Shown here: positions 1 to 64,000 of the stretch, piece by piece
Layout of the letters: each line of letters begins with the position of its first letter
Position numbering within the stretch: position 1 is the first letter of the stretch
Source of the DNA: an uncultured Pseudomonadales bacterium
GTDB taxonomy: Bacteria > Pseudomonadota > Gammaproteobacteria > Pseudomonadales > Azotimanducaceae
Reading direction: 5' to 3'
NCBI GenBank assembly: GCA_943787425.1
Contig: CALSMJ010000001.1
Span: forward strand, 793,271 to 857,270
DNA length: 64,000 nucleotides
Translations under genes and position numbers: made by a program
Notes under the pieces: generated by a model
The model's database searches: none
Told to the model about the DNA's origin: nothing
Seen by the model: only the letters and a program-made list of their open reading frames with translations

Positions 1-98
1 CGCGCCCAATGACCCACCACCGGGGCCGACTCACCTAAGCGCCCTAGATGGGCCTGCCCTGAGCAAACCGCCTGACCTGACGCATCCGTTCTCAGCCA

Positions 99-1172
99 TT
101 AAGCCTGACGCCACCAAAGCACACCTGCATCATCCGGCTCTGAAACCAACATGCGACGCTCTCGAGCACAGTGCAAGTGCGCGATGGCCTCACCCGTTGC
201 CGGAAAAAAGCTCATGTCGGTAATGGTACTTTTAAAAATAGCGGGGAACACGTCCACAGCCCGTTTCGGCGTCTGGCACAAGTCATAGAGATTCTCGAGC
301 GCTACTTCATGCCAATCGACCAACGCCGTTAAACGCTCATGAACCCCCTCAAAAAGCTCCTGGTGTGCGGGTAAAACCATCAGATTCGGGGGCAGAACTT
401 CTCTAAAATGAATGCAGGATTGGATCCATTCCCGAAGGGGATTGGCATCCGGCTCTGAAGGCTGCACGCTTACATTCGGCGTGATTCTCGGTAGGATTTG
501 ATCGCCCGCAATCAACAGTTTTAACTCAGGACAATACAAGCAAACATGCTCAGGCGCATGCCCCTTGCCAATCAGCGCGCGCCATTCCCGGCCATTGATA
601 TCGATATACTGACCATCCTGTATTCGCTGGTAGCCGGCTGGCAAGGCCGAAATACTGGCCCCAAATTGGCCAAACCGTTCCCGATAACGATTGAGACGGC
701 GCTCATCAAAGCCAGCGCGCTGATAAAATCGGATCGCATCCTCCGGGACGTCTTTAGGTTGATCAAACGCCATCACCTTGCACATGTAAAAGTCGCTCCG
801 ACTCATCCATAAAGGACAATCAAACTTTTGAGCCAGCCACCCCGCATTACCCGTATGGTCCGTGTGTAAATGCGTGGCGATCACCCGTGTGATCGGTTGC
901 CCGCCTAACACTTCAACAAACAAGGCCTCCCAGACTGCCTTCACCGCATCGGTATGGATGCCAGTATCTACGACCGTCCAGCCATCGTAATCCTTTAGCA
1001 GCCAGACATTAATGTGATTCAACCGTCCCCAAAGCGGCAGTCGCGCCCAAAATACCCCATCGGCGACCTGGGTTACCTTACCCGGCTCTGGTGCTTCATC
1101 CTGAAATCGATACACTAGCGGGTCAAATCCCCGGCGGGATTTTTCATTTCTACTCATTGTTACCTCACTCAC
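99..1172 (-). CDS. MBL-fold metallo-hydrolase
   Basis: 357-aa ORF with the metallo-beta-lactamase zinc motif HxHxDH (THLHTDHTG). It covers nearly the whole interval. The overlapping short ORFs are antisense artefacts. Confidence 0.85.
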   Translation of the reverse strand: MSEVTMSRNEKSRRGFDPLVYRFQDEAPEPGKVTQVADGVFWARLPLWGRLNHINVWLLKDYDGWTVVDTGIHTDAVKAVWEALFVEVLGGQPITRVIATHLHTDHTGNAGWLAQKFDCPLWMSRSDFYMCKVMAFDQPKDVPEDAIRFYQRAGFDERRLNRYRERFGQFGASISALPAGYQRIQDGQYIDINGREWRALIGKGHAPEHVCLYCPELKLLIAGDQILPRITPNVSVQPSEPDANPLREWIQSCIHFREVLPPNLMVLPAHQELFEGVHERLTALVDWHEVALENLYDLCQTPKRAVDVFPAIFKSTITDMSFFPATGEAIAHLHCARERRMLVSEPDDAGVLWWRQA

Positions 1173-1335
1173 CTTGTCCGCAACCGGACGTAAAACGATC
1201 TAAAACCGCAACGCTGCGCAATCGGCGCGCGCCAAGCTTTGGGTGATATTTAGATTGCTCGATGGAACAGATCCACATTTTCCGATTGGTTACACTATAC
1301 TTCCGGCGTTTAAATCTCGGCAGCCCCAACGGCAC

Positions 1336-2571
1336 ATGAATCATAACACTGACCATCAAGAAGCAAACAACACGATGGATGACCAAGCGTTAACCTACGC
1401 GCGCCGCGTCTTGTTAACAAGTCTTGTTATTGTTGGTATGGGGTTTTCGGTCTTATTTCCGCTGCTTGCGCCGATTGGTCGAGAAATGGGGCTGAGTGAA
1501 TTCCAGATCACCAGCATTATCGGCGCGTCGTCCCTGGCCGTCTTTTTGGCATCCCCCATTTGGGGACGCTTCAGTGACTCTTTTGGCCGAAAGCCCGTGA
1601 TGCTGATTGGTTTGTTCGGCTTCAGCGCCGGCACCATTTTATTTAATTCCGTTCTTAATTTGGGCTTAACCGGCGCCTTAACCGGTACCGCGCTGTTCGC
1701 CGCGCTCATTGTGGCCCGATTGTGTCACGCCTCAGTGATGTCGGCTGCCATGCCCGCGGCTACCGCTTATATGGCCGATATCACAACGGTTGAAAACCGA
1801 ACCAAAGGGATGGGTGCCTCTGGCGCCGCAAACAATCTGGGCTCGATTTTGGGTCCTGCACTGAGCGGGCTCGCCGTCTTTTCGCTGCTCTTGCCGTTAT
1901 GGCTGATTGCTGTCCTGGCATTTTTAAACGGCCTCTTTGTCTGGCGATTTCTGCCGCAATCGCCAAAACCCAAAACCAAACGCACGGTTAAAGGACCCGT
2001 ATTGAAATATACCGACCCCAGGATTCTTCCGTTTATTATCGTCGGCGTTTTGATGTTCATGGGTTTCGCCTTGGTGCAACAAACCATGGGCTTCCGGTTT
2101 CAAGACGCCCTTGGCCTTTCGGCGCCAGAAACCGCGCGGGTTCTTGGCCTTGCCATGATGCTTTCTGCCGGCGCCTCATTATTTGCCCAAGGCGTCGTGG
2201 TGCAACGCTTTAAACTTGCACCCTTTGATCTGCTGCGCCTCGCCATTCCCTTACTCATCATCTCGTTCACGATCATGGCTCTGTTTCAGACCCAATTGAT
2301 GCTCACCCTCGCCATGGGGCTGCAGGGTTTTGCCATGGGCATGGCGGGTCCGGCTTTCATGGCCGGGGCATCCCTTGCGGTGTCGTCAGAGGAACAGGGG
2401 TCGGTCGCCGGTATTGCATCGAGTTGCGGCCCACTTGGTTTCACGGTGGGCCCCATTTTTGGCGGCTTGCTGTATCAAATCAACCCGGTTTTGCCCTATG
2501 CCTTTGCCGCGACTGTCTATATTATTCTAATGCTGAGCATGGGCTACTTACGGAAGAAAATGACCAGTTAG
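1336..2571 (+). CDS. MFS transporter
   Basis: Multi-pass hydrophobic protein with MFS motif A (GRFSDSFGRKPVMLIG). ATG at 1336 (MNHNTD...) is preferred to the track start at 1243, because the upstream 31 residues look non-protein-like. Confidence 0.8.
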   Translation: MNHNTDHQEANNTMDDQALTYARRVLLTSLVIVGMGFSVLFPLLAPIGREMGLSEFQITSIIGASSLAVFLASPIWGRFSDSFGRKPVMLIGLFGFSAGTILFNSVLNLGLTGALTGTALFAALIVARLCHASVMSAAMPAATAYMADITTVENRTKGMGASGAANNLGSILGPALSGLAVFSLLLPLWLIAVLAFLNGLFVWRFLPQSPKPKTKRTVKGPVLKYTDPRILPFIIVGVLMFMGFALVQQTMGFRFQDALGLSAPETARVLGLAMMLSAGASLFAQGVVVQRFKLAPFDLLRLAIPLLIISFTIMALFQTQLMLTLAMGLQGFAMGMAGPAFMAGASLAVSSEEQGSVAGIASSCGPLGFTVGPIFGGLLYQINPVLPYAFAATVYIILMLSMGYLRKKMTS

Positions 2572-2648
2572 CCCGGCCATAAACTTGGCGTTAAACCCAT
2601 CCGTCAACACAGTCTCGTTCGAAGGATCCAAAGACCAAGGTCCATTTT

Positions 2649-4472
2649 ATGACTCAAGACACACACTCAATGGTAGGCATCGGCGATCTAAATGACGCCG
2701 AATCAGCGAGTCTTGTTGTTAACCGTCACCATCAAGTCATTGACTTGCATCCCTCAATCGAAGCCATCATGGCCTGGCCCAAAGCGGACCTGATTGGCCA
2801 CCTACTTGAGGAACTCGTTCACCCAGGAGATTTAACCGCGCTCGCGGACTTACTCTCCGCCCCAGCCGCCGAGACAAACGCCCGAGCGATTTTGATTCGC
2901 CTCCAACATGCGATTGAGGGCTGGGTCTGGGCAAGGCTCACCGAGACGACCCCAGACGTTTCAGGCCACCGCCGATTTGATGTGATGCGGCAAGTTAATA
3001 CAGAGGCGCTCCCGCAGGACAACGAAACCAACTCTGAGTTGGCGTCTGATCTTGCAGCGCTGATCAGCGCCCAAAGTCAGGTTCTCGTCTTTGACCAATC
3101 TCTTATTTACCTCGGATCGAGTGCGGGCTTCACGACGGTTTTTACGACCGAGCAGCAAGACCTTCAAGGCGCTTCACTGGCAGAAATTTGCCATCGATTT
3201 TTGCTGGTGGAAAACGCGGCCGAGCGCGCAGCCCTCAGCCCGAGCCGCTTGTCATCCGAGGCGGGCTGGCAGGGCAATGTCACCATCACAATTCCACAGG
3301 GCTTAAAGCCCTTTCATTTAGTGAGCCAGTACCAAAAGCTGGCCAAGACGCAGCAACGCGTCCTAGTTCTCACGTTCTCTGCTGTGACCACACTGCAGCT
3401 CGAGTCCGATGCGTTGCCAATGGAGGTTTTCACCTCGGTTCGAGACATCGCACACGAGTTCAGGAATGTTTTCGGCGTTATCTCAGGTCATACCGAGTTA
3501 ATGCGCTCGAATCCCAATCCAACCCAAAGCAATTCAATCAATCAATTGTCGAGATATTCTCAAAAAGCGATCGATCTGCTCGAAGCCCTGGCATTATTGG
3601 GTTACCTCGATGATGGCCGAGAAACCCACTTCAACCCGATGGACCACGTCAACACCCTCGACCCGCTCCTAGGATTGATCGCCGGCGATCGATTAACCTT
3701 GCATCGGCAAGCGGATCTTGCCGACTTTGAATGTTTTGGTCGCCCTGCGAAATTTGACCATGCCCTATTGGCGACGATCCGAACGGCAACTCAGCTCACT
3801 GCCGCCTCCGGGCCAATTCAAATCAATTTCAGCAGTGCTTACAACTTTCTAACGATCATTCTCAAACTCGAATACCTTGACGCAGGCCCCTTACAAGGCC
3901 CTCAAAACGACGCGAACAGCCGACAAGACCTTGAAGCGCACCTGTTGCGCCAATTTGAGGCGCTGGCTGCCCTCGGTGCTGAATATCGAGCAACGCCCTC
4001 CTTGGAAATCGATGGCAGCAGGCTGTCGCTGATGCTTTCACTGCCTGGCGAGATGCGACCAACCGATCGCCATGCACCCGATGTTGTGGTCGAGCGGGCG
4101 ATCAAACAAGCCCTGCTTATCGAAGACGATCCCGGCGTTCGAGATTTGGTTGAGTTGTTTCTTGGTAGCTTGGGTATGGATGTCACGAGTTGCAGCGCCG
4201 AGCAAGAAGTCTTAAAGCTTCCGAACTATGACTTCGACATCATCGTGTCGGATGTCATGCTCGCGAGCGGTAAAACCGGACCTGACTTGGTTCGCAATAT
4301 TCGATCAAAACAGCCGGACATCGCGTGCTTATTCATCTCAGGCTACAAACACGGGGCCCTATCCAATGAAGACCTCGCACATCCGAAAACCGATTTCTTA
4401 GCCAAACCTTTTTCAAAGAGCGAATTCGGAAAACGCGTGCAAACGCTTCTGGCCTTGTCGACAACCGCCTAG
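2649..4472 (+). CDS. Hybrid sensor histidine kinase / response regulator (PAS-like N-terminus, H-box, degenerate ATPase domain, C-terminal receiver)
   Basis: H-box HEFRNVFGVISGHTELM. C-terminal receiver domain LLIEDDPGVRDLV...IIVSDVML...FLAKPF. The N-box and G-box of the ATP-binding domain are not evident by eye. Confidence 0.75.
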   Translation: MTQDTHSMVGIGDLNDAESASLVVNRHHQVIDLHPSIEAIMAWPKADLIGHLLEELVHPGDLTALADLLSAPAAETNARAILIRLQHAIEGWVWARLTETTPDVSGHRRFDVMRQVNTEALPQDNETNSELASDLAALISAQSQVLVFDQSLIYLGSSAGFTTVFTTEQQDLQGASLAEICHRFLLVENAAERAALSPSRLSSEAGWQGNVTITIPQGLKPFHLVSQYQKLAKTQQRVLVLTFSAVTTLQLESDALPMEVFTSVRDIAHEFRNVFGVISGHTELMRSNPNPTQSNSINQLSRYSQKAIDLLEALALLGYLDDGRETHFNPMDHVNTLDPLLGLIAGDRLTLHRQADLADFECFGRPAKFDHALLATIRTATQLTAASGPIQINFSSAYNFLTIILKLEYLDAGPLQGPQNDANSRQDLEAHLLRQFEALAALGAEYRATPSLEIDGSRLSLMLSLPGEMRPTDRHAPDVVVERAIKQALLIEDDPGVRDLVELFLGSLGMDVTSCSAEQEVLKLPNYDFDIIVSDVMLASGKTGPDLVRNIRSKQPDIACLFISGYKHGALSNEDLAHPKTDFLAKPFSKSEFGKRVQTLLALSTTA

Positions 4473-4603
4473 GGCACGCTTTGACGGGCCTTGCCTGTCG
4501 CCGAGGTCGCCTCAGATCCCTTCGCGCGCCTCAGAGCCACTGCGTGTTGAGTTGGTTATTTGATCACGCTAAAGTTCTGACTCTTCGAACAGACGCAAGC
4601 CCT

Positions 4604-6139
4604 ATGTCAAAACCCAAACGCGCCATCGTTTTATTGCTCGACAGTCTGAATCGTCACATGCTCGGCTGCTACGGCGGGACAGAATTTACCACCCCTAATA
4701 TTGATCGTCTTGCCGCGCGCTCCCAACGTTTCACCAAGCATTACACCGGGTCCCTGCCCTGCATGCCAGCGCGACACGACATTCTGTGCGGTGCGCTGGA
4801 TTTTCTATGGAAGCCCTGGGGCTCCGTCGAGCTCTGGGAACGCCCGCTCACGTACGAATTGAAACGACAAGGGGTGATCACGAAACTCATTACCGATCAC
4901 CCCCACCTGTTTGAAACGGGCGGTGAGAACTACCATACCGATTTTTTCGCCTGGGATTATCTTCGAGGTCACGAGAGTGATCCTTGGAAAACGCGGCCAG
5001 ATCCCTCCTGGCAAGGCGCACCCGCAATGCCTGCCGGGACGAAATATCCAGACAAAGCGTCCGCCTATGATTTTTCAAGAACCTACTTTAAAGCTGAAGC
5101 AGACTATCCAGGCCCAAAGACGCTACAAGCGACCGCCGACTGGCTACAAGATCATGGCCAACAACATGAATCGTTCTTTTTGTTTGTCGACGAATTTGAT
5201 CCCCATGAACCGTTCGATACCCCGGAACCTTGGGCCAGTCTGTACGATCGTGATTGGGAGGGCGAACGCATCATCTGGCCACCCTATGCAACCGACACGC
5301 TGAAAAACGGCATCATCACCGAGCGTGAGGCCCATCACATCCGCCAGAACTACGGCGCCAAACTGTCAATGATCGATCACTGGCTGGGAAAAGTGTTAGA
5401 CGCGCTGGATAACGGTGGATTCTGGGACGACACCTTGGTGATCTTATGCACAGACCATGGCCACTATCTCGGCGAAAAAGATATTTTTGGTAAGCCCAGG
5501 GTCATGCAATACGAGCCGATTGGCCACACACCTTTGCTCATCTATCATCCCGATGCAGCGCCCAAGGTGATTTCAACCTTGAGCACCAATGTCGATCTGC
5601 ATGCGACGCTGACCGACCTGTTCGACCTTCGCGTTGATCACATAACCCATGGTCGATCGCTTTTGCCTGATATCCTTGGGTTAAAAACCCCCGAGCGGGA
5701 GTGGGCCGTTGGCGGCATATTTGGCAACTGGGTCCAAATCCAGGACGGCCGCTACAAATATGCCAGAGGCCCGACAAACGACAACGCACCACTGTCCATG
5801 TGGTCCAACCGTTGGTCGACGATGCCCGTTCCGTATTATCCAGGATTACGATTACCCAATCCCGATGCCCGCGCCTATATTGATTTCATGCCGGGATCTT
5901 CGATTCCAGTCTTACGGCAACCTTTCGAGCCTGGCGACATGCTGCCCTTTTGGTCTATGGACGCAAGCCTTAATGATCACTATTTGTTTGATCTTCAGGA
6001 GGATCCCCATGAGGAACACAACCTCATCGGATCCAAACTCGAGCAGCGAATGATTGCGCTGCTTGAAGACGCCTTGCGCGACCTTGATGCGCCAGTCGAG
6101 CAAGCTAAGCGACTGGGGTTGCCGAGCGCGTCGCACTAG
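4604..6139 (+). CDS. Cys-type sulfatase (arylsulfatase family)
   Basis: Sulfatase signature C-x-P-x-R (LPCMPARHD) near the N-terminus, and CTDHGHYLGE further on. ATG at 4604 (MSKPKRAIVLLLDS) is preferred to the TTG at 4481. Confidence 0.85.
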   Translation: MSKPKRAIVLLLDSLNRHMLGCYGGTEFTTPNIDRLAARSQRFTKHYTGSLPCMPARHDILCGALDFLWKPWGSVELWERPLTYELKRQGVITKLITDHPHLFETGGENYHTDFFAWDYLRGHESDPWKTRPDPSWQGAPAMPAGTKYPDKASAYDFSRTYFKAEADYPGPKTLQATADWLQDHGQQHESFFLFVDEFDPHEPFDTPEPWASLYDRDWEGERIIWPPYATDTLKNGIITEREAHHIRQNYGAKLSMIDHWLGKVLDALDNGGFWDDTLVILCTDHGHYLGEKDIFGKPRVMQYEPIGHTPLLIYHPDAAPKVISTLSTNVDLHATLTDLFDLRVDHITHGRSLLPDILGLKTPEREWAVGGIFGNWVQIQDGRYKYARGPTNDNAPLSMWSNRWSTMPVPYYPGLRLPNPDARAYIDFMPGSSIPVLRQPFEPGDMLPFWSMDASLNDHYLFDLQEDPHEEHNLIGSKLEQRMIALLEDALRDLDAPVEQAKRLGLPSASH

Positions 6140-6254
6140 CGCCGGCACACAAAGCCCCCTCATCCAAGGGTGCCGGATGCGCTGAGAGTCTTAGGCGACG
6201 CAGTATTTTCAATGACCTGCTGGCAACGCTCGTCCGTCAACAAACCGGTTGGCC

Positions 6255-7115
6255 TTATGCCAAAGGCGCCGCCGCCCCGGGTGTAACGGTCAAAGTACCC
6301 GCTAGATGCACATCTCGCTGAGGGTAGGCAATACTAATCCCCGCATCACGAAATGCCGCATCTATTGCCAATCTTAGATCGCTCCTGACAGATCTTGCAC
6401 TCACGACATCCGATAGTTGAATCCAAAAATAGGCATCAAAAATCAGTGCACTGTCCCCGAAATCCTCAAACACCACCTCGGGCGCAGGCTCGACGAGAAT
6501 ATCGGACTGCGCCCGCATGAGCCTCTCCAGTAAGGACTTCACCTCAGCAACATCTGAGCCATAGGCGACGCCAACGCGAACAATGCATCGCAACAAACGA
6601 TCCACAAGGGTCCAATTTACGACAATTTCCTCTAAAAGCTTGGCATTGGGAATGAGCAGATGGACGCCGTCCGGACGTTTCAGTCGGGTCGAGCGCGTAT
6701 TGATTTCCTGAACAGACCCTTGTACGCCCGACACCTCAATGAAATCATTAATTCGGATGGGGCGCTCCCAAATCACAATCCAACCACTGATAAAGTTATT
6801 AATAATATTTTGTGCACCAAACCCCACGCCGATCGCAACCGCGCCCGAGATAAAGGCAAAAGCCGTTAACGGCACTTTTAAAATTTGCAACGCGATCAGC
6901 GTAATCACCAAAAGCACGGCGATGTGAAGCAAACGCCGGGTGACCTGAACCAGATCCGGATTCGTGCCGCGTTTGGTCATACTTCTTAAAACCAAAAGCG
7001 CCAAAAAATTCAACAGAAAATAACCCAACAATAACGCGATGGGTAACATTAGAATTTGATTCAGGCTGACATCCTGACCCGAAAATTGAAACAACACTTG
7101 ATCCAGACTGGGCAT
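6255..7115 (-). CDS. Small-conductance mechanosensitive channel (MscS family)
   Basis: Three N-terminal TM helices, then an MscS beta-domain pattern (ISGWIVIWERPIRINDFIEVSGVQGSVQEINTRSTRLKRPDGVHLLIPN). A strong Shine-Dalgarno AAGGAGG lies about 7 nt upstream of the ATG on the minus strand (7121-7128). Confidence 0.8.
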   Translation of the reverse strand: MPSLDQVLFQFSGQDVSLNQILMLPIALLLGYFLLNFLALLVLRSMTKRGTNPDLVQVTRRLLHIAVLLVITLIALQILKVPLTAFAFISGAVAIGVGFGAQNIINNFISGWIVIWERPIRINDFIEVSGVQGSVQEINTRSTRLKRPDGVHLLIPNAKLLEEIVVNWTLVDRLLRCIVRVGVAYGSDVAEVKSLLERLMRAQSDILVEPAPEVVFEDFGDSALIFDAYFWIQLSDVVSARSVRSDLRLAIDAAFRDAGISIAYPQRDVHLAGTLTVTPGAAAPLA

Positions 7116-7130
7116 TTTAGGGCCTCCTTA

Positions 7131-7166
7131 CTACCATCATCACTACCACCATCACTACCACCATCG
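7131..7166. repeat. 3 x 12-bp tandem repeat (ctaccatcatca / ctaccaccatca / ctaccaccatcg) spanning the stop codon of the CorA/ZntB-like gene
   Basis: Read directly from the sequence. The third copy encodes the terminal RWW-stop of the 7155-8099 gene on the minus strand. Confidence 0.85.
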
Positions 7167-8099
7167 GCGCATTTGAAACCAAAGTAAGATTGCCAGACTG
7201 AGCCCAGCCATTGAGCCGACGACCCAAAAAAACCCTAACGGACTGTCAACGCCAGGCAAACCACCCACATTCATGCCAAATACGCCCGTGATAAGGGTCG
7301 CCGGCAGAAACAGGCCTGCCACCAATGAAAGCAGGTAACCGCGCTTATTTTGCGCGTCATGTAAGCGATGATTCAAACCCTCTTGCACAAAACTTGCGCG
7401 CTCCCGAATCAACTCTAAATCTTCGACATACCGCATAAAGCGGTCTGCTTGGTCCCGAACTTGGTCGGTTTCAGTCTCGCTCAGCCGTTGTGTATTGCCC
7501 CTCGCCAACTCAAACAGCGCATCGCGCTGGGGTGCAATGAACCGCCTTAACGAGGCAATTTGTCGTCGTAAATCGGATATTGCAAGGGCGGTCAGGTCAA
7601 ACGATGTTTCAAGCGCGTCCTCTGCCGCATCAACCCGCTCGGTCAGCCCATCAATATAACGCGAAACGCGATCGGCCAATGCCGCAAGGATATGAATCAA
7701 AACCCCCTGAACTGTTTTAGGGCCATCGCCCGATTCAACTTGCTGGCGAACTTCCTGAACAGAGGCCAGGGGCTGTCGCCTTACTGTGATAATCAATTGG
7801 TCCTGCACCCATATTCTGAGCGAGATCATATCCACAGGATCTTGATCCAAGTTCAAATTGATCCCCCGCAAAATAAGCAGCAGACCATCGTGCATTTGAA
7901 TCAACCGTGGGCGCGTTTCGCTTGCCAATAATCGCTCGATCACAGGCGCCGTAAGGCCTAGGGCCAGCAGGTCCGCCTCAACGCCGAATTGAAGCGCATC
8001 AAAGTGTATCCACGCGGCCTCTGAGACCGGCAAATCGCTTAGATTCGTGCGCTTTGCCCCATCTGACAAAGTCAGCGCAAACACGACGCTTTCGCTCAT
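7155..8099 (-). CDS. CorA/ZntB-family divalent metal transporter
   Basis: 314 aa with two C-terminal TM helices and the family motif GMN (TGVFGMNVGGLPG). The overall layout resembles ZntB. Confidence 0.8.
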   Translation of the reverse strand: MSESVVFALTLSDGAKRTNLSDLPVSEAAWIHFDALQFGVEADLLALGLTAPVIERLLASETRPRLIQMHDGLLLILRGINLNLDQDPVDMISLRIWVQDQLIITVRRQPLASVQEVRQQVESGDGPKTVQGVLIHILAALADRVSRYIDGLTERVDAAEDALETSFDLTALAISDLRRQIASLRRFIAPQRDALFELARGNTQRLSETETDQVRDQADRFMRYVEDLELIRERASFVQEGLNHRLHDAQNKRGYLLSLVAGLFLPATLITGVFGMNVGGLPGVDSPLGFFWVVGSMAGLSLAILLWFQMRRWW

Positions 8100-8213
8100 A
8101 AGCGATCTCCTAAAATCGACCCTAAAATAATTTTATAAGCCATAGTATTTCTCTTTATTTAGCCCTAAGATTCGCGCGATTTTCTAGCCCTTACTCACGC
8201 TATTTGGCCTGCT

Positions 8214-9464
8214 ATGACCCGTATCCTGTCGTCCATTTTTGCGCTGTTGCTGAGCACCTCTATTTTGCTGACAGGTCACGGACTACAGATGATCCTGGGT
8301 CCCTTGTTAGGACTAGAACTGGCCTTTTCCGAGTTGGAAATTGGCTACACAGGTTCAGCCTACTACGCTGGATTCATTGCCGGCTGCCTCGTGATTCCAC
8401 GACTGATTCAAAAGGTCGGTCACATCCGTGTTTTTCTCGTTCTAATCTCTTTGGCAACGGTTGCTTTGCTCTTGCTTGGCATCAGTGAGAGCTTGCTGTT
8501 TTGGATCCTGGCAAGAGCGCTCTCAGGCGTTAGTTTTTCCGGTCTTTATATGATCATAGAATCCTGGTTGAGCGAATCGGCAACCCCGCAGAACCGGGGC
8601 CTGGTCTTATCGATTTACTCCGTTATCACCCTGCTCGCAATCAGCGCCGGCCAAATGTTCATAACCCTTGAATTGCCGCTGACGAGCTTGGTCATGGTCG
8701 CTGCAATCTTGTTCTTACTCAGTACCTTGCCGGTTGGCTTAACCAATTCCGCCTCACCCCAGCCCCTACACCTTGTAACCTTCAAGTTCGGCAAGGTCTT
8801 TGCCGACTCTCGAATTGCAATCTACGGCGCCTTGGTTTGCGGCCTGGTCACCTCCGGTTTTTGGGCACTTGGCCCAGTCATTGCCAAGGCCCTTCATTTT
8901 GAGGCCAGTCAAATCAGCGTCTTTATGGCCGTTACCCTTATGGGCGGCGCGATCTTCCAGCTCCCAATCGGCCGGTTTTCAGACCTCATAGATCGTCGAC
9001 TGGTAATCTCCGCGTTGAGCGGCGCCGCAAGTCTCGTTACCCTGTCAACCATTGTCCTAGGGTTTGAAAGCCCGTCCGCTTTCTACATCGTGATGTTTCT
9101 GTTTGGCGGCGCCACCTTTCCGTTGTATTCAATCAGCTTGGCCCACGCCAATGACAACTCTACCCTGTCGCCGGTCGAGACCGGTAGCGTGATATTGATG
9201 ACCTATAGCATCGGCGCGGTGATTGGACCTGTGCTGATTTCGGCAACCCTTGCCGTTTCGAACCTTGGCCTTTATTTCATCACGACCCTAATCCTTGCGC
9301 CCTTCTCCGTCTGGACCTTTATCCGATCACAAGCGATTCCAGCGACCCAACCCCATTTCACACCCTATCAGGACGTTCCCGTTACCACCCAAGAAGTCAT
9401 TCTCCTCAGCACCGATGAGATACTCGATGCGCCCACGGCCTCGGAATCCGCGGTTTTGCCCTAG
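8214..9464 (+). CDS. MFS transporter
   Basis: About 12 predicted TM segments, with an MFS-like loop motif in the second half (GRFSDLIDRRLV). Confidence 0.75.
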   Translation: MTRILSSIFALLLSTSILLTGHGLQMILGPLLGLELAFSELEIGYTGSAYYAGFIAGCLVIPRLIQKVGHIRVFLVLISLATVALLLLGISESLLFWILARALSGVSFSGLYMIIESWLSESATPQNRGLVLSIYSVITLLAISAGQMFITLELPLTSLVMVAAILFLLSTLPVGLTNSASPQPLHLVTFKFGKVFADSRIAIYGALVCGLVTSGFWALGPVIAKALHFEASQISVFMAVTLMGGAIFQLPIGRFSDLIDRRLVISALSGAASLVTLSTIVLGFESPSAFYIVMFLFGGATFPLYSISLAHANDNSTLSPVETGSVILMTYSIGAVIGPVLISATLAVSNLGLYFITTLILAPFSVWTFIRSQAIPATQPHFTPYQDVPVTTQEVILLSTDEILDAPTASESAVLP

Positions 9465-9504
9465 AACCGATCGCCTGGCATCATGGCTTCGCTGCCATCG
9501 GCTT

Positions 9505-10410
9505 TTATCCTCGTCCTCGCGTTTTGGTGTCGCCTTTTCTTGCTTTCTGCTCCAAAAAAGTAATGATCATATGGGCCACATCTTTGTTAGTCGCCAATTC
9601 AATAGACTCAAGGCCAGGGGAGGAATTAACCTCCATCACTACCGGTCCATGATTTGATCGAAGAATATCGACACCGCACACGTTAAGCCCCATGGTTTTT
9701 GCCGCTCGAACGGCTGTAGAGCGCTCCTCGGGCGTGATGCGGATCAAACTGGCGGTGCCCCCTCGATGGATGTTCGAGCGAAACTCACCCTCCTTTGCCT
9801 GACGTTTCATGGCCGCAACCACCTTATCGCCAATAACGAAACAGCGGATATCGGCGCCACCAGCCTCCCCGATATATTCCTGAACCAGGACCGATACATT
9901 CAACCCAAAGAAAGATTGGATCACACTTTCAGCCGCCTTAGGGGTTTCCGCAAGCACTACACCAATGCCTTGAGTGCCTTGCAACAGCTTAATGACGAGC
10001 GGGGCACCGCCCACCATCTTAATCAAATCGGCGATATCATCTGGCTTGTTGGCAAAACCGGTCACCGGCAAACCAATACCCCGACGCGATAACAGCTGCA
10101 TCGAGCGCAGTTTGTCGCGGGAACGACTGATCGCGACCGATTCGTTCAAGGGGAACACCCCCATCATTTCAAACTGTCTCGACACTGCGGTACCGTAAAA
10201 CGTCACCGATGCACCGATTCGGGGTATGACCGCATCAAATCCAGTGAGCTCTTCACCCTTGTAGTGAATCGACGGTCGATGAGAGGTGATGTTCATGTAA
10301 CAACGAAGCACATCAAGCACTTTAACGTCGTGACCCCGCGCCTCGGCTGCCTCAATGAGACGTCGGGTTGAATACAGATTCCGATTTCTGGAAAGCAAGG
10401 CGATTTTCAA
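9505..10410 (-). CDS. rimK: Ribosomal protein S6--L-glutamate ligase RimK (ATP-grasp)
   Basis: The N-terminus [33 protein letters not shown] and the ATP-grasp core are typical of RimK. It is followed by the usual partner gene. Confidence 0.9.
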
Positions 10411-10433
10411 TGGCGTTCTCTCTTTGGGGCGGA

Positions 10434-10874
10434 TTAGGGTTTGGCATTCAATGGGATATGACGCAGCATAGAATGCTCGGCAGAGCTAACCGAAACATTT
10501 AAAGCGGCCAAACTTCGGCGGCCGATTAATACTCGAAAATTCATTGGATCCCTTCGGGTTAAACTAAACTCTGTTTGGATTGTTTGCTCGGCCAGCACCA
10601 TTGTGGACACAATGATAATGCGGCTTTCTTCTTGCCCACCGGAATTACGGACAACGCGCCGATCGAAAACCGGGACCCGGCACAATTGCCCTGCGACGTT
10701 TGATGAGCGAGGCGGCGCTAACCGGAACTCAACCTGCTCAGTGCCGTCCGCCCAAAACGTTTTAATGTCGCGCGCGTCAAGGCTCGATGTCAGCGCGCCG
10801 GTGTCCAGCTTGGCACGAATTGCACCGGGTTGAATATCGGGTAACAGAATGTATTCTTTCCAACCGACAATCAT
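10434..10874 (-). CDS. RimK-associated retropepsin-like aspartic protease (annotated in databases as ATP-dependent zinc protease, DUF785)
   Basis: 146 aa with the aspartic protease triad D-T-G ([12 protein letters not shown]). It lies immediately upstream of, and co-oriented with, rimK. Confidence 0.75.
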
Positions 10875-10969
10875 GACGGCCTCCGAAAAATCGGCGCATC
10901 CTAGAGCTTAAAAGAGGGCAACGCAACGTTTTTATCTAGGCAGATCCGGCCCCCCAAATCCTTCGGCTG

Positions 10970-11902
10970 TTAAGTTTGGAAATTCAGCCGCAAACCCGGG
11001 GTTGGCCACGTGGCTTTGACCAATTTACCGGTCGAGGACAACGTGATGTAGGCGGTCTGAAGACCTTCGCCACCAAAGGCAATATTCGTTGTTAAAACAT
11101 CCGGCATGGCAAAGAATTCAAGGCCACTGCCATCCGGCGAATGAGATGTAATGCCACCTGTTATCAGGGTCGCCACACAAACATGCCCCAAGGCATCGAC
11201 TGCAAGCGAGTCAAACATATGAAAATCGGGTCTTTGAGCCAGCATCCGACGCGGCACGCTGACATCCAGCGCGCCGGGTGACGCAATGGCATAGGCCCAA
11301 AGACGGCCCGTGGGCGTTTCGGCCACATACAACGTTTTTTCATCCGGCGACAAACCAATCCCATTCGGGGCTTGCATTGGGAAGATGACTTCCTCAATTC
11401 GGCTGCCATCCGCTGCGGCATAAAAGACGCCCGTTTGATCCCGGGTTCGCGGCCTCGTTTTGCCATGATCGGTGAACCAAAACCCACCCGCTTGATCGAA
11501 AACGAGATCGTTAGGTCCTTTTAATCGTTCACCCTCGCAGGCCTCATAGAGGGTTTCAACCGCACCCGTCTCCAGATTGACGCGTTCGATCCGCCCACCG
11601 GTATAGTCTGCTGGCTGCGCGCCTGGGAAGACCCGCCCATCGCGAGCTTTATGCCATTCAAAGCCGCCATTGTTACAGATATAACACTGCCCATCTGGCC
11701 CCAATGCTGCGCCATTGGGACCACCGCCAAGTTCTGCGACGATCGATTGCGTGCCATCTTCAGCAACCCGAGTCAGCGTGCCTCGCTGGATTTCAACCAC
11801 CAGCACCGATCCATCACTCAACGCGACCGGGCCCTCTGGAAACTGCAACCCTTCTGTCACAACCGTTACGTTCATATCACGCACTCCTTTCGCCTTAAAC
11901 AT
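10970..11902 (-). CDS. SMP-30/gluconolactonase/LRE-family beta-propeller protein
   Basis: Repeated propeller-like motifs (EGPV..., PNGAALGPDG, PNDLVFD, PNGIGLSPDEKTLYVAET). The start may instead be the internal ATG at 11875. Confidence 0.7.
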   Translation of the reverse strand: MFKAKGVRDMNVTVVTEGLQFPEGPVALSDGSVLVVEIQRGTLTRVAEDGTQSIVAELGGGPNGAALGPDGQCYICNNGGFEWHKARDGRVFPGAQPADYTGGRIERVNLETGAVETLYEACEGERLKGPNDLVFDQAGGFWFTDHGKTRPRTRDQTGVFYAAADGSRIEEVIFPMQAPNGIGLSPDEKTLYVAETPTGRLWAYAIASPGALDVSVPRRMLAQRPDFHMFDSLAVDALGHVCVATLITGGITSHSPDGSGLEFFAMPDVLTTNIAFGGEGLQTAYITLSSTGKLVKATWPTPGLRLNFQT

Positions 11903-12040
11903 CCCCTCACAAATTGGTTGTCACCGGGCTTGTAGGTGTCTTAAAAAGAATCTGCCGATGGCGACGCCCCTGCCTAAGCCCGGCGCCTTGCGCCACCCAG
12001 GTCGCGCTTTAAAAAGCGGCTCGCTGATCAGAGACCGTTT

Positions 12041-12847
12041 TTACGTCTGGTCTGTCTCACCGTCATCCTCGGTTGCTGCAGCAACTGGCGCGCCGCCCGG
12101 AAAGGCTTCAGCACCGTAATCTTGAATCATTTGAGTAATGCGTTCGACCATCTCATCCAATGCCGCTTCATCCGTGCCACGCATGACCAAATTGGTGCCA
12201 TAACCGTTTGGGCGATAAAACGGATAGGAACCAAGGTCGATGTCCGGGTACTGATCCTGAATCAGGCCAAGTTGTGCTGCTACCTGACTTTCACCAAGAA
12301 AGGCGCCTACCGTTCTAGATCGGACAGGCCGGCCGCCCGGCAACCTCAATGCATCAAAGGTACTGGCCATGGCTTGCATCACCATGGGCACACCAGCCAT
12401 CACAAACACATTCCCAAGTTGGAATCCTGGCGGCCCCCCAGTGGGATTATCAATCAAGGTCGCACCCACAGGGATCCGCGCCATCCGCAGCCTTGCTGCC
12501 ATCACCGCTGGCGGCGCCGCACGTGTTCGAATTAAGGCTGCAACTTCAGGATGCTCCTCAACTGCGACGCCAAAGGCCTTGGCGATGCTATCTACTGTAA
12601 TGTCATCATGAGTCGGTCCAATGCCGCCGGTGGTAAAAACGTAATCAAAGCGCTGCCTGCAGTGGTTCACAGTATCGACAATGGTTTCATCGACATCGGG
12701 AATCACGCGCGCTTCCATCATCCGAATCCCCAACTCGTTTAACACCCCGCTCAAGTGCGCAAGATTTGTGTCTTGCGTTCGACCCGAGAGAATCTCATTG
12801 CCAATAATAATCAAACATGCCGTGGCGGAATCTCGATCTGAATCCAT
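12041..12847 (-). CDS. CinA-like / MoaB-Mog-type molybdopterin-binding domain protein
   Basis: LIIIGNEILSGRTQDTN...FTTGGIGPTHDDIT is the characteristic CinA N-terminal domain. ATG at 12847 (MDSDRD) is preferred to the track start at 12901. Confidence 0.75.
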   Translation of the reverse strand: MDSDRDSATACLIIIGNEILSGRTQDTNLAHLSGVLNELGIRMMEARVIPDVDETIVDTVNHCRQRFDYVFTTGGIGPTHDDITVDSIAKAFGVAVEEHPEVAALIRTRAAPPAVMAARLRMARIPVGATLIDNPTGGPPGFQLGNVFVMAGVPMVMQAMASTFDALRLPGGRPVRSRTVGAFLGESQVAAQLGLIQDQYPDIDLGSYPFYRPNGYGTNLVMRGTDEAALDEMVERITQMIQDYGAEAFPGGAPVAAATEDDGETDQT

Positions 12848-13398
12848 ATAAAAAGACCTTGTTGTGAATTGAAGCCGGACGCCGCTCAAAACAACGACCA
12901 CTTGCTATATTTAAACACGAATTCAGCGCGAAGCGCGGCAGTCAACCCCAGCGGCGCGACAGCGCTTACGCGCCCACCTGCCCAAGCCGGATACCTGAGC
13001 CGATGATCAAAGGATGTGCCTGAGCAAGCACGCGGGCAACGCACTGTACAGCAAGCGCTTGTTTCGCGATGACGTTTTCCGGGACGGGTTACGCCTGATC
13101 AACGCCTTTGGCCCCAAGATCACATAGCGTGACGAGAAACCGTCAAGGCGATAGACTGGGGCTCTAGATCCTGTCGCGCGCTTTTTAACAAACTAAGGCC
13201 TTAATTCCGACAGATGCTGAATGGAAGCGGCGGCCTGCATCCTTCGATCTTGGGCACCCAAGGCCGATCAATGGATTGGAACCTCGTTCGGGCACCCGTC
13301 CTCGAAGCGGTTTAAGGTGACGCGCGCGAAAGCTCGTCCTACTCGTCCTAATTAGGGGGGGTCGTGGTAACCGCTAGGATAAAATGACCACAAATTCT

Positions 13399-13419
13399 CT
13401 GCTGTCCGTACCACAGCAG
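13399..13419. promoter_or_regulatory. Perfect 7-bp inverted repeat CTGCTGT-N7-ACAGCAG 25 bp upstream of the uvrA start; possible LexA-type operator with non-canonical spacing
   Basis: Seen directly in the sequence. It contains CTGT...ACAG half-sites, but the spacer is 7 nt rather than the canonical 8. Confidence 0.3.
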
Positions 13420-13443
13420 GGCATCAAGCGTTAGGAACGGTTT

Positions 13444-16320
13444 ATGAAATCAGCGGCAGAAGAACTCGACCACATCCTGATTAAGGGCGCGCGCGAGCAC
13501 AACCTCAAGAATATCGAAGTCAAGATTCCAAAACGTAAACTGGTTGTGCTGACTGGGGTTTCGGGCTCCGGAAAATCATCCCTGGCGTTCGATACGCTCT
13601 ACGCCGAGGGTCAAAGGCGCTATGTCGAATCGCTTTCTGCCTATGCTCGGCAATTTCTCGGCCAAATGGAAAAACCCAAATACGACACGATTCGTGGTCT
13701 CTCGCCGACCATCTCAATCGAACAAAAAACAACCAGCCGCAACCCCCGCTCAACGGTTGGCACCATTACCGAAATTTCGGACTACCTCAGGGTTTTATTT
13801 GCCCGCGTCGGACAGCAGCACTGCCACCAGTGCCATCAACCTGTTGCTGGCCAGACCGCAGAAAAAATCGTCTTAGAGCTTTTGAAGTACCCAAAGGGAA
13901 CCCGGGTTAATCTTATGCACTCGTTATTGGTGAACCGTAAAGGCGAGCATCGTGATGTCATCGACAGCGCGCGAGCCCAAGGCTTTGTCAGACTTCGGGT
14001 CGATGGCGAGATCAAACGCGTCGAGGACTTAACCGTTTTAGACAAGCGCAAAAAACACACCGTCGAACTCATTACCGATCGCTTGGTTATCCGCGATGAC
14101 ATCAAAGACCGATTAACCGACAGCGTTGAACAAACCCTGCGGATGGGCAAGGGGTCGATGTTGGTTGAGATCGATAATACCGACCGAATTTTTTCAGAGC
14201 ATCTCGCCTGCGCCGATTGTGGCATCTCCTTTCCAGCGCTGTCGCCCCAATCTTTTTCGTTCAACAGCCCCCAAGGGATGTGCCTGGCCTGTAACGGCCT
14301 GGGCACCCAAGTTGCGTTTGACCCAGATCTTGTGATCCCCGATGAGACCTTGTCGCTCAGTGAGGGCGCGCTGAAGCCGGTTGGCCGAATCGATCAAGAC
14401 AGCCGATCGATGACCGCGATTTTTCACAGGCAGATGTTCGAACATCTGAAGATCCCCACTCGTAAAGCATGGCGAGCGCTCACCCCAAACCAACGTAAAA
14501 CCATTCTGTACGGCACTGGCGAGAAGCGTTATCAAATTAACTGGGGCAGTCACGGCACAACCAACTCCCGCTACGAAGGACTGCTCAATCGGCTCATGCG
14601 ACGGTTTCGGAATACCAAGTCTGAAGGCATGAAACGCTGGTACGCGCAGTTTTTGGCCAACACGCCCTGCGACGTCTGCGAGGGCGACCGGCTCCGTAAG
14701 GAGTCGGCCGCCGTCAAAGTTGCAAATCGAACCCTCATCGACATCTCCGCCATGACCATCGAGGCGTCTCTGAACTTTTTCGACCGCATCGCGCTGCAGG
14801 GCGCTGACGCCGAGATCGCTGTTGAATTACTGAAGGAGATTCGAGGCCGTCTGGGCTTTTTGAATGCGGTTGGCCTGTCTTATCTGTCACTGAACCGGCT
14901 CGGTCCCTCTCTTTCTGGCGGCGAATCCCAAAGAATTCGATTGGCCAGCCAAGTTGGATCGGAGCTGTCCGGGGTAATCTACATTCTCGATGAGCCGAGC
15001 ATTGGCCTACATCAGCGTGACAATGAACGGCTGTTAAACACCCTTATTAAGATGCGTGATATTGGTAACACTGTCATTGTGGTTGAACATGACGAAGACA
15101 CCATTCGCGCGGCTGACTATGTTATCGATTTTGGTCCCGGCGCGGGCACCCAAGGCGGCAGTGTCATCCACGCTGGCACCCCAAAAACCTTACTCAAAAA
15201 CCGCGCCTCGTTAACGGGCGACTATCTCTCGGGCCGCGCTAGCATTCCTGTGCGAGCAGAACCCCGAACGCCCTCAGGCGAGGTCCGTGTGACGGGTGCC
15301 AAAGAAAATAATTTGAAAGATTTATCGGTAGCCTTTCCCCTTGGCATGCTGGTTGCGGTAACGGGTGTTTCAGGGGCGGGCAAATCAACGCTGGTGAACG
15401 ATATTTTATATCCTGCGATGGCGCGCCACTTTCATGGCAGCCAACAGAAAATTGGCAAACACACGGCCGTCATCGGCTTAGATCAGCTCGACAAGGTCGT
15501 CGCCATCGACCAAAAACCCATCGGCCGCACACCGCGCAGCAATCCGGTGACTTATATCAAGGTATTTGATGAGATTCGAAAGTTTTTCGCCCTACTGCCC
15601 GAATCACGCGTCCGCGGCTATACCCCGGGCCGATTTTCATTCAACGTCAAAGGCGGCCGCTGCGAATCCTGTCAGGGTGACGGCGTGCGTAAAATTGAAA
15701 TGCACTTCTTATCCGATGTTTACGTCAAGTGCGAGGCCTGCGATGGCAGCCGCTTTAATGTGGCAACGCTCGAGGTGCAATACAAAGGAAAATCCATCGC
15801 TGACGTACTAAGATTGACCGTTGCCGAGGCGGTCCTGCATTTCTCAGAACATCCAAAGATTGTGAATCAATTGCAACTTTTGGTGGACGTTGGGCTTGAT
15901 TACCTTGCCCTCGGCCAACCGTCCTCCACCTTATCCGGCGGCGAGGCGCAACGCATCAAATTAGCCCGGGAGCTGTCCAAAATTGCCACCGGCAAAACAT
16001 TTTATCTGCTGGACGAGCCAACGACGGGCTTGCACTTTGACGATGTTCGAAAATTATTGGGGGTTCTAAACCGTTTAATCGATGCCGGCAACTCTGTGGT
16101 GGTGATTGAACACAACCTAGATGTGATCCGAACTTCGGACTGGATCATTGATCTGGGACCCGCCGGCGGCCCAACGGGTGGTAACGTGCTGACCCAAGGC
16201 ACCCCCGCGGCAGTCGCCCAATGCCCCGACAGTGATACCGGCCGATACCTTGCGCCGTTCTTCCCAAAGCAAAAATCAACCCGCGTGAAGACCTCGAACG
16301 CAAAGCAGAAGTCCAAATGA
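13444..16320 (+). CDS. uvrA: Excinuclease ABC subunit A
   Basis: 958 aa with two ABC ATPase modules ([10 protein letters not shown] and [10 protein letters not shown] Walker A; LSGGESQR and LSGGEAQR signatures). Zinc-finger cysteines are present (CHQCHQ, CADCG, CxxCxG). Confidence 0.97.
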
Positions 16321-16416
16321 TGGCGCCGGGGTTGATTTGCGCGGCCCGGCCTCGTGCAACTGCGCGCTTGACCCGCGCGTCACCCCACGTTGATCACGCA
16401 AAGGATAAGACGACCC

Positions 16417-17247
16417 ATGACTGACTTCGACCCGACGATGGTGCCGATCCGTGCCGCTGCCACCGTTCTGCTGATCGCCGATCGGCCTGAATTAAAGATT
16501 TTGATGATGCGCCGTCATGCTAAAACCTTATTTGCCGGTGGCATGTGGGTGTTCCCGGGTGGCGCTGTGGACCCGGCCGATGTGACGGTGGCCGTTTCAG
16601 GCGAAGTCGAGCTCGACTATCCAGGCCCCATCACAGCGCAGACCCCCGAGGATCATCGGTCATATTATGTTGCCGCGATTCGGGAATGCTTCGAAGAGGC
16701 GGGTATTTTGCTGACCCTTCCCGATCCAAGCGGTCCAGCATCGGCACCGCTCACTCAAGCCCAGCAAGCAGACCTCAGAGACCAACTCAATGCCGGTACG
16801 CTCTCCTTTAATACGCTGTTATCTGACTACCAACTGATCCCCAACGCGGCGCTGATCAAACCGGTTGCGCGCTGGATCACACCGCTCGGCTCACCCAAGC
16901 GGTTTGATGCTCGGTTCTTTCTCGCAAAGCACCCAACCAACCAAGACGCGTCTCATGACCAAGGTGAACTCATCGATTCAGAATGGCTGACCCCAACAGA
17001 GATTTTAAGTCGATTCGATGCGGGCAGCATGGCGATCATGACCCCAACCCTCAGGATGATTCAAAACTTGCAGGCATTTGATACCGCAGACGCCGTCCTG
17101 GCCGCGATGGATCAAATCCAAGACTACCATCAGGTGCTCGTCGACCCCGAAACCCGTGCCTTATTACTCCCGGGTGAGCAGGGGTATGACGCGGCCGTTG
17201 ATCATATTGAAACCGGCTGGGTTCGCCTCAGAACCTTGCCCCATTAA
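16417..17247 (+). CDS. Nudix hydrolase
   Basis: Nudix box elements GGAVDP...AAIRECFEEAGIL. ATG at 16417 is preceded by AAGGATAAG. Confidence 0.75.
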   Translation: MTDFDPTMVPIRAAATVLLIADRPELKILMMRRHAKTLFAGGMWVFPGGAVDPADVTVAVSGEVELDYPGPITAQTPEDHRSYYVAAIRECFEEAGILLTLPDPSGPASAPLTQAQQADLRDQLNAGTLSFNTLLSDYQLIPNAALIKPVARWITPLGSPKRFDARFFLAKHPTNQDASHDQGELIDSEWLTPTEILSRFDAGSMAIMTPTLRMIQNLQAFDTADAVLAAMDQIQDYHQVLVDPETRALLLPGEQGYDAAVDHIETGWVRLRTLPH

Positions 17248-18216
17248 TCAAGGCAAGCCCCATTCATTTTCAACCCGCGTTAACCAGTAATCGACATCCG
17301 CCTTGGGATCACCGGTGATATAACGCCACAGTTTCAAACGGTTAATGAGCTCTAACCGGCCGGTGTCCGCCTCGAACCAGGGTTCAAGCGCCATCAGTTG
17401 GTTGGCAACGGGATCTTTATGATTTGGATCTGTCCAAAAAATAGGCCTCGGCGAATCTGGTTGGGTCACAAGATCCGAGTCATTCCAAAGCCGCACCTGA
17501 GGCGCATTAGGTCCCAGCCGAATCTTGTATAAGTAGCGGTCCTGCGTTGATTGATTGCGCCCAGCGCCGTGCCAAAGCCCCATGTGAAACACATACAGAC
17601 TACCTGCTGGGCAAACGACGTGCTCTTGACCCACGATGTTTTGATAGCGCGCGATGGCAGCCTCGCTGACCCGCCGCAAATGAGAACCCGGAATGTAGCG
17701 TGTCCCCCCCATTGCACGCGTGACCGCCTGGGGAAAGTAAAATAGCTGGATGTCGAATGCTTGTCTTGGATCAATGGTTGAATCTTGATGATTGTGTTGC
17801 GAGACAGCCTTGGACGTTCGCTGCATCTCAGTCCCTGCCCCTAACGTTAAATGCAGAAAGTGATGATCAAAAATCGGGGCATCCCCCACTAAGCTTCGGA
17901 TCATGCCTTTAACCACCGGTAGGTTCAAAATATCATGCAGGCATTCCCCCGATTGAAAACAATCTGGCAGGCTGGTGCCGGGGGAGATTTTCGGAATGCT
18001 GGGGTTGTGAATTAACCGACTGTACGCCTGACTGAGCGTTTTTTCTGCATCGCCGGCCGGTGCGCGCAGCTGCTCTAGAAACCGCGCATTCAACGCCTCG
18101 GGCACCACGCCTTCGAAGGCCAATACGCCTCGCGCCACGAATTCCGCCATTTGCAGCGTTGTCAAACCTAACTCATGACCCATTGACACCCCCACCGCGC
18201 AGTCGACGCGCGACAT
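17248..18216 (-). CDS. Phytanoyl-CoA dioxygenase (PhyH)-family Fe(II)/2-oxoglutarate oxygenase
   Basis: The N-terminal pattern LTTLQMAEFVARGVLAFEGVVPEALN, together with later His/Asp-containing segments (HNHQDS, LWHGAGRN), resembles the PhyH family. The call rests on pattern recognition only. Confidence 0.55.
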   Translation of the reverse strand: MSRVDCAVGVSMGHELGLTTLQMAEFVARGVLAFEGVVPEALNARFLEQLRAPAGDAEKTLSQAYSRLIHNPSIPKISPGTSLPDCFQSGECLHDILNLPVVKGMIRSLVGDAPIFDHHFLHLTLGAGTEMQRTSKAVSQHNHQDSTIDPRQAFDIQLFYFPQAVTRAMGGTRYIPGSHLRRVSEAAIARYQNIVGQEHVVCPAGSLYVFHMGLWHGAGRNQSTQDRYLYKIRLGPNAPQVRLWNDSDLVTQPDSPRPIFWTDPNHKDPVANQLMALEPWFEADTGRLELINRLKLWRYITGDPKADVDYWLTRVENEWGLP

Positions 18217-18343
18217 CCCTTTAAAGGCCAGCTCATTCGGCAGGCCGTGCTAGGCCCCGCTAACAGACCCGTTATCGGTGGCTCACGACACGCGCACTGC
18301 ACGGTATCCAATTCATCGCCCTGCAGGCATTGATAACCGATCA

Positions 18344-18628
18344 TCACAGCTTGGGCTCAATCGAGTGCCACTGCTCGAAAAAAAATTCGTACTTTAAATA
18401 ATCTGTCCGAAATTCCTCACCCGAGACGTGGCTCACCAAGGGACTCGCTTGAATCAACCGCCAACCATCCCGGAGGGCATCGACCCCAGTCTTGTAGGGC
18501 GGCACATCCTCATCCCCGGTCATTGGCTTGCTGCCACCAAGGCCATCGTACTGCGCCCAACCGACAACTGGCGTATCCAACGCCGACGTCGCCAAGTACA
18601 ACACCAGAACTTTCTGTCTCGCCGCCAT
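18344..18628 (-). CDS. Hypothetical small protein
   Basis: 94-102-aa ORF with protein-like composition and no recognisable motif. Confidence 0.4.
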   Translation of the reverse strand: MAARQKVLVLYLATSALDTPVVGWAQYDGLGGSKPMTGDEDVPPYKTGVDALRDGWRLIQASPLVSHVSGEEFRTDYLKYEFFFEQWHSIEPKL

Positions 18629-18977
18629 CGTGAACCCCTGCCTAGACCTCACCCCATTCTGCCAGTTAAAGCATAAGTCTGCCGTTTGGCAAGCTTAGGC
18701 TTTAAATTGGGAGCGGCAAGGTTAGGGTTTAACAAAGATCAACTCTTTGGATTTGACCGCATAAACTGCTGAATACGGCAATGAAAGGTCTTAATTGGCT
18801 CCGCCCTTATGGTTGAACCGGCACATTCAACCGACTCGACACGAATTTGTAAATGCTACCAACCTGAACCCGAGTCAGAATGCCTCAAAAATCAACCAAA
18901 TAATGAAAAAAAATGACTTGATAATGAAGAAATAATGGATAAGATCGGTCGATCAATTAAGAAATCGGCATTCAAAC

Positions 18978-19751
18978 ATGCAAATGATTCTGCTCGTCTG
19001 GTTAATATTACTGCCTGCAACAACGCTCGCCGGCGCAACCTTGGCCAAGCATTCGGAGTTGGACACGGCCCGTCCGGACTTCGCGGCCATTCGAGATGTG
19101 CAAACAAAAAAATCCGCTTTTTTCGATTATTTGATGCCCTTTGTTCTTGACGCAAATGCCGCCATTGAGGCCGAACGCGCACGCCTTTTACAGATGGAGG
19201 CGATCAATGCCACGGGGCGAGCCTTATCCAGTGCGCAACAGGCTGATCTTCTGCGCCTGGCCAAACGGTATCGACTGCCCACTGCGCAGCATAACCGTCC
19301 GACCGACAAGCTCATTGCGCAAGTCCTACAGCGCGTTGATGTGGTGCCAGCCTCCCTTGTTTTGGCGCAAGCGGCGAATGAGAGCGGCTGGGGCACGTCT
19401 CGGTTTGCTCGCCAGGCGAATAATTATTTTGGTATGTGGTGCTATCAAGCCGGTTGTGGGCTCAAGCCCCGTCAGCGCGACGCAGGCCTTTCTCATGAGG
19501 TAAAACGCTTCGAACACACTCAGGACAGTGTTGTCGCCTATTTACACAATCTCAACACCAACCGTGCCTACCAACGCTTAAGAGACTTACGGCAAACGAC
19601 GCGAGAACTGGGCGCGCCCTTGCGGGGCGTTTTGCTGGCCGAGGGCTTGCAGGCCTACTCGAGTCGAGGCGTCGACTATGTTAAAGATATACAAGCCATG
19701 ATTATTGCCAACGACCTTGAACAACGCGCCTTTGAGCTGGCGAGTCAGTAA
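18978..19751 (+). CDS. Secreted glucosaminidase-domain protein (Bax/FlgJ-like muramidase)
   Basis: Signal peptide MQMILLVWLILLPATTLAGA, plus the glucosaminidase motif AQAANESGWGTSRFARQANNYFGMWCY. Confidence 0.75.
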   Translation: MQMILLVWLILLPATTLAGATLAKHSELDTARPDFAAIRDVQTKKSAFFDYLMPFVLDANAAIEAERARLLQMEAINATGRALSSAQQADLLRLAKRYRLPTAQHNRPTDKLIAQVLQRVDVVPASLVLAQAANESGWGTSRFARQANNYFGMWCYQAGCGLKPRQRDAGLSHEVKRFEHTQDSVVAYLHNLNTNRAYQRLRDLRQTTRELGAPLRGVLLAEGLQAYSSRGVDYVKDIQAMIIANDLEQRAFELASQ

Positions 19752-19790
19752 TCCCAGTTACCTCATATACCCAACCCACTCGGCTTGCGC

Positions 19791-20363
19791 ATGAACCCCT
19801 ATCAGGTCAGTCACCTTAAGCATCTTGGCGCAGGCCCCCTTGATGCCGACCTGCAGGCCTTAAAAACCCAATTGAATGCTATGACGCCTGACACCGCCCT
19901 AATCGGCATCTTCACAGGCCTGTTCGGACTGGCCAGCAATGAATGCTTACTTTTAACGCAGCAGGCACCCTTTGCGCCTGAACCAATACCGCAAGGCTTT
20001 GAGGTTGTTCGCACATATCACTTGCTGGCGACCGTTCGACCGACCGAAACTCAAACTTTTGACCAGCCGGGCATTTATGTTTTCCGCTTTTGGACCCTGC
20101 CAGGCAAGCAGGTTGATTCACTCATAGCATTGTCCCAACGTGCTTGGGAAACCTTCGAGGATGATTTTGACACCGAGGTCAAAGCCTTATTCCGGCAATC
20201 GACGCCAGCCGATCATGAGACCGCACTGCTGATTACGTGGTACAAAAATTTCGCCGTGTGGGAGGCTTCACGACAACCGGACCCCGCTGCCGCAAATTAC
20301 TTTCGTCAGCGACAATCCTTAATTGATCGGGCCTTCCCGATTGCAACCCGGCGCTTTCCTTAG
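19791..20363 (+). CDS. Hypothetical protein, possibly NIPSNAP-like dimeric alpha/beta-barrel
   Basis: Two-part layout. The second half, IYVFRFWTLPGKQ...LLITWYKNFAVWEASRQ, resembles NIPSNAP domains. The call is weak. Confidence 0.4.
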   Translation: MNPYQVSHLKHLGAGPLDADLQALKTQLNAMTPDTALIGIFTGLFGLASNECLLLTQQAPFAPEPIPQGFEVVRTYHLLATVRPTETQTFDQPGIYVFRFWTLPGKQVDSLIALSQRAWETFEDDFDTEVKALFRQSTPADHETALLITWYKNFAVWEASRQPDPAAANYFRQRQSLIDRAFPIATRRFP

Positions 20364-20911
20364 CGCCGGTGCAGGTACAGGTAACGCCAAAGCGTTGCTG
20401 CGACCAGCGCATGATCAATCCGGCCATCCAAGAGATAGCTTGTAAGGTCCGCAACCGGCACCAGCACCACCTCGGTTTGCTCCGTCGCCGTATTCTGAAT
20501 GTCCGCCTCAATGACGACATCCTCAGCAACAAACGTGTGTAATTGATTGTTGAACACGGCTGGATTCGGATTGAGCACGCCCAAAGATTTTAAATCACTG
20601 GCCCGAAAGCCGGATTCTTCAAGACATTCACGGGCCGCCGAAACGATCGGCGCTTCGCCAGGGTCAACCATGCCACCTGGTATCTCAAGCGATAAATCGT
20701 CGCTCCCGTGCCGATACTGTCGGACAAAAACCACTTCTTGATCAGGCGTAATCGGCAGCACGTTCACCCAATCCACCGTATCCAGCACGAAAAACCCATG
20801 CTCGTTTCCGGTTTTGGGCGAAATCGCAGTGACTTCCTGAACCTTCATGATTCGCAAATCAAGCAGCACTTTGGTCGCCACCCGAGTCCAGGGTGTAATC
20901 AGTGCACTCAT
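20360..20911 (-). CDS. Nudix hydrolase (ADP-ribose pyrophosphatase-like)
   Basis: Nudix box PGGMVDPGEAPIVSAARECLEESGF. Its ATG overlaps the TGA of the upstream SDR gene (ATGA at 20908-20911). Confidence 0.8.
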   Translation of the reverse strand: MSALITPWTRVATKVLLDLRIMKVQEVTAISPKTGNEHGFFVLDTVDWVNVLPITPDQEVVFVRQYRHGSDDLSLEIPGGMVDPGEAPIVSAARECLEESGFRASDLKSLGVLNPNPAVFNNQLHTFVAEDVVIEADIQNTATEQTEVVLVPVADLTSYLLDGRIDHALVAATLWRYLYLHRR

Positions 20912-21612
20912 CCGCCAAGCCCTCGAACCGGGATTGCCGCACCATGCAAGGCGATCGCCTCAGCGCTGGCCAAAAACCCAATGACCGAGGCCAAATGTTC
21001 GGGTGCGACCCATTGAGCAAAATCTGCGTCTGGCATATCCGATCTGTTTCTTGGTGTGTCGATGACCGCTGGCAGCACACAATTGACATTGACGCCGGCT
21101 TGTTTGACTTCTTCAGCAAGACTTTCAGTGAGCCGAATCGTGGCCGACTTCGATGCCAGGTACGCCCCCATATGCGCCTGGCCTTGCGTCGCGGCAACCG
21201 CGCCAACATTAACCACCTTGCCGGCGCCTGCAGCAACCATTGCCGGCACAATCTTTTGCGTCATATAAATAATCGACTTTGTATTGAGGTTAAACAAGAA
21301 ATCCCAAGTCTCATCGAGCGTCTCAAACACGGTCTCACCCATTTGGAAGCCGCCCGCAATATTACACAAGACGTCTACCGCGCCATGGGTTTGCAGCAAC
21401 CGCTCGGACAAAGCGCCACAATCCTTGCGGCTTGTTAAATCACAAACCGCCAGATGGCAGTGCGGCCCAGGATTTGGAAACGCCGCATCCAGTAAGGCCC
21501 GATTGTAATCCACCGAGACCACAACCGCCCCACGCGCTAAGAAATGTTGCACCACAGCCTGCCCCAACACACCCGCGCCACCGGTTACCACCACCACTTG
21601 ATCTTCAAACAT
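20908..21612 (-). CDS. SDR-family oxidoreductase
   Basis: TGxxxGxG cofactor motif (VTGGAGVLGQAV) and catalytic YxxxK (YLASKSA). Confidence 0.85.
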   Translation of the reverse strand: MFEDQVVVVTGGAGVLGQAVVQHFLARGAVVVSVDYNRALLDAAFPNPGPHCHLAVCDLTSRKDCGALSERLLQTHGAVDVLCNIAGGFQMGETVFETLDETWDFLFNLNTKSIIYMTQKIVPAMVAAGAGKVVNVGAVAATQGQAHMGAYLASKSATIRLTESLAEEVKQAGVNVNCVLPAVIDTPRNRSDMPDADFAQWVAPEHLASVIGFLASAEAIALHGAAIPVRGLGG

Positions 21613-21690
21613 TGAGAGTTCCTTAAGCCTTGAATTGCTCGATGCTAAAGGCTTTACTGAAGGATGCCAACCTAAGAGACGAGCGCAACA

Positions 21691-23832
21691 ATGGATCAGC
21701 CCGAAACAAAAAGAACCTTTTGCCGAGTTTGCGAACCCAGCTGCGGACTCATCGCAACCCTTGAAAACGGGGCAATAAAATCAATCAGCCCAGACAAGGA
21801 ACATCCCGTCACCAAGGGTTTTGCCTGCCACAAGGGTTTGGCGGTTCTGGACATTCATCAAGACCCCGACCGTCTGCGCTGGCCATTACGGAAAAATGGG
21901 GCTGCCTTCGAACGGATTTCCTGGGAGACAGCGGCAACAACGGTCGGTGAGCGGCTACGCGGCCTGCAGGCGCGCTATGGCAACAACGCGCTTGGGGTCT
22001 ACTCAGGCAATCCATTGGCCTTTAACTCAACGGCGGGCCCTGCGATCAGCTCCTTTGTCAGCGCGATCGGCAGCCGACGAAACTTCAGCTCCGGTACCCA
22101 GGATTGCGCCAATAAGTTTGCCGCCTCGGAAGCGGTGTTTGGCTCCAGCACCATCCATCCTGTTCCGGATATTCAAGAGACCGACTTAATGCTCATATTG
22201 GGCGCCAACCCACGCGTCTCGCACATGAGTTTTGTCTCCATCGCAGATCCGATCGCCGAACTCAGGGCAGCAAAAAAACGCGGGGCGCGACTTATTTTCG
22301 TAGATCCCAGGCAAAATGAATCGGTCACTGGCTTAGGCGAACTCCTTCAGGTCAAACCCGACTCGGATGTCTATTTGCTCAGCGCGATGCTCGCCCACTG
22401 TTTTCAGGAGGGCTTAATTGATCAGGCCGTGACCCGAGCCCACGGCGAAAACATCGGCGCGCTCGAGGCCTTCGTTGCACGCTACCCCGCCGAACGCGTG
22501 GCAGCGGTGGTGGGCCTGACCGCGGAAGAGATTCGAACTCTGGCATCCGATTTTGCGGCGGCCGATAAAGCGGCCGTTTATATGTCGACGGGGGTCAACA
22601 TGGGCCGGCAAGGCGCCGTCGCCTATTGGCTGATGTATATGTTGAGCTTGGTCACAGGCAATCTCGGTCGCGTTGGGGGCAATCGCTATGCCAATGGGTT
22701 TTACCCCGCAGCCAAAGCCGGCGCGACCCGCGGGCAACCGCCGCGTTACCAAGACTCTCACTTTGGCAAGCTCCGAACGGTGCGAGGATCCTTACCCGGG
22801 AATCTGATGGCTGACATGATTTTGGACGATCCCGATCCCATCCGAGGCCTGATCGTCATTTCGGGTAATCCGCTGCTATCCATTGGCAATAGTGCGCGCA
22901 TGCAAGCAGCGCTCGAGCAACTCGAGTTCCTCGTCGTTATTGATATCTACCCCAGCGCGACCAGCGACTTTGCCGACATCACCCTGCCAGCGACCGATAT
23001 GTTTGAACGGGCGGATATCAATCTTGCCGGGCTCGGTCTACAGCACAAACCTTTTGTACAGTTTACCGAGGCACTCGTTGCGCCGGGCTTTGAGCGCAAG
23101 CCGGAGTGGGAAATCATGGCGCGCCTAGAGCAGGCTTATCTGAACGAGCCAGAAACGGATACCGCATTACCGAATCCGTTTGCCCGGATAGACCATATGC
23201 TGGGTGCCTCGGACACCAGCATCAGTGCGCTATCAGCTGCTTTAATCCCGGTAAAAGTGCTTGAGACTGCGGCGCCAGAGAGCCTCTTTGAATCCGTGAT
23301 TCAAACCGATACGGGCCTCGTGGATTGTTGCCCTGACACGATGGCGGCGGCGCGGGATCGATGCGACGCAATTTTCAAAAGCTTAAGCACTGAATCCAGC
23401 GGTCAACTAAAGCTTATTAGCCGTCGGACGAACTACATGCTCAACAGTTGGTTTCATAACGTCGAGCGATTGAAACGGCCTAAGCATTTGGACAACCCGT
23501 TATACATTCATCCCAGCGACGCAGAGTCTCGGCAACTCGAGGATGGCAGCACCGTTAGATTGTTCAACGAATTTGGCGCCCTCACCACCCGCATAGCGTT
23601 TGATGAAACCCTTAGGCCGGGCGTTGTTGCCATGACCCATGGCTGGGGCAATCAGGGTCACCGGATGAAAACGGCCGCAAAACATGCCGGAACCAACGCC
23701 AACGTTCTCCTACCTTCTGGGCCGGACAGTTTTGAACCCTTTAGCAATCAGTCTTTTATGACGGGTATCGCGGTCGACTTACAGGCTGCGCAACCACTCG
23801 CCGCGGGCGTTGCACAAGGGAGTACGCACTAG
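21691..23832 (+). CDS. Molybdopterin-dependent oxidoreductase (DMSO reductase / formate dehydrogenase superfamily)
   Basis: N-terminal Fe-S cysteine cluster CRVCEPSCG...C, ~710 aa, and the typical C-terminal molybdopterin dinucleotide-binding region (VRLFNEFGALTTRIAFDETLRPGVVAMTHGWG). Confidence 0.85.
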   Translation: MDQPETKRTFCRVCEPSCGLIATLENGAIKSISPDKEHPVTKGFACHKGLAVLDIHQDPDRLRWPLRKNGAAFERISWETAATTVGERLRGLQARYGNNALGVYSGNPLAFNSTAGPAISSFVSAIGSRRNFSSGTQDCANKFAASEAVFGSSTIHPVPDIQETDLMLILGANPRVSHMSFVSIADPIAELRAAKKRGARLIFVDPRQNESVTGLGELLQVKPDSDVYLLSAMLAHCFQEGLIDQAVTRAHGENIGALEAFVARYPAERVAAVVGLTAEEIRTLASDFAAADKAAVYMSTGVNMGRQGAVAYWLMYMLSLVTGNLGRVGGNRYANGFYPAAKAGATRGQPPRYQDSHFGKLRTVRGSLPGNLMADMILDDPDPIRGLIVISGNPLLSIGNSARMQAALEQLEFLVVIDIYPSATSDFADITLPATDMFERADINLAGLGLQHKPFVQFTEALVAPGFERKPEWEIMARLEQAYLNEPETDTALPNPFARIDHMLGASDTSISALSAALIPVKVLETAAPESLFESVIQTDTGLVDCCPDTMAAARDRCDAIFKSLSTESSGQLKLISRRTNYMLNSWFHNVERLKRPKHLDNPLYIHPSDAESRQLEDGSTVRLFNEFGALTTRIAFDETLRPGVVAMTHGWGNQGHRMKTAAKHAGTNANVLLPSGPDSFEPFSNQSFMTGIAVDLQAAQPLAAGVAQGSTH

Positions 23833-24078
23833 ATGGCGGCTTGCTGGTCTAGGGCCCAACACTGCCGCCACCACAGTGTGGGACATCAAGATCGATCGAT
23901 TGGCGCTCAAGGCCATGACAACCGTCGCCGCTGCCAGCAGGTGCAGAATCACCCGCTAGGGTCAATTCCGCCACAATAGAAAATCGCCGTGACTTCGATC
24001 AATGACTACGACTTCAAAGGCAATAATTTTCAGCGAGAAGGTGGCGGTTCTGTCTTTTTATGGTATAACAGCGCGCTT

Positions 24079-24504
24079 ATGAAACACCGATCCTTCAGCA
24101 CTGCAATGCCCCACCTTGACCGACTTGGCGTCTTTCTCTCGGCAACCTGCCTGTTGCATTGCCTGGCACTGCCCGTGCTGCTCACCATTGCACCCATTAC
24201 CCAAACCGGGCTCTTAGATGAGCAAACCTTTCACCTGGTCTTACTGTGGTTCATTCTACCGGTGAGCCTCATTGCGCTTGGCATTGGTTGTCGTCAGCAC
24301 AAAGACCTTCTGATCCTGCTGCTGGGCGGCATCGGACTCAGCCTTTTATTGTTTGCCGGTCTGGTTGGGCATGCCGTTTTATCGCCCGCCGCCGAGCGCG
24401 TCATCACCATTGCTGCCGGGCTTATTTTGGCCGCAGCGCACTTACGTAACTTTAAAATTTGTCGCGCCATGAATTGCGATCATGAGGATTCAGCCCACCA
24501 CTAA
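24079..24504 (+). CDS. MerC-family membrane protein
   Basis: Four TM helices with the Cys-containing first helix LSATCLLHCLALPVL typical of the MerC domain. ATG at 24079 is preferred to 23989. Confidence 0.6.
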   Translation: MKHRSFSTAMPHLDRLGVFLSATCLLHCLALPVLLTIAPITQTGLLDEQTFHLVLLWFILPVSLIALGIGCRQHKDLLILLLGGIGLSLLLFAGLVGHAVLSPAAERVITIAAGLILAAAHLRNFKICRAMNCDHEDSAHH

Positions 24505-25138
24505 GGCTGTGCATCAAATGGATCATCAGTGACACGGTTGGGCCACCAACCTGAATATGCGCCCACCTAAAATTGAAATTGGCGCGCCCACCACCACGAT
24601 GCACCAAGTGATAATTCGTTTTGTTCTGCAACTCGGTCACAGGCACCATAACGATCTCCGCAACCTCGGCAGGATCCGCCCTAAAAGATAAGTCAGCGTC
24701 TGCCGTGAACACATGGGGCTCGATCAGATAGCCAGCGTGCGTGAAATACCTGCCAAGACATCCAACGAAGGTTAGCGCGCTGGGCAGCACATTGATCTCT
24801 TCAAAGGTTTCTCGAAGCGCGGTTTGTTGCAAGCCCGCATCTTCAGGGGCTTCTCGCCCGCCCGGAAAACAAAATTGTCCGCCAAAGCGGATTTTTGCAC
24901 TGCGCTTCGTCAGCAAAATGGCGGGTTCTGCTCGATTCACTATGACAATCGCAACCGATGAACGCCCGGACCGGGCTTTGAGGTCACTCGAAACGGCCGG
25001 TTCGAAATGCGGATTCACGAGCTCGTCGTCCGCTTGCCCCTTGCTCAGGGCCTGCACCATCGCGGCGCCAGTTAGTGGGGCTTCTGACCAGCTCAATCGT
25101 TGCGCGAAGGCCTCGCTCGCTTCATCGATTTCACCCAT
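24452..25138 (-). CDS. Nudix hydrolase, CoA pyrophosphatase-like
   Basis: Nudix box FPGGREAPEDAGLQQTALRETFEEINV preceded by LLTKRS, as in the NudL/CoA pyrophosphatase subgroup. Confidence 0.7.
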   Translation of the reverse strand: MGEIDEASEAFAQRLSWSEAPLTGAAMVQALSKGQADDELVNPHFEPAVSSDLKARSGRSSVAIVIVNRAEPAILLTKRSAKIRFGGQFCFPGGREAPEDAGLQQTALRETFEEINVLPSALTFVGCLGRYFTHAGYLIEPHVFTADADLSFRADPAEVAEIVMVPVTELQNKTNYHLVHRGGGRANFNFRWAHIQVGGPTVSLMIHLMHSLSGGLNPHDRNSWRDKF

Positions 25139-25162
25139 CGGCAGGCCCGCTGTTTCGGATCA

Positions 25163-26044
25163 TCAAATTTTCAGGTGCGCTTTGAGCGCCCGGTAACCCA
25201 CCAAATGGATCCCCAGACCCTCGGCAAAATCACGCAAGGATCGGTCGGAGAAGGCCTCGTAGTCAGCATGGCGAGAGGCATGGGTATGGGCTATCGCTTC
25301 GAGTTCCGGGCCTGCTACCGCTGGATGGAACAATAAGTGCGTGAGTCCCGGTCGAATGCCGGCAATCAGATCGCGATAAAAATCATGCTTTGAGGTCTTT
25401 GGCACCAGTGTTTCGATGATGATGTCATCAAGGGTCGGCACTTGATCGGCATCAACCATCGCCAAAACGTCCAGATACGCATCGGCCATATCCCCTTCGC
25501 CCAAAGTCTGCAGTCGATCGCGGGTTATTCTGGGCAAAAAGGCGGGCACACCGTATTCGTGCGCCAGGCGCAGATAACTGCCTAAAAACTTTGGATGCAC
25601 CACAGACCCCATATGGGTATCGATATGTGTGACGTCGATTCCTGCCGCCAGCGCGCCCTCAATTTGGGCCCGCATCTCACCTTCTGCGGCGGCAACGGTT
25701 ACGTGACGCACTGCATCCTCTCGGGTCGCCCACAAATAGCCCTCAGCATCGAGCAAGCCCGTTTCTGGATCACGACTGCTGAGCGCAGGCCAGCGATAAG
25801 TTGGATACTCCGCTGTAAGCGTTAGATGCACGCCCAAATCCAGCTGTGGATTGGCTTTCGCCATCTGAACGGCTTCCTGAAACCAAGGCCCGTTCACCAA
25901 AATCGACGCGCAGGTGGCGGACCCTTTGGTTAGGCACGCAAGACTTGCCGCATTGGCGGCGTGACAAAATCCCATATCATCGATATGCAGAATTAACACG
26001 CGGTCTTCCGGGCCATAGCCCATGCGCGCAAGAAACGGGTTCAT
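25163..26044 (-). CDS. ChbG/YdjC-family carbohydrate deacetylase
   Basis: The N-terminal LILHIDDMGFCHAAN and later HIDTHMG resemble the YdjC family. ATG at 26044 sits 1 nt after the thiolase stop. Confidence 0.7.
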   Translation of the reverse strand: MNPFLARMGYGPEDRVLILHIDDMGFCHAANAASLACLTKGSATCASILVNGPWFQEAVQMAKANPQLDLGVHLTLTAEYPTYRWPALSSRDPETGLLDAEGYLWATREDAVRHVTVAAAEGEMRAQIEGALAAGIDVTHIDTHMGSVVHPKFLGSYLRLAHEYGVPAFLPRITRDRLQTLGEGDMADAYLDVLAMVDADQVPTLDDIIIETLVPKTSKHDFYRDLIAGIRPGLTHLLFHPAVAGPELEAIAHTHASRHADYEAFSDRSLRDFAEGLGIHLVGYRALKAHLKI

Positions 26045-26045
26045 C

Positions 26046-27521
26046 TTAGACAAACCTCGCCGCGCCCGAGCCATCCACCATCACGGCCCGACCACAAGCT
26101 TCGGATTCGGTCATCGCGTCCCATGCTGCTGGATCTTCGACATTGGCCCAAACCCGTTCACCTGCTGGTGTTAAGCACACGAGATGTCCCATTTTGGGCC
26201 CCTCTGCGCCATACATCACGGTATAGGACTCAACCGTTGCGGGCCCGTCGTAGGTATCCAGGACCCTGCGGGTCGGCTCGGCATCTACCGCGTCCTGCAC
26301 GTCTTCAAACTGAAAGTCTCGAGCTGGGGCCGTTGCGCTGTAGACCCCAAAGGCATGCTTGGTGAGGTAACCGCCGTTGGCCGTTATCAAGCCGATTTCG
26401 CTCGGATGCAACCGACTGAGCTCGACCATCTTCGCAATACTGTGCATGACATAGTTATTTAAAGGCCCGCCACCGAAGGTCAAACCACCGGTAATGGTCA
26501 GCGGTTTGGTGTCATCGAGCCCCAACTCGGCAACAGCCACCTGTACGGCGGATGGAAAGCAGCTGTACACATCAACCCGGTCCAGTTGCGCAACCGTCAC
26601 GCCTGCCAGCGCCAGGGCTTTGTTGCCCGCGTGCCGGATGGCTGGAGACGAATGTAGGTTCAATCGATTCGAAACCGCATAGGTGTCATGGGCATTTGCA
26701 CCCGACCAGGGATAGACCCACTGGCTTTGGGGAATACCCAACGCCTGCGCTTTTTCAACGCTGGTCATCAGCAACGCTGCGCCCATATCCACTGCGCTGT
26801 TCGAGTTCATCAGTTTTGGGTACGGGAAGCTCACCATACGATTGCTGGCGGACGCGGTTTTAATCTCCTCCGGGGAAACCTGTTTTTGGATCCAAGCGGT
26901 GGGGTTCTGTGCCGCAACCGCACTGAAACCGCTCCAAAGCGCGGCAATTCGATCACGATGATCGGCAATGGACTCCCCCCGCGCGTACCGGATGGCATTT
27001 TCAAACATCGGGTACATCTGTATGGGCTGCGCCACACCGCGCGCCTTCTCTGCTTCACAAGACATCGGCACTTCTTCACCGAGCATTTTGTCGTAAGGGC
27101 CTTCTGTTTCGCGGTAGGTCATCGTCCGACCCAGCTTTGCAAGCTTGGCTTGGGTGTTGCCAACCTCAGCCCCGACGATCAGCGCCACCTTGATATCGCC
27201 GGCTAAAATATCCAACGCGGTTTGACTGACCAATGCCTGCACCGAGTTACCGCCAAAGGGTGTGCCAACCAGTTCCGGCTTATCAAGGCCTAGGGCCTTG
27301 GCAAGATACCCCGCCGGCTGCTTATAACGCCAAATGCCGCGAACCACTCGAACGCTATCGATGGCGGACAAAACATCGGCGGACTGACTGTCAACCGCGG
27401 CCGCTTTCGCCGCCGTGAGCATCAAATCAATGGGTTCTCTAATGGCATCAGGGTCAAAACCGCGTTCTAAGATCTGACTCACACCAACCAAAACAGGAGT
27501 AAGGGGATTCATACAGCACAC
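26046..27521 (-). CDS. Thiolase-like protein (SCP-x/acetyl-CoA acetyltransferase family)
   Basis: ~490 aa with thiolase-fold patterns (GTPFGGNSVQALV, VYSCFPSAVQVA, TITGGLTFGGGPLNNY). Confidence 0.7.
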   Translation of the reverse strand: MCCMNPLTPVLVGVSQILERGFDPDAIREPIDLMLTAAKAAAVDSQSADVLSAIDSVRVVRGIWRYKQPAGYLAKALGLDKPELVGTPFGGNSVQALVSQTALDILAGDIKVALIVGAEVGNTQAKLAKLGRTMTYRETEGPYDKMLGEEVPMSCEAEKARGVAQPIQMYPMFENAIRYARGESIADHRDRIAALWSGFSAVAAQNPTAWIQKQVSPEEIKTASASNRMVSFPYPKLMNSNSAVDMGAALLMTSVEKAQALGIPQSQWVYPWSGANAHDTYAVSNRLNLHSSPAIRHAGNKALALAGVTVAQLDRVDVYSCFPSAVQVAVAELGLDDTKPLTITGGLTFGGGPLNNYVMHSIAKMVELSRLHPSEIGLITANGGYLTKHAFGVYSATAPARDFQFEDVQDAVDAEPTRRVLDTYDGPATVESYTVMYGAEGPKMGHLVCLTPAGERVWANVEDPAAWDAMTESEACGRAVMVDGSGAARFV

Positions 27522-27616
27522 TCATTATCAACAAGCCGACATTCTGCCACAGCCTGCGGTGGTTTTCATGACACCCTCGCGTTAGAGTAACGCTCAACCC
27601 TTGGCATGAGCGTTCT

Positions 27617-28531
27617 GTGAAACTTGCTGTTACCGCCTGGGATCTCAGCAATGTTGAGGCCCTACAACGGATTCCCGACCAAGCGGCAAAAGCCGAAGCC
27701 ATGGGCTTTGAAGGCTTTTGGTTGCCCGAAAATCATTTTGCAGGCCCCGCTGCGCTGAGCGCGCCGCTGATTTTATTGGCGGCCGCGGCGGCTCGGACCC
27801 ATACCATTGACCTTGGCACCACGTCGCTTGTTTTGCCGATCCGGCATCCGGTGAGTGTCGCTGAAGAAGTCGCGATGCTGGACCAAATCGCCCAAGGCCG
27901 ACTGATTCTGGGCCTCGGACGCGGGTTCAGCGAAGATTTGTTCGAGGTCTTCGGGGTGGATCCTCGCCAAAAACGCGCCTTGTTTAAACAGTCCTTAAGC
28001 CAAATGCTGTCAATTTGGTCTGGGGAGGCGATTCATCACAAGGATGATCGCGCGCTATACCTTTCCCCAAGGCCTTATCAAAGTCCGCATCCCAGGCTTT
28101 GGATCGCAGCCTTCGGGCCCCTGGCGCTGAAGCAAGCCGCGGCATTTGGCTGCCCTTACCTCGCCTCGCCCATGGAAACCTTTGCTGAGCTGACCCAAAA
28201 CCTTGCACAGTATCGAGCCGCTCTTGAAGCCGCAGATCAAGTGCAGCCCGCAGTCGTGCCCGTTATGCGAACGATCTTTATTACCGAAGACACCGCATTG
28301 GCGACGGCAGTGAGCGAACAATTAAGGCAAGAAAGCCGTCGCGCGGCCTCCCAAGATCAGCCCGATCAGCCCGCCTTCATTGTTGGCCCTGCAACCTTTG
28401 TTGAAGAGACGCTGGCGCGCTATTCAGAGGACTTAGGGGTTAACTATTTGATCGCCCGAGGCCGGATCAAAGGCATTACCGAGGCGCAACAGCTCGCCTC
28501 CCACGCGCAGCTGATCACCCTTTATCGCTAA
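27617..28531 (+). CDS. LLM-class (luciferase-like) flavin-dependent oxidoreductase
   Basis: GTG start. AEAMGFEGFWLPENHF and LGLGRG are typical luciferase-like monooxygenase segments. Confidence 0.75.
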   Translation: MKLAVTAWDLSNVEALQRIPDQAAKAEAMGFEGFWLPENHFAGPAALSAPLILLAAAAARTHTIDLGTTSLVLPIRHPVSVAEEVAMLDQIAQGRLILGLGRGFSEDLFEVFGVDPRQKRALFKQSLSQMLSIWSGEAIHHKDDRALYLSPRPYQSPHPRLWIAAFGPLALKQAAAFGCPYLASPMETFAELTQNLAQYRAALEAADQVQPAVVPVMRTIFITEDTALATAVSEQLRQESRRAASQDQPDQPAFIVGPATFVEETLARYSEDLGVNYLIARGRIKGITEAQQLASHAQLITLYR

Positions 28532-30192
28532 TCAATGATCTTGATCAGTTGCCCTGGTTCAGGCTCGCCCTGGGGGTACAAGCCATTGATGACCCGAAGT
28601 TCGTCTTCGGGATAATTCGGCAGATCGGACTGGGCGGCAAGGCTCGCCATCGTGGTGCCCGGGCTTGCTCGAACGACTTTGACTTGCAGCGGCTTCGCCG
28701 CCTCAAAGTCGGCTTTTTGCATCCGCGCGAGGCTAAAGCCGATTTTGATAAAAGCCCCATCATTCGCCAATTTTTTAAGATCAAACTTTCCGGAGCCTTG
28801 TCCGACAAAGGCAAGTCCCCGGCGTTGATCAAAGACGACGATCAACCGTATCGGCCGCTCCCCGAACACGGTTTGCGCACGACTTGCCGTTGCAATGTAG
28901 GCCGGCATCCCGCCAATGGTGAGATCACGCCCCTCGACAATCTGAAACCCGAGTCCCTCGTTCACCAGCGCCTCAGGGGTAAGGCCCTTTTTTAAACGCG
29001 CCGTACTGAGTTCGAATGCCGCATCGCCGCTTGCGGACTCAAACAGCACGCCGCTCGGCACCTGTTTTTGCCGCCAACCCTCGGGCAGCGCCAAAGTTAT
29101 GCCAAGTCGAGCGTGATAAAACCGGTTCCCTCGCAATACGCCTGTTGCACGTGTCAGCCCGTAGGGCACGCCATCAAGCTGCTCGAGAAATTCATCGCTT
29201 GCACGGTATTCATTGTTTTCAGCATTCAATGCCCGCGCCTTGTCAACGGCCCGGTCATAGCGTTCTGGGGTCGGCGGGTGCGAGGTCACAAAACTGCGAA
29301 ACAACGCATTCGAGCGCCCCTCAGCCCGAGCTTGCTTGAACTCAACCGACTCCAAGGCTTTAAACATTGCCATGACCTGCACCACGCTTTCTGGCGAATA
29401 GCCGGCTTTGGCCATAATTTCCGCGCCAAAGTTATCCGCCTCAAACTCCTGATTCTGATCGTACTGGGTAAACGCAAGATCGGTCGCCGTTCTCATCGAC
29501 CGGTTGATTTCATTGCGCGAATAACGACTACCGCCCAAAACCATAGCTGTCGCAGACCCGAGCGCCCCTTTTAAAAGCTCGCGGCGCTTCCGGCGTTTAT
29601 CGTGCCCTTTTAATACATGCATGATTTCATGGCCTAGCACCGCAGCCAATTCAGCTTCGGAATTGAGGTGCATCATAAGACCGGTGCTAATAAAGATGTT
29701 ACCGCAAGCATTGGTCGCGGCTTGAATTTGGGGCGTTTCAAGCACATCAAAGGAAAAGGTTTGCCCCTCTGGCTCGGCAACGGCCACGAGGCGCTGACCG
29801 ACGCGCCGGACATAGGCTTGCAATGCGGCATTTTGGGTCACGCCAACCGCGGTCATCGCTGCATTTGCCATCTGGCACTCTTGCTGTTTGCGAGCCTCGC
29901 TTTTCGATACGTTACCCGCTGCTGCGTCCTCGATACCCTCAGCCGCATCCGGCTCCGCACCCGCAACTGCGGCCCGGTTGGGATCCAGGCGTTGATCGCC
30001 CTGGCCCACAGCGCTTGCCGCCGAATTCGCCTCGGACTCATCAATTGTCTCTGCAGCCTCGCTTTCAGACATTAGGCGGCTCATTGGATGGGCTGTAGCT
30101 TGTCCAATTGCGCCCGACCGCAGCTGATAAGCGCTTAAGCCCGCGTCAGCAAAGAGCAAGCCCAACAATAAACTAATCATTTGTTTTGACAC
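28528..30192 (-). CDS. Secreted M48-family zinc metalloprotease with a C-terminal LysM-like segment
   Basis: Signal peptide, HExxH (LGHEIMHV) and a C-terminal ~50 aa that resembles LysM (TTMASLAAQSDLPNYPEDELRVINGL). Confidence 0.8.
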   Translation of the reverse strand: MSKQMISLLLGLLFADAGLSAYQLRSGAIGQATAHPMSRLMSESEAAETIDESEANSAASAVGQGDQRLDPNRAAVAGAEPDAAEGIEDAAAGNVSKSEARKQQECQMANAAMTAVGVTQNAALQAYVRRVGQRLVAVAEPEGQTFSFDVLETPQIQAATNACGNIFISTGLMMHLNSEAELAAVLGHEIMHVLKGHDKRRKRRELLKGALGSATAMVLGGSRYSRNEINRSMRTATDLAFTQYDQNQEFEADNFGAEIMAKAGYSPESVVQVMAMFKALESVEFKQARAEGRSNALFRSFVTSHPPTPERYDRAVDKARALNAENNEYRASDEFLEQLDGVPYGLTRATGVLRGNRFYHARLGITLALPEGWRQKQVPSGVLFESASGDAAFELSTARLKKGLTPEALVNEGLGFQIVEGRDLTIGGMPAYIATASRAQTVFGERPIRLIVVFDQRRGLAFVGQGSGKFDLKKLANDGAFIKIGFSLARMQKADFEAAKPLQVKVVRASPGTTMASLAAQSDLPNYPEDELRVINGLYPQGEPEPGQLIKIID

Positions 30193-30319
30193 ACTGGCTC
30201 CCGCTCAGACCTTGCCCTGCATTATTCAGCACCTAACCTGAAAATCAACTGAACGAATTGCGCCGCAACCCCGTTTAAACCTAGACTAAAGCAATGATTA
30301 CCAAAAGGTTCCTCGTCTT

Positions 30320-31605
30320 ATGACGCAAGTTCAATGGCTGCAGAGTCTTCAAGCGATCGTTGGCGTTTGGTTTCGTGGGGCCCTAAGCGTTGTCTTGAGC
30401 ACGGTCCTCGTAACAGCTGCCGCCTTCGCACAAGCGCCGCCCGCAAGCCTTGTTGACGCGGCACAGATACCTGTTGCAGCGGTTCAAGACCTGCAGAACA
30501 AAGCGATCGAGGCCATGGCCGATCAACGCTGGGCTGTCGCTGAAGACTTACTGCTCCAAGCGCAGCATGCGTTGCACCGTCAGCACGGCGTCGTCACCGA
30601 ACGACAAGCACCAATTTTGGATCAGTTAGCACGCACCCACATTGAACAAAAAGACTATCGACAGGCAAACCGATTCAAGGAGTTCAATTATTTCTTGGGA
30701 CAACGTAGCCCATCGATTGACGCGCAAATCCAGGCCGAGATTGCCTTAGCACGCTGGTATCTTTATTCAGGCCAGTTTGACGCGGCCAGGCGGTTATTGA
30801 GCGCATCGCTTAAAACCGAGTTAGCGCGCGAACCCTTTGTGCCAGAACGGGCGTTACTGCGCTTGGACGTGGAACTGTTTTCATCGCAATGCTGTCATAG
30901 CGATGATGCCATCGCGCTTTTGGGCCGAGCTAAAGCCCACGGCGTGTCTGCTGACCTCATCTTACTATTTGAGCAAAGGGTCGCGGATTTACTCATCCTC
31001 GATGGCAAAGCAGACCTTGCAGCCGCGTACTATGCTCAGCAACAGGCTACAACGCGCCGCACGCCCCAGCTGATTTCGGGTTTGAGACGATATACTGAGC
31101 TCGGGCCAAATAACCTGGGCGATATGAAGCTCAGGCAAGAATTACGCCGACGCAGAATTTTAGCCGGCGGTTATCCGGATGACGCCCTTTGGTCGCAAGC
31201 CCCTAAATCCTTCACCGTTACACTCGAAGAGGACTTCCTTCCGATTGCGGACGCAGTGCCATCGGAATTCGGCGGCTATGCCGATCGTTTGAGCCCGTAA
31301 TCGGCACGCCTTTCCGTTTTAACCTTGAGCAGCTCAAACAGGCGCTGCCAACCCGATATCGAGCCTTAACGCGCTTAGAGACCCTAGAAATTCAGATGAC
31401 AGTGGATGTCACAGCAGAGGGCAAAGCAATCAACGTCCGCTTTGAAGATCGTTACCCACGAAGGCTTCGAGAATTGATGAAACAAGTCCTCAAAGTGGCT
31501 CGGTTTCAGCCCGCAATGCAGGACGGTTTACCGATCGAGTCGTTGGACTTTCCTTTCGTGCAGCGCTTTAAAGCCAGTGATAGCCAAAACAAAGCGGACG
31601 TTTAA
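30320..31605 (+). pseudogene. Periplasmic helical-repeat (TPR-like) protein with a TonB-C-like C-terminal domain, split by one frameshift near 31207-31298
   Basis: Signal peptide (…VTAAAFAQA). The 326-aa ORF stops at 31300. The +2 frame is open from 31207 and continues as ...GTPFRFNLEQLKQALPTRYRALTRLETLEIQMTVDVTAEGKAINVRFED...VARFQPAMQDGLPIE, a TonB-C-like pattern that begins before the only ATG (31396). Confidence 0.45.
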
Positions 31606-31607
31606 AC

Positions 31608-33098
31608 ATGCCTTGGATTTTCTTAACGCTTCTCATCTTCAGCGCAAACTCGACCAATGCGGAACCGGTCTCGATCCTCAACCTACTTTACAACACGGAT
31701 GATCTGACTTTCTTGCAAAATAACCCCCAAGAAGCAGCCTCAAACTCGACAACCGCACTCTCTCAAGATCAAGCCAGAAGCCTTGCCGCCGATCTAAATG
31801 CAAGCCTTGTCCGCGATAATCCCGAAGACCCAATTTATCTCGCCAAGCGACTTGCGAATGTTGGCGTGCTCCAAACTTATGCAGGCGATCTAATCGCTGG
31901 CGATCAATCTTTGCGGGCGGCACTGTCGCAGTTCAATCAAAACGGCGGTTTGTTCGACCCCCGATTACCCCCACTGCTCTCAGCCATCGGCATCAACGGC
32001 TTTCTGCGCAAGGACTATGACACTGCAGAGGATCACTTTCGATGGAGCCAGAACATTCAACACAGAAGCCTTGGCTTGTTTGCGGCCGAGCAATCGACCA
32101 ACCTCAATTGGCTGACGCGCACCTACCTCAGTACCGGCCAGACCGACGCGGCGGACACCGCGCAGCGATACTTACTGCGCATTGCTGAACACGTCCTGCC
32201 AGCCGGCAGTCTAGCGCTTAGCAACATTAAAATTAGTCATTGCGCGGGTACCTCGGCCAGCGAGCGCAAGCACCATCTCACCCGTTTGCCGAAGACCTGG
32301 ATCGTCTGCTCAGACAAACGTTATTCAATGATTCGATCGAACTACTCGATCAAGCGATTCTGGAGATCACCGCAGCCGAGGGGCCCTATTCCGCCAAGTT
32401 GATCGGCGCGCTGGAAACGAAATCTCAGGTTTACAGCTGGCAAGCGGTCGCAGTCGATCGCTCGCAAGAGCAAGCCTCTGGAGCAAATCCTAACCATTCT
32501 GCAGAATCAGCCCGTGGTCGACTCCCGAAGCACTGTCAAACGCGTGGTTCGCCCTAGCCGATGGTTATATCTTGACGGGCAATAAAAAAGCGAAGACGGC
32601 CTACCGCGCCGCATGGCTTGCGGCCAATCCCGCGCCAGCCATCGACCCGGACGCAGCCCTCGTCGCCGAGGCCGACCCAGCAGCCGACGGCTCAGACCCA
32701 GACGAGCGATCCAGAGCCGGGTGATCGTCGTCATCGACCCCGTTCTGCTCTGGCCCGACGCCTATAAACCCATTTACTTTAGCTGCCGTGGTCGATTCCG
32801 AGGCGCCATCGGATACCCAGTATGCCGTGCACTTGCAGTTTAGAATCTCGACCGAGGGTCGCCCAAAGCGAATCAAAGTGCTCAGCGAAGAACGTGCCCC
32901 ATCGCGAGGTCCGCTGGACCCGAACCTTGATCCTTAACAGTCGCTACCGGCCCGCCTTGCGCAACGGTGTGCCCGAGGAAGTTGCGTTACTCGCTCCGCC
33001 AGCCCTTCATTCCTCGGTCCGCGCCGGCACCAACTGCCGCCGACGCATCGCCCGCACCCGTCCCGGACGCTTTCGACAACCCCTCTCTGAGTGTGTAA
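31608..33098 (+). pseudogene. Paralog of the preceding gene (signal peptide, helical repeats, TonB-C-like end), broken by multiple frameshifts
   Basis: Protein-like reading switches frames repeatedly. Frame of 31608 runs to ~32235. It continues as ...AEDLDRLLRQTLFNDSIELLDQAILEITAAEGPYSAKL..., then LEQILTILQNQPVVDS..., then ALADGYILTGNKKAKTAYRAAWLAAN.... The last pieces are YAVHLQFRISTEGRPKRIKVLSEE, ILNSRYRPALRNGVPEEV, and then a stop at 33096-33098. Confidence 0.45.
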
Positions 33099-33144
33099 CC
33101 CCTCCACCCGCGCGCGACCAGGCGCTTCGCCCTGGGACCCATCT

Positions 33145-33945
33145 CTACTCGCCCACACCGGTTATAAACACCCGCAGTTGCGCCGCGAGCCCTTTGCACG
33201 CGGCATTACCCGGTCGAGCCAAGATCGGAATGGGCAACACAAGGCCCGCCAAATAACTCGTGCCATTCGCGTCTGCGCTGATTTGCCCGGAAGCGCTCAG
33301 ATTCTTCAAGTCCCAAATCGAGGCTTCATAAGAGGCATCTTGTTCCCAATAGCTCATACCAAAGCAGCCGCCGCCAAAGGTGCTCACCGCACAACTCATC
33401 GACCCGCCTTTGTCGACCGTCACCGTATCGCCCTCGATCCAGGCCAAATAGCGAATACTCGATTGATCGATTTGCGCCTGCACCCCGGCTTCAGCAAACA
33501 AACGAGAAAGGTCGCTGGCATTGGTCGGCGCCGTGCGCGCTTCAAACCACGGATACAAATCATCCTTAAACTGATCTTCCGACACCAGCCGGATCGGATT
33601 GCTGCCTTGCCTTAATATATCCGCCAAACAATCGGTAAAACTTTCTTCGGTTTCACGATCGTTATACGTCGCGCGACCAAGAATCACCATTGCTTCACCG
33701 TCACCCAACACGGCATCGGTTTGACGGGACTGTTCAACTCGGGTTGTCGCACAGGCGCCGAGCTGCAGTAATAGAGCGGCGACAACAATACGGTACGTAC
33801 CCAAACCGCGCCACGCAGCAATCTTAAAACAAGTCGTCCACGCGACGCCGAAACACGATCCTTTCGATGCGGGCTCACCCACGGCCTCCACCTTTCCAAA
33901 CGGTTTCCAGTGAAACCGCCTGTTACATAATCGGTTTTGGGTCAT
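33145..33945 (-). CDS. Hypothetical lipoprotein
   Basis: Lipobox LLLQLGAC. The ATG at 33945 forms an ATGA overlap with the stop of the upstream gene but leaves ~48 aa before the signal peptide. A TTG near 33806 would give a canonical MGTYRIVVAALLLQLGAC leader. Confidence 0.55.
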   Translation of the reverse strand: MTQNRLCNRRFHWKPFGKVEAVGEPASKGSCFGVAWTTCFKIAAWRGLGTYRIVVAALLLQLGACATTRVEQSRQTDAVLGDGEAMVILGRATYNDRETEESFTDCLADILRQGSNPIRLVSEDQFKDDLYPWFEARTAPTNASDLSRLFAEAGVQAQIDQSSIRYLAWIEGDTVTVDKGGSMSCAVSTFGGGCFGMSYWEQDASYEASIWDLKNLSASGQISADANGTSYLAGLVLPIPILARPGNAACKGLAAQLRVFITGVGE

Positions 33946-34616
33946 TCTTGACTCCAATTGAATTCTAACCAAGTCTGGACATTGCGCTGCTTCGGCCACT
34001 CCAGCGCAACCCGCGCGCCGGCATCCCGAATCGCTTCAACCGACGCGGCGTTGAGCGCGTCGGTTGGCTGAAACCCGCCGCCCTCGTTTTTGCCGTAGCC
34101 GACCACCACCCAGGTATCCAGAACCGTCCCGTCCGAGCCCATCAGCTCAAGCTGGTACTTGGTCGATGCGGAGAAAAATTTCAATCCTGACAATTCTGGT
34201 GGCAGAAATGCGTATTCAAGTAGCGTTAGCCTTACAAACCCGTCCGGGCAACGCTCACCTGTGGCAAGCCCCGCAGTGCTCGGCCCACACGCTGGTGCCG
34301 CCAGCGGCCAAACTTTTTCGAACAGCGAATCAATCAAGGTCTCAAAAAATGCATTCTGAAGGGCCCCTAATTCAATCGTCCAATCACCGCCCCCTCTCGG
34401 GAGCTTTTCTCGATGAATCTGGGTGCTAAATTCAGGTGGTCGGATGAAGCCGATTGAGACCGGAAAGGGCTCGATGAGGGGCGTTGGGATCCGACCCGAT
34501 ACCGTCAGGGAATGCGTGCAGCTTCCCAATACGACGCACAGCACACTCAAACTGGCGACCCTTGAAGCCCATCGGAGGCACCGCCTTTCGAATCGATCGA
34601 TTTCCATACTCTGCAT
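33942..34616 (-). CDS. Hypothetical lipoprotein
   Basis: Signal peptide with lipobox (SLSVLCVVLGSC). It is divergent from the 34926 operon. Confidence 0.6.
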   Translation of the reverse strand: MQSMEIDRFERRCLRWASRVASLSVLCVVLGSCTHSLTVSGRIPTPLIEPFPVSIGFIRPPEFSTQIHREKLPRGGGDWTIELGALQNAFFETLIDSLFEKVWPLAAPACGPSTAGLATGERCPDGFVRLTLLEYAFLPPELSGLKFFSASTKYQLELMGSDGTVLDTWVVVGYGKNEGGGFQPTDALNAASVEAIRDAGARVALEWPKQRNVQTWLEFNWSQE

Positions 34617-34925
34617 TCTGATCTACTTTCTAGTCTTCATTCCGTGGCAGAGGCAGGATTACCTGAGCCTGCCGTCTGGCGAATTTTACGCGCTGCCGCC
34701 CCCCACGCGCACCAACGCTTTGTTACAGCAACAATTTAGTGAGCCTTACTCGTAAAAGCAAACCACACTCGCCCAATGCTTTTGTCGACGCGTGCCAACC
34801 GCCAGGACTGCGCTTGCGATTGTCAAAACCATCAGCCGACTCATCCGAAACTACGACAATCATCGTAATTCAGCTTAAATTCAGCTTTAATTCAGCAACA
34901 TTGGCATTTCATCTTGGAGCCCGGC

Positions 34926-35402
34926 ATGCGCCTTGCGTTACTGACACTCATTGGCCTTATTTTGATCAGCGGCTGCCAATCACCCAGTACGCCGCCTGCA
35001 ACGCCGCCCAGCATGCCGAGCCCGTCGTCACCCAGTTCGCCCAGCATGCCGAGCCCGCCATCACCCAGTTCGCCCAGCATGCCAAGCCCGTCATCATCCA
35101 GCTCGCCCAGCATGCCAAGCCCGTCATCCTCCAGCTCGCCCAGCATGCCGAGCCCGTCATCACCCAGTTCGCCCAGCATGCCAAGCCCGTCATCATCCAG
35201 TTCGCCCAGCATGCCAAGCCCGTCATCACCCAGTTCGCCCAGCATGCCAAGCCCGTCATCATCCAGCTCGCCCAGCATGCCGAGCCCGTCATCATCCAGT
35301 TCGCCCAGCATGCCAAGCCCGTCATCATCCAGCTCGCCCAGCATGCCAAGCCCGTCATCATCCAGCTCGCCCAGCATGCCGAGCCCGCCATCCACCCAGT
35401 GA
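34926..35402 (+). CDS. Lipoprotein leader fused to a Ser/Pro-rich repeat (PSMPSPSSPSS x ~12); either a short lipoprotein or the out-of-frame 5' part of the next gene
   Basis: MRLALLTLIGLILISGCQS is a textbook lipoprotein signal with lipobox ISGC. This frame stops at 35400-35402, and that TGA overlaps an ATG in the downstream frame (TGATG). Confidence 0.45.
   Translation: MRLALLTLIGLILISGCQSPSTPPATPPSMPSPSSPSSPSMPSPPSPSSPSMPSPSSSSSPSMPSPSSSSSPSMPSPSSPSSPSMPSPSSSSSPSMPSPSSPSSPSMPSPSSSSSPSMPSPSSSSSPSMPSPSSSSSPSMPSPSSSSSPSMPSPPSTQ
35007..35400. repeat. Tandem array of ~12 copies of a 33-bp unit (cccagcatgccRagcccgtcRtcaYccagYtcg)
   Basis: Counted directly in the sequence. The array is free of stops in three forward and two reverse frames. 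Confidence 0.95.
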
Positions 35403-36661
35403 TGCTGGCAAAAGCCAAGGCTGATGGCGAATCTGGGCCGGCTGGCGCAACCGGTGCACCAGCGGATCCAACTCAAGATCAAACGGGCGCCGCCGGTGAA
35501 AAACTAACGCAGGTCGGGAAGACCTTAACCCGTGCCAGCGGTGATTCAGATACCGCAGAGCGCGGCGAAAGTGATAACAACGACGCCCAGACAGGTTCGG
35601 GGGCTGCAGCTGAACCTTGGGATCCGTTGTTACCCGAACCGCTCGATAATGCCAGTTCCGACGGAGAACGATTTGACGAGTCGCTTGCCGCAGATTCAGC
35701 TGAGTCCTTTGAAAGCAGCGACAGCCAGTCGGGCAGCGCTGCTCAAAATGGCGGCGACGCCGCAGCGTCTGCAGGCCAAGCCGCGTCGATCGATGGCGCG
35801 CAAACCACATCAAGCACCGGGCGCGCCGAAGGCGGACAATCGTCCGAGACCGCGCCATCTGGTAAGGATGGTTCAGAGCCAGGGTCGACACCGATTGCCG
35901 CCGGTGACAACGATCCGGACCGCCAAGCGCTCGCTGACGCGCTGGCTCGCGCTGGAATTAGTCTCACCAAAGCCGGCGAATTACTGAGCCAAAGCGGGTC
36001 CGATGGCGCAAGCAGTGACGACGTCAATTCAGCCCTCAGCGACGCGAGTATTGCGGTTTTAATTCTTGAGCAACAGCTCAATCAAATGGGGTCGGACGGG
36101 GTCGCCGGTGACCGGGTCAGCGAGGCGGCGAGACTGGTCATTTTAGCCAATGAGGCCCTGTCTGAGGCGACCCTTGCGACCGACGGCAGCGCGCCGTTGC
36201 CGACAATCTCTGGACGTTCATCGCAAACAGCCGAAGATCCGCGCATCGCCGAGCTCGATGCCGAACTTGAGCGCTCAATTGTTGTTTTTGAAACCGACAT
36301 TCAGGATGCACGCAACGCGGTCGCCGCCGAATTGGCGGGCAGCGCAACTGACGCCGCGGGCGGCCCCTCAATGGTGGATTTGGCTGAAGGCTTAGCGCAG
36401 TCTGCCCCGGTCAGCGTGACCGAAGGACCAGATGAGGCGTCAGAGGCGCCATCCGCCGAGGTAGGAGCGCCTCAAGGCCGCGCGCCCGGCAAGACCGAAC
36501 AGCAAACTGCTGGCCCCGCACCGATTCCAGAGGATATTCCCAGCCCCCAAGGCGATGACATTGTTGCAAAACAATTACGGGAGGCCGCTGCAGCCGAACA
36601 AGACCCAGCGCTGCGAGCAAAACTCTGGGAAGAATATAAACGGTATAAGCAAGGACTCTGA
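35402..36661 (+). CDS. Acidic low-complexity protein with a short conserved-looking C-terminal helix (DDIVAKQLREAAAAEQDPALRAKLWEEYKRYKQGL)
   Basis: This is the long open frame (track ORF 34739-36661). Sequence upstream of the repeats in this frame looks non-coding and lacks a signal peptide. ATG at 35402 is the first plausible start if the gene is separate. Confidence 0.5.
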   Translation: MLAKAKADGESGPAGATGAPADPTQDQTGAAGEKLTQVGKTLTRASGDSDTAERGESDNNDAQTGSGAAAEPWDPLLPEPLDNASSDGERFDESLAADSAESFESSDSQSGSAAQNGGDAAASAGQAASIDGAQTTSSTGRAEGGQSSETAPSGKDGSEPGSTPIAAGDNDPDRQALADALARAGISLTKAGELLSQSGSDGASSDDVNSALSDASIAVLILEQQLNQMGSDGVAGDRVSEAARLVILANEALSEATLATDGSAPLPTISGRSSQTAEDPRIAELDAELERSIVVFETDIQDARNAVAAELAGSATDAAGGPSMVDLAEGLAQSAPVSVTEGPDEASEAPSAEVGAPQGRAPGKTEQQTAGPAPIPEDIPSPQGDDIVAKQLREAAAAEQDPALRAKLWEEYKRYKQGL

Positions 36662-36664
36662 CCT

Positions 36665-37891
36665 GTGACTGAACCCCGCACTCGACGCGCTCTAACAACC
36701 CTCGTCCAGCTCTGGCTTATCATGACCTTCGCAACCCTTGCGGGCTGCGCGACAACGCAGGTCATAACGGCCAATTCGAAACCACCGGTACAACTGCAGT
36801 CAGTGATTTCAGATGCAGCGCGCGTGGATGTCATGATACTGCCGTTTGCGCCTAACTTGGCATCATTGCCTGAGTCAGATGATGATGACATCCCGGTGTC
36901 GGCCGAGGTGCGCCGAGCCGAGTCCCGTTATCTTGCTTTTCATCTGAAAGATACGCTGGAGCGAACCGGGAACTGGGGCATCGTTCGGGTGGTACCCAGC
37001 GCAGCACGACATCACCCATTACTGGTTTCTGGCAAGATTTTAGCGTCCGATGGCGAGCGTCTGGCTGTTTTGGTTACCGCAACCGATGCCAGCGGGCGCG
37101 TGTGGCTGACGCGGACCTATGAAGACAATGCGAGTAAGTACGCCTATCAATCGATCAAAGAAGACCCCTTTCAAGACCTCTACAACAACATTGCCAATGA
37201 TTTGGTTCTGCAATATCAAGCGCGCGCGGTCGATGACATCCGCAATATCCGGCAAATCGCCGAACTTGCGTTTGCTGCGGATCTGGCGCCTGATGCCTTT
37301 TCTGGCTATCTCACAGAAAATCGGGACGGCACAACCTCGGTGGTCCAAGTACCCGCCGCCGGCGATACTATTCTGCAACGCGTTGCGCGAATTCGGGCGC
37401 AGGATGACCTGCTCGTCGACACCTTAGATGATTACTACTTTAAATTTTACCGGGATGTTAAGCCTTCCTACGATGAATGGCGGTACGCGACCTATGACGA
37501 GGCGGTGAGGCTGCGGCAACTGAACAAACAAGCTCGCAACCGGCTTTTAACGGGCGCCGCGCTCATTGCCGGCGGCATTTACGCCGGCTCTCAAAGCAAC
37601 ACCTGGGCCGCTGACGCGGCTGCAGCAGGCGCCGTCGTCGGTGGTATCGCGGCCGTCAAAGGCGGTCTAGATCGACGCAAGCAAACCGAGATCCATGAGC
37701 AAGCGCTCCAAGAGCTTACCCAATCTTTAGGCCGCGAGATCACGCCGAACGTCCTGGATATCGAAGGCGCAACCGTTGAGCTAACAGGCAGCGCAGAACA
37801 ACAGTACGCCCAATGGCGTTCGATGTTACAAGCACTGTATGAAGCAGAACGAGGTCTAGGCCAAGCGCCCATAACGCCTCAGACCCGATGA
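36665..37891 (+). CDS. Hypothetical lipoprotein with a Gly/Ala-rich C-terminal segment
   Basis: GTG start 3 nt after the previous stop. Lipobox FATLAGC. Glycine-zipper-like LLTGAALIAGGIYAG...AAGAVVGGIAAVKGG. Confidence 0.65.
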   Translation: MTEPRTRRALTTLVQLWLIMTFATLAGCATTQVITANSKPPVQLQSVISDAARVDVMILPFAPNLASLPESDDDDIPVSAEVRRAESRYLAFHLKDTLERTGNWGIVRVVPSAARHHPLLVSGKILASDGERLAVLVTATDASGRVWLTRTYEDNASKYAYQSIKEDPFQDLYNNIANDLVLQYQARAVDDIRNIRQIAELAFAADLAPDAFSGYLTENRDGTTSVVQVPAAGDTILQRVARIRAQDDLLVDTLDDYYFKFYRDVKPSYDEWRYATYDEAVRLRQLNKQARNRLLTGAALIAGGIYAGSQSNTWAADAAAAGAVVGGIAAVKGGLDRRKQTEIHEQALQELTQSLGREITPNVLDIEGATVELTGSAEQQYAQWRSMLQALYEAERGLGQAPITPQTR

Positions 37892-37901
37892 TTAAACGAT
37901 C

Positions 37902-40154
37902 ATGACAACGATCCAACCCGGCACGCTGCTCGCTGATCGCTTTAGGGTTATTGCGGCCGTGCCAACACCGCCGGCTCAGCACCCACGATTTCGGGCGACG
38001 AATTTATCAACTGCCAGTGACGTCATGATCACCGTCGTGCCCCGCTCGGCCGGTGATCTAGCAAGCCTTGCGGCCATCAGCGATCGACTGAAAAAGCTCA
38101 GCCACCCCGATATTCAGGCGCATATCGGTTTTTGGGAAGATGCTCATGCAGGCTACCTTGTTGACGCGCCGCCCGTAACGCCGGCGAGCGACCCGCTGAG
38201 CAAACCACTCAAAGCTGCCCAACTCAGGCGCTTGGTCGCCGCGCTGGGCTATGCCGAGGCGCTGGGCTTTCATCAATCGGGGTTTGATCTGGCCTGGCTC
38301 ACGCCAACGGATCAGCAGGGCTTTATGATTCAACACCTGGGCTGGCCACGCTGGGCACTGACCTCAGCGCCACACAATCATCCCGAGGCAACTGGGCTTG
38401 TGAACTTTGGCGATTGGGCCTATCAATTTTGTACCAACGCACCCTGGCAGGGCCTTGACCAGTTGCAGGCGCAACCACCGTTGCCGGCAGGCTTAACGCC
38501 CCTCATTACGGCGGTGCGACAAGGCACGACCCGCTCCTTTGGCGAGCTTTTGACTTTGATGGACACCGGCGAGGCAGACGCGGCATCCGGTTTGGTCGGG
38601 ACCGGCCCTTTGCAGGCTGCAAACTTTGAGATCGCAAGCCCGGCAGCATCCGCGCCCGCTGCCGCCGTCGTGTCATCAGAATCATCGGCCACGCTGTCTG
38701 ATCGCACACCCGGCGCAGTGCTTGCCAAATCCGGCTGGGAGCCCAAAACCCTGTTAACCGGTTTTGGACTCGTTATTCTTGCCGGCTTTGTCTTTTGGGT
38801 GCTGCCAGATTTAGTCCGCACTCAGAACCAGGCTCAACCCCAACTGAACCCAACCCCGGCCACCGCATCCGAGCCTGCTGGCGTCACGAAGCAGGCGCCC
38901 ATCGCCGACGCCAAAGCCAAAATCCTGGCAGAACAGGCTGCCGAGGTGGCCGAAACGTTTCTGCGGAAACTCATCACACTAGAAGATTTGGGCCTTGCGC
39001 TTTGGGATCCAACCGCCCTCGCTCAAATCAATCAAGCAGCCATGGCAGCTGATGACGCCTTTCGTGCGGGCGACGCGCAAGCCGCGCTTGCGCGCTATAC
39101 TCAGCTACTGGCCAGCGTTACCGCACTTGATGCAGGCCTGCCAGATCGTCGCGCCGAGAATCTGACCCAAGCTCAAAACGCCTTGTCAGACAACAACAGC
39201 GTCGATGCGCTCAAGTTCTGGGCAATTGCGGCCCGATTGAATCCGCAGAAGACCGACATCCAGACAACTTGGCAAGCCGTTCAAAAAATTCCCGCCATTG
39301 AAGCCCTCATGAGCGAAGCCGACCTGGCAGAACGTGCTGGCAAAATCGAAGCTGCCGAGGACATCTTGCGCGAGGCGACTGCGCTGTTCCCGAACTGGAC
39401 GCCCGCACGGGTTGCCTATGAGAGAATGCAACAGGCCGTGCAGCAAAAACAGTTTCAGACCAGCATGACGCTCGGGTTTGCGGCCCTTGCAGAGGAATCC
39501 TATGAATCGGCAATCAGCGCATTTGAGCGAGCCGCCCGCATCGACCCAACGGCGAGCGCCGCCCGAGACGGTCTCGAGCAAGTTCGCCAAGCGCAGCTCA
39601 GACAACAAATCAAAGGCTTTTTTGATGAGGCCCAACAGGCCGAAGCCGCCGGTAACTGGCGCAACGCGCAAACTGCCTATGAGACTGCCCGCACGCTGGC
39701 GCCCAACTTAAGCGATCTTACGGTTCGCATCGAGGCCATGGACACCCGGATCGAGCTCGCTGAAGCATTGACCCAGATCCTTGCGGACCCAGCAAGACTC
39801 CTCGCCGATGCCGAATTCAAGAACGCCAGAGATCTTGCCATTACGATCAGTCAATTACCCCCACCCGTTGGCGATCTGCAAGCACGCCTGCCCATTCTCA
39901 CGCGTATGCTGTCTCATGCGCGTCGCGAGCTGACGCTGACGCTGACCTCGGATGCGCTAACCACCGTCACGGTCCTGCGGTTAGGCAAAGAGGGTCGTTT
40001 GGGCCAAATAACGCAAACCAAGCTGACCTTGTTTCCGGGTCGTTATGTCGTCACCGGATCCAGGACCGGCTATAAAGATGTGCGCCATGAGCTGACCCTT
40101 ACGGGCGAGACCCTCAATCATGCCCTAAACGTCGTTTGCGATGAGCCAATCTAA
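37902..40154 (+). CDS. Membrane protein: N-terminal degenerate Ser/Thr kinase-like domain (pseudokinase), one TM helix, periplasmic TPR-like repeats, C-terminal PEGA-like domain
   Basis: A kinase-like N-lobe is present (LLADRFRVIAAV..., LSHPDIQAHIGFWEDAHAGYLVDAPP). It lacks the GxGxxG loop, the VAIK lysine (VMITVV) and HRDLKPxN (replaced by ALGFHQSGFDLAWL). TM helix LLTGFGLVILAGFVFWVL. C-terminal LFPGRYVVTGSRTGYKDVRHELTL. Confidence 0.6.
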   Translation: MTTIQPGTLLADRFRVIAAVPTPPAQHPRFRATNLSTASDVMITVVPRSAGDLASLAAISDRLKKLSHPDIQAHIGFWEDAHAGYLVDAPPVTPASDPLSKPLKAAQLRRLVAALGYAEALGFHQSGFDLAWLTPTDQQGFMIQHLGWPRWALTSAPHNHPEATGLVNFGDWAYQFCTNAPWQGLDQLQAQPPLPAGLTPLITAVRQGTTRSFGELLTLMDTGEADAASGLVGTGPLQAANFEIASPAASAPAAAVVSSESSATLSDRTPGAVLAKSGWEPKTLLTGFGLVILAGFVFWVLPDLVRTQNQAQPQLNPTPATASEPAGVTKQAPIADAKAKILAEQAAEVAETFLRKLITLEDLGLALWDPTALAQINQAAMAADDAFRAGDAQAALARYTQLLASVTALDAGLPDRRAENLTQAQNALSDNNSVDALKFWAIAARLNPQKTDIQTTWQAVQKIPAIEALMSEADLAERAGKIEAAEDILREATALFPNWTPARVAYERMQQAVQQKQFQTSMTLGFAALAEESYESAISAFERAARIDPTASAARDGLEQVRQAQLRQQIKGFFDEAQQAEAAGNWRNAQTAYETARTLAPNLSDLTVRIEAMDTRIELAEALTQILADPARLLADAEFKNARDLAITISQLPPPVGDLQARLPILTRMLSHARRELTLTLTSDALTTVTVLRLGKEGRLGQITQTKLTLFPGRYVVTGSRTGYKDVRHELTLTGETLNHALNVVCDEPI

Positions 40155-42244
40155 TGCCACCCATTGACCCCTTGCAAGACACCCTCGAGCCCACGCCTTT
40201 TGAGGCGCCAAAACAGGCAGTTGATATCAAAGCCCGACGACTCAGCCCGAGGCGCGTGGTGACCCTTTTGCTTGCCGCTTTCATTGCGATGACCGCTTGG
40301 CACCTGTTTACCGCCAAGGCCGTCTTAATCGTCTTCACGCCGCCAGCTGAATCCGAATCCGTCTCAGGTTGGTTAACCCTACCGCTGGGCGAACGCTATC
40401 TGGTCCGGCCCGGTGATCTCACAGTTGAGGCCGACGCCAAAGGCTACTACCCGATCGACGCGCGTTTAACCGTATCGTTCGATCCTGATCAGCGTTTTGC
40501 ACTGGCTTTCGAAAAACTGCCCGGGCACCTTCGCCTCACCACCGGCGATATACCCGCTGAGGTCGAGATCGATGGCGAGTCCGTTGGCACCACCCCGCTC
40601 ACGGTTTCAGATCTGAGCGCCGGCGAGCACCGCGTGTCGATCACTGCCGACTGGTATGTTCCGATCCAAACCACCGTGGAGATCCTTGGCTTGGACCAGT
40701 CTCAGGATTTGGCGTTGGCCTTGACACCAGCTTGGGGCACTGTGAGCCTATCCAGCCAACCCACCGAGGCGCGCCTTATTGCCGATGGGGAAGATCTCGG
40801 GCCGCTGCCGACAACGGTAAGATTATTAGAGGGTACGCGAACGCTTTTGATCTCAAAAGCGGGGTATCAATCTCAGCGCCTCGATTTAGCGATCAAACGT
40901 GGTACGTCCATCACGGTGCCCGAAGTCACCCTGGCACCTGCGAACGGCGCGGTGACCCTGAACAGCGCACCCGCCGGCGCTTTGGTCACAGCAAATGGGG
41001 TGTATCTAGGGGTCACCCCGCTTCAGCATTCGTTGTCCCCAAATCGCACCTATGATTTTCTAGTCAGCAAGTCTGGCTTTGAACCGGTGACCCGGTCATT
41101 GCAGCTTGCCCCCACTGAAACGGTCACGCTGAACCTAACCCTTGCGCCCCGATTGGGAACCGTAACCTTTGATATTGCTCCGAAGCAGGCATCGATTCGC
41201 ATCAACGGGGTACTGCAAAGCGCCAAAAATACCACGATGCGGCTGCCCACAACGCCCCAAACCATTGAAATCAGTCAGGACGGCTTCGCAACGATCACAC
41301 AAACCATCACCCCGGATGCTGATTTCCCCAAAACCCTGAAGATCAATCTGCTGACCCTGGCAGAAGCGGAACTGGCTCAATTCCCAGAGACGATCGAGGT
41401 CAAGGGCGGCTATCGCTTGCAGCGCATTCTACCGGCGACCATCGAACTCGGCGCGGCGCGGCGAGACCGCGGCGGACGCAGCAATGAAATACAGCGCTTG
41501 ATCACCCTCACTCAGCCTTATTACCTGGGCACCACCGAAGTCACCAATGCCCAATATCAGGCCTTTGATGCCGGCCATAATCCCGGGGTTTTAGGACGAA
41601 CCCTGCTCACAGCGCAGGAGCGACCGGTCGTTGGCGTCAGCTGGGATCAGGCAGTGGCCTTCTGCAACTGGTTGAGCGACCAAGAAGGTTTGCCGCGGGC
41701 CTATACCTCGGTTAACGGGCATTATGAGCTGATCACACCCAGAACCTTAGGGTATCGTTTGCCGACAGAAGCTGAGTGGTCTCGAGCCGGACGGTATGCC
41801 GATATTGCGGCCGGTGCGCAAGGCGACATCACCAGCCGTTCCCGCTTTGCCTGGGGTGATGATCTGCCACCGCCAAGCGATTTCGCCAATTTAGCCGATG
41901 AAACCGCAACGGGCTTCGCGCCCAATATCATCCCGAACTTTCGAGATCGCTTTCGAGGGCCAGCACCAGCAGGACATTTCAAGGCCAATGCCTTGGGCCT
42001 GTTTGATCTAACCGGCAATGTTTCTGAGTGGGTGCATGACCGATTTAGCACCAACCGCACGCCCAGCGCCGCGACCGATTGGACGGGGCCTAACGAGGGC
42101 GCTGTTCGGGTTATTCGCGGCTCGAGTTATCTGTCCGGCAGCTTTAGCACCTTGCGCTGGGCTTATCGGGATTCAGGCCTTGAAGGCCGGCAAGACGTCG
42201 GCTTCCGGCTGGCAAAAAATGCCGCCCCAGGCGCCGTCGAATGA
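40154..42244 (+). CDS. Membrane-anchored protein with ~5 PEGA repeats and a C-terminal FGE-sulfatase (SUMF1-like) domain lacking the catalytic cysteines
   Basis: TAATG overlap with the previous gene. PEGA-like units include VEIDGESVGTTPL...GEHRVSITADWY, ARLIADGEDLGPLP...ISKAGYQ and VTANGVYLGVTPL...VSKSGFEP. FGE domain: YYLGTTEVTNAQYQAF...RPVVGVSWDQAVAFCNWLS...GYRLPTEAEWSRAGR...GNVSEWVHD...VIRGSSYLSGSFSTLRWAYRD. Confidence 0.8.
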   Translation: MPPIDPLQDTLEPTPFEAPKQAVDIKARRLSPRRVVTLLLAAFIAMTAWHLFTAKAVLIVFTPPAESESVSGWLTLPLGERYLVRPGDLTVEADAKGYYPIDARLTVSFDPDQRFALAFEKLPGHLRLTTGDIPAEVEIDGESVGTTPLTVSDLSAGEHRVSITADWYVPIQTTVEILGLDQSQDLALALTPAWGTVSLSSQPTEARLIADGEDLGPLPTTVRLLEGTRTLLISKAGYQSQRLDLAIKRGTSITVPEVTLAPANGAVTLNSAPAGALVTANGVYLGVTPLQHSLSPNRTYDFLVSKSGFEPVTRSLQLAPTETVTLNLTLAPRLGTVTFDIAPKQASIRINGVLQSAKNTTMRLPTTPQTIEISQDGFATITQTITPDADFPKTLKINLLTLAEAELAQFPETIEVKGGYRLQRILPATIELGAARRDRGGRSNEIQRLITLTQPYYLGTTEVTNAQYQAFDAGHNPGVLGRTLLTAQERPVVGVSWDQAVAFCNWLSDQEGLPRAYTSVNGHYELITPRTLGYRLPTEAEWSRAGRYADIAAGAQGDITSRSRFAWGDDLPPPSDFANLADETATGFAPNIIPNFRDRFRGPAPAGHFKANALGLFDLTGNVSEWVHDRFSTNRTPSAATDWTGPNEGAVRVIRGSSYLSGSFSTLRWAYRDSGLEGRQDVGFRLAKNAAPGAVE

Positions 42245-42300
42245 TGGCGATGGCGATGCGGTCTGATAAGCTTAAATCGATTCAATGTCGAGCCTCTTGC

Positions 42301-42609
42301 ATGCGTGCCAACCTTACAATGCTGTTTGCTGTTTGCGTTCTTCTGCCGGCCCAAGTTGTCGCCGCGAGTCCAGCGACATCAAGCCCTGCCAGTGCAGCGC
42401 CCAACCCAGCGCCGGCTGCTGACCCCACTCCGCAAGCCTTAAACACAACCGCTGCGCCCAGCCAGTCCAGCGCGCTGGACGCCGCGCAACAGCCGGTGCC
42501 TGACGACGCGACGCTAACCGCGCCTGGCTTGGGCCGCGCTTTTGAGGCCTTTCAGCCCAGTGAGGCAATCAGTGCTGACAACGCCGTGCCCTTTCCAACC
42601 AATATCTAA
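42301..42609 (+). CDS. Small secreted Ala/Pro/Ser-rich protein
   Basis: Signal peptide MRANLTMLFAVCVLLPAQVVAA, then a low-complexity region. ATG at 42301 is preferred to 42241. Confidence 0.5.
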   Translation: MRANLTMLFAVCVLLPAQVVAASPATSSPASAAPNPAPAADPTPQALNTTAAPSQSSALDAAQQPVPDDATLTAPGLGRAFEAFQPSEAISADNAVPFPTNI

Positions 42610-42624
42610 GGCCTTAACCTATTC

Positions 42625-43416
42625 ATGAAACAATTTAGCTCAGATTTTATCTATCAATTGATGTCTCTCATCGTGGCGATTTTATTGGTTCACGCAATTT
42701 ACGTTGCCGTCATTCGGCCAAACGCCAATAGCCTTTTAGAAATTCAAGCCGAGCTTATCAATGCTGACCCCAGTTACGTGCCGGAGCGCAGCGCTTATAT
42801 CATTGTAAAAGACCTCGAGCAGGAGGCCTGCTTTATCTTAATGCTATGGGCCATGGCACTTATGGGCATCAAGGCACGCGACAATCATCGAGAACGGGCC
42901 CTGTTTGAAATAGACCTTTTACCCCGCAATCAATCCAACAGTATTTTGCCTGAAGATACGCGGGACTATGCTCGCCCAATAGAAGCCTTAAGCGCGGACG
43001 CGCAACAGCGCCTGTTGCCGCGCGCGTTACTGGCCGCGCTGCACCGCTTTCGCGCCACGGGCAATATTCAGGATGTTGCGCACACCATTCGTGCCACCTG
43101 CGAGAGCGAAAGCGAGCACTTGGATTCGGAACTATCAATGATTCGCTACATCGCCTGGGCAATTCCTTCGATTGGCTTTTTAGGCACCGTTCGCGGCATT
43201 GGACAAGCCCTTGGTCAAGCGCATCAAGCCGCACAAGGCGACATTGCTGGCGTCACCCAAAGCTTGGGCGTGGCCTTTAATTCGACCTTCGTCGCCCTGT
43301 TAATCAGTATTCTCATCATGTTCTTGATGCATCAATTGCAATTGGCGCAAGAGCGCACCACCCAAGATGCTGAGCAATATTGTGATAATCGCCTTTTACG
43401 TTACCTGCAGGTTTAG
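42625..43416 (+). CDS. MotA/TolQ/ExbB-family proton channel protein
   Basis: C-terminal signature region IRYIAWAIPSIGFLGTVRGIGQALG...LGVAFNSTFVALLISILIMFL matches the MotA_ExbB pattern (LGLLGTVxG ... AL.tT..GL). Additional N-terminal TM helices are present. Confidence 0.8.
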   Translation: MKQFSSDFIYQLMSLIVAILLVHAIYVAVIRPNANSLLEIQAELINADPSYVPERSAYIIVKDLEQEACFILMLWAMALMGIKARDNHRERALFEIDLLPRNQSNSILPEDTRDYARPIEALSADAQQRLLPRALLAALHRFRATGNIQDVAHTIRATCESESEHLDSELSMIRYIAWAIPSIGFLGTVRGIGQALGQAHQAAQGDIAGVTQSLGVAFNSTFVALLISILIMFLMHQLQLAQERTTQDAEQYCDNRLLRYLQV

Positions 43417-43419
43417 ACC

Positions 43420-44691
43420 GTGACCCTTGCATTTCTTGAACTCAATGATCTTGAGTTACGGCTCTGGCAAGCCGATCACGCGGTTGTCTCAGAACCCGGT
43501 TGGGCCTTGCTGACGGAGCCGCCGAAGGTTGGCCAACAGGCATTGGATCAGGCCAGACTGCAACCTCGATTGGCCAATTGTCAGTTTTGGCACACCCTCA
43601 GTACGGATCCTATGCCCGGCGCGACCCCGATCGCTCGACATCATGCGGACTTGGCCTATTTACAACTGACCGCCTTTAAACATCTCGCACCGAGCAGCGA
43701 GTTTGTTGTCAGCGTGCCCGGACATTTTGATCGAGCTGATCTGAGCTTACTGCTGGGGCTGATGGATGCTGCAAGCATCACCGTCAAAGCGCTGATTGAC
43801 CCTGGGGTACTCCTTGCCAGCAGGACCCCTAGCACGACGCCTAACCTGCTCTATCTGGATGTTGGTCTGCATGCCGTGACGATAACGGTAATTCAACAAG
43901 GCGCACAGTCGCAGCGCAGCAGCTGCCGCATCGCCCATAACGCGGGCTATCTGAACCTCATTGACCGCCTGGCCAATTATGCCGCCAGTGCGCTGGTTCG
44001 AAAATCTCGGTTTGATCCACTGCAACATGCCAGCACCGAGCAACAACTCTTTCAGCAGCTCTTGCAACCGAATCATCCCCTTGCCAGTTTGGGCCAAGGC
44101 CTGATTAGCTTGCATCATGAGGGCGTCCAATATGACGTGCAGCTGCCTGAGACCGATCTGCGCGCAGCCGCCGCGGAGCTTGTACCCGATGTTGTGAAAG
44201 CGATTCAGGCCGCCTCAAACGGCCCCGCTGAGGTTTTGTTGAGCCATCGCGCCCAGCGGCTCCCAGGACTCATCGACTCCCTATCCCTGATCCCAGGCCT
44301 TGTGACCCAGCGGCTCACGAGCGCCAGCCTGCTCGAGGCTTTTACCGCTTTGGCGCCAGAACTGACGGCCAACAGCACGCACAATCAACTCATCTACAGT
44401 TTGGCCAACCCGGCGCAAGCAACCGCGACCGCCGCTGAGCAATTAAGCACCGGCCACTCGATTACGCATATTGTGCAGCAGGGCATCGCCGTCGAGATCA
44501 AAGCCTTTTCGGAAACCACCGCAGACGACTTTGGCCTGATCCTTGACACGGTAACCGGTCAATGGCAGCTGACGCCAGGCAACCTGAGCATTGCCCTCAA
44601 TGGGCAATCCGTGACGGAACCGTGTTTGCTGAAAGCGGGCGATGCCATTTTAGCGGGTAACCAAACCTTTCTATTCATCCAGGTGCGATAA
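43420..44691 (+). CDS. Cytoplasmic protein with a degenerate Hsp70/actin-like ATPase fold and a possible FHA-like C-terminus
   Basis: GTG start 3 nt after the channel gene. [40 protein letters not shown] parallels Hsp70 [55 protein letters not shown] parallels DLGGGTFDVSI, but the phosphate-binding glycines and aspartates are lost. The C-terminus is ...[32 protein letters not shown]. Confidence 0.45.
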   Translation: [423 protein letters not shown]

Positions 44692-44696
44692 GCCGC

Positions 44697-45785
44697 GTGG
44701 CCAAACGACGCGAAACGAATATTTTCAGCCTGTCTTTTTTAGATATCATGTCGTGCGGTTTTGGCGCGGTGATCCTAGTTTACATCACCATCAATCATGG
44801 CACCCTCTCAAGCGGTATCCAGACCGATCCCGAACGATTCGCCGAGGTCAAAAAGATCGAAATCGAAATTCTTGCAGAGCAGGAAAACCAAGTCATCCTG
44901 CGCAACAGCCTTGCGCTTGTAGACGATGCGGTTCTAACAACGGAACAAAGCATCCGAGACAAACTCAAAGCCATAGAGGCCCTAACCCAGCAGTTGCTCG
45001 AAGCTCAAAGCGCGCAGAGCCTGGATACCGACGGGATTGAAGCGCTTAAAACAGCGTTGGTCAAACTCCAGGCCGAGCGCGACACCCTGACCCTCAGTGT
45101 CGCCGAGGCCGAAGGCAATGATCTGCGAGCGATGGTCGGCGAAGGCGATCGCCAGTATCTAACCGGCTTGAACTTGGGCGGCCAGCATATTTTGCTGTTA
45201 TTTGATGTGTCGGGCAGCATGCTCGATGAAACCCTTGTTAATATCATTCGAAGGCGAAATCTGCCTGAAGCCGAGCAACGCGCGTCGAAAAAATGGCAAC
45301 GCGGCTTGCGCACCGTGGATTGGATCACTGCCAATCTGCCTAGGGATGTTCAATTTCAGATTATTGCATTTTCGAGCACCGCGCGGAGCGCCCTGCCCGA
45401 GACCAATGGTGAGTGGCTTCAAACCAGCGACACCGAAACCTTGGACGCCAGTCTGGCGGCGCTACAAGCGCTCACCCCCGGCGGCGGCAGCAACCTGCAT
45501 GCGGCGTTTACCGCCGCTGCCGCCCTTGACCCACAACCGGACAATATTTTCTTGATCACGGACGGCCTACCCACTCAAGGCGCAATGCCAGTAAAAGCAG
45601 GTCTTGTCTCCGCCAAAGACCGCTTAAACCTTTTTCAAAACGCCATGAGCGTGGTCAACCTTTCAACGCCCATCAACGTCATTTTATTCCCCATGGAAGG
45701 TGACCCCATTGCCAGTCCCTCTTTTTGGCGGCTGGCACAAATGACGGGCGGCGCATTCTTGTCACCCGCAAGGGACTGGCCATGA
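44697..45785 (+). CDS. ExbD/TolR-like single-pass anchor + coiled coil + vWA (MIDAS) domain protein
   Basis: N-terminus NIFSLSFLDIMSCGFGAVILVYIT has an Asp at the start of the TM helix, as in ExbD/TolR. A ~110-aa heptad-like region follows. MIDAS residues are DVSGS, GGGSN and ITDG. Confidence 0.8.
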   Translation: MAKRRETNIFSLSFLDIMSCGFGAVILVYITINHGTLSSGIQTDPERFAEVKKIEIEILAEQENQVILRNSLALVDDAVLTTEQSIRDKLKAIEALTQQLLEAQSAQSLDTDGIEALKTALVKLQAERDTLTLSVAEAEGNDLRAMVGEGDRQYLTGLNLGGQHILLLFDVSGSMLDETLVNIIRRRNLPEAEQRASKKWQRGLRTVDWITANLPRDVQFQIIAFSSTARSALPETNGEWLQTSDTETLDASLAALQALTPGGGSNLHAAFTAAAALDPQPDNIFLITDGLPTQGAMPVKAGLVSAKDRLNLFQNAMSVVNLSTPINVILFPMEGDPIASPSFWRLAQMTGGAFLSPARDWP

Positions 45786-46783
45786 GACGCAAGCTCCGCG
45801 AAGTTGAAGGCATGAGCCTCTCTTTTTTAGATGTCATCAGCTGCGGCTTTGGCGCCTTAATACTATTGTTGGTGCTCACCAAAGTTTATGACCCAGTGGT
45901 CTTTGATCCATCGATAACCGATCTCGACGGTTATCTCAAGGAGCTCGAGGAAACCCTGGCGACGCTGAAAGGTGAGACCCGAGTGCTCAATCGAAACCTG
46001 CTGCGTCGCGAAGACCTCAAAACGGATCAAGTGGCTCAACTGACGCGCATTCAAAGTGAGCTCGCAAGCCTTGAAAGCACCAACCGCCAGACGCAATTGG
46101 AGGCCGAGGCCCAAGCGGCCATTCAAGCAAAATTGGCCGACGCCAAACAGTCCCTCACCGAAGAGATGCAGGCGCTACTCAAGGGCTATCAAAAATCAAT
46201 CGATGATACCGTGATCGGCGGGATCCCAGTGGACAGCGAATACGTCATATTCATCATCGACACCTCGGGCAGCATGTTCAGTTACGCCTGGCCCATGGTG
46301 GTACAGAAGCTGGCGGAGACCTTGGAGGTCTATCCCAATTTGAAAGGCATCCAAGTGATGAATGATATGGGCCAGTACATGTTCGCCCAGTACGCAGGCC
46401 AATGGATCCCGGACACCCCAGCTCGGCGGCAGGCGATTATTAATCGGCTGCGGGACTGGAATGTTTTCAGCAACTCAAGCCCAGTTGAAGGTATCACCAA
46501 GGCCATTGCGACCTTCTATCGACCAGGCCGAAAAATCTCACTCTATGTATTTGGCGATGAATTTACCGGGCGCTCGATTCAGCAGGTCGTCGACACGGTC
46601 GACCGAATTAATCGCCGGGACGAGCAAGGCAACCGGCTGGTCCGGATTCATGGGGTGGGCTTCCCTGTACAGTTCGCAAATCCGCCACAGTATCAGGAGA
46701 CTGGCATCAAATTCGCCATTCTAATGCGCACCTTGTGTGCAGCCAATGACGGCACCTTTGTGGCCTTAAACCGGTTTCGTTGA
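45782..46783 (+). CDS. Second ExbD/TolR-like anchor + coiled coil + vWA domain protein (paralog of the previous gene)
   Basis: ATGA overlap with the previous gene. N-terminus MSLSFLDVISCGFGALILLLVL, then a coiled-coil region. MIDAS-like DTSGS, SNSSP and FGDEF. Confidence 0.8.
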   Translation: MRRKLREVEGMSLSFLDVISCGFGALILLLVLTKVYDPVVFDPSITDLDGYLKELEETLATLKGETRVLNRNLLRREDLKTDQVAQLTRIQSELASLESTNRQTQLEAEAQAAIQAKLADAKQSLTEEMQALLKGYQKSIDDTVIGGIPVDSEYVIFIIDTSGSMFSYAWPMVVQKLAETLEVYPNLKGIQVMNDMGQYMFAQYAGQWIPDTPARRQAIINRLRDWNVFSNSSPVEGITKAIATFYRPGRKISLYVFGDEFTGRSIQQVVDTVDRINRRDEQGNRLVRIHGVGFPVQFANPPQYQETGIKFAILMRTLCAANDGTFVALNRFR

Positions 46784-46795
46784 CCACGCGCGCAA

Positions 46796-47686
46796 TCAAC
46801 CGCGCTCACCCGGCGCAACCGGCGGCGATTTCGGCTTAGACCCCGCAGGCACATCGCGCAATTGCACGGATGGCGCATCCAGCCTCGCCTCAAGCCGCTC
46901 CAAGATCGCTCGCACGTCTTGAATTTCATCGTGCAGGTTGCGCAAGGAAGAACGCTCCGGGTTATCGGTATCGGCCTTGGCCTGCTCTTCCTCAAGCACA
47001 TTCACCACAATCCCGATCACCATGTTTAAAAACGCAAAGGTGGTTAGGAAAATAAAACTGAGATAAAAGATCCAACTAAGCGGATAGAACGCCATGGTTT
47101 CGTACATGACGTCGGTCCAATCTTCGAACGTCATCACCCGAAACAGGGTCAGCATCGACACTGCAATATTGCCCCAAAGCGTTGGATTGATCTTTTCAAA
47201 GAACAAACTGCCGGTTGCGGCATAGATATAAAAAATAATAAAAATCAGCGCGGCAACATAGCCTAACCTGGGTAACGCCTGAAGCAGAGAGTTGAGTAAA
47301 ATTCGGAGTTCCGGAATGATGCTGATCATGCGCAGCACCCGAAAAACACGGATCAGTCGTGCCACCAACGCCATATCGGTGTCATCAATCGGAATCAAGC
47401 TCACCGCGACGATCAAGGTGTCAAAAATGTTCCAGCCATTTTTAAAGAAATCTCGCTTGCGCGACTCCCCCAAGAACCGCACCGAGATTTCCACAACAAA
47501 AATGAGCGTGATCAGCAGATCAAGCCCATCGATCACCAAGATCATCCATTCAGGAATCGCATAGGTCTTCACGCCGACCAACAAGGCCGACGCAATAATA
47601 ATGATGATAATGAAGGCTTCAAAGGCGCGATGACTGCGCAGGCGGTCCAGCTTTGCTTGCCAGCTGTGGGGCGATAACTCGGTCAT
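46796..47686 (-). CDS. Bacterial voltage-gated cation channel (BacNav/NaChBac-like, single 6-TM domain)
   Basis: S4 with Arg at every third position (ARLIRVFRVLRMISIIPELR). Pore helix and filter TLFRVMTFEDWTDVMYE. C-terminal coiled-coil-like tail. Confidence 0.8.
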   Translation of the reverse strand: MTELSPHSWQAKLDRLRSHRAFEAFIIIIIIASALLVGVKTYAIPEWMILVIDGLDLLITLIFVVEISVRFLGESRKRDFFKNGWNIFDTLIVAVSLIPIDDTDMALVARLIRVFRVLRMISIIPELRILLNSLLQALPRLGYVAALIFIIFYIYAATGSLFFEKINPTLWGNIAVSMLTLFRVMTFEDWTDVMYETMAFYPLSWIFYLSFIFLTTFAFLNMVIGIVVNVLEEEQAKADTDNPERSSLRNLHDEIQDVRAILERLEARLDAPSVQLRDVPAGSKPKSPPVAPGERG

Positions 47687-47948
47687 GATGGGTCTTTGGT
47701 TGGAAAAATCTTGCGGAAGCTTACAGGGTCATTTTATCGGTTTAAAGCCCGGGTTGAAGACAAGCGCGATTTAGCTGGCCGGGCAAGGATAAAACCGGAT
47801 ATCGACCCACACCCCAAGGCGGTCGCGCCCGAAATCCGACCCACCCCTCAGGCGCCTTGATTTGAAACCCAGTTGAACCGGCGGGCTGCTTTTGCAACCG
47901 GCCAGTTCAATTCGAGAACGCACGATACCCGAGGGTTGACCGATCGCT

Positions 47949-48332
47949 CTAGGACTTGTCAAAACTCCAGATCCCAGGGCCTTTGGCCGCGATGAACAAA
48001 AAGACGAAGCAATACAGCGCAGCCAACTCACCACCGTTTAACATAGGGAACACATCGCGCATGCCGTGGGCCATCCAGTACGCCACCGCCATAGTCCCGC
48101 TACAAATGAAGGCTGCCGGCCGCGTAAACAGTCCGATCATGACCAAGATGCCGCCGATCAACTCAATCCCACCGGCTGCAATCATTAGCGGACTCAAGTC
48201 ATAGGTAAACTCTTTCGGAAAATTAAGCAGTTTCTGACTGCCATGAAATATAAACAAGAATCCTGTAACGATTCTAACTAAAGCGTACGCTTGAGGCTCT
48301 TTGTCGGCCAGCATGTTATCGAATTGACTCAT
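47949..48332 (-). CDS. DoxX-family membrane protein
   Basis: 127 aa with four TM helices. YALVRIVTGFLFIFHGSQKL is typical of DoxX. Confidence 0.8.
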   Translation of the reverse strand: MSQFDNMLADKEPQAYALVRIVTGFLFIFHGSQKLLNFPKEFTYDLSPLMIAAGGIELIGGILVMIGLFTRPAAFICSGTMAVAYWMAHGMRDVFPMLNGGELAALYCFVFLFIAAKGPGIWSFDKS

Positions 48333-48651
48333 AAGTAATCTCTCCTATTTTCATTTTTAAAACGGCTTTACCCAATTCCCCGGCAAAACGGTAAAGCACT
48401 CGCCTTCGAAGTTCAATCGCTTTCATGCACCCCATTCTGGCCGAAAAGATCCACGCCGTCTCGTTCACAGATCATCATCCTCCTAGGCCGGGGTTTGCCC
48501 TGATCTGCCCCGGCTTACGGCGCCCCAACGCTTGGTTCCGCCCTGCATTCATCGCCTGAAAAAAAGGCTGCCGCCGTCATCCCAATAGCCCGACCAGTGC
48601 ACCCATCGTTGTCAAAAAGGCTTTTTTACAGCGGGCAGCTTGTGCTCATCC

Positions 48652-50064
48652 CTAGTAGCGCACCCGCGCGGTGTACGCAATGCGTTGTTTGGACTGCGGC
48701 GCAAGATCGAGCTCGATCGATAATGATTGTCCGACTTGATTCACCATCTCCGGCGTACTGGCGAGTAAGGTCAACTCCCCATTGAAGTCTTCCTGCAGAC
48801 GCACTGCGGCCTCTGTCTTACCCGTATTTTCCAACAGCAGATCCAAGGTGACTTCATACAGCCGGTCGTTAATCCTGCGAAAGTCCGTGGTCGTTCTCGT
48901 GAGTCGCACATCGAAGGCGCGACCCAGATACACCTCAAACGGTGCGCCCGACGGGGATTGGGTCAATTGATCCTCACCCATCAAGATGGGTTGACCCGTT
49001 GGGCTGCGTTCAAACACGCGGACCAGGCCCGCTGCGATCGGATGATTGCTGGACGGCCCGGTCTCTTGCGGTGTGACCGACAAGAACGCTGGAACCGACT
49101 GCGGCTGCACGGCACCCGATGGATAGCGCTGAACCAATGACCGACTTCTAAACACCCGCTTTGCTGGCACCACCCAGGGGTCTTCGAGCGCGACCTGCAG
49201 GCTGCGGCCCGCGCCCAGCGTCACGCGCTCTGGCAGCCGCCACTGGTATTGCAGCCCAGCAGGCGCGGCAGCTGCCGCAGGGCCCCGATCCATGGCGGCG
49301 CTTCGCAGCATTGGCATATCCATCTCAGGCTGAAAATTAGGACTCGCAGCGGTACTTAACTGCCCTGCGACCACAGTAACACCGGCCTTCTCAATGGCTA
49401 ACTGCGTGGCATTTGATAAGACCGCGGACGAATAAATTCGGACCTCGCGCACCTTGGGGTCATAGACCATTTCATAATGGGCCGACCAGCTGAGCCCGGG
49501 TGCAACGTAGACGAGATGACCGGAGAAAGACCCGGCATCTTCAATTGTTACGGCAAGCGACGGGTTCACTGCAAGGCCAATGTCCGGAAAACGAAGTTGA
49601 TCGAAAGCAACCGTTTGCAGGCCCTGCGACGTCGAAACTAAAATCGGCTGCAGCGCCTTTAGAAGGCCAGACGCATACCGCATTGCACCGGTATCGCCGA
49701 CCGGGCTCAGAAACTCAACGCGTTGTCCCAAGTAAGCCTGCAGGGTCTGCTGAGGCGCTCCAAGCCATGGGGTGATCTCCAGCTGCCGCACTCGATTACC
49801 TGCGTTCGGCATCACATAGACCCCAGCAAGCGTGGTCGTTTCCGCAATCGGCACCTCAACAATGCCGCCCGCCTGAACCGAGGTCTTCGGCAGCACACCG
49901 CTCACCAAGCCTTGGCGCGCATAAAGGGTCAGCTCAGGGTTTGCCAGGACGACCCGCTCTCTGGCCTCAAGGTGCTGCCCCGGCGCGGACAGCACAACCA
50001 GCCAGACCAGAGCCGCCCTAAAGTTGATCACCCAACGCCTGAATACTGTGTCTAATCCTGTCAT
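48652..50064 (-). CDS. Secreted DUF4139-like protein (MuiA-like family)
   Basis: Signal peptide. HLVYVAPGLSWSAHYEMVYD...AVLSNATQLAIEKAGVTVVAGQLS matches my recollection of the DUF4139 core (glsW.a.Y ... l.LvAG). Confidence 0.55.
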   Translation of the reverse strand: MTGLDTVFRRWVINFRAALVWLVVLSAPGQHLEARERVVLANPELTLYARQGLVSGVLPKTSVQAGGIVEVPIAETTTLAGVYVMPNAGNRVRQLEITPWLGAPQQTLQAYLGQRVEFLSPVGDTGAMRYASGLLKALQPILVSTSQGLQTVAFDQLRFPDIGLAVNPSLAVTIEDAGSFSGHLVYVAPGLSWSAHYEMVYDPKVREVRIYSSAVLSNATQLAIEKAGVTVVAGQLSTAASPNFQPEMDMPMLRSAAMDRGPAAAAAPAGLQYQWRLPERVTLGAGRSLQVALEDPWVVPAKRVFRSRSLVQRYPSGAVQPQSVPAFLSVTPQETGPSSNHPIAAGLVRVFERSPTGQPILMGEDQLTQSPSGAPFEVYLGRAFDVRLTRTTTDFRRINDRLYEVTLDLLLENTGKTEAAVRLQEDFNGELTLLASTPEMVNQVGQSLSIELDLAPQSKQRIAYTARVRY

Positions 50065-50243
50065 GCGGCCTCCGGTTACGCGTTATTGCACGCTAGAACG
50101 GTCAAGTTGTCACGACACAGTATAGATCGTGCGCCCGCACATACAATCGATGTGGTCTGGTCGTTGGAAAATGTGCGCGCCTTGGGTATGCTGCGCGGAG
50201 AATTGCCCGCGCGCTTGCCGGCAGAACGTCAAAGCGAGTCATC

Positions 50244-50855
50244 ATGCCCACCCCCACACAACGCCAGGCTTTTGGCCTAAAGATTCTGAATGCGGGCCAC
50301 CCGTCAGTTCGGAAACTAAAAGCACAAGGCTTTCAAGCCGAAATCCACGGCAATAAATTTTGGAACTCCAGTTTCCTGGTGATGGACTACTTAAAACGGA
50401 ATCCATTACCCAAAGGCACCCGGGTTTTAGAGGTCGGCTGCGGCTGGGGACTGCTGGGCTTATATTGCGCCAAAGCATTTGATGCCGTCGTCACCGGCAT
50501 TGATGCCGATGCCAATGTGGGACCCTACTTAGACCTGCACGCGAGCCTTAACCAGCAACCGATGACCTTCGAAAAAAAATCCTTCAATCAACTCACAAAA
50601 ACGTATTTAACGAATTTTGACGTCATTATTGGCGCCGATATTTGTTTTTGGGATGAACTCAGCCAGCAATTATTTAACCTAATTCGCCGCGCCCAGGCTG
50701 CAGGGGTCTCGCAAACAATCCTCGCCGACCCCTGTCGATCGCCCTTTGAAACCTTGGCAGCGCGCAGCGCCGCGGCGTTCGAATCGGTTGAGCGGATTGA
50801 GACCGGCATTTCAAGACCCACCAAAGCAACCGGCGCCCTACTCATTGTTCGCTGA
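50244..50855 (+). CDS. Class I SAM-dependent methyltransferase
   Basis: Motif I VLEVGCGWGLLG and the later IIGADICFWD. Confidence 0.7.
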   Translation: MPTPTQRQAFGLKILNAGHPSVRKLKAQGFQAEIHGNKFWNSSFLVMDYLKRNPLPKGTRVLEVGCGWGLLGLYCAKAFDAVVTGIDADANVGPYLDLHASLNQQPMTFEKKSFNQLTKTYLTNFDVIIGADICFWDELSQQLFNLIRRAQAAGVSQTILADPCRSPFETLAARSAAAFESVERIETGISRPTKATGALLIVR

Positions 50856-50926
50856 CACCCAAACGGTTTTGTTCCTAATTAACCAAGCGGACCCAATAAC
50901 CGATGCTCGTGCGGGGTCAAGGTGCC

Positions 50927-51838
50927 ATGTTTGATCGTAAAACGTTGCAAGGCGGTTATTTTGCCTTGGCCGCTTATTGCATCTGGGGCGTTGCACCGAT
51001 CTATTTCAAACTCGTGGGTCACGTACACCCCCTTGAGATCATTGCCCACCGCGTCACCTGGTCCGCGATTTTACTGATGGTGGTGCTCGCGCTGTCTGGC
51101 AAGCTCGGCGAACTCCGATTACCCATCAAAAGCCTCGGTTGGCTACTGCTCAGCGCGATCCTGCTGGCTTGCAACTGGCTGATCTTTGTCTTTGCCGTCC
51201 TAAACGATCAAATTATCGACACATCACTGGGTTATTTCATCAACCCACTGGTCAGTGTTTTCCTCGGCATTTTTTTCCTTGGTGAGCGCTTGCGACCCCT
51301 ACAATGGCTGGCGCTGTCGATCGCTTTTTTAGGCATCATGATTCAGCTTGCTGTCCTCGGGCGCCTACCGCTGATCTCGCTGGCGCTTGCGTTTAGCTTT
51401 GGGTTTTATGGCCTTATCCGCAAAAACCTCAACTTACCCGCCGTATCGGGCCTTGCCCTTGAAACGCTCATTATTTTACCCTTCGCGCTAGCCTATCTTA
51501 CCTGGCAGCAAACCCAAGGCGCGTTGAGCTTCAGCAACCTCTCGCTCGAGACCGATCTGTTGTTAGTCCTTGGCGGCGTCGTCACCTCCCTACCGCTTTT
51601 ATTTTTTGCCGGCGCCGTGACGCGGTTGAGCCTGACGACTGTTGGGATCTTTCAGTATCTTGCGCCCAGCCTGACCCTGCTCTTGGCCGTTTGCTATTTC
51701 GAGGAACCCTTTAGTCGGGTTCAATTTGTCACTTTTTTCTGTGTCTGGGTCTCGATTGTCATTTTTACAACCGAGTCCCTCGGGTATCATCGCAAACACT
51801 ACAGGGATCACGGGCGGGCCGCCGACGAGGCCGCCTAG
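50927..51838 (+). CDS. rarD: EamA-family transporter RarD
   Basis: GGYFALAAYCIWGVAPIYFKLVGHVHPLEIIAHRVTWS is the characteristic RarD N-terminus. Ten TM segments. Confidence 0.8.
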   Translation: MFDRKTLQGGYFALAAYCIWGVAPIYFKLVGHVHPLEIIAHRVTWSAILLMVVLALSGKLGELRLPIKSLGWLLLSAILLACNWLIFVFAVLNDQIIDTSLGYFINPLVSVFLGIFFLGERLRPLQWLALSIAFLGIMIQLAVLGRLPLISLALAFSFGFYGLIRKNLNLPAVSGLALETLIILPFALAYLTWQQTQGALSFSNLSLETDLLLVLGGVVTSLPLLFFAGAVTRLSLTTVGIFQYLAPSLTLLLAVCYFEEPFSRVQFVTFFCVWVSIVIFTTESLGYHRKHYRDHGRAADEAA

Positions 51839-51873
51839 CGGTCGTATCCCGCCGATTAACCGCAGGATCTGTT

Positions 51874-52740
51874 ATGACTCAAGCCTTCCGACTCGATAAC
51901 GATATTCGCTTTGACCCAACACAGCGCGTTCAAACAACCGATCAAACCTGGACACAACCCGTTACGATTTCAGATCGCTGGCAAGTCATCGTTGGGCCGA
52001 ACGGCGGCTATCTCGGCGCGCTCTTGCTGGGCTGCATCAAAACATTAGCCATCCAGCGTGATCAAACGGTGCGTTCGGTGGCACTAAGTTTCATCAGCCC
52101 GTCGGTGCCGGGCGCTGCCGCCATCGCCCTTCGTTGCGTTAAAGCAGGCCGAACGATCAGCCTGTATACGGCAGAACTCATTCAGAATGATCGAACCATT
52201 GCCATTGCCAATACGCATTTTGCGGCCAGGCGCTTAGACGCTGCGTTTTGTGATGAGACGATGCCGAATGTTTCGCCGGCGCACGAGATCACGCCCACGG
52301 ACTGGCGGCAAACCGATTCTAAATTCGCCGTGCCGTTTCGGCAGCATTTTGATCAACGCATCGCCATTGGACCCGAGCCGGGTGCGCGCGATGGCTCCGG
52401 ACGGATTGGCGGCTGGATGCGCTTCATCGATTGCAGGCCGCTGGATGATATTGGTTTGCTCGCCATGAGCGATGCCTGGTATCCCAGCATTATCTCAAGG
52501 CATCTCGATTTTGACGTACATGTGCCCACCATCGATCACACGGTGCATTTTTTGCAGACCGATTTTTCAGCACTGCCTGATGACGCCTATATCTTGTTTG
52601 AGTTCTCAACCGAACTCGCCCAAGACGGCTACTTGATTGAAAATGGTCGGATGTTTTCCAGCTGCGGCACGCTGCTTGCCGTCTCCCGACAAATGGCAGC
52701 AATGGTGCCGTTTGAGCCTGAAGCGCCCGCGGCGATATAA
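51874..52740 (+). CDS. Acyl-CoA thioesterase-like (double hotdog) protein
   Basis: VGPNGGYLGALLL and a two-lobed layout resemble the TesB-like thioesterase family. Confidence 0.55.
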   Translation: MTQAFRLDNDIRFDPTQRVQTTDQTWTQPVTISDRWQVIVGPNGGYLGALLLGCIKTLAIQRDQTVRSVALSFISPSVPGAAAIALRCVKAGRTISLYTAELIQNDRTIAIANTHFAARRLDAAFCDETMPNVSPAHEITPTDWRQTDSKFAVPFRQHFDQRIAIGPEPGARDGSGRIGGWMRFIDCRPLDDIGLLAMSDAWYPSIISRHLDFDVHVPTIDHTVHFLQTDFSALPDDAYILFEFSTELAQDGYLIENGRMFSSCGTLLAVSRQMAAMVPFEPEAPAAI

Positions 52741-52915
52741 ACAGTCCGCGGCGATATAAACAGCCTGCGGCGATTAACAGCCGCGGCGATATAAACAGCC
52801 CGCGGCGATATCAACTGTCCGCGGCGATATAAACAGCCTGCGGCGATCTAAACAGTCCGCGGCGATCTAGACAGCCCGCGGCGATATCAACAACCCGCGG
52901 CGGGGACAAATCAGC
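52727..52915. repeat. Tandem array of ~10 copies of a 19-bp unit (ccgcggcgatataaacagY and variants)
   Basis: Counted directly in the sequence. The first copy overlaps the last codons and stop of the thioesterase gene. The array fills the convergent intergenic gap. Confidence 0.9.
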
Positions 52916-52999
52916 CTGTGGCCTAACAAAAAGGCGACATCGAACCCTTCGCGAAGACGCGCCTTGCGGCGACGCACCCAATGCGCACTCTAGCCGCGG

Positions 53000-54526
53000 C
53001 TAAGCGCTTGCGTTACGCGCATCGATCAATCCGCGAATGCGTTGATGCTCCGCTGCGTCTAATGAAAACCTTGAGAACAACCACGTCCCCACGGTGTAAC
53101 AAAGCAGTGGCGACAAGCCATAAAGGGTCACCATGGCCAGCTGCACCCCGAACGTCTGGACTTCATTTGGCACAAAGCCGCTGAATTCGAGCACCCAACC
53201 GGTGACCAAAATCATCACTCCGATGGCGCTCTTTTGGACAAAGTTGAAGGCAGCAAAATAAGAGCCCTCTTTACGCTCGCCGGTTTTAAATTCATCAAAA
53301 TCGATGATATCGCTTTGTACCGACGGGGCAATCGTGCCGTCGCAACCGGCAGACAGACCGGCAAAGAAGGCCAGAATAAAAATAAGCCAGGTTCGATCCG
53401 TTACGCTCTCCATAAAGGGCAGCGCGAACATCCCGCCAAAGGACAAACCGGTGAGCATCATCGAAAACATCCAGAGCCGAATCTTACCAAAGCGCTTTGA
53501 AAGCGGTATCCAAAGCGGCACGGACAAACTCGATGGCACCATGTAGGCCAAAATAATCAATGGTGCGAGACTCGGCTTGCCCACCACGTACTGACAGATG
53601 TACAGGGTTAGCAAGGCGATAACGGCACTGCCGATGTTCTCGATGAACGTGACCACCAACACCAACCGGGCATGCGGGTTGGACCAAACATCTTTAAAAG
53701 CCCCAAAAGGCGTTTGACCGACGCGCCCTTTAAGATCGTGACGCTCACGCAGTTTAATAACCGCAAACGTAATCAAGGCCGCCGTGATCAGGCCCGCCAG
53801 CGTGCTCAGCTCAAAGGCTGTTTCGCGCACCTTTTCCGATGAAACCTGTTCGGCATCAATCAAAAGCTGCATGCTGATCAAGGCAATAATCGACCCCACG
53901 GTGTAAGCGGCATGTCGAAAGCCGTAGAGCCGGCTGCGCTCGTGGTAGTCGTTCGTAAGCTCGGGGCCCAGTGACAAGTGCGGCACCATAAACAGGGTCA
54001 TCGCAGAGTAAAACCCAATGACGCCAATCGCCATCCAAATCACCAAAGCCGTGCCTTGCAGACCTGCCGGTGGTGAGAACACCATGATAAACATGCCCGC
54101 GACCGGCACGATACTCCAGAGCAACCAACTGCGACGACGCCCCAAACCAGATTGCGTGCGATCGCTGACATAGCCCACCAATGGGTCCGAAATCGCGTCC
54201 CAAACGCGCGATATCCCGAAAATCGTGCCCATGATCGCGGGCGAAATCAGCAACACATCCGTTGAGAACTTCATAATGTACAGCCCAATGAGCAAGTACA
54301 TGTAGCCAACACCAACAGTCGGCGCCGAGTAGGCAACGATTTGTAACCAGTGCAACGGGGTTGCCCCAGCCTTGTGTATCTCTTTTTGGATCAAGCGTAC
54401 CTCTTCCGACTGCCCACAACTCTGGCAGGATTGAGACCGGCTTTCAAGGCGGCGCTGCTCTATAAATTTGGACGACAATTGGCTATCCTTGCCTCCCGCA
54501 CTTGCGTAGGTCGCGGCGTCCTGCAC
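53000..54526 (-). CDS. GPH-family (glycoside-pentoside-hexuronide):cation symporter-type MFS transporter
   Basis: Family motif WDAISDPLVGYVSDRTQSGLGRRRSW and 12 TM segments. The true start may be downstream of 54526, because the first ~55 aa are hydrophilic. Confidence 0.75.
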   Translation of the reverse strand: MQDAATYASAGGKDSQLSSKFIEQRRLESRSQSCQSCGQSEEVRLIQKEIHKAGATPLHWLQIVAYSAPTVGVGYMYLLIGLYIMKFSTDVLLISPAIMGTIFGISRVWDAISDPLVGYVSDRTQSGLGRRRSWLLWSIVPVAGMFIMVFSPPAGLQGTALVIWMAIGVIGFYSAMTLFMVPHLSLGPELTNDYHERSRLYGFRHAAYTVGSIIALISMQLLIDAEQVSSEKVRETAFELSTLAGLITAALITFAVIKLRERHDLKGRVGQTPFGAFKDVWSNPHARLVLVVTFIENIGSAVIALLTLYICQYVVGKPSLAPLIILAYMVPSSLSVPLWIPLSKRFGKIRLWMFSMMLTGLSFGGMFALPFMESVTDRTWLIFILAFFAGLSAGCDGTIAPSVQSDIIDFDEFKTGERKEGSYFAAFNFVQKSAIGVMILVTGWVLEFSGFVPNEVQTFGVQLAMVTLYGLSPLLCYTVGTWLFSRFSLDAAEHQRIRGLIDARNASA

Positions 54527-54651
54527 TTAAACCAGCCTGCGAGCATTCAGGCGACCATCTGGTTCAAGACGGATCAACCGAACGCCAACGATCTTAACGA
54601 CCGCATGCGGCAAAAACCGAACACAAAAGGTAGCAACAGGAGCGCCCAAAC

Positions 54652-56295
54652 ATGACGATGTCGCGAACCCAATTATTGATGTCCCGAATCCTCGGCCGAG
54701 GTGCACAGCTTGACCCCAATGAAGAGGTCGTGACCTTGATGCCAAATGGCACCCATCGCCAAACGCTGAAAGCGACCTGGCACCGCGCCAACCAAGTTGC
54801 GGGCGCACTGAGCGCGATGGGAATTCAGCAGGGCGACCGCGTTGCAAGCTTTATGTGGAACAACTACCGTCATCTCGAGCTTTACCAAGCTGTACCGTCA
54901 ATGGGCGCAGTCCTGCACACCCTCAACATTCGTTTGGGCGCGGCCGATCTTGAGTACATTATCAACCATGCCGGTGATCGAGTGATTTTTGCCGATGAAG
55001 ACCTGCTGCCGCTCCTTGAGCCCCTGCTTGATAAAATACCGACGGTTGAGAAGATCATCATCTGCCGTCATGGTGAGGGCGGCGAGACCACTTTTAGCGA
55101 CGCAGAAGATTACGAGGCGTTCATCCAAGATCAGCCGACGCAATATGCCTGGCCGGATATTGATGAACATGCCCCGATGGGCTTGTGTTACACCAGTGGT
55201 ACAACGGGTAAGCCCAAGGGCGTGATGTACACCCATCGCTCGACCTACCTACATACGATCAACCAGGCCATGACCGATGCAATGAATCTCTCTGCCCTCG
55301 ACGCGGTCTGTGGCATCGTGCCGATGTTCCACGCCATGGGCTGGGGTGTACCCTTCACGGCGTCCATGCTCGGCTGCAAACAAGTCATGCCGCACCGTTT
55401 TATGGACCCTGAACGCCTTCTGCAATTGATGTGCGATGAAGAAGTGACGCTGTCGGCAGGCGTGCCCACAATCTGGCAAGGGGTTAAAACGGTCCTAGAA
55501 AATAACCCAGGCAAATACGATACCCAATTGCTGTCTAGGCTCACCTGTGGCGGCTCGGCGCCACCGGTCTCGATGATGCGTTGGTACTGGCAAGAACACG
55601 GTATAGAGATGATCCAAGGCTGGGGCATGACCGAAACCAACCCCTTAGGCACCTTGTCTCGCAAGGTCGCTAAACGCTCACATTTGACCCTCAGTGAGGA
55701 CCAACAATTCGACAACATCGCCAAAGCCGGGCTCGCAAGCCCGGGTCTTGAGATTGAAATTTTTGATGAGCATTGGGAAACCCTCCCCCACGACGGTGAA
55801 GCCGTCGGAGAGCTATTGATTCGAGGACCTTGGATTTGTTCCGAGTATTACAATGACCCCCAACCCGAAAAATTCCACGATGGCTGGCTGGTCACAGGTG
55901 ACGTCGCAAAAATTGATCGCGAAGAGTATCTGATCATTGCAGATCGCTCAAAAGACCTGATCAAATCGGGCGGGGAATGGATTTCATCCGTTGATCTCGA
56001 AAATCATATCGTGGCATTACCCGGTGTTAGGCAGGCGGCGGTTGTTGCCCAACCCCATCCAAAATGGGATGAGCGACCCGTGGCGTTGGTGATTCTGCTG
56101 GAAGGCGCCAATGTGACGAAGGATTTAATCTTGGATCATTGCGCTGAGATTTTTGCAAAATGGCAGTTGCCAGACGATGTGATTTTCGTGCATGAAATCC
56201 CACTGACTTCAACGGGTAAAATCGACAAGAAAGTCATTCGCAGCCAACTCGCGTCGGAAGACTACTTACTACCAGACTTAAGAAGCGCCTCTTAA
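54652..56295 (+). CDS. Acyl-CoA synthetase / AMP-dependent ligase
   Basis: AMP-binding motif YTSGTTGKPKGV, plus later GWGMTET and TGDVA...DRSKDLIKSGGEWIS motifs. Confidence 0.85.
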   Translation: MTMSRTQLLMSRILGRGAQLDPNEEVVTLMPNGTHRQTLKATWHRANQVAGALSAMGIQQGDRVASFMWNNYRHLELYQAVPSMGAVLHTLNIRLGAADLEYIINHAGDRVIFADEDLLPLLEPLLDKIPTVEKIIICRHGEGGETTFSDAEDYEAFIQDQPTQYAWPDIDEHAPMGLCYTSGTTGKPKGVMYTHRSTYLHTINQAMTDAMNLSALDAVCGIVPMFHAMGWGVPFTASMLGCKQVMPHRFMDPERLLQLMCDEEVTLSAGVPTIWQGVKTVLENNPGKYDTQLLSRLTCGGSAPPVSMMRWYWQEHGIEMIQGWGMTETNPLGTLSRKVAKRSHLTLSEDQQFDNIAKAGLASPGLEIEIFDEHWETLPHDGEAVGELLIRGPWICSEYYNDPQPEKFHDGWLVTGDVAKIDREEYLIIADRSKDLIKSGGEWISSVDLENHIVALPGVRQAAVVAQPHPKWDERPVALVILLEGANVTKDLILDHCAEIFAKWQLPDDVIFVHEIPLTSTGKIDKKVIRSQLASEDYLLPDLRSAS

Positions 56296-56454
56296 AATCA
56301 TGAGCCAAAGCCCGACAAAGGACTAGCCCGAGGCCCAAAGCCAGTGCGGCGTTGACCGCTGTCGTGGGCGCGTTGGCGGCGGCATCGCGCGGCGACGCGC
56401 CTAAACTGGATCAGCATCAAGATTTTGGTCTTTAAGGCCTTATGCGAGCAGGTT

Positions 56455-56775
56455 ATGACATCAGAGTTCATCATTGCAGCGCACATCAGTGAAGTGCCCG
56501 AAGGCGGTCAATTGCGGCTGGAATTACCGGACCAAGAACTGCTGATCTGCAACGTCTCAGGCGAGTACTTTGCCATAGACTACTACTGCAGCCACGACGC
56601 CCTCGGCTTAGAGGGCGGCACGATCGAAAATGATTGCATCACGTGCCCTTACCACGGCGCCGAGTTTTGCCTGCGTTCGGGTAAGGTTATGGCCTCGCCC
56701 GCCTGGGAAGATCTTCGAGTTTACCCCGTCAAAGTCGAAGATGATCTCATCAAGCTTTGCCTTATACCGAAATGA
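56455..56775 (+). CDS. Rieske [2Fe-2S] ferredoxin-type protein
   Basis: CSHD...CPYHGAEF (CxH ... CxxH). Confidence 0.8.
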   Translation: MTSEFIIAAHISEVPEGGQLRLELPDQELLICNVSGEYFAIDYYCSHDALGLEGGTIENDCITCPYHGAEFCLRSGKVMASPAWEDLRVYPVKVEDDLIKLCLIPK

Positions 56776-57632
56776 GTGAAGCTGCAGCGATCGCGCTCCG
56801 CGATAAATTAAATCTTGAGCAACTCGACCTGGATCTTTTTAGAGCCCAAAACGAAGCAACCCTTGGCGACCGACTATTTGGTGGACAGGTTCTGGCGCAA
56901 GCCTTAGCTGCTGCCCAAGAAACCATCGATGAACGACCCTGCCACTCGTTGCACGGCTATTTCCTGAGACCCGGCAAAGTTGATATCCCAGTCATCTTCC
57001 AAGTCGAACGCATTCGAGATGGCAAGAGTTTTAGCACCCGGCGCATTATCGGCATTCAAAATGGCCAAGCGATTTTTAGTATGGATGCGTCGTTTCAGGT
57101 CAAGGAAGCGGGACTGCACCACCAGATAGATGCTCAGCCGGTCGCCCCACCAGAGGCCCTCGAGGACGATCGGTTAGTTGCTATGAGAATGGCCGACCTG
57201 GGTCCTCATGGCGCATGGATGACGCGGGAACGGCCCTTTCAAATTCGCTCGGTCGTACCCATTGATCAAGCGCCGACGGCCAAAACCAGTCAAGCCGTTT
57301 GGATCCGATTTTTGGCGCCAATCCTTGAGCGCACGACCCAACAACAACTCCTGGCCTATGCCTCAGACATGGGCTTGGTGAGCACCGCCGCGCTGCCGCA
57401 CCGACCGAATATGCCGCGAGATCGCCTGCAAATGGCAAGCCTTGATCACAGTCTTTGGTTCCATGACGCTTTAGATCTCAACGATTGGCTGCTGTACGAG
57501 AAAGACACCCCCGTCAGCCACAGTAATCGTGGTCTGAATCGAGGTCGTTTTTTTGACCGAGCGGGCCGACTCGTTGCCTCGGTTATTCAAGAGGGCCTGA
57601 TGCGGGTTACGCCCGCGTCAGATCAGGGCTGA
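56772..57632 (+). CDS. tesB: Acyl-CoA thioesterase II
   Basis: ATGA overlap with the Rieske gene. LDLDLFRAQNE...FGGQVLAQALAAA and the double hotdog layout are typical of TesB. Confidence 0.8.
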   Translation: MSEAAAIALRDKLNLEQLDLDLFRAQNEATLGDRLFGGQVLAQALAAAQETIDERPCHSLHGYFLRPGKVDIPVIFQVERIRDGKSFSTRRIIGIQNGQAIFSMDASFQVKEAGLHHQIDAQPVAPPEALEDDRLVAMRMADLGPHGAWMTRERPFQIRSVVPIDQAPTAKTSQAVWIRFLAPILERTTQQQLLAYASDMGLVSTAALPHRPNMPRDRLQMASLDHSLWFHDALDLNDWLLYEKDTPVSHSNRGLNRGRFFDRAGRLVASVIQEGLMRVTPASDQG

Positions 57633-57796
57633 TATTCTGCTAGCAGTAGTTGCTGTTGATGTTCGTCCAGCGCATTAACCAGCTCAAGATGGGCGGCCAC
57701 AAACGCCGCCATCGAAGGATATTGCGCAACCACTTGATCCCGCCAATAGACCAAGACGTGCTCCCGCGATTGATCCCAAAAGACCCCCGTTCGCAT
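57623..57796 (-). CDS. Possible 57-aa small protein (below the ORF-track cut-off)
   Basis: Translated by hand: MRTGVFWDQSREHVLVYWRDQVVAQYPSMAAFVAAHLELVNALDEHQQQLLLAEYQP. It is ATG-initiated with protein-like composition. It overlaps the tesB 3' end by 10 nt. Confidence 0.25.
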   Translation of the reverse strand: MRTGVFWDQSREHVLVYWRDQVVAQYPSMAAFVAAHLELVNALDEHQQQLLLAEYQP

Positions 57797-57930
57797 TGCT
57801 CGCCACTCCTGCCTGCCAAGGCATCAGTTTAACACCCTGCCAGCACGCGATGTCCAAGCATCAAACTTGCAATTGAAAGTAGGCTATGCGTTCATCCTTG
57901 TTTTAATTGGCCAACGCTTGAGGACATTCA

Positions 57931-58845
57931 ATGAAAATCGGTTTAATGACGGCGGTAACAGATTCACCAGAGGCTTGCTTCGACGACATCGTTATCGATG
58001 CGCAGCGTGCCGAAGCGGAAGGGTTTTCAGCGATTTGGATGGCCAATATTTTTGGGCTAGACGCCATCTCAACCCTATCGATTATTGGTCGCGCCACAAA
58101 GACCATTGAATTGGGTACGGCTGTCACGCCAACCTACCCCAGACATCCGACGGCCTTAGCGCAGCAAGCGTTAACAGCGGCCGTCGCGTCTGGCAACCGA
58201 TTTAACCTTGGCATCGGACTTTCTCATAAAGTCGTTATCGAAAATATGTTTGGATTTTCCTACGACAAACCAGCCCAGCATATGCGCGAGTACCTTTCGG
58301 TCCTGATGCCACTGCTCGCAGGTGAGACCGTGCAGTTTAAAGGGGACCATTACAACGTCAATGGCGTCCGACTCACAATGGCTGGGCAGCCCGTTGTGCC
58401 AACGCTGATAGCAGCCCTTGGACCCGTTATGCTGAATCTCGCTGGCGCTATGGCCGATGGCACGATTACTTGGATGACCGGCGCGAAAACCCTTGAGACT
58501 CACATCATTCCAAAAATCAACGACAGCGCCGAGAAAGCGGGCCGAAAGACCCCGAGAGTCGTGGCGGGTTTCCCGATTCTTTTAACCGATCAGGTCGCTG
58601 AAACACGCGCCCGCATTGATCAAAGCTTGGCCATCTACGGCACCCTGCCATCCTATCGCGCCATGCTCGACAAAGAGGGCTTAAAGGGGCCTGGGGATTT
58701 AGCGATTGTTGGCGATGAAACCGAAGTCCGCGCCCGCCTGGATGACTTGCGCGCTATCGGGGTCACGGACTTTACCGCGGCGATCGCGGCAGACAATGCA
58801 GAAGACGCTGCCCGAACCCGGGCCTTTCTTGCCAGCGAGTGTTGA
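57931..58845 (+). CDS. LLM-class (luciferase-like/F420-type) oxidoreductase
   Basis: AEAEGFSAIWMANIFGLDA, LGTAVTPTYPRHP and LGIGLSH are typical LLM segments. Confidence 0.75.
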   Translation: MKIGLMTAVTDSPEACFDDIVIDAQRAEAEGFSAIWMANIFGLDAISTLSIIGRATKTIELGTAVTPTYPRHPTALAQQALTAAVASGNRFNLGIGLSHKVVIENMFGFSYDKPAQHMREYLSVLMPLLAGETVQFKGDHYNVNGVRLTMAGQPVVPTLIAALGPVMLNLAGAMADGTITWMTGAKTLETHIIPKINDSAEKAGRKTPRVVAGFPILLTDQVAETRARIDQSLAIYGTLPSYRAMLDKEGLKGPGDLAIVGDETEVRARLDDLRAIGVTDFTAAIAADNAEDAARTRAFLASEC

Positions 58846-59757
58846 TCAGAAGCGCGGAATGACCTCTTCAACCAATCGCTGCGTTTGCGCCATCAAGTCT
58901 TTTGTGCCTTCTGCAATCGGTATGAGCACGAACTTCGAGCAACCCGCCTCGATAAAGGCCTGGACACGATTGGCAATCACATCGGCGGATCCAATTGCCA
59001 AGTAGTCGGTTGGGTCTTGGCTGAGGCGCGCGCTGATGCCTTTTATGGCCTGCTGTGCAACGGGCTCATCGGCTGACCCAAACCGAAACGAAAACGTGGC
59101 GCCGTAATGGTCCTCATCGATCGATCTTTGGTACTGCGGCAGGGCCGCTCGAATACCCGAAATCACCTTCTGGGTTTGACTTGGGGTATCAATCCCAGCG
59201 AGCCAACCCGTGCCAATGCGAGCCGTTCGCTCAATGGCCTTGGCGGACGACCCGCCAATCCAAAGCGGCATCTTGGCATTGGCAGGCTTGGGTGAAATGC
59301 TTGCCCGGTCATAGTTAAAGAAGGTGCCTTCAAAGGTCACCTCCTCTTCCGTCCAGAGCCGACGCAGCAGGGTCAACGCTTCATCGGCTTTCTTTCCCCG
59401 GCCTTGGGTCGGGGTGCCGGTTGCGGTGTAATCTCGACTGAGCGCGCTGCCAATTCCAAACGCTGGCAACAAGCGTCCGCCACTCAAGAAGTCTATTGTG
59501 GCGCACTGTTTTGCCGTTAATAACGGATCCCGTAGCGCGATACTCGCGACATTCATACCAAAGCGCATCGAGTCGGTCGCGCCGGCAATTGCCGCCATCG
59601 TTGAGAGGGTTTCAAGGTTTGGTTCTTTCGAAATCAAACGGTCTGTTTGCCAAATTGAGTCTACCGAACCCTGCTCGCATTGCTCGATCCATTTAAAATA
59701 ATCGGGCCCTTTATCAAGGGAGAACCGTCCAAGGCCCATGCCAATGCCAATGGTCAT
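58846..59757 (-). CDS. LLM-class flavin-dependent oxidoreductase
   Basis: SGGRLLPAFGIGS and PLWIGGSS patterns of luciferase-like monooxygenases. Confidence 0.75.
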   Translation of the reverse strand: MTIGIGMGLGRFSLDKGPDYFKWIEQCEQGSVDSIWQTDRLISKEPNLETLSTMAAIAGATDSMRFGMNVASIALRDPLLTAKQCATIDFLSGGRLLPAFGIGSALSRDYTATGTPTQGRGKKADEALTLLRRLWTEEEVTFEGTFFNYDRASISPKPANAKMPLWIGGSSAKAIERTARIGTGWLAGIDTPSQTQKVISGIRAALPQYQRSIDEDHYGATFSFRFGSADEPVAQQAIKGISARLSQDPTDYLAIGSADVIANRVQAFIEAGCSKFVLIPIAEGTKDLMAQTQRLVEEVIPRF

Positions 59758-60594
59758 TTAGACCTCCTCATCCAATGCCCAGATGGCATCAAAGTCCACC
59801 CAGTGATTTAACCGATCAAATTGCGCGATCGCTTTATTTTCTTGACCCGTTGCCACCAACTCGGCGAGCCCCTGCTCAAGACCTGAGGTGAGCGCGCCGA
59901 GTAAATAGGTTGGGTGAATCACGATTTGAAAGCCCAGCTCAAACAAGGTTTGATCCGGCAACATCGGCGTTCGCCCGCCCGCGACCATGTTCGCAACCAG
60001 AGGCACCCCCTTGAAAGCCGCCGCAATCTGGCGCAGTTCGTCCTCGGTCTCTGGGGACTCAACAAACAAGGCATCCGCGCCCGCCGCAAGATACGCCTCG
60101 GCCCGCCGCAGCGCTTCATCTAAGCCCAGTTGGGTCCGTGCATCGGTTCGGGCAATGATCATAAACCCTGGTTGATCTCGAGTTGATGCGGCGATCTTAA
60201 TTTTCTTTTGCATCTCGGCGGCATCAATGACGCGTCGATCGCGGGTATGACCGCACCGTTTCGGAAATTCCTGATCTTCGAGCTGGATCGCGGCTGCGCC
60301 AGCGCGTTCATAGCCTGCAACCGTTTGCGCAACGTTCGCCAAGCCCCCAAACCCCGTGTCGCCATCGGCAACAACCGGCACGTCAATAACCGCCGTGATC
60401 TGCGCGAGGCGCTCGACCATTTGCGAGTAGGAAACAAGTCCCGCATCGGGCTTACCCAGTAAGGTCGCGGATACGCCATAACCCGTCATGTAGAGCGGCC
60501 CTTTGACATAGTGCGCCGCGATCCTTGCAGAGAACGGATCAAAGACGCCGGGCAACGAAAAACACTGCCCGCGATTGAGTGCATCCAACAACAT
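59758..60594 (-). CDS. Isocitrate lyase / PEP mutase superfamily enzyme (methylisocitrate lyase- or oxaloacetate decarboxylase-like)
   Basis: ADGDTGFGG and LEDQEFPKRCGH motifs. It is contiguous with the downstream LLM gene. Confidence 0.8.
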   Translation of the reverse strand: MLLDALNRGQCFSLPGVFDPFSARIAAHYVKGPLYMTGYGVSATLLGKPDAGLVSYSQMVERLAQITAVIDVPVVADGDTGFGGLANVAQTVAGYERAGAAAIQLEDQEFPKRCGHTRDRRVIDAAEMQKKIKIAASTRDQPGFMIIARTDARTQLGLDEALRRAEAYLAAGADALFVESPETEDELRQIAAAFKGVPLVANMVAGGRTPMLPDQTLFELGFQIVIHPTYLLGALTSGLEQGLAELVATGQENKAIAQFDRLNHWVDFDAIWALDEEV

Positions 60595-60805
60595 TAGGGA
60601 ACCTCCAACATTCAGTTAAGACCCTCGATTCAGCTCGCATGACCCACGGCATCAGCACCAGCCAAACAGATCAACAACCCCTCTGAGAACATCAGGCTAT
60701 TAAGCGGGCGCACCCCATGGTAACTCAGAATCGGAGCGGTTCAGAGTCGCATCGAGGTTTGATTTTAGAGTATTCTGTTCAGATCGTTATCGTCAGGAAC
60801 CCAAC

Positions 60806-61783
60806 TTGAAAGCCATTATTTGCCAAAGCTTTGATCATCCCAGCAACCTCACCTTGTCAGAAACCGAGGCGCCAGACCTTGCCGATCATGAAGTCTTAAT
60901 CGATATTGCTGCAACCGGCTTGGGCTATGTTGATGCTCTGACCGTGTCGGGCCTGTATCAGATCAAGCCGCCCTTACCCTTCATTCCGGGTAACGAAATC
61001 GCCGGCACCGTGATCCAGATTGGCGCGGACGTTCAAACCCTCAAGGTTGGCGACCGGGTTCTTGCCATGCCTTCAAACGGCGGGCTTGCGGAACACATCA
61101 GCCTCTCAGCCAGCCGTTGCCTGGTCATTCCAGATCACCTGAGTTTTCCTGCGGCCGCCTCGTTTTTAGTCAATTATTGCACGGCCCACCATGGCCTCGT
61201 TACCTGCGGGGCTTTGACAGCCTCGGATACGGTCTTGATCCTTGGCGCAAGCGGCGGCGTTGGTGTTGCCGCGATTGATGTCGCAAAAAGCCATGGCGCG
61301 CACGTGATTGCTGCGGCATCAACCCCAGAAAAGGTGCAGGCCGCGATCGCAGCTGGCGCGGATGAAGGCCTTTTGTATTCAGCCGCCGACTGGCGGGATC
61401 AACTCAAAACGCTGCTTGCCGGACGCGCTTTGACCGTGGTTTATGACCCTGTTGGCGGCGATTTCGCTGACCCAGCCCTACGATCCCTCAGTCCGGGAGG
61501 GCGTTATCTGGTGATCGGATTTGCCAGTGGCACCATTCCAAAATTCGCAGCGAATTTGACCCTGTTAAAACAGATCAGCATCGTTGGCGTCAATTGGGGG
61601 GGGCACATCATGATCCATCCAGAGGCATCGCAACCTGTCATAGATCACTTACTGAGTCGCATCCAAGCGCGGCAACTCAATCCCGAGGCGGGGCAATGCT
61701 TCGCTTTAGCAGATGCGGGTTTAGCGATGACCGCCATGTTAGACCGCCAAGCGATTGGCAAAATTGTCATTACCCAGGAGTAA
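60806..61783 (+). CDS. NADPH:quinone oxidoreductase / MDR-family dehydrogenase
   Basis: TTG start. PFIPGNEIAGTV and the cofactor motif LGASGGVGVAAIDVAK. Confidence 0.8.
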   Translation: MKAIICQSFDHPSNLTLSETEAPDLADHEVLIDIAATGLGYVDALTVSGLYQIKPPLPFIPGNEIAGTVIQIGADVQTLKVGDRVLAMPSNGGLAEHISLSASRCLVIPDHLSFPAAASFLVNYCTAHHGLVTCGALTASDTVLILGASGGVGVAAIDVAKSHGAHVIAAASTPEKVQAAIAAGADEGLLYSAADWRDQLKTLLAGRALTVVYDPVGGDFADPALRSLSPGGRYLVIGFASGTIPKFAANLTLLKQISIVGVNWGGHIMIHPEASQPVIDHLLSRIQARQLNPEAGQCFALADAGLAMTAMLDRQAIGKIVITQE

Positions 61784-61786
61784 CCC

Positions 61787-62932
61787 ATGTCCGACATCAC
61801 CCCTTTCGAAATTGATATCCCGGTCGAGCAGCTCACCGATCTAAAATTACGTTTGGCCATGACCCGAATGCCCGATCCGGAGACCCCAAACGACTGGTCT
61901 CAGGGTGTGCCGCTCGCTTATATGATTGAGGTGAAAGACTATTGGGAGAAATCTTATGACTGGCCAGATCGGCAAGCGCGCCTGAATCGTTGGCCCGGAT
62001 TTAAAACAACCCTAGCCGACGTCGACATCCACTTTTTGCACATTCGGTCTCAGCATGATGAGGCTCGACCACTTTTAATGACTCATGGCTGGCCCGGGTC
62101 CATTGTGGAATTTCAAAAGGTCATCGCAGCCTTAACGGATCCTTGCGCCCATGGCGGCACTGCCGAGCAGGCATTTCACCTAGTATGCCCGACGCTACCC
62201 GGCTTCGGCTTTTCGGGTCAACCCACTCAGCCGGGGTGGGGCATTGAAAAGATCGCCGAGGCCTGGGATGAGCTTATGCTGCGGCTTGGCTATAACCAAT
62301 ATCTCGCCCAGGGCGGCGACTGGGGCGCCATTGTTACAACAGCCATCGGCGTTCAGAACCTTGGGCACTGCCGTGGGATCCACGTCACGATGCCAATCGT
62401 GACACCCGATCCTGAGACCATGAACGACTTAACCGATGCAGAACGCGACAGCCTTGCTGCCATGCAGTTCTATCAAAACCATGATTCAGGATACTCCAAG
62501 CAGCAAAGCACGCGCCCCCAAACCCTAGGCTATGGTCTTGCCGACTCACCTATCGGACAGGCTGCGTGGATTTTAGAAAAATTCTATCAGTGGATGGATT
62601 GCGATGGTCTGCCCCAGAACATCGTCAGTCTCGATGAACTTTTAGATAACGTCATGCTCTACTGGTTACCCAATGCCGGCGCTTCTTCGGCTCGGATTTA
62701 CTGGGAAAGTTTTGGCAGCAACACCGTGTCATCGTTACCCGTCACCGTACCATCGGCGATCAGCATCTTCCCGAAAGAGATTTTCAAAACGTCTGAGCGC
62801 TGGGCCCGGCAGCGCTATCAGGACTTGCGCTACTTCAACCCATTATCGAAGGGCGGCCATTTCGCAGCCTTTGAACAACCCGACTTATTTGTGCAGGAAC
62901 TGCGCGCAGCCTTTGATCAAATCCGCGATTAA
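61787..62932 (+). CDS. Epoxide hydrolase (alpha/beta hydrolase with EH N-terminal domain)
   Basis: FEIDIPVEQLTDLKLRL N-terminal domain, HGWPGS oxyanion motif and GGDWG nucleophile elbow. Confidence 0.85.
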   Translation: MSDITPFEIDIPVEQLTDLKLRLAMTRMPDPETPNDWSQGVPLAYMIEVKDYWEKSYDWPDRQARLNRWPGFKTTLADVDIHFLHIRSQHDEARPLLMTHGWPGSIVEFQKVIAALTDPCAHGGTAEQAFHLVCPTLPGFGFSGQPTQPGWGIEKIAEAWDELMLRLGYNQYLAQGGDWGAIVTTAIGVQNLGHCRGIHVTMPIVTPDPETMNDLTDAERDSLAAMQFYQNHDSGYSKQQSTRPQTLGYGLADSPIGQAAWILEKFYQWMDCDGLPQNIVSLDELLDNVMLYWLPNAGASSARIYWESFGSNTVSSLPVTVPSAISIFPKEIFKTSERWARQRYQDLRYFNPLSKGGHFAAFEQPDLFVQELRAAFDQIRD

Positions 62933-63879
62933 TCGGGCGCCTGAGCTGGCGCCGTCTGCTCAGGCGTGACCTGGCTAACAACAGGCGTATTCCGCAAAAA
63001 GCGTTTTGGCGAAGCCGCGTACCAGATCCTAAACGCGTGCTGAAAAGAGCTTGGTTCAGAGTAGCCAAGCATCTTGCTCACAACTTTGACGGGATGACCA
63101 CGACTTAATAAACGCATGGACTCCTTGCGGCGGTAGTCCTGAAGAATTTCACTGAATTTCGTGCCCTCCATTGCAAGCCGACGACGCAAGGTTGAGGCCT
63201 CTATCCCAAATGCCTCGGCCGCCAGCGGCATTGAGACTTTCTCAAAAGATCGACACGCTCGATCTATGTATTCGAGCACCCGGCCGCCCAGTCCATCCGA
63301 CTCAGCTCTCGCCGCCAAGGTTGGCTGAATCAACGACTTAAAGTGCAAGGCAACCCCCTCATTCGCTAAAATAGATGGCTGCTCAACCTGATCTCGAGCC
63401 CAGATAACCTCGGTCACTTGATCGCTGGTGACCCCGAGCTCAACTTGACGCGACAGATAGTCGGTGACCGCCATCGGCCGACCACGATAAATCAGTGCCT
63501 GAACCGGTAGCACGCCAGACTTCGACAGCTGGGCAATACCCGAAACGAACTGGGCGACAAAAAAATGATGCTGCCAATCATGAATGGGAATACGCGGCAG
63601 GATTCGAATCGAAAAGGTCTCTGGCGTCTCAATGGTTGTGTTATGCACCACATTGGTGTCCATCAATCGAGTGTCTGCAACGCACTGAATTGCAGCCTTG
63701 ATCGTGGCTTGAGTCACTGCATAACTGATTCGCGCAACCATCGGTCCCCGCAGCTTTTTTTCTCGCCAGAAAACATCAAAGGCACCGGGATCTTTGCCTA
63801 AAATTGTTTCCATATCACGATTAACTTGCTCAAAACTCAAAGAGAAGTTTGGGTCGAGACTTGAGCCACCACCTGACAA
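62929..63879 (-). CDS. AraC-family transcriptional regulator
   Basis: C-terminal double HTH (AEAFGIEASTLRRRLAMEGTKFSEIL...MLGYSEPSSFQHAFRIWYAASPKRF). The start is uncertain. Confidence 0.8.
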   Translation of the reverse strand: MSGGGSSLDPNFSLSFEQVNRDMETILGKDPGAFDVFWREKKLRGPMVARISYAVTQATIKAAIQCVADTRLMDTNVVHNTTIETPETFSIRILPRIPIHDWQHHFFVAQFVSGIAQLSKSGVLPVQALIYRGRPMAVTDYLSRQVELGVTSDQVTEVIWARDQVEQPSILANEGVALHFKSLIQPTLAARAESDGLGGRVLEYIDRACRSFEKVSMPLAAEAFGIEASTLRRRLAMEGTKFSEILQDYRRKESMRLLSRGHPVKVVSKMLGYSEPSSFQHAFRIWYAASPKRFLRNTPVVSQVTPEQTAPAQAPD

Positions 63880-64000
63880 AATTTTTTCATAAATCGCTGG
63901 TTTTAAGAAGCCACGATCCCGACCGAACTGATAAATCGAGATAACAGCCGGACCATAAAACCAGACAAATTGATCTGACTTGTCGCCGCGCCGACTCTTG

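Follow-up and report, generated by a model that had tools for sequence, protein, structure and literature searches.

A lipoprotein gene with a 33-bp tandem array and two probably artefactual surplus bases

Gene layout and reading frames as deposited

The window, by which we mean the whole 64,000-nucleotide stretch of DNA that was analysed, comes from an uncultured Pseudomonadales bacterium and contains a lipoprotein signal peptide, a tandem array of 33-bp units and an acidic protein body. As deposited, these parts fall into two reading frames: the signal-peptide frame, opening at ATG 34926, ends at TGA 35400-35402, and the +2 frame, in which the array becomes AQHA(E/K)PV(I/V)(T/I)Q(F/L), runs on through the body to the stop at 36659-36661. 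A preliminary description of the locus had reported both frames, with the array read as PSMPSPSSPSS units in the first, and a TGATG at the junction; translation of the window bears out the frames, and the TGATG is present. The features of the gene and its immediate surroundings are as follows.

34814-36661, + strand: public gene call P0099, 615 aa with a TTG start, identical to the translation of window positions 34814-36658
34867-34896, + strand: 11-bp direct repeat in 2.7 copies (AATTCAGCTTA), found by Tandem Repeats Finder upstream of the start
34916-34919, + strand: Shine-Dalgarno-like GGAG, 6 nt 5′ of ATG 34926
34926-34976, + strand: lipoprotein signal peptide MRLALLTLIGLILISGC, lipobox ISGC, Cys codon 34974-34976; the same peptide heads single-ORF orthologues
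34977-35004, + strand: QSPSTPPAT, the part of the Pro/Ser tether that precedes the repeats
35005-35400, + strand: tandem array, 33 bp x 12 (Tandem Repeats Finder)
35400-35404, + strand: TGATG, an apparent stop/start overlap; in intact copies it lies within AGT GAT GCT (Ser-Asp-Ala)
35420-36661, + strand: body, comprising a disordered acidic region, bundles of helices and a C-terminal motif (stop 36659-36661; homologue alignment; AlphaFold2 model)
36665-37891, + strand: downstream 408-aa lipoprotein gene, lipobox LAGC, adjoining the gene in all orthologous loci

A lipoprotein signal was defined by a positively charged n-region, an h-region and a lipobox [LVI][ASTVI][GAS]C about 15-35 residues from the start, and inspection of M-R-LALLTLIGLIL-ISG-C finds a short charged n-region, a hydrophobic h-region and the lipobox. 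This is the only real export signal and it lies in the Pro/Ser frame, as had been claimed. The 11-bp direct repeat sits inside a conserved block, CATCGTAATTCAGCTTAAATTCAGCTTTAATTCAGC; the repeat block is near-invariant in close orthologues and still recognisable 5′ of homologues at 36-39% protein identity (L012, L014 and L099). A promoter and terminator scan gave nothing exceeding the shuffled expectation, and an Rfam scan of the whole window returned 0 matches. The locus is predicted to hold one gene, encoding a lipoprotein of about 577 aa that would consist of a signal peptide with its lipobox, a flexible Pro/Ser tether supplied by the array, a body that is acidic and helical and, at the C-terminus, a pair of strongly conserved helices. 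The public call P0099 appears to be a chimera, in which leader, signal peptide and repeat, all translated out of frame, are fused to the real body.

Reading frame of the 33-bp array

Tandem Repeats Finder resolves the array at 35005-35400 with a period of 33, 12.0 copies, 93% matches, 0% indels and a score of 650, which agrees with the twelve 33-bp units reported before; such a repeat is not explicable by chance and is real. It starts downstream of the lipobox Cys, and the polymorphic positions of its units match those listed in the preliminary description. The AQHA reading is a shadow frame, because all of its unit-to-unit differences are non-synonymous (0 synonymous and 15 non-synonymous) and stops interrupt it in orthologues. 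For the signal-peptide frame, where the units read PSMPSPS(S/P)(S/P)SS, the corresponding counts are 11 synonymous and 5 non-synonymous, and this Pro/Ser frame is the true frame of the array, the one under selection. Since the array leaves five of the six frames open, finding one of them open does not show that it is coding. Two minus-strand ORFs, at 34892-35482 and 34966-35418, are set aside as shadows that the low-complexity array produces, and 151-aa ORFs called in L137-139, considered as a conserved second frame, proved to be the AQHA shadow, with the signal-peptide frame continuing into the body.

Conspecific contigs carry between 5 and 12 copies of the unit, the value of 5 coming from short-read contigs in which the array may be collapsed, and the earlier view of an expanding, polymorphic linker is upheld. 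Tether length differs between strains by entire 33-bp units. As had also been pointed out, the unit is a multiple of 3 and a change in copy number cannot switch the frame; with this unit and a longest homopolymer of 4 in the 34926-35402 region, the locus lacks the make-up of a phase-variable contingency locus.

Two surplus bases around the 3′ end of the array

The frame changes in two steps, each caused by one surplus base; the two sites are separated by 22-24 nt and lie at the 3′ end of the array. These sites, the stretch between them and a neighbouring gene with comparable breaks are located as follows.

35395-35397, + strand: site 1, a CCC run with one surplus C, frame 0 to +1, from alignments to at least 10 conspecific contigs
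35398-35418, + strand: third-frame (+1) stretch of 21 nt encoding the conserved SDAGKSQ, unreadable by either long window ORF
35417-35420, + strand: site 2, AAGG with one surplus base, frame +1 to +2, from haplotype comparison
31608-33084, + strand: neighbouring gene with at least 7 frame changes in the window; its product has 479 aa in conspecifics

Two haplotypes, A and B, are of equal length and both in frame at the junction. Site 1 reads ATCCACC-AGT in haplotype A, ATC-ACCCAGT in haplotype B and ATCCACCCAGT in the window; site 2 reads GCCAAG-CTG or GCCAGG-CTG in A, -CCAAGGCTG in B and GCCAAGGCTG in the window, and the contrast at site 2 can also be written as AAAAGCCAAG-CTG in A versus AAAA-CCAAGGCTG in B, the surplus forms of the window at the two sites being ATCCACCCAGT and AAAAGCCAAGGCTG. 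Across both sites, haplotype A runs ATCCACCAGT...AAAAGCCA[A/G]GCTG and haplotype B ATCACCCAGT...AAAACCAAGGCTG. Where a surplus base is placed depends on the reference: haplotype A puts the two at 35395-35397 and 35417-20, and haplotype B, represented by L001, at C 35392 (within C 35392-35393) and G 35414. Both placements are valid, and combining them reveals a union of the two haplotypes, the window being A plus B interleaved at site 1 and again at site 2.

Deleting one C and one G yields an ORF of 577 aa that is identical to L136 at 552/555 residues, besides a two-unit difference in length, and the conspecific proteins P0087-P0095 read ...PSTSDAGKSQADGESG across the junction. Six conspecific contigs match the window at 99.3-99.7% identity over the 5.5 kb downstream, and the window is A-type at 31/32 of the downstream diagnostic SNPs. 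The two junction bases are the sole indels of that comparison; no other indel occurs in the 5.5 kb, which shows that errors are not frequent throughout the contig.

The signal-peptide ATG is joined to the conserved C-terminus by a single ORF in 15 of the 18 contigs examined, both in conspecific contigs (L135, L136, L145, L147 and L137-139; 5-7 of the 15) and in those of other species (L002-4, L006-7, L009, L010 and L090; 8-10 of the 15); the break lies elsewhere in each of the three exceptions. In about 35 homologues that are more distant, too, a lipobox leads into a Pro/Ser tract at the start of a single ORF. Both surplus bases together were found in no conspecific contig examined: L135, L136, L137-L145 and L147 have neither, and L146 has that of site 2 only. 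Short-read contigs spanning the region have no indel in any case. Contigs named in the 'contig_N' style, taken to be sister long-read contigs, show frame-disturbing indels of their own in the array (+1 in unit 5 of L001, +1 at site 2 of L146, -2/-1 in L145), and sporadically split genes elsewhere too. L146 is an independent assembly with the same site 2 surplus, which could mean a real allele and not a recurrent artefact.

These comparisons bear on the three readings put forward in the preliminary description: translationally coupled genes and a programmed or slippage-dependent shift are contradicted by the single-ORF orthologues, and a frameshift mutation is unlikely. A native pair of separate genes, coupled through TGATG, would account for the stop/start overlap at 35400-35404, yet in intact relatives those bases are internal codons, gene calls starting with MPSPSS are internal-start choices inside one open frame, and no Shine-Dalgarno sequence (GGAG/AGGA) stands 5′ of ATG 35402. 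Because one ORF is found in each orthologue and in all intact conspecific contigs, and the two-gene form in none, coupling is rejected. The two-gene TGATG junction across orthologues that the preliminary description had named as a possible outcome was not seen, signal peptide, repeat and body forming one ORF; an indel fusing the frames, which it had named beforehand as the mark of an assembly artefact, is borne out by the contig comparison.

Programmed ribosomal frameshifting or repeat slippage could in principle join the signal peptide to the body, or the locus could be phase-variable, and a long repeat directly upstream of the frame change whose copy number differs among strains fits such a mechanism. 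A rescue by recoding would, however, require the ribosome to shift by +1 twice, at sites 24 nt apart, with SDAGKSQ of the conserved protein in the third frame, and for that reason programmed shifting is very improbable. In addition, the signal-peptide frame between 34926 and 35402 contains no X XXY YYZ heptamer and no homopolymer > 4, the frame-preserving 33-bp unit speaks against slippage and phase variation, and the two-frame layout occurs in no orthologue.

The explanation that we favour, with a probability of about 0.9, is that the two surplus bases are a mixed-strain consensus artefact of long-read metagenome assembly. The window seems to stem from a long-read assembly, judging by the 1.5-Mb contig that carries the P0099 call and by its sister contigs. 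A long-read assembler or polisher would have derived a single consensus from the reads of two co-existing strains; these strains would differ by offset changes at both sites, and the consensus would have kept the bases of both, in which case the surplus bases are most likely absent from the DNA of the organism. Independent assemblies of this population lack the two-base lesion, and the same type of error recurs elsewhere in the contig, namely in the gene at 31608-33084 and as an extra base at 33966. In the neighbouring gene, which is intact with 479 aa in L135-L139, the changes are insertions only, A and B are interleaved at every frame-shifting surplus base examined, and each shifted segment keeps near-perfect amino-acid conservation.

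Consensus indels in long-read sequences are known to cause frameshift errors in gene calling (PMC9262707), and the proovframe preprint (10.1101/2021.08.23.457338) addresses the same problem. The locus resembles such long-read (Nanopore-type) metagenome artefacts in that single-base surpluses fragment gene calls, vary between assemblies of one population and do not occur in short-read assemblies. It differs from classic homopolymer miscalling in that the runs in the window are short (CC to CCC; AG/GG to AAGG), and the interleaved alleles point to haplotype merging.

Against this stands the view that the surplus bases are real mutations, by which the gene would be inactivated or split in this strain, leaving a lipidated Pro/Ser peptide of 158 aa and, at best, a cytoplasmic body re-initiated at ATG 35402. 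The deposited sequence does read so, one of the two surplus bases is also present in L146, and the flanking 5.5 kb are free of other indels. This view needs two independent insertions 22-24 nt apart in a genome otherwise 99.5% identical to intact copies, and these insertions would have to equal exactly the union of two co-circulating haplotypes. Moreover, the neighbouring gene is broken at least 7 times by the same insertion-only union pattern, and pseudogenes decay otherwise; a Shine-Dalgarno sequence, too, is missing 5′ of the putative re-initiation codon. Real mutation is therefore unlikely, and the cause is probably consensus building. A related and quite unlikely possibility is that the +1/+1 allele is really present in the strain as an uncompensated intermediate between A and B at each site. 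A and B differ by apparent compensated indel pairs, and frameshifted intermediates may therefore once have existed in nature; were the +1/+1 allele true, the tether-body junction would evolve by steps of frameshift and compensation, and some alleles in the population would for a time be inactive, or re-initiated and without a signal.

The lipoprotein family and its tether

The gene belongs to a family of which at least 529 loci were confirmed in marine Gammaproteobacteria by a GTDB genome scan, in which the best match among those listed reached 70%; JGI metagenome contigs contained no conspecific locus, the best being 67% identical. The body ends in the conserved motif IPEDIPSPQGDDIVAKQLREAA..DP.L..KLWEEYKRYK.GL, and the last 45 residues of the family are almost invariant. 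An AlphaFold2 model of the body has a mean pLDDT of 60.5; its confident helices span 171-261, 280-313 and 387-418. Neither Pfam nor NCBIfam, scanned with both ORFs and the neighbouring genes, has a match for this lipoprotein, a profile search of the PDB returned designed helical proteins at a best E-value of 0.27, and a Foldseek comparison of the body model with the PDB found nothing with E <= 0.001, the best being generic helical bundles at 0.16. The gene is located in a conserved envelope gene cluster, and the gene at 36665-37891 matches its L135 counterpart at 100% identity.

In Mycoplasma, surface lipoproteins of the Vlp type vary in size and contain in-frame tandem repeats. As in Vlp proteins, the length of the lipoprotein varies through gain or loss of in-frame units; unlike them, it has no homology to Vlp, its host is a Gram-negative marine gammaproteobacterium and it has no homopolymeric on/off switch. 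The tether probably works as a spacer of variable length that sets the folded part apart from the lipid anchor. A bioRxiv preprint (10.1101/2021.01.05.425367) puts at about half the share of E. coli outer-membrane lipoproteins that have an intrinsically disordered N-terminal linker. The tether shares with these linkers a low-complexity Pro/Ser-rich segment directly after the lipidated Cys and before the folded part, but it is far longer (about 140 residues) and is built from a near-perfect 33-bp array of strain-variable copy number.

The locus would serve mainly as a caution, in that the deposited call appears to misrepresent the true product, an exported lipoprotein. Insertions that interleave two haplotypes are a fingerprint of mixed-strain consensus errors, and this fingerprint is usable for flagging other false frameshifts, or false 'pseudogenes', in long-read MAGs. 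The underlying biology appears to be that of an uncharacterised lipoprotein family, without a Pfam, NCBIfam or PDB relative, that is widespread in marine Gammaproteobacteria and carries a tether of variable copy number.

Array and reading frames

The feature under study (34926-36661) contains a single array at 35005-35400 with a period of 33, 12.0 copies, 93% matches, no indels and a score of 650 (Tandem Repeats Finder), which bears out the twelve 33-bp units of the preliminary description. Preceded by GGAG at 34916-34919, the ATG at 34926 opens MRLALLTLIGLILISGC with the lipobox ISGC; this signal-peptide or Pro/Ser frame yields PSMPSPS(S/P)(S/P)SS units across the array and terminates at TGA 35400-35402, while the +2 or AQHA frame reads the array as AQHA(E/K)PV... 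and continues through the body to 36661. The stop/start overlap TGATG lies at 35400-35404, and the 33-bp unit, a multiple of three, preserves the frame at any copy number; the export signal, both readings of the array, the TGATG and the frame-keeping unit had been read correctly. Through the array all but one of the six frames are open, which is uninformative because a low-complexity repeat is simply without stop codons.

The body has 86 database homologues and belongs to no family in Pfam or NCBIfam, both of which were searched. The distant homologues P0014, P0033, P0034 and P0044 are single proteins comprising a signal peptide with lipobox, a Pro/Ser-rich tract, an acidic region and a conserved C-terminus (IPEDIPSPQGDDIVAKQLREAA..DP.L..KLWEEYKRYK.GL). 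In many homologues the called gene begins at an internal 'MPSPSS...'; in the DNA 5' of such starts, read in short-read contigs L002-L004, L006, L007 and L009, signal peptide, lipobox and Pro/Ser repeats all share the open frame of the body, and the AQHA frame is interrupted by stop codons. A GTDB genome scan confirmed at least 529 loci, and marine Gammaproteobacteria account for nearly all of the matches listed (with the labels Pseudomonadales, OM182, Azotimanducaceae, Porticoccaceae and Halieaceae). In nearly all of the ~42 retrieved loci whose N-terminus is complete, the Pro/Ser tract comes directly after the lipobox (24 identified by pattern, most of the others by eye). Since relatives carry lipobox, Pro/Ser tract and body in a single frame, the comparison indicates that the native architecture is one lipoprotein gene, and the proposal that signal peptide and body natively occupy separate frames fails against these single ORFs. 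The stops in the AQHA frame of relatives likewise point to the Pro/Ser frame as the coding one, in agreement with differences between window units (11 synonymous and 5 non-synonymous in the Pro/Ser frame, 0 and 15 in the AQHA frame).

Surplus bases at the 3' edge of the array

At 90% identity, the closest homologue falls in a cluster of 38 members. P0099 (615 aa; NCBI and ENA), carried on a 1.53-Mb contig, starts at TTG and is the exact translation of window 34814-36658, hence the public call for this locus; its first ~200 residues are leader, signal peptide and repeat translated out of frame (window 34814-36661). Many of the remaining members are 427-aa proteins starting MPSPPSTSDAGKSQADGESG. 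Conspecific contigs were collected through P0090 (L135-L144), the neighbouring MotA/ExbB protein (L145-L149) and P0001 (L001), and 3' of the array the window is 99.2-99.7% identical to them. Across 5.5 kb compared with six conspecific contigs there are no indels apart from two bases that the window has in excess.

Surplus bases in the window relative to conspecific contigs
35395-35397, + strand: site 1, one surplus base in the CCC run
35417-35420, + strand: site 2, one surplus base in AAGG

The ORF obtained by removing one C and one G is 577 aa long; it agrees with the L136 full-length protein in 552 of the 555 residues aligned and otherwise differs by two units (22 aa) in length. The 21 nt between the surplus bases (35398-35418; AGT GAT GCT GGC AAA AGC CAA) encode SDAGKSQ in the third frame, a peptide found in conspecific proteins. 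The frame change therefore consists of two one-base surpluses at the 3' edge of the array, not one repeat-caused switch. Two translationally coupled genes, one of the readings proposed earlier, are extremely improbable, as the TGATG bases encode Ser-Asp-Ala in intact copies and no ribosome-binding site precedes ATG 35402. Programmed frameshifting or phase variation within the repeat is very unlikely: two +1 shifts would be required, the two-frame layout is not conserved, the 33-bp unit maintains frame, and neither a slippery heptamer nor a homopolymer longer than 4 was found.

Two junction haplotypes of equal length, both in frame, circulate in the population.

Array-body junction
Haplotype A: GCCATCCACC-AGTGATGCTGGCAAAAGCCA[A/G]G-CTGATGG; peptide PPSTSDAGKSQADG; L135, L136, L137-L144
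Haplotype B: GTCATC-ACCCAGTGATGCTGGCAAAA-CCAAGGCTGATGG; peptide PSSPSDAGKTKADG; L001, L145, L147
Window only: GCCATCCACCCAGTGATGCTGGCAAAAGCCAAGGCTGATGG; frameshifted

At both sites the window interleaves A and B bases; outside them, 31 of its 32 diagnostic SNPs are A-type.

Indels in neighbouring genes and sister assemblies

The gene at 31608-33084 (+), an intact 479-aa ORF for a secreted protein in L135-L139, has at least seven frame changes in the window, where surplus bases far outnumber missing ones. All frame-shifting surplus bases examined there interleave A-type and B-type alleles (window AGCGAAGAACG versus AGCGAA-AACG and AGCAAG-AACG; window GTTGCGTTACTC versus GTTGCGTT-CTC and GTTCAATA-CTC). 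The protein encoded within every shifted segment remains near-perfect, which fits recent or virtual insertions, not pseudogene decay; this breakage is the same type of artefact as the lipoprotein frame split. In the minus-strand gene 33942-34616, one surplus base at 33966 relative to conspecific contigs alters the last ~13 residues of a 230-aa lipoprotein (window ORF, 224 aa) and is probably another consensus error.

Indels also depend on assembly type. Within the ENA accession series of the 'contig_N' contigs, the indels in this array differ from contig to contig (an extra C in unit 5 in L001, a surplus at site 2 only in L146, units of 31 and 32 bp in L145), and genes of these contigs are sporadically split at other places too; no short-read contig spanning the region has an indel. 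In L145-L149 the split points differ and affect Ion_trans, EamA, DUF4139, VWA and 408-aa lipoprotein genes, a pattern that shows sporadic frameshift errors throughout this data series. L001, L145 and L146 have one extra base relative to window 40426, within the PEGA/FGE-sulfatase ORF close to its 5' end, because of which the gene is called as 610 instead of 696 aa in L001 and L145 (it is split further in L146); the extra base may be genuine or may be one more long-read error. Frameshift-causing consensus indels in long-read assemblies are documented (PMC9262707) and are also the subject of the proovframe preprint.

The frame split as proposed is not real and is best explained as an artefact, a reading to which we assign a probability of about 90%: the window contig would be a long-read assembly like its 'contig_N' sisters, and polishing with reads of mixed strains would have introduced the surplus bases. 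The preliminary description had also offered a frameshift mutation. A genuine double mutation in the strain, with which the surplus shared with L146 and the clean flanks would agree, is nevertheless unlikely, as it requires two independent insertions, each of which happens to combine both local haplotypes, beside a gene that carries at least seven others of this type. In practice, the public annotation of the locus needs correction, and the 'interleaved haplotypes' fingerprint can be recognised in other long-read MAGs.

The lipoprotein and its cluster

The gene sits in a conserved cluster (window 33145-46783) whose order is kept in orthologous loci.

Other cluster members
Two divergently transcribed lipoproteins, 5' of the lipoprotein gene
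408-aa lipoprotein
750-aa TPR protein
696-aa protein with three PEGA domains and an FGE-sulfatase domain
MotA/ExbB protein
423-aa protein
VWA protein
352-aa protein

Upstream, 30-60 nt 5' of the lipoprotein start, the block CATCGTAATTCAGCTTAAATTCAGCTTTAATTCAGC (34861-34900) holds an 11-bp x 2.7 direct repeat with a unit of about one helical turn. It is nearly invariant among close orthologues and better conserved than the protein, being still recognisable 5' of the L012, L014 and L099 homologues at only 36-39% protein identity. The block has no match in Rfam and may be an operator or promoter element.

The product is a lipoprotein of ordinary type, so far uncharacterised, whose tether is a tandem repeat of variable length. 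In E. coli, the residue after the lipidated Cys (+2 rule) bears on outer-membrane transfer; here it is Gln, which by analogy suggests transfer to the outer membrane. The AlphaFold2 model of the body comprises a helix (25-54), ~115 disordered acidic residues, a confident three-helix bundle (171-261), a long helix (280-313) and a C-terminal helix pair (387-418), with no significant match among solved structures.

The tether spans ~140 Pro/Ser residues, 12 x 11 of them from the array. As the description of an expanding, polymorphic linker anticipated, copy number varies within the species (5-12: the window has 12, L136 and L145 have 10, L140 has at least 10, L135, L146 and L001 have 9, and three short-read contigs, where the array may be collapsed, have 5) and between species (33-bp units in 6 to 9 copies, or 36-bp units in 3-4 copies). 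Every change is in frame, which fits gain or loss of whole units through slippage or unequal recombination. According to a preprint, disordered linkers are common in outer-membrane lipoproteins (bioRxiv 10.1101/2021.01.05.425367), where they likewise directly follow the lipidated Cys. Our best guess is that the array acts as a length-adjustable spacer, which would set the reach of the helical part from the membrane anchor.

Follow-up and report, generated by a model that had tools for sequence, protein, structure and literature searches.

Gene content and extent of the locus

The window analysed here is a stretch of 64,000 nt, in which ten coding sequences between 34926 and 46783 were all located on the + strand and contained no internal stops. 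The tight same-strand packing described in an earlier note on this DNA was confirmed: every junction it quoted was found in the window sequence, and the widest intergenic gap was 15 nt. G1 and G2 overlapped by 4 nt (35399-35402), G2 and G3 were separated by 3 nt, G4 and G5 had one base in common (TAATG at 40152), G5 and G6 overlapped by 4 nt, G7 and G8 as well as G8 and G9 were separated by 3 nt and 5 nt, respectively, and G9 and G10 overlapped in ATGA at 45782.

The earlier count of ten genes was not upheld. G1 (34926-35402) and G2 (35399-36661), formerly called as separate + strand genes, correspond to one lipoprotein gene (34926..36661, + strand), as indicated by orthologues that are single ORFs of the same layout; judged by this comparison, the + strand cluster comprises nine genes. 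In the orthologues, the signal peptide, lipobox, Ser/Pro-rich linker, acidic region and C-terminal motif belong to a single lipoprotein. In G1+G2, the lipobox LISGC is followed by the Ser/Pro-rich linker and an acidic low-complexity region, and the conserved C-terminal motif is DIPSPQGDDIVAKQLREAAAAEQDPALRAKLWEEYKRYK; the C-terminal ~50 aa of G2 show 50-80% identity between phyla. The linker (PSMPSPSSSSS) is encoded by a tandem repeat of 12 x 33 nt (35005..35400, + strand; Tandem Repeats Finder, 93% matches), which can be read through in two frames; the frame change occurs at its 3' end, near 35400. A 97% identical contig (L002) has fewer repeat copies and carries 1-nt indels precisely at the G1/G2 junction. 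Since the orthologues are single ORFs and this contig contains indels at the same place, the TGATG at 35400, previously listed as a packed junction, is read from the sequence as a frameshift (an assembly error or a real one) and not as a translational coupling site.

The system is also larger than the 34926-46783 interval proposed earlier. By gene content in related loci, it reaches upstream of 34926 to include two further lipoprotein genes, U1 and U2 (33145-34616, - strand), and probably, from 28528 onwards, also the genes for an M48 protease and a TPR protein. In agreement with the earlier description, no mobility genes were detected among the flanking ORFs tested, and the flanks consist of housekeeping genes. 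Two genes of the system, G1+G2 and the TPR gene, look frameshifted; this may reflect partial decay of the window copy or an error-prone assembly.

The channel and vWA proteins

G7 (42625..43416, + strand) is a TolQ/ExbB/MotA-type proton-channel subunit, as had been proposed (MotA_ExbB, PF01618, E 8.6e-16). The profile of its family matched E. coli TolQ (8odt) with E 0.006 in an alignment that covers TM2-TM3 of TolQ, where T188 and T221 of G7, invariant in 15 orthologues, align with the Thr residues of the GTVWGI and ALIAT segments. Homologues of G7 at ~70% identity number in the thousands.

The two vWA anchors of the earlier note were also recovered. G9 (44697..45785, + strand) is composed of a trans-pore helix with Asp16, a coiled coil (residues about 40-155 gave profile matches to coiled-coil proteins) and a vWA domain (VWA_2, E 8.8e-9) with the MIDAS residues D170, S172, S174 and D289; the Asp and the MIDAS are invariant in 21 orthologues. 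G10 (45782..46783, + strand) itself had no Pfam match, but the hhalign comparison with the G9 family (probability 99.7%, E 1.1e-25, 320 columns) identified it as a full-length paralogue, with Asp17 in the trans-pore helix, a coiled coil at about 48-134 and an invariant MIDAS (D160, S162, S164, D259). Its AF2 model was poor (pLDDT 55), but a TM helix, a helix of 87 residues and an alpha/beta domain could be discerned. Both proteins thus have in common an invariant N-terminal SxSFLD..CGFG helix bearing the Asp, a coiled coil and an invariant DxSxS...D MIDAS. As noted earlier for TonB, TolA and OmpA-like domains, Pfam and NCBIfam profile searches revealed no ExbD, TolR, MotB, OmpA, TonB or TolA domain in any cluster gene.

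A TolQ-like gene with a 'trans-pore-helix vWA' pair was described in silico in June 2025 (Mol Biol Evol, PMC12204202), with AlphaFold3 models of TolQ-like proteins and such pairs at 5:2 stoichiometry that place the Asp pair within a Thr ring; the tolQ and vWA genes are the sole genes mentioned there. Our literature searches found neither a description of the accessory set nor an experimentally characterised system that matches the cluster. The earlier statement that the architecture was not recognisable therefore stands with respect to characterised systems, but not for the three-gene motor core, which was already known computationally and for which the same 5:2 reading had been given.

Scaffolds, lipoproteins and accessory genes

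G3 (36665..37891, + strand) encodes a ~400-aa lipoprotein of an unnamed family (lipobox LAGC); around residues 295-335 it contains a hydrophobic hairpin rich in Gly and Ala, and it has a C-terminal domain. It gave no match in Pfam, NCBIfam or PDB, even with a profile of 16 sequences from several phyla, the alignment of which has 36 invariant columns; it was found in 62 of 85 loci.

G4 (37902..40154, + strand) consists of a pseudokinase domain (1 to ~280), a TM helix (282-307 by hydropathy scan), a periplasmic TPR array (TPR_2, E 2e-9, in line with the earlier TPR call) and a C-terminal beta domain. The pseudokinase assignment proved correct. The window protein has no Pfam kinase match and has lost the G-loop, with the VAIK Lys replaced by Thr, HRD by HQS and DFG by HLG, whereas six of nine long-form orthologues match PF00069 (best E 3e-45) and are bona fide kinases; the kinase domain is missing altogether from most G4 orthologues (~510 aa). 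Two PEGA proteins had been claimed. This holds for G5, but the C-terminal beta domain of G4 is only possibly PEGA-like, given its weak hhalign match (E 0.009, probability 4.5%).

G5 (40154..42244, + strand) has an N-terminal TM anchor, four PEGA repeats (E 1.3e-38) and an FGE / C-type-lectin-like domain (FGE-sulfatase, E 3.2e-36). As the note had stated, the catalytic cysteines are absent: Ser and Thr occupy the positions of FGE Cys336 and Cys341, respectively. Since both are replaced, the domain is, by its sequence, non-catalytic. Its PDB matches were TvpA (E 1.9e-14), human FGE (about 1e-12) and PorK (about 1e-8), and its top NCBIfam match, GldK/PorK, reached 84 bits, below the 350-bit cut-off. 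G6 (42241..42609, + strand) encodes a small secreted protein that has a signal peptide and a disordered region and carries the conserved motif F.PSE.IS.D..V.FP.[DN]I at its extreme C-terminus; a small ORF that ends in this motif lies between G5 and G7 in nearly all of the main-clade loci examined. The short C-terminal motifs of G2 and G6 are kept across phyla.

G8 (43420..44691, + strand) is a cytoplasmic Hsp70-like nucleotide-binding-domain protein. It has no Pfam match of its own; its AF2 model (pLDDT 90) had only Hsp70/DnaK/BiP among the top 50 Foldseek matches in PDB (E about 1e-16), which bears out the degenerate Hsp70-like protein proposed earlier. Its phosphate loops are degenerate, and its truncated FHA-like C-terminal beta domain (about 350-423) is devoid of the phosphothreonine-binding GR and SRxH segment of FHA; three of 39 homologues match FHA PF00498 (best E 2.4e-14).

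U1 (33942..34616, - strand, lipobox VLGSC) and U2 (33145..33999, - strand, lipobox LQLGAC, with the true start probably internal to the annotated ORF) are predicted lipoproteins of unnamed families, with no match in Pfam or NCBIfam. In 51/85 loci, G10 is immediately followed by a U1 homologue; U2 is 71% identical to its homologue in locus L001 and 33-44% identical to the product of the gene that comes second after G10 (46/85 loci). A lipobox-like motif is present in 45 of 49 U1 orthologues and in 37 of 45 U2 orthologues. The earlier minimum of two lipoproteins is therefore exceeded, with lipoboxes in G2, G3, U1 and U2. The window copies lack Asp at +2, and all four would be outer-membrane lipoproteins by the +2 rule of E. 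coli, although these taxa may not follow it.

The M48 gene (28528..30192, - strand) encodes a BepA/LoiP-like zinc metalloprotease (Peptidase_M48, E 9.9e-25; NCBIfam BepA/LoiP matches under cut-off) with a signal peptide and an HEIMH motif. It is 31-33% identical over ~440 aa to the product of a same-strand gene that immediately follows U2; this arrangement was seen in 40 loci, 39 of them with HExxH, and by this synteny the protease probably belongs to the system as an accessory. The TPR gene (31608..32616, + strand, weak TPR_12 match) is the counterpart of a ~480-aa TPR gene located upstream of G2 in relatives (23 loci). The tblastn alignment of the L001 orthologue with the window runs on into a second frame, so a frame change near 32400-32540 appears to disrupt the window gene.

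The co-conservation expected by the earlier note was found, with the same gene order in >100 loci from several phyla; among the carriers are the culturable Congregibacter, Microbulbifer and Thalassomonas. G2-G3-G4-G5-G7-G9-G10 is present in all clades sampled, and the order G2-G3-G4-G5-(G6)-G7-(G8)-G9-G10 is common to Gammaproteobacteria, Acidobacteriota, Desulfobacterota and Myxococcota; it is retained even in a distant low-GC clade, though with G10 identity of only 33-39%. G9 and G10 were paired in 85/85 loci, and G7 lay just upstream in all but one of those with enough flank; locus L005 has no G7 between G6 and G8. The kinase domain, G8, U1, U2 and M48 are each absent in some clades; judged by this distribution, they are clade-specific accessories, not essential to the basic mechanism.

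A candidate trans-envelope machine

The cluster is thus real and conserved across phyla, and combines a TolQ/ExbB-type channel and two vWA-tipped axle proteins with scaffolds and lipoproteins. Failed profiles, lack of co-conservation or identity with an already characterised system, which the earlier note had named as grounds for abandoning its proposal, were not encountered. On balance, we lean towards the view that the locus encodes one trans-envelope machine, in which a 5:2-type proton-driven motor would exert force on an assembly of lipoproteins in the outer membrane. Its stoichiometry, the pairing of G9 with G10 as a heterodimer and its rotation are all drawn from analogy with MotAB/ExbBD/TolQR-type motors; the published AlphaFold3 5:2 models (PMC12204202) lend this reading independent support. 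As in ExbBD/TolQR, a G9-G10 heterodimer would sit inside a ring of five G7 copies, the single N-terminal helix of each holding a proton-binding aspartate, and proton flow would turn or lever this axle. In the periplasm, the axle would consist of a coiled coil of roughly 90-110 residues per protein with a vWA domain, its MIDAS intact, at the tip. Domain content and synteny suggest as partners the inner-membrane-anchored periplasmic scaffolds G4 (TPR) and G5 (PEGA and FGE) and the lipoproteins, of which all clades sampled have G2 and G3 and some have U1 and U2 in addition. Speculatively, the MIDAS could bind the conserved acidic C-terminal peptide of G2 and/or G6 and so pull or reposition the outer-membrane lipoprotein assembly. 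G8 and the G4 pseudokinase domain, which have lost their phosphopeptide and catalytic motifs, would probably act as a lineage-specific scaffold or brake, and the M48 protease would be another lineage-specific accessory.

A proton-driven motor, an FGE-like ring protein and lipoproteins are also the design principle of type 9 secretion (GldLM/PorKN). An apparatus for secretion, adhesion or surface motility akin to the type 9 secretion/gliding motor, with a G5 ring driven as GldLM drives GldK/N or a vWA adhesin moved as CglB is by Agl-Glt, would fit this principle, and GldK/PorK is the top curated family of G5, with PorK structures among its matches. A gliding role was also put forward, as speculation, for related vWA transducers (PMC12204202). 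However, G5 stays far below the GldK cut-off and is TM-anchored, not a lipoprotein; beyond its sub-threshold GldK/GldJ matches, no type 9 secretion profile matched in the cluster, and the neighbourhood has no conserved gene for a secretin, usher, cargo protein or adhesin. The vWA domains are unlikely to reach the cell surface, as a ~100-residue coiled coil tethers them to the inner membrane. We consider this explanation unlikely.

Slightly less likely still is envelope sensing, in which periplasmic vWA, lectin and TPR inputs would be relayed through the G4 kinase to the G8 FHA domain, on the model of the PpkA-Fha1-TagR threonine-phosphorylation pathway that controls type 6 secretion. The combination of a kinase with FHA, FGE-like, vWA and lipoprotein components recalls that pathway, and some orthologues retain an intact Ser/Thr kinase or a canonical FHA domain. 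In the window, however, G4 has lost the kinase motifs and G8 the phosphothreonine-binding segment, most G4 orthologues have no kinase, several clades have no G8, and there is no conserved gene nearby for a phosphatase, transcription factor or effector; the motor, scaffolds and lipoproteins are kept in every clade sampled, the signalling parts are not. As the kinase and FHA are degenerate here and missing from most relatives, we prefer the scaffold half of the earlier 'signalling or scaffold arm' to the signalling half.

Zorya-type anti-phage defence, with a MotAB-like motor that senses phage perturbation of the envelope, seems very improbable. ZorA matches G7 weakly (18.9 bits, E 1.5e-4), one cluster (L003) carries inserted toxin-antitoxin modules and a helicase-DUF559 gene, and the patchy spread over phyla with about 55% G10 identity suggests horizontal transfer. 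Against this, other PADLOC models matched nothing beyond coiled-coil noise, conserved effector genes, such as those for a nuclease or an NTPase, are absent, the cluster lies among housekeeping genes with flanks conserved in related genomes, and strong purifying selection (G7 ~70% and G10 ~68% identity across many genera) is unlike typical defence islands. The least probable reading, two or more unrelated adjacent operons (the motor with the vWA pair, and a lipoprotein/PEGA/FGE module), could draw on a Myxococcales MAG (L077) with G2-G5 inverted downstream of G10, on the variable position and strand of U1/U2 and M48 and on the restriction of the published description to the core genes, but the direct linkage of G2-G3-G4-G5 to G7-G9-G10 holds in all clades sampled, the most distant included, both blocks stay neighbours even in L077, and the window junctions overlap or are ≤15 nt apart.

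The mechanical task of the single force-transmitting machine that we favour may, speculatively, be similar to that of Tol-Pal, and the FGE domain of G5 is of the same kind as that of the type 9 secretion ring protein PorK/GldK, resembling both PorK and the ligand-binding TvpA.

Gene layout and integrity of the cluster

The region 34926-46783 of the window is an uninterrupted series of plus-strand ORFs. The tight packing described in the earlier note was reproduced in the window sequence, including the junctions it quoted: neighbouring genes overlap by 4 nt (G1/G2, G5/G6 and G9/G10) or by 1 nt (G4/G5), and the remaining junctions are gaps of 3, 10, 15, 3 and 5 nt. The GC content of the cluster (55-59%) matches the remainder of the window. 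Its neighbours are housekeeping genes (UvrA, molybdopterin oxidoreductase, NUDIX, YdjC, MFS transporter, acyl-CoA synthetase), and the flanking ORFs tested included no mobility genes, in support of the earlier statement that the cluster is not flanked by them. Promoter and terminator scans gave chance-level signals only, and searches of the window for tRNAs and Rfam families were negative.

Directly downstream of the cluster, convergent with G10, a minus-strand gene (46796-47686) encodes a 296-aa Ion_trans protein (E 4.5e-44) with a single voltage-gated-channel-like domain; its position is kept in the closest relatives (L002, L006 and L007). Also downstream, a 470-aa protein encoded at 48652-50064 on the minus strand matched DUF4139 below threshold (28.6 bits against 31.8). 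Since this gene is syntenic in 8 related loci and absent elsewhere, it probably represents lineage synteny and lies outside the system.

The cluster itself is real, but the count of ten genes in the earlier note does not hold, as a single gene accounts for both G1 (34926-35402) and G2 (35399-36661). Its counterpart in a dozen orthologous loci is an undivided ORF for a lipoprotein in which the signal peptide and lipobox are followed by a Ser/Pro-rich linker, an acidic low-complexity region and the conserved C-terminal motif DIPSGxDDDIVARQLREAA..DP.LR.KLW.EYRKYK. The window copy contains a tandem repeat of 12 x 33 nt (35005-35400), which is open in two frames (PSMPSPSSSSS and AQHAKPVIIQL), and the shift of frame lies at the 3' end of the repeat (35380-35410). 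The metagenomic contig L002, which is 97% identical, has single-base indels at exactly this site and about three repeat copies fewer. The single-ORF orthologues and the indels at the same spot indicate that TGATG at 35400, previously taken for a translational-coupling junction, is a frameshift instead. It could be an assembly error or a real change, for example repeat-associated phase variation.

A second disrupted gene encodes a TPR protein upstream of the minus-strand lipoprotein genes U2 and U1. Proteins of this family (~480 aa) are encoded ahead of G2 in 23 loci; the window counterpart (31608-32616) seems to be frameshifted near 32400-32540 with respect to the orthologue in L001, and the C-terminal ~145 codons are without counterpart. 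The presence of two disrupted genes in one neighbourhood suggests that the assembly may be indel-prone or that local gene decay may have occurred.

Conserved and clade-specific parts

To compare the cluster across taxa, we used the trans-pore-helix motif derived from the alignment of G9 and G10 to scan genomes, one for each GTDB species. This gave more than 599 matches; the closest genome among the matches listed was a Candidatus Azotimanducaceae (HTCC2089) MAG, with 83% G10 identity. The best 80 of these matches and 5 earlier loci were compared. Given a sufficiently long contig, these 85 loci repeat the order G2-G3-G4-G5-(G6)-G7-G8-G9-G10. Its carriers include Halieaceae (Congregibacter, Halioglobus, Seongchinamella), Microbulbifer, Exilibacterium, Pseudomaricurvus and Thalassomonas and, outside Gammaproteobacteria, Acidobacteriota, Desulfobacterales and a Myxococcales MAG. 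G9 and G10 are both present in all 85 loci, and the channel gene G7 lies upstream of them in 77, contig ends cutting off most of the others. G7 and G10 are ~70% and ~68% identical, respectively, across many genera, and the G10 family comprises 305 clusters at 50% identity (E <= 1e-30).

A metagenome scan that started from remote relatives of G10 (33-39% identity) brought up a low-GC clade whose compact operon reads G2-G3-G4-G5-G7-G9-G10; the clade lacks G8, U1, U2 and the M48 metalloprotease gene. The neighbourhood is thus co-conserved, with the G2-G10 order recurring across phyla in the 85 loci and the distant clade. G8 is missing from some closer loci as well. G7 abuts G9 in the G8-less loci L086, L088, L092, L094, L098, L103, L108, L137, L143 and L144; three of the most distant of these were inspected (L086, L092 and L098), and they have a GC content of about 0.43-0.44 and are also without U1, U2 and M48.

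Several loci deviate in their arrangement. In L005 (1121-1394), G5 and a G6-like ORF are directly followed by G8, with no TolQ-like gene between them; this was the sole locus without G7 at that position among the first 85 loci with enough upstream flank. In the Myxococcales MAG (L077, 11045-17252) the G2-G3-G4-G5 block is inverted and located downstream of G10 rather than upstream of G7. In L003 (2945-9949) insertions separate G5 from G6 and G7 from G8; they comprise toxin-antitoxin-like modules (FitA-like RHH/PIN, nucleotidyltransferase, DUF433/DUF5615) and a 1110-aa AAA_11/AAA_12 helicase with DUF559. The L086 operon precedes an ssb-like gene and, after it, a five-gene run resembling pilMNOPQ, as judged from ORF sizes and N-termini only.

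All clades sampled, including the distant low-GC clade, retain the channel, the vWA pair, two lipoproteins and two inner-membrane-anchored periplasmic scaffolds. Most main-clade loci also encode the small secreted protein G6, whose C-terminal end, F.PSE.IS.D..V.FP.[DN]I, is kept in nearly all of those examined. As judged from their distribution, the accessories, which are clade-specific, comprise G8, the kinase domain of G4, U1, U2, M48 and the TPR protein.

The presence of at least two lipoproteins, as claimed previously, was supported, and two further ones are encoded upstream of the cluster on the opposite strand by U1 (33942-34616) and U2 (33145-33999). Both are homologues of lipoprotein genes found directly 3' of G10 in about 50 of the 85 loci; the upstream, opposite-strand placement is seen in the window and its closest relatives. 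The M48 metalloprotease gene (28528-30192, minus strand) carries a HEIMH motif, and a homologue directly follows U2 in 40 loci; this family and that of the TPR protein were found by clustering all flanking ORFs of the loci. G3 (36665-37891) encodes a lipoprotein of ~400 aa with a Gly/Ala-rich hairpin and fits no known family: neither it nor U1 and U2 gave anything credible in Pfam or NCBIfam, and a profile search of the PDB with G3 also gave none. The hairpin (residues ~295-335) is hydrophobic, reads LLTGAALIAGGIYAGSQS...AAAAGAVVGGIAAVKGGL and has invariant glycines; it is similar to the membrane hairpins of glycine-zipper type in small outer-membrane lipoproteins, a likeness that no profile match backs.

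Predicted motor core, proposed mechanism and alternative readings

The assignment of G7 (42625-43416) to the MotA/ExbB-type channels agrees with its match to PF01618 MotA_ExbB (Pfam, E 8.6e-16). A single-sequence phmmer search of the PDB with G7 gave no match; a profile built from 15 orthologues matched E. coli TolQ (8odt). In the profile alignment, T188 and T221 of G7 pair with the Thr residues of the TolQ segments GTVWGI and ALIAT, and both are invariant in 15/15 orthologues.

Both proteins of the presumed axle could be assigned to the vWA group, G9 by its match to VWA_2 (Pfam, E 8.8e-9) and G10, which had no Pfam match, by alignment of its family with the G9 family (hhalign probability 99.7%, E 1.1e-25, 320 columns); the two are ~20% identical. 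A single-chain AF2 model of G10, made from a shallow alignment (68-98% identity sequences plus G9), reached pLDDT 55 and was left out of the fold search, and the vWA homology of G10 is that given by hhalign. The two families have in common an invariant N-terminal helix, S-x-S-F-L-D-x-x-x-C-G-F-G, a coiled-coil segment and an invariant DxSxS...D MIDAS (metal-ion-dependent adhesion site). The helix Asp is invariant in 21 orthologues of G9 (D16) and 23 of G10 (D17). The trans-pore helices read FSLSFLDIMSCGFGAV and MSLSFLDVISCGFGAL, and His and the SHLS motif are absent from both. Domains of ExbD, MotB, OmpA, TonB and TolA were found in none of the ten ORFs (Pfam and NCBIfam, E <= 0.01). Thus, of the earlier description of ExbD-like vWA proteins without a TonB, TolA or OmpA partner, the vWA domains and the absence of partners stand, but no ExbD domain match in Pfam or NCBIfam accompanies them.

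Two proteins would provide the periplasmic scaffold. G5 is TM-anchored and carries four PEGA repeats (E 1.3e-38) together with an FGE-sulfatase domain (E 3.2e-36), in which the positions of catalytic C336 and C341 of human FGE are occupied by Ser and Thr in the alignment to the solved human structure. It was therefore rejected as a catalytic formylglycine-generating enzyme, and its previous description as a cysteine-less FGE-PEGA protein holds for the catalytic pair. In G4, a TM helix (282-307) is followed by periplasmic TPR repeats. The PEGA call for G4 is unproven at the level of family alignment, as its hhalign match to the G5 family was marginal and covered the first PEGA-like repeat only (E 0.009, probability 4.5%).

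By analogy with the solved ExbBD and TolQR structures, a G7 pentamer would surround a G9-G10 heterodimer, in agreement with published AlphaFold3 models (PMC12204202), and proton flow via the Asp/Thr site would move the G9-G10 axle. Domains and strict synteny suggest that the vWA heads would work against the periplasmic scaffold, that is the TPR repeats of G4 and the PEGA repeats and lectin-like FGE fold of G5, and against the outer-membrane lipoproteins G2 and G3, joined in some clades by U1/U2. More speculatively, the MIDAS ligands may be acidic peptides conserved at the C-terminus of G2 and/or G6, and the system may act mechanically, in the manner of Tol-Pal, on an assembly of outer-membrane lipoproteins. 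We tentatively propose that the cluster forms a functional class of its own among proton-driven machines spanning the envelope, next to flagellar stators, Ton, Tol-Pal, Agl-Glt, T9SS and Zorya, with its rotating heterodimeric MIDAS-vWA axle as a 'grappling hook', a reading that we consider possible rather than probable. The axle, set inside a TPR and PEGA-lectin scaffold, would seize the short acidic C-terminal peptides of G2, a dedicated outer-membrane lipoprotein, and of the small periplasmic protein G6, and would do hitherto undescribed mechanical work on the outer membrane or the cell wall. Such a machine would be widespread in marine Gammaproteobacteria and would have been transferred into Acidobacteriota, Desulfobacterota and Myxococcota.

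Among the alternatives, a T9SS- or gliding-like device for secretion or adhesion is attractive because of the PorK-like fold of G5, whose nearest relatives of solved structure are TvpA, a ligand-binding protein, and, at a weaker level, PorK. However, only the sub-threshold GldK/GldJ matches of G5 were obtained among the T9SS families, and no cargo gene is conserved.

The alternative of a sensing or phospho-signalling device is in keeping with those clades, a minority, that have intact kinase and FHA domains, but is at odds with the part conserved everywhere. The first 280 residues of G4 are alignable with the N-termini of its orthologues, and Pkinase (PF00069) was found in 6/9 long-form orthologues sampled (best E 3e-45). 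The long form occurs outside Halieaceae, most of which have a short form (~510 aa) with no kinase domain. The G-loop, VAIK lysine, HRD and DFG are kept in three loci (L033, L060 and L069) and are all lost from the window copy, which upholds the pseudokinase call. G8 had no Pfam match, including HSP70; its AlphaFold2 model (39-sequence alignment, pLDDT 90) retrieved only Hsp70/DnaK/BiP structures among the top 50 Foldseek matches in the PDB (E about 1e-16). The Hsp70 phosphate loops have the consensus DxGTT and DxGGGT; those of G8 read, by inspection, LELND and LDVGLH, the family consensus of the second being LDxxLH. Together with the lack of a substrate-binding domain, the modelled fold and deviant loops are consistent with the degenerate Hsp70-like protein described previously. 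The last ~75 residues of G8 align with canonical FHA domains in 3/39 homologues (E 2.4e-14), and the window copy is without the GR...SRxH phosphothreonine-binding segment. A regex test for co-loss of the kinase and FHA motifs lacked the resolution to reveal a correlation. Since both domains are degenerate in the window, the cytoplasmic arm formed by the G4 kinase domain and G8 is more likely to serve as scaffold or brake than to relay signals; of the signalling or scaffold arm envisaged earlier, the scaffold is favoured.

A Zorya-like defence system, to which the weak match of G7 to ZorA could point (PADLOC, 18.9 bits over ~95/505 model positions; G7 has 263 aa), was rejected on the PADLOC result, the absent effectors, the housekeeping setting and strong purifying selection. 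That the region might be two unrelated adjacent operons is contradicted by linkage maintained across phyla.

With these corrections, the cluster finding is genuine and its previous interpretation essentially right. Known 5:2 motor families, with five channel subunits around two axle subunits, power flagellar rotation, TonB-dependent uptake, outer-membrane constriction, gliding and type 9 secretion, and phage sensing. Every characterised member of this superfamily does something important, and the cluster is widespread and strongly conserved, in abundant marine Gammaproteobacteria of the OM60/NOR5, HTCC2089 and OM182 types and in several other phyla. If the axle vWA domains transmit force, this would be the first such motor whose proton-binding dimer directly bears the effector domain. 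Culturable carriers include Congregibacter variabilis, Microbulbifer agarilyticus, Thalassomonas, Seongchinamella and Pseudohalioglobus.

Comparison with known systems

Bat and other MoxR-vWA aerotolerance-type operons have TM-anchored vWA and TPR proteins in common with the cluster, and kinase, FHA, FGE-like, vWA and lipoprotein components also come together in the T6SS PpkA-Fha1-TagR pathway; both likenesses are at the domain level only. In contrast to both, the cluster is without MoxR AAA+ ATPase, DUF58 and T6SS genes, and its vWA proteins each have a trans-pore helix, putatively proton-binding, and couple to a TolQ-like channel. A search of the literature for the accessory gene combination returned nothing beyond PMC12204202 and the vWA-MoxR conflict systems of PMC7159879, which are unrelated to the cluster.

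The earlier note had not recognised the architecture. The cluster indeed lacks defining features of Tol-Pal, Ton, MotAB, GldLM/GldK and Zorya, but its core is described in PMC12204202. With Zorya ZorAB it has in common a MotAB-family motor, in the cluster presumably of the 5:2 type, outside flagella, Ton and Tol; it differs in the absence of the effectors ZorC and ZorD, in a G7 far shorter than ZorA and in G9/G10 without an OmpA-like domain. Identity with Zorya was rejected, as ZorA was the sole PADLOC match and ZorB was missing too, and the defence reading was dropped on this result and the genomic context. With the T9SS (GldLM/PorLM, GldK/PorK, GldN) the cluster shares the design of an ion-driven motor whose dimeric shaft extends far into the periplasm and which works with lipoproteins and an FGE-fold protein that is not catalytic, whereas its motor is TolQ-type and its G5 is TM-anchored and PEGA-bearing. 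No cluster gene matched the GldL, GldM or GldN families, and the best NCBIfam match of G5, to GldK/PorK, scored 84 bits against a cut-off of 350; with no lipobox in G5 either, identity with the T9SS was rejected. The flagellar stator was rejected on the lack of an OmpA domain in G9/G10 and of any match to flagellar families among the neighbouring ORFs tested, and Ton (ExbBD-TonB) on the absence of PF02472 and PF03544 matches and on the score of G7 against the ExbB family model (23 bits, cut-off 135).

Tol-Pal provides, in its TolQ-type channel, the closest solved relative of G7. A trans-envelope layout, a periplasmic TPR protein, outer-membrane lipoproteins and the presumed task of force delivery to the outer membrane are common to both. 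However, against TolQRA-TolB-Pal-CpoB the cluster is without TolR, TolA, TolB and a Pal/OmpA-like domain (Pfam, NCBIfam), and G7 scored 35.6 bits against the TolQ family model (cut-off 221); identity with Tol-Pal was rejected on these grounds. The axle of the cluster bears its effector (vWA) domains itself, with no separate transducer of the TolA type.

The closest known entity appears to be the family of TolQ-like proteins with a heterologous TPH-vWA (trans-pore helix-vWA) pair, identified in silico with a seed from Idiomarina loihiensis and modelled with AlphaFold3 as 5:2 type (PMC12204202; Mol Biol Evol 2025;42:msaf138, Fig. 4c-d), as compared by the features that its text lists. In both, a tolQ-like gene adjoins two different TM-anchored vWA genes, tolR, exbD and motB are absent, the helix Asp and the channel threonines are conserved, the TonB/TolA SHLS motif is missing and the carriers are mainly Proteobacteria; every sequence feature named there is present in the window cluster. 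The text of PMC12204202 assigns no function and mentions none of G2, G3, G4, G5, G6, G8, U1/U2 and M48, and the words 'sulfatase' and 'kinase' are absent from it. The motor core was therefore already in the literature (2025, in silico), and the extended parts list is newly defined here: a three-gene computational note becomes a part of seven to eight genes common to all clades sampled, with clade-specific accessories and with short conserved peptide motifs as candidate MIDAS ligands.

Follow-up and report, generated by a model that had tools for sequence, protein, structure and literature searches.

The stretch of DNA analysed here (64,000 nucleotides, referred to as the window) carries a nine-gene operon on its forward strand, in which g1 to g7 are followed by the genes vWA-A and vWA-B. 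The first two genes encode lipoproteins. The g1 product (34914–36661) has a linker of Pro/Ser-rich repeats and ends in an acidic part that is conserved in 46 of 49 loci. The linker, (PSMPSPSSPSS)n in the lipoprotein frame, is encoded by a 33-bp tandem repeat that TRF places at 35005–35400 in 12 copies. In the window, the signal-peptide frame of g1 (34914–35402) is out of register with the conserved C-terminal frame (ORF 34739–36661); a 92% relative (L002), with 7 copies of the repeat, has an intact g1 lipoprotein of 534 aa. The g2 product (36665–37891; 48 of 50 loci) is a 408-aa lipoprotein with an LAGC lipobox and, close to its C-terminal end, a hydrophobic segment rich in Gly and Ala, for which domain-family searches returned no known domain. 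The g3 product (37902–40154; 50 of 52 loci) combines a cytoplasmic kinase-like domain, a TM helix at residues 282–307 and periplasmic TPR repeats, as judged from a Pfam TPR match, a Pkinase match of the orthologue in locus L001 and a TM scan; the kinase-like domain here is probably a pseudokinase. The g4 product (40154–42244; 58 of 59 loci) has an N-terminal TM anchor, four PEGA domains (Pfam E 1e-38) and an FGE-sulfatase-type domain (E 3e-36) of the family common to GldK/PorK. The small Pro/Ala-rich g5 product (42241–42609) is poorly conserved, and its hydrophobic N-terminal segment looks signal-peptide-like by inspection. An assignment to anti-phage defence was considered and received no support from PADLOC, which gave weak ZorA-type (MotA-like) and coiled-coil matches only.

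A MotA/TolQ/ExbB-type channel gene lies upstream of the vWA pair

The next gene, g6 (42625–43416), encodes a three-TM channel subunit of the MotA/TolQ/ExbB type, which matches Pfam MotA_ExbB with an E-value of 8.6e-16 and 58.3 bits against a gathering cutoff of 22.9. Its hydrophobic segments at residues ~6–34 and ~212–242 and a conserved TM2 motif at ~175–197 give the three-TM layout, and P181, G187-T188-V189 and N219-S220-T221 are invariant. Searched against the PDB, the g6 profile found E. coli TolQ (8odt_A, E 0.011); in a 12-sequence alignment, T188 and T221, both invariant, fall on TolQ T145 and T178, and the invariant TM2 proline falls on TolQ P138. TolQ E173 is aligned to Val216 in g6, so the pore chemistry of g6 is not identical to that of TolQ. 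The original prediction had the vWA pair follow an ExbB-like channel; the upstream channel gene was found, but it is not directly adjacent to the pair because g7 (43420–44691, 423 aa) sits between. The g7 product is cytoplasmic and Hsp70-nucleotide-binding-domain-like, with a C-terminal beta-domain. Its AF2 model (pLDDT 90) led Foldseek to the nucleotide-binding domains of DnaK, Hsp70 and BiP (E ~1e-15), and the beta-domain is read as FHA-like, from Pfam FHA matches on three distant homologues.

vWA-A and vWA-B are paralogues with helical stalks and MIDAS vWA domains

vWA-A (44697–45785) starts with GTG and encodes 362 aa: a basic N-terminus, a TM helix with D16 close to its cytoplasmic end (codon GAT, 44742–44744), a heptad-rich helical stalk of residues ~39–150 (44811–45146) and a MIDAS vWA domain whose DxSxS motif is D170-V-S-G-S174 (45204–45218). 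vWA-B (45782–46783, 333 aa) repeats this architecture, with Asp17 (GAT, 45830–45832), a heptad-rich stalk of residues ~41–145 (45902–46216) and the motif D160-T-S-G-S164 (46259–46273). Homologue lengths of 362–364 aa and 333–335 aa support the vWA-A start and the vWA-B ATG at 45782, respectively; the longer vWA-B ORF that the ORF finder opens at TTG 45725 was taken as an upstream extension. The two genes overlap as had been noted from the sequence, the vWA-B ATG lying within an ATGA shared with the vWA-A stop. Junction overlaps of 4 or 1 nt occur in 49 of 74 loci, which suggests coupled synthesis of the two proteins and fits a heterodimer.

The paralogy proposed by the original prediction extends over the full length of the two proteins. 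BLASTP aligns them with 24% identity over 174 aa (E 3e-8), and hhalign of the family profiles covers 312 columns with a probability of 99.8% (E 3.8e-29). The vWA domain of vWA-A matches Pfam VWA_2 (E 9e-9) and VWA_3. That of vWA-B is divergent and has no match in Pfam, and we assign it on the hhalign match to the vWA-A family, which runs through the whole vWA domain. Other searches with vWA-B were less specific: phmmer against the PDB returned weak RalF matches only, and the family profile matched mostly coiled-coil proteins, plus the integrin alpha-M I-domain weakly (E 0.15). An AF2 monomer of vWA-B, run on an alignment narrower than the locus-orthologue set, reached a pLDDT of 57, with the TM region below 50; Foldseek with this low-confidence model gave recurrent vWA matches (p44, Rpn10, CMG2, C2) mixed with G6PDH-type/Rossmann-like folds.

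The MIDAS residues are conserved in both families. Position 170 of vWA-A is D in 110 and E in 7 of 118 sequences, S172 and D289 are kept in 118/118 and S174 in 113/118, and residue 265, a serine here, is T in most homologues. In vWA-B, whose further MIDAS residues are S232 (within SNSSP) and D259 (within GDE), D160, S162, S164, S230-N-S-S-P234 and G258-D259 are each found in at least 95% of 77 orthologues, and the protein is kept more strongly across species than vWA-A. Both proteins hold the DxSxS...T/S...D set of putative metal-coordinating residues.

The segment between anchor and vWA domain is helical and Pro-poor, with 1 Pro in ~110 residues. Its heptad character, also part of the original prediction, holds up against composition shuffles: the a/d occupancy of the vWA-A stalk exceeds them with a z of 3.6, none of 500 shuffles reaching the real value, and that of the vWA-B stalk with a z of 2.7. 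For vWA-B, the coiled-coil proteins matched by the family profile in the PDB cover residues 40–140, and the AF2 monomer shows residues 48–137 as a single helix of low confidence. The distance from the anchor Asp to the MIDAS is tightly fixed across homologues, at 146–156 residues in vWA-A and 141–144 in vWA-B.

The membrane anchors contain an invariant aspartate

Each protein has one TM helix behind a basic N-terminus and is therefore predicted to lie N-in with a periplasmic C-terminus, like ExbD, TolR and MotB. The anchor consensus is xSLSFLDxMSCGFGAVIL, in which the entire SFLD-x3-CGFGA motif is conserved and contains no His. The original prediction hinged on conservation of the Asp, which proved invariant: D16 is present in 105/105 vWA-A family representatives having the N-terminus (at most 50% mutual identity), and [SA]FLD in 81/81 vWA-A and 77/77 vWA-B orthologues from other species. 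It lies ~16 residues ahead of the periplasmic end of the helix, matching E. coli TolR and ExbD.

The proposed resemblance of the anchors to ExbD/TolR thus stands as a pattern, in the N-in helix and the position of the Asp, but not statistically. A profile of 29 anchors searched against PDB sequences found nothing but a chance NDUFB4 match; the anchor segments had no relevant Pfam match at E ≤ 10, ExbD included; and the full-length proteins matched no Pfam ExbD model, including the periplasmic ExbD/TolR domain, and neither OmpA nor MotB_plug. When the anchors were compared with those of E. coli TolR, ExbD and MotB by hhalign, the best local alignment put the anchor Asp on TolR D23, the column of ExbD D25 and MotB D32, with a probability of 2.4%. 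Because the profile and Pfam searches gave nothing relevant and the hhalign probability was this low, homology of the anchors to ExbD/TolR/MotB was rejected as a claim.

The pair is widespread and accompanies the channel gene

The nine-gene operon is conserved in ~80 sampled species. Relatives occur in at least 592 species-level genomes and form 265 clusters at 50% identity (E < 1e-30). They are common among Gammaproteobacteria of the sea and of soil; Congregibacter variabilis, Pseudohalioglobus sediminis, Kineobactrum sediminis and Biformimicrobium ophioploci are among the carriers available from culture collections. As the original prediction required of a channel partner, the pair co-occurs with a MotA/ExbB gene elsewhere: g6 accompanies it in 67 of the 68 loci with enough upstream sequence. 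vWA-A and vWA-B are adjacent in 74 of 76 loci (a vWA-B count that excludes two cross-hits). Two loci, L018 and L030, carry vWA-A without vWA-B, so a heterodimer is not obligatory everywhere.

These data bear on the alternative that vWA-A and vWA-B are ordinary inner-membrane-anchored periplasmic vWA proteins that are co-regulated with the channel and stay outside its pore, the Asp being used differently, for instance to pair helices, and g6 working alone or with an unlinked partner of the ExbD/TolR type. Such an arrangement would agree with the undetectable anchor homology to ExbD/TolR and with L030, where vWA-A and g7 are present and no channel gene is adjacent. However, a charged TM residue that is invariant in two paralogue families across hundreds of species argues for a specific membrane role, conservation of the entire anchor motif points to a tightly packed helix environment, and the synteny with g6 is near-perfect. 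The operon also lacks an ExbD-like gene: none of its nine proteins matched ExbD, TolR, MotB or OmpA models, and neither the window nor 81 loci extended by 10 kb on either side gave a tblastn match to E. coli TolR, ExbD or MotB, a test that is insensitive at this distance because E. coli TolQ missed g6 too. We therefore regard a location outside the pore as improbable.

The vWA pair as the candidate plug of a 5:2 proton motor

vWA proteins that occur in pairs and carry an Asp in a transpore helix, encoded beside tolQ-like genes with tolR/exbD absent, have been described (Mol Biol Evol 2025;42:msaf138, PMC12204202), with Idiomarina loihiensis as the exemplar. They are heterologous gene pairs in tight synteny with tolQ-like genes, mostly in Proteobacteria, and an AF3 model of a described relative puts the two helices and their Asp residues within the pentamer, adjoining a Thr ring (PMC12204202). 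The locus studied here has the single N-terminal Asp helix, the C-terminal vWA domain, the gene pairs, the tolQ-like synteny and the channel Thr ring in common with those motors and, like them, has no tolR, exbD or motB nearby. All of the published features testable here were found, the likeness being one of description rather than of alignment to the Idiomarina sequence. The architecture is real and widespread, and it was already predicted in the 2025 paper. The original prediction stated that no characterised example of such an output was known; this holds in that no member has been characterised experimentally, but the novelty it implied does not, since msaf138 had already proposed both architecture and mechanism. 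The conserved wider operon of pseudokinase-TPR protein, PEGA/FGE-sulfatase protein, two lipoproteins and Hsp70-like/FHA protein goes beyond the text of PMC12204202, which makes no mention of it, and the system is not described in the eLife 2020 paper on vWA conflict systems.

The interpretation of the pair as a proton-motor plug, plausible and not new, is the one we favour: a vWA-A/vWA-B heterodimer probably plugs the pore of a g6 pentamer and takes the place of ExbD/TolR/MotB in a 5:2 proton motor. Insertion into the pore is suggested by the published AF3 models of a relative (PMC12204202); we infer it for this pair, together with the 5:2 stoichiometry, a heterodimer as opposed to two homodimers, the part that rotates and the identity of the ligand. 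Both N-terminal helices would sit in the pore with D16 and D17 opposite T188 and T221 of g6, and as these aspartates gain and lose protons the dimer would be turned against the pentamer. The parallel helical stalk, ~100 residues or ~13–15 nm long, would extend into the periplasm and bear two vWA heads. The intact MIDAS sites of these heads may hold an acidic residue supplied by a partner, on which proton flow would then exert force or torque. The likeliest partners would be the periplasm-exposed products of the operon, namely g4, the TPR repeats of g3 and the two lipoproteins; g7 and the kinase-like domain of g3 would probably regulate or read out the motor.

Two other arrangements of the same components were weighed. 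In the first, the two proteins would bind the pentamer from outside like TonB/TolA and belong to the first vWA-transducer family of PMC12204202, which they recall in their single membrane pass, extended linker and vWA domain at the C-terminus. In that family the TM helix carries an SHLS motif whose His is essential, the linker is disordered and rich in Pro, and tolR-like pairs lie next to the gene (PMC12204202), whereas here the anchor motif has no His, the linker is helical and Pro-poor, and tolR-like genes were not found in the operon, which makes this arrangement very improbable. In the second, the complex is the same and its mechanics are reversed: the vWA dimer would be fixed like MotB, its heads clamping a cell-wall-associated partner, e.g., the PEGA protein g4, and the g6 pentamer would turn around it with its output to cytoplasmic g7, as MotA acts on FliG. 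PEGA domains have been described as peptidoglycan-associating (PMC7159879), the TM1–TM2 loop of g6 is ~135 residues long and would be cytoplasmic if g6 has the topology of TolQ, and g7 lies between g6 and the pair and is present in 66 of 73 loci. However, g7 is absent from 7 loci that retain g6, vWA-A and vWA-B, and we consider the reversed mechanics unlikely.

Extending the rotating-plug reading to all nine genes, we tentatively raise the possibility, doubtful as it is at present, that the whole operon encodes a self-contained proton-driven trans-envelope machine of an unnamed kind. In such a machine, g6 would turn a heterodimeric vWA shaft, the shaft would engage the PEGA/FGE-sulfatase partner (in the way that the GldK ring is engaged by GldM) and the lipoproteins in the periplasm, and in the cytoplasm the pseudokinase and the Hsp70-like/FHA protein would gate or read out the movement.

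Comparison with other motor and envelope systems

Flagella, gliding, type 9 secretion, Zorya defence, TonB-dependent uptake and the maintenance of the outer membrane all run on rotary 5:2 proton motors, and in each motor the identity of the two-helix partner sets the function. A pair of MIDAS vWA proteins as this partner would couple proton flow to a metal-dependent protein–protein grip. If the proposal for the whole operon were true, the machine would add a sixth or seventh class of 5:2 motor to Mot, Ton, Tol, Agl/Glt, Gld/Por and Zor, one that has a built-in signalling module. The window brings no new principle over the 2025 prediction; it contributes a fixed set of candidate partners (the PEGA/FGE-sulfatase, pseudokinase-TPR and Hsp70-like/FHA proteins and the lipoproteins), and this set, together with the cultured carriers, makes the function testable.

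Compared with ExbB–ExbD and TolQ–TolR, g6 falls into the Pfam family of their channel subunits and has retained the Thr and Pro of the pore, with Val at the E173 position unlike TolQ, and the vWA pair shares with ExbD/TolR the basic N-terminus, the single N-in TM helix and the Asp ~16 residues before its periplasmic end. Unlike ExbD/TolR, the pair lacks their periplasmic domain and any HMM match to them, and in place of a homodimer the partner is a pair of paralogues, in which a long helical stalk bears a MIDAS vWA as the output domain. The operon is also without a third subunit of the TonB/TolA type, unlike the Ton and Tol systems. MotA–MotB and PomA–PomB likewise combine a proton channel with a single-pass partner that bears an Asp and is anchored in the periplasm, but the vWA pair has neither the OmpA-like peptidoglycan-binding domain nor the plug of MotB/PomB, g6 lacks the large cytoplasmic domain of MotA, and flagellar genes were not found nearby.

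In GldL–GldM and PorL–PorM, two single-pass helices enclosed by a MotA-like pentamer extend into a long periplasmic shaft, and the GldK/PorK ring of type 9 secretion and gliding systems is formed by an FGE-sulfatase-fold protein. An FGE-sulfatase-fold protein is part of the system here too, and g4 partially matches the NCBIfam GldK model (E 1e-23), below its cutoff at 84 vs 350 bits. Unlike GldK, g4 is not a lipoprotein but is TM-anchored and carries PEGA domains; Pfam and NCBIfam searches with vWA-A and vWA-B gave no domain of the GldM/PorM type, and no T9SS genes lie near the pair.

A different kind of resemblance concerns signalling proteins of the type VI secretion system, among which PpkA has a vWA domain and TagR is FGE-like. 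T6SS genes were not found here, and the proton channel present here has no counterpart there. The threonine-phosphorylation pathway of the P. aeruginosa H1-T6SS (TagQ/TagR/PpkA/Fha1; PMC10482370) nevertheless shares with the operon a Ser/Thr-kinase-like membrane protein, a periplasmic vWA, an FGE-sulfatase-type periplasmic protein, an outer-membrane-type lipoprotein and a cytoplasmic FHA protein, an analogy that may serve as a lead only.

Sequence features of the vWA pair

The operon ends with two genes, vWA-A (44697-45785, + strand) and vWA-B (45782-46783, + strand), each encoding a membrane anchor, a stalk and a vWA head. We fixed both start codons from the lengths of the homologues (362-364 aa for vWA-A and 333-335 aa for vWA-B), and the gene overlap reported in the original prediction was confirmed, the stop codon of vWA-A and the ATG of vWA-B sharing ATGA. 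The two proteins share 24% identity across the first 174 residues (E 3e-8), and the family profiles, made from sequences of other species, align across 312 columns with 99.8% probability (E 3.8e-29). The two are therefore paralogues, as had been proposed, and their relationship spans the full length rather than a common anchor only.

When the window is translated in six frames, the anchor motif, SFLD-x3-CGFG, turns up at two sites only, one in each protein, and its conserved form reads R/K-rich - x - SLSFLD(V/I)(M/I)xCGFGAxxL. The membrane Asp of vWA-A (D16) is present in all 105 representatives with a complete N-terminus, drawn from 118 members of the vWA-A family with ≤50% mutual identity, and [SA]FLD is found in 81/81 vWA-A and 77/77 vWA-B orthologues from other species' genomes. 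The anchor had been described as ExbD/TolR-like, and it does resemble those of ExbD, TolR and MotB in its basic N-terminus, N-in topology and an Asp that lies ~16 residues short of the helix's periplasmic end; in the best local hhalign alignment, this Asp falls on TolR D23, itself aligned with ExbD D25 and MotB D32. However, hhalign against the E. coli TolR, ExbD and MotB anchors covered 13 columns only, with 2.4% probability, and no match to these families was found in Pfam or PDB sequences, so the topology and Asp depth are alike but homology is not demonstrable, and the likeness is one of pattern.

The predicted vWA domains with MIDAS residues were found in both proteins. In Pfam, vWA-A passes the gathering threshold of both VWA_2 and VWA_3; vWA-B has no Pfam match and was assigned because its profile aligns to that of vWA-A. 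The AF2 model of vWA-B, although of low confidence (pLDDT 57), contains a beta-alpha-beta core, and Foldseek with this model returned the vWA domains of TFIIH p44, Rpn10, CMG2, complement C2 and alpha2delta, mixed with other Rossmann-like folds. The MIDAS is complete and conserved in vWA-A (D170, S172, S174, T/S265, D289) and in vWA-B (D160, S162, S164, S232, D259). The heptad-rich stalk also held up: it is Pro-poor, its a/d positions are enriched in L/I/V/M relative to shuffles (z 3.6 for A and 2.7 for B), the vWA-B-family profile matches coiled-coil proteins in the PDB, and the same pLDDT 57 model draws residues 48-137 of vWA-B as one helix. Across species, the Asp-to-MIDAS distance is tightly fixed (146-156 residues in A, 141-144 in B). 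vWA-A also carries a ~20-residue insertion after the DxSxS loop (residues 177-210, window ~45225-45326) that is absent from vWA-B; K199 is invariant and W200 and W209 occur in at least 115 of the 118 representatives, and this insertion could be a paralogue-specific contact surface.

The channel subunit and its conserved linkage to the pair

By ORF calls, the pair and seven further genes, g1-g7, form one operon on the + strand, in which neighbouring genes overlap or are separated by short gaps. The channel gene, g6 (42625-43416), matches Pfam MotA_ExbB (E 8.6e-16), and a profile of 12 orthologues matches E. coli TolQ structures (8odt_A, E 0.011). P181, T188 and T221 align with TolQ P138, T145 and T178 and are invariant among the orthologues, while unlike TolQ, which has E173, g6 has V216. 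The pair lies downstream of this ExbB-like gene as predicted, but not immediately, because g7 (43420-44691) intervenes.

With each species represented by one genome, at least 592 species carry a relative, and 265 of 1.84 billion 50%-identity cluster representatives match vWA-A at E < 1e-30. Among the matches listed, the best is a Fram Strait Pseudomonadales MAG (92% identity for A, 98% for B), and the other carriers are mostly Pseudomonadales (Halieaceae, Azotimanducaceae, Pseudohongiellaceae, Cellvibrionaceae), with Lysobacterales, Desulfuromonadales, Myxococcales and one acidobacterial MAG. We sampled 81 loci and counted, for each gene, those with enough flank: g6 is present in 67/68, g4 in 58/59, g3 in 50/52, g2 in 48/50 and the g1 C-terminus in 46/49. 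The pair thus co-occurs with a MotA/ExbB gene elsewhere, and it is improbable that the vWA proteins merely adjoin the channel. vWA-B follows vWA-A in 74/76 loci, with a 4 or 1 nt overlap in 49 of the 74. In the two exceptions, L018 and L030, apparent vWA-B matches were rejected as cross-matches to vWA-A. L018 (6285-8861, 9086-11089) lacks g7 and vWA-B, its channel gene lying directly before the lone vWA-A; L030 (8670-11089) has g7 and a lone vWA-A with no adjoining channel gene. From these lone copies, a homodimeric version of the system may exist.

ExbD, MotB and OmpA models matched no operon protein, and tblastn with E. coli TolR, ExbD and MotB, a weak test at such distance, found none in the window or any locus. 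The architecture, conservation, synteny and absence of a conventional partner are most consistent with a 5:2 motor in which vWA-A and vWA-B contribute the central helix pair and g6 the pentamer, the best-supported reading and a reasonably probable one. The Asp pair and the g6 Thr ring would then form the proton path, and the helical stalk and MIDAS heads would provide periplasmic coupling; pore insertion, stoichiometry, the heterodimer, the rotating part and a ligand are what we infer beyond these observations.

Other operon genes and neighbours

g7 (423 aa, unannotated) has no match in Pfam or NCBIfam; its confident AF2 model (pLDDT 90) pairs an Hsp70/DnaK-type nucleotide-binding domain with a small C-terminal beta-domain, which we read as FHA-like, and Pfam FHA is found on three distant homologues. 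It lies between the channel gene and the pair in 66/73 testable loci. In the main variant of the motor reading, which we consider unlikely, the A/B dimer would be the fixed element and the output would be cytoplasmic via g7.

g4 (40154-42244) is TM-anchored and has four PEGA domains as well as an FGE-sulfatase-type domain; its match to the GldK/PorK model is partial and below threshold. The C-terminal segment RGSSYLSGSFSTLRWAYRD of the FGE-sulfatase-type domain has zero cysteines; true formylglycine-generating enzymes have their catalytic Cys pair in the corresponding segment. It is thus likely that this domain, like that of GldK/PorK, lacks catalytic activity. In L018, where g7 is absent, the g4 orthologue has an N-terminal FHA-like domain by inspection; if so, the FHA module would be a recurring part of the system. 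In g3 (37902-40154), one TM helix joins a kinase-like domain on the cytoplasmic side to TPR repeats in the periplasm. Pkinase is matched by the orthologue in L001 but not by the N-terminal domain of the window's g3, which by eye lacks the Gly-loop, VAIK, HRD and DFG motifs and in this lineage probably represents a pseudokinase. g2 (36665-37891) is a lipoprotein, and g5 spans 42241-42609.

g1 (34914-36661; ORF 34739-36661), the first gene of the operon, contains a 33-bp tandem repeat at 35005-35400, in 12 copies; L002, a relative with 92% identity, has 7. There, g1 is one 534-aa ORF, the repeat encoding a Pro/Ser-rich linker just after the lipoprotein signal peptide; in the window, the frame of the signal peptide closes directly behind the repeats, and a different frame holds the conserved C-terminal part. 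This may reflect a frameshift, misassembly of the repeat or on/off switching mediated by it.

Immediately downstream on the - strand is a voltage-gated-type ion-transport protein (46796-47686; Pfam Ion_trans, E 4.5e-44), found beside the operon only in L002 and L003, and farther downstream a DUF4139 protein (48652-50064, - strand), with similar genes adjoining the operon in five loci (L001, L002, L003, L005, L007).

Comparison with known systems

TM-tethered vWA proteins encoded beside tolQ-like genes without tolR/exbD nearby, 'predominantly in heterologous pairs' and with a conserved Asp in the transpore helix, have been described (Mol Biol Evol 2025;42:msaf138, PMC12204202), with AlphaFold3 placing these helices inside the pentamer, adjoining the Thr ring. 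vWA-A/B show every defining feature that was compared, a likeness by described features to a family whose exemplar is from Idiomarina; the original hypothesis is therefore a rediscovery of this published prediction. Its statement that no characterised example exists still holds, this kind of system being described computationally and experimentally untouched. In the same study, an outside-binding vWA family is recognised by its SHLS/His motif, a linker rich in Pro and tolR-like genes next door, all of which are absent here. TonB/TolA-like binding to the outside of the channel is the least likely arrangement, and a very improbable one. The vWA pair is a real feature, correctly read in the original prediction, and its role as a channel plug is plausible.

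The text of PMC12204202 nowhere mentions a kinase, sulfatase or FHA domain, and we found no description of the wider nine-gene operon in the literature searched, making this conserved context a modest addition of the present analysis. As a lead only, the operon parallels the GldLM-GldK arrangement of type 9 secretion and gliding. A second parallel, likewise a lead, is TagQ/TagR/PpkA/Fha1, the envelope-sensing pathway of the H1-T6SS.
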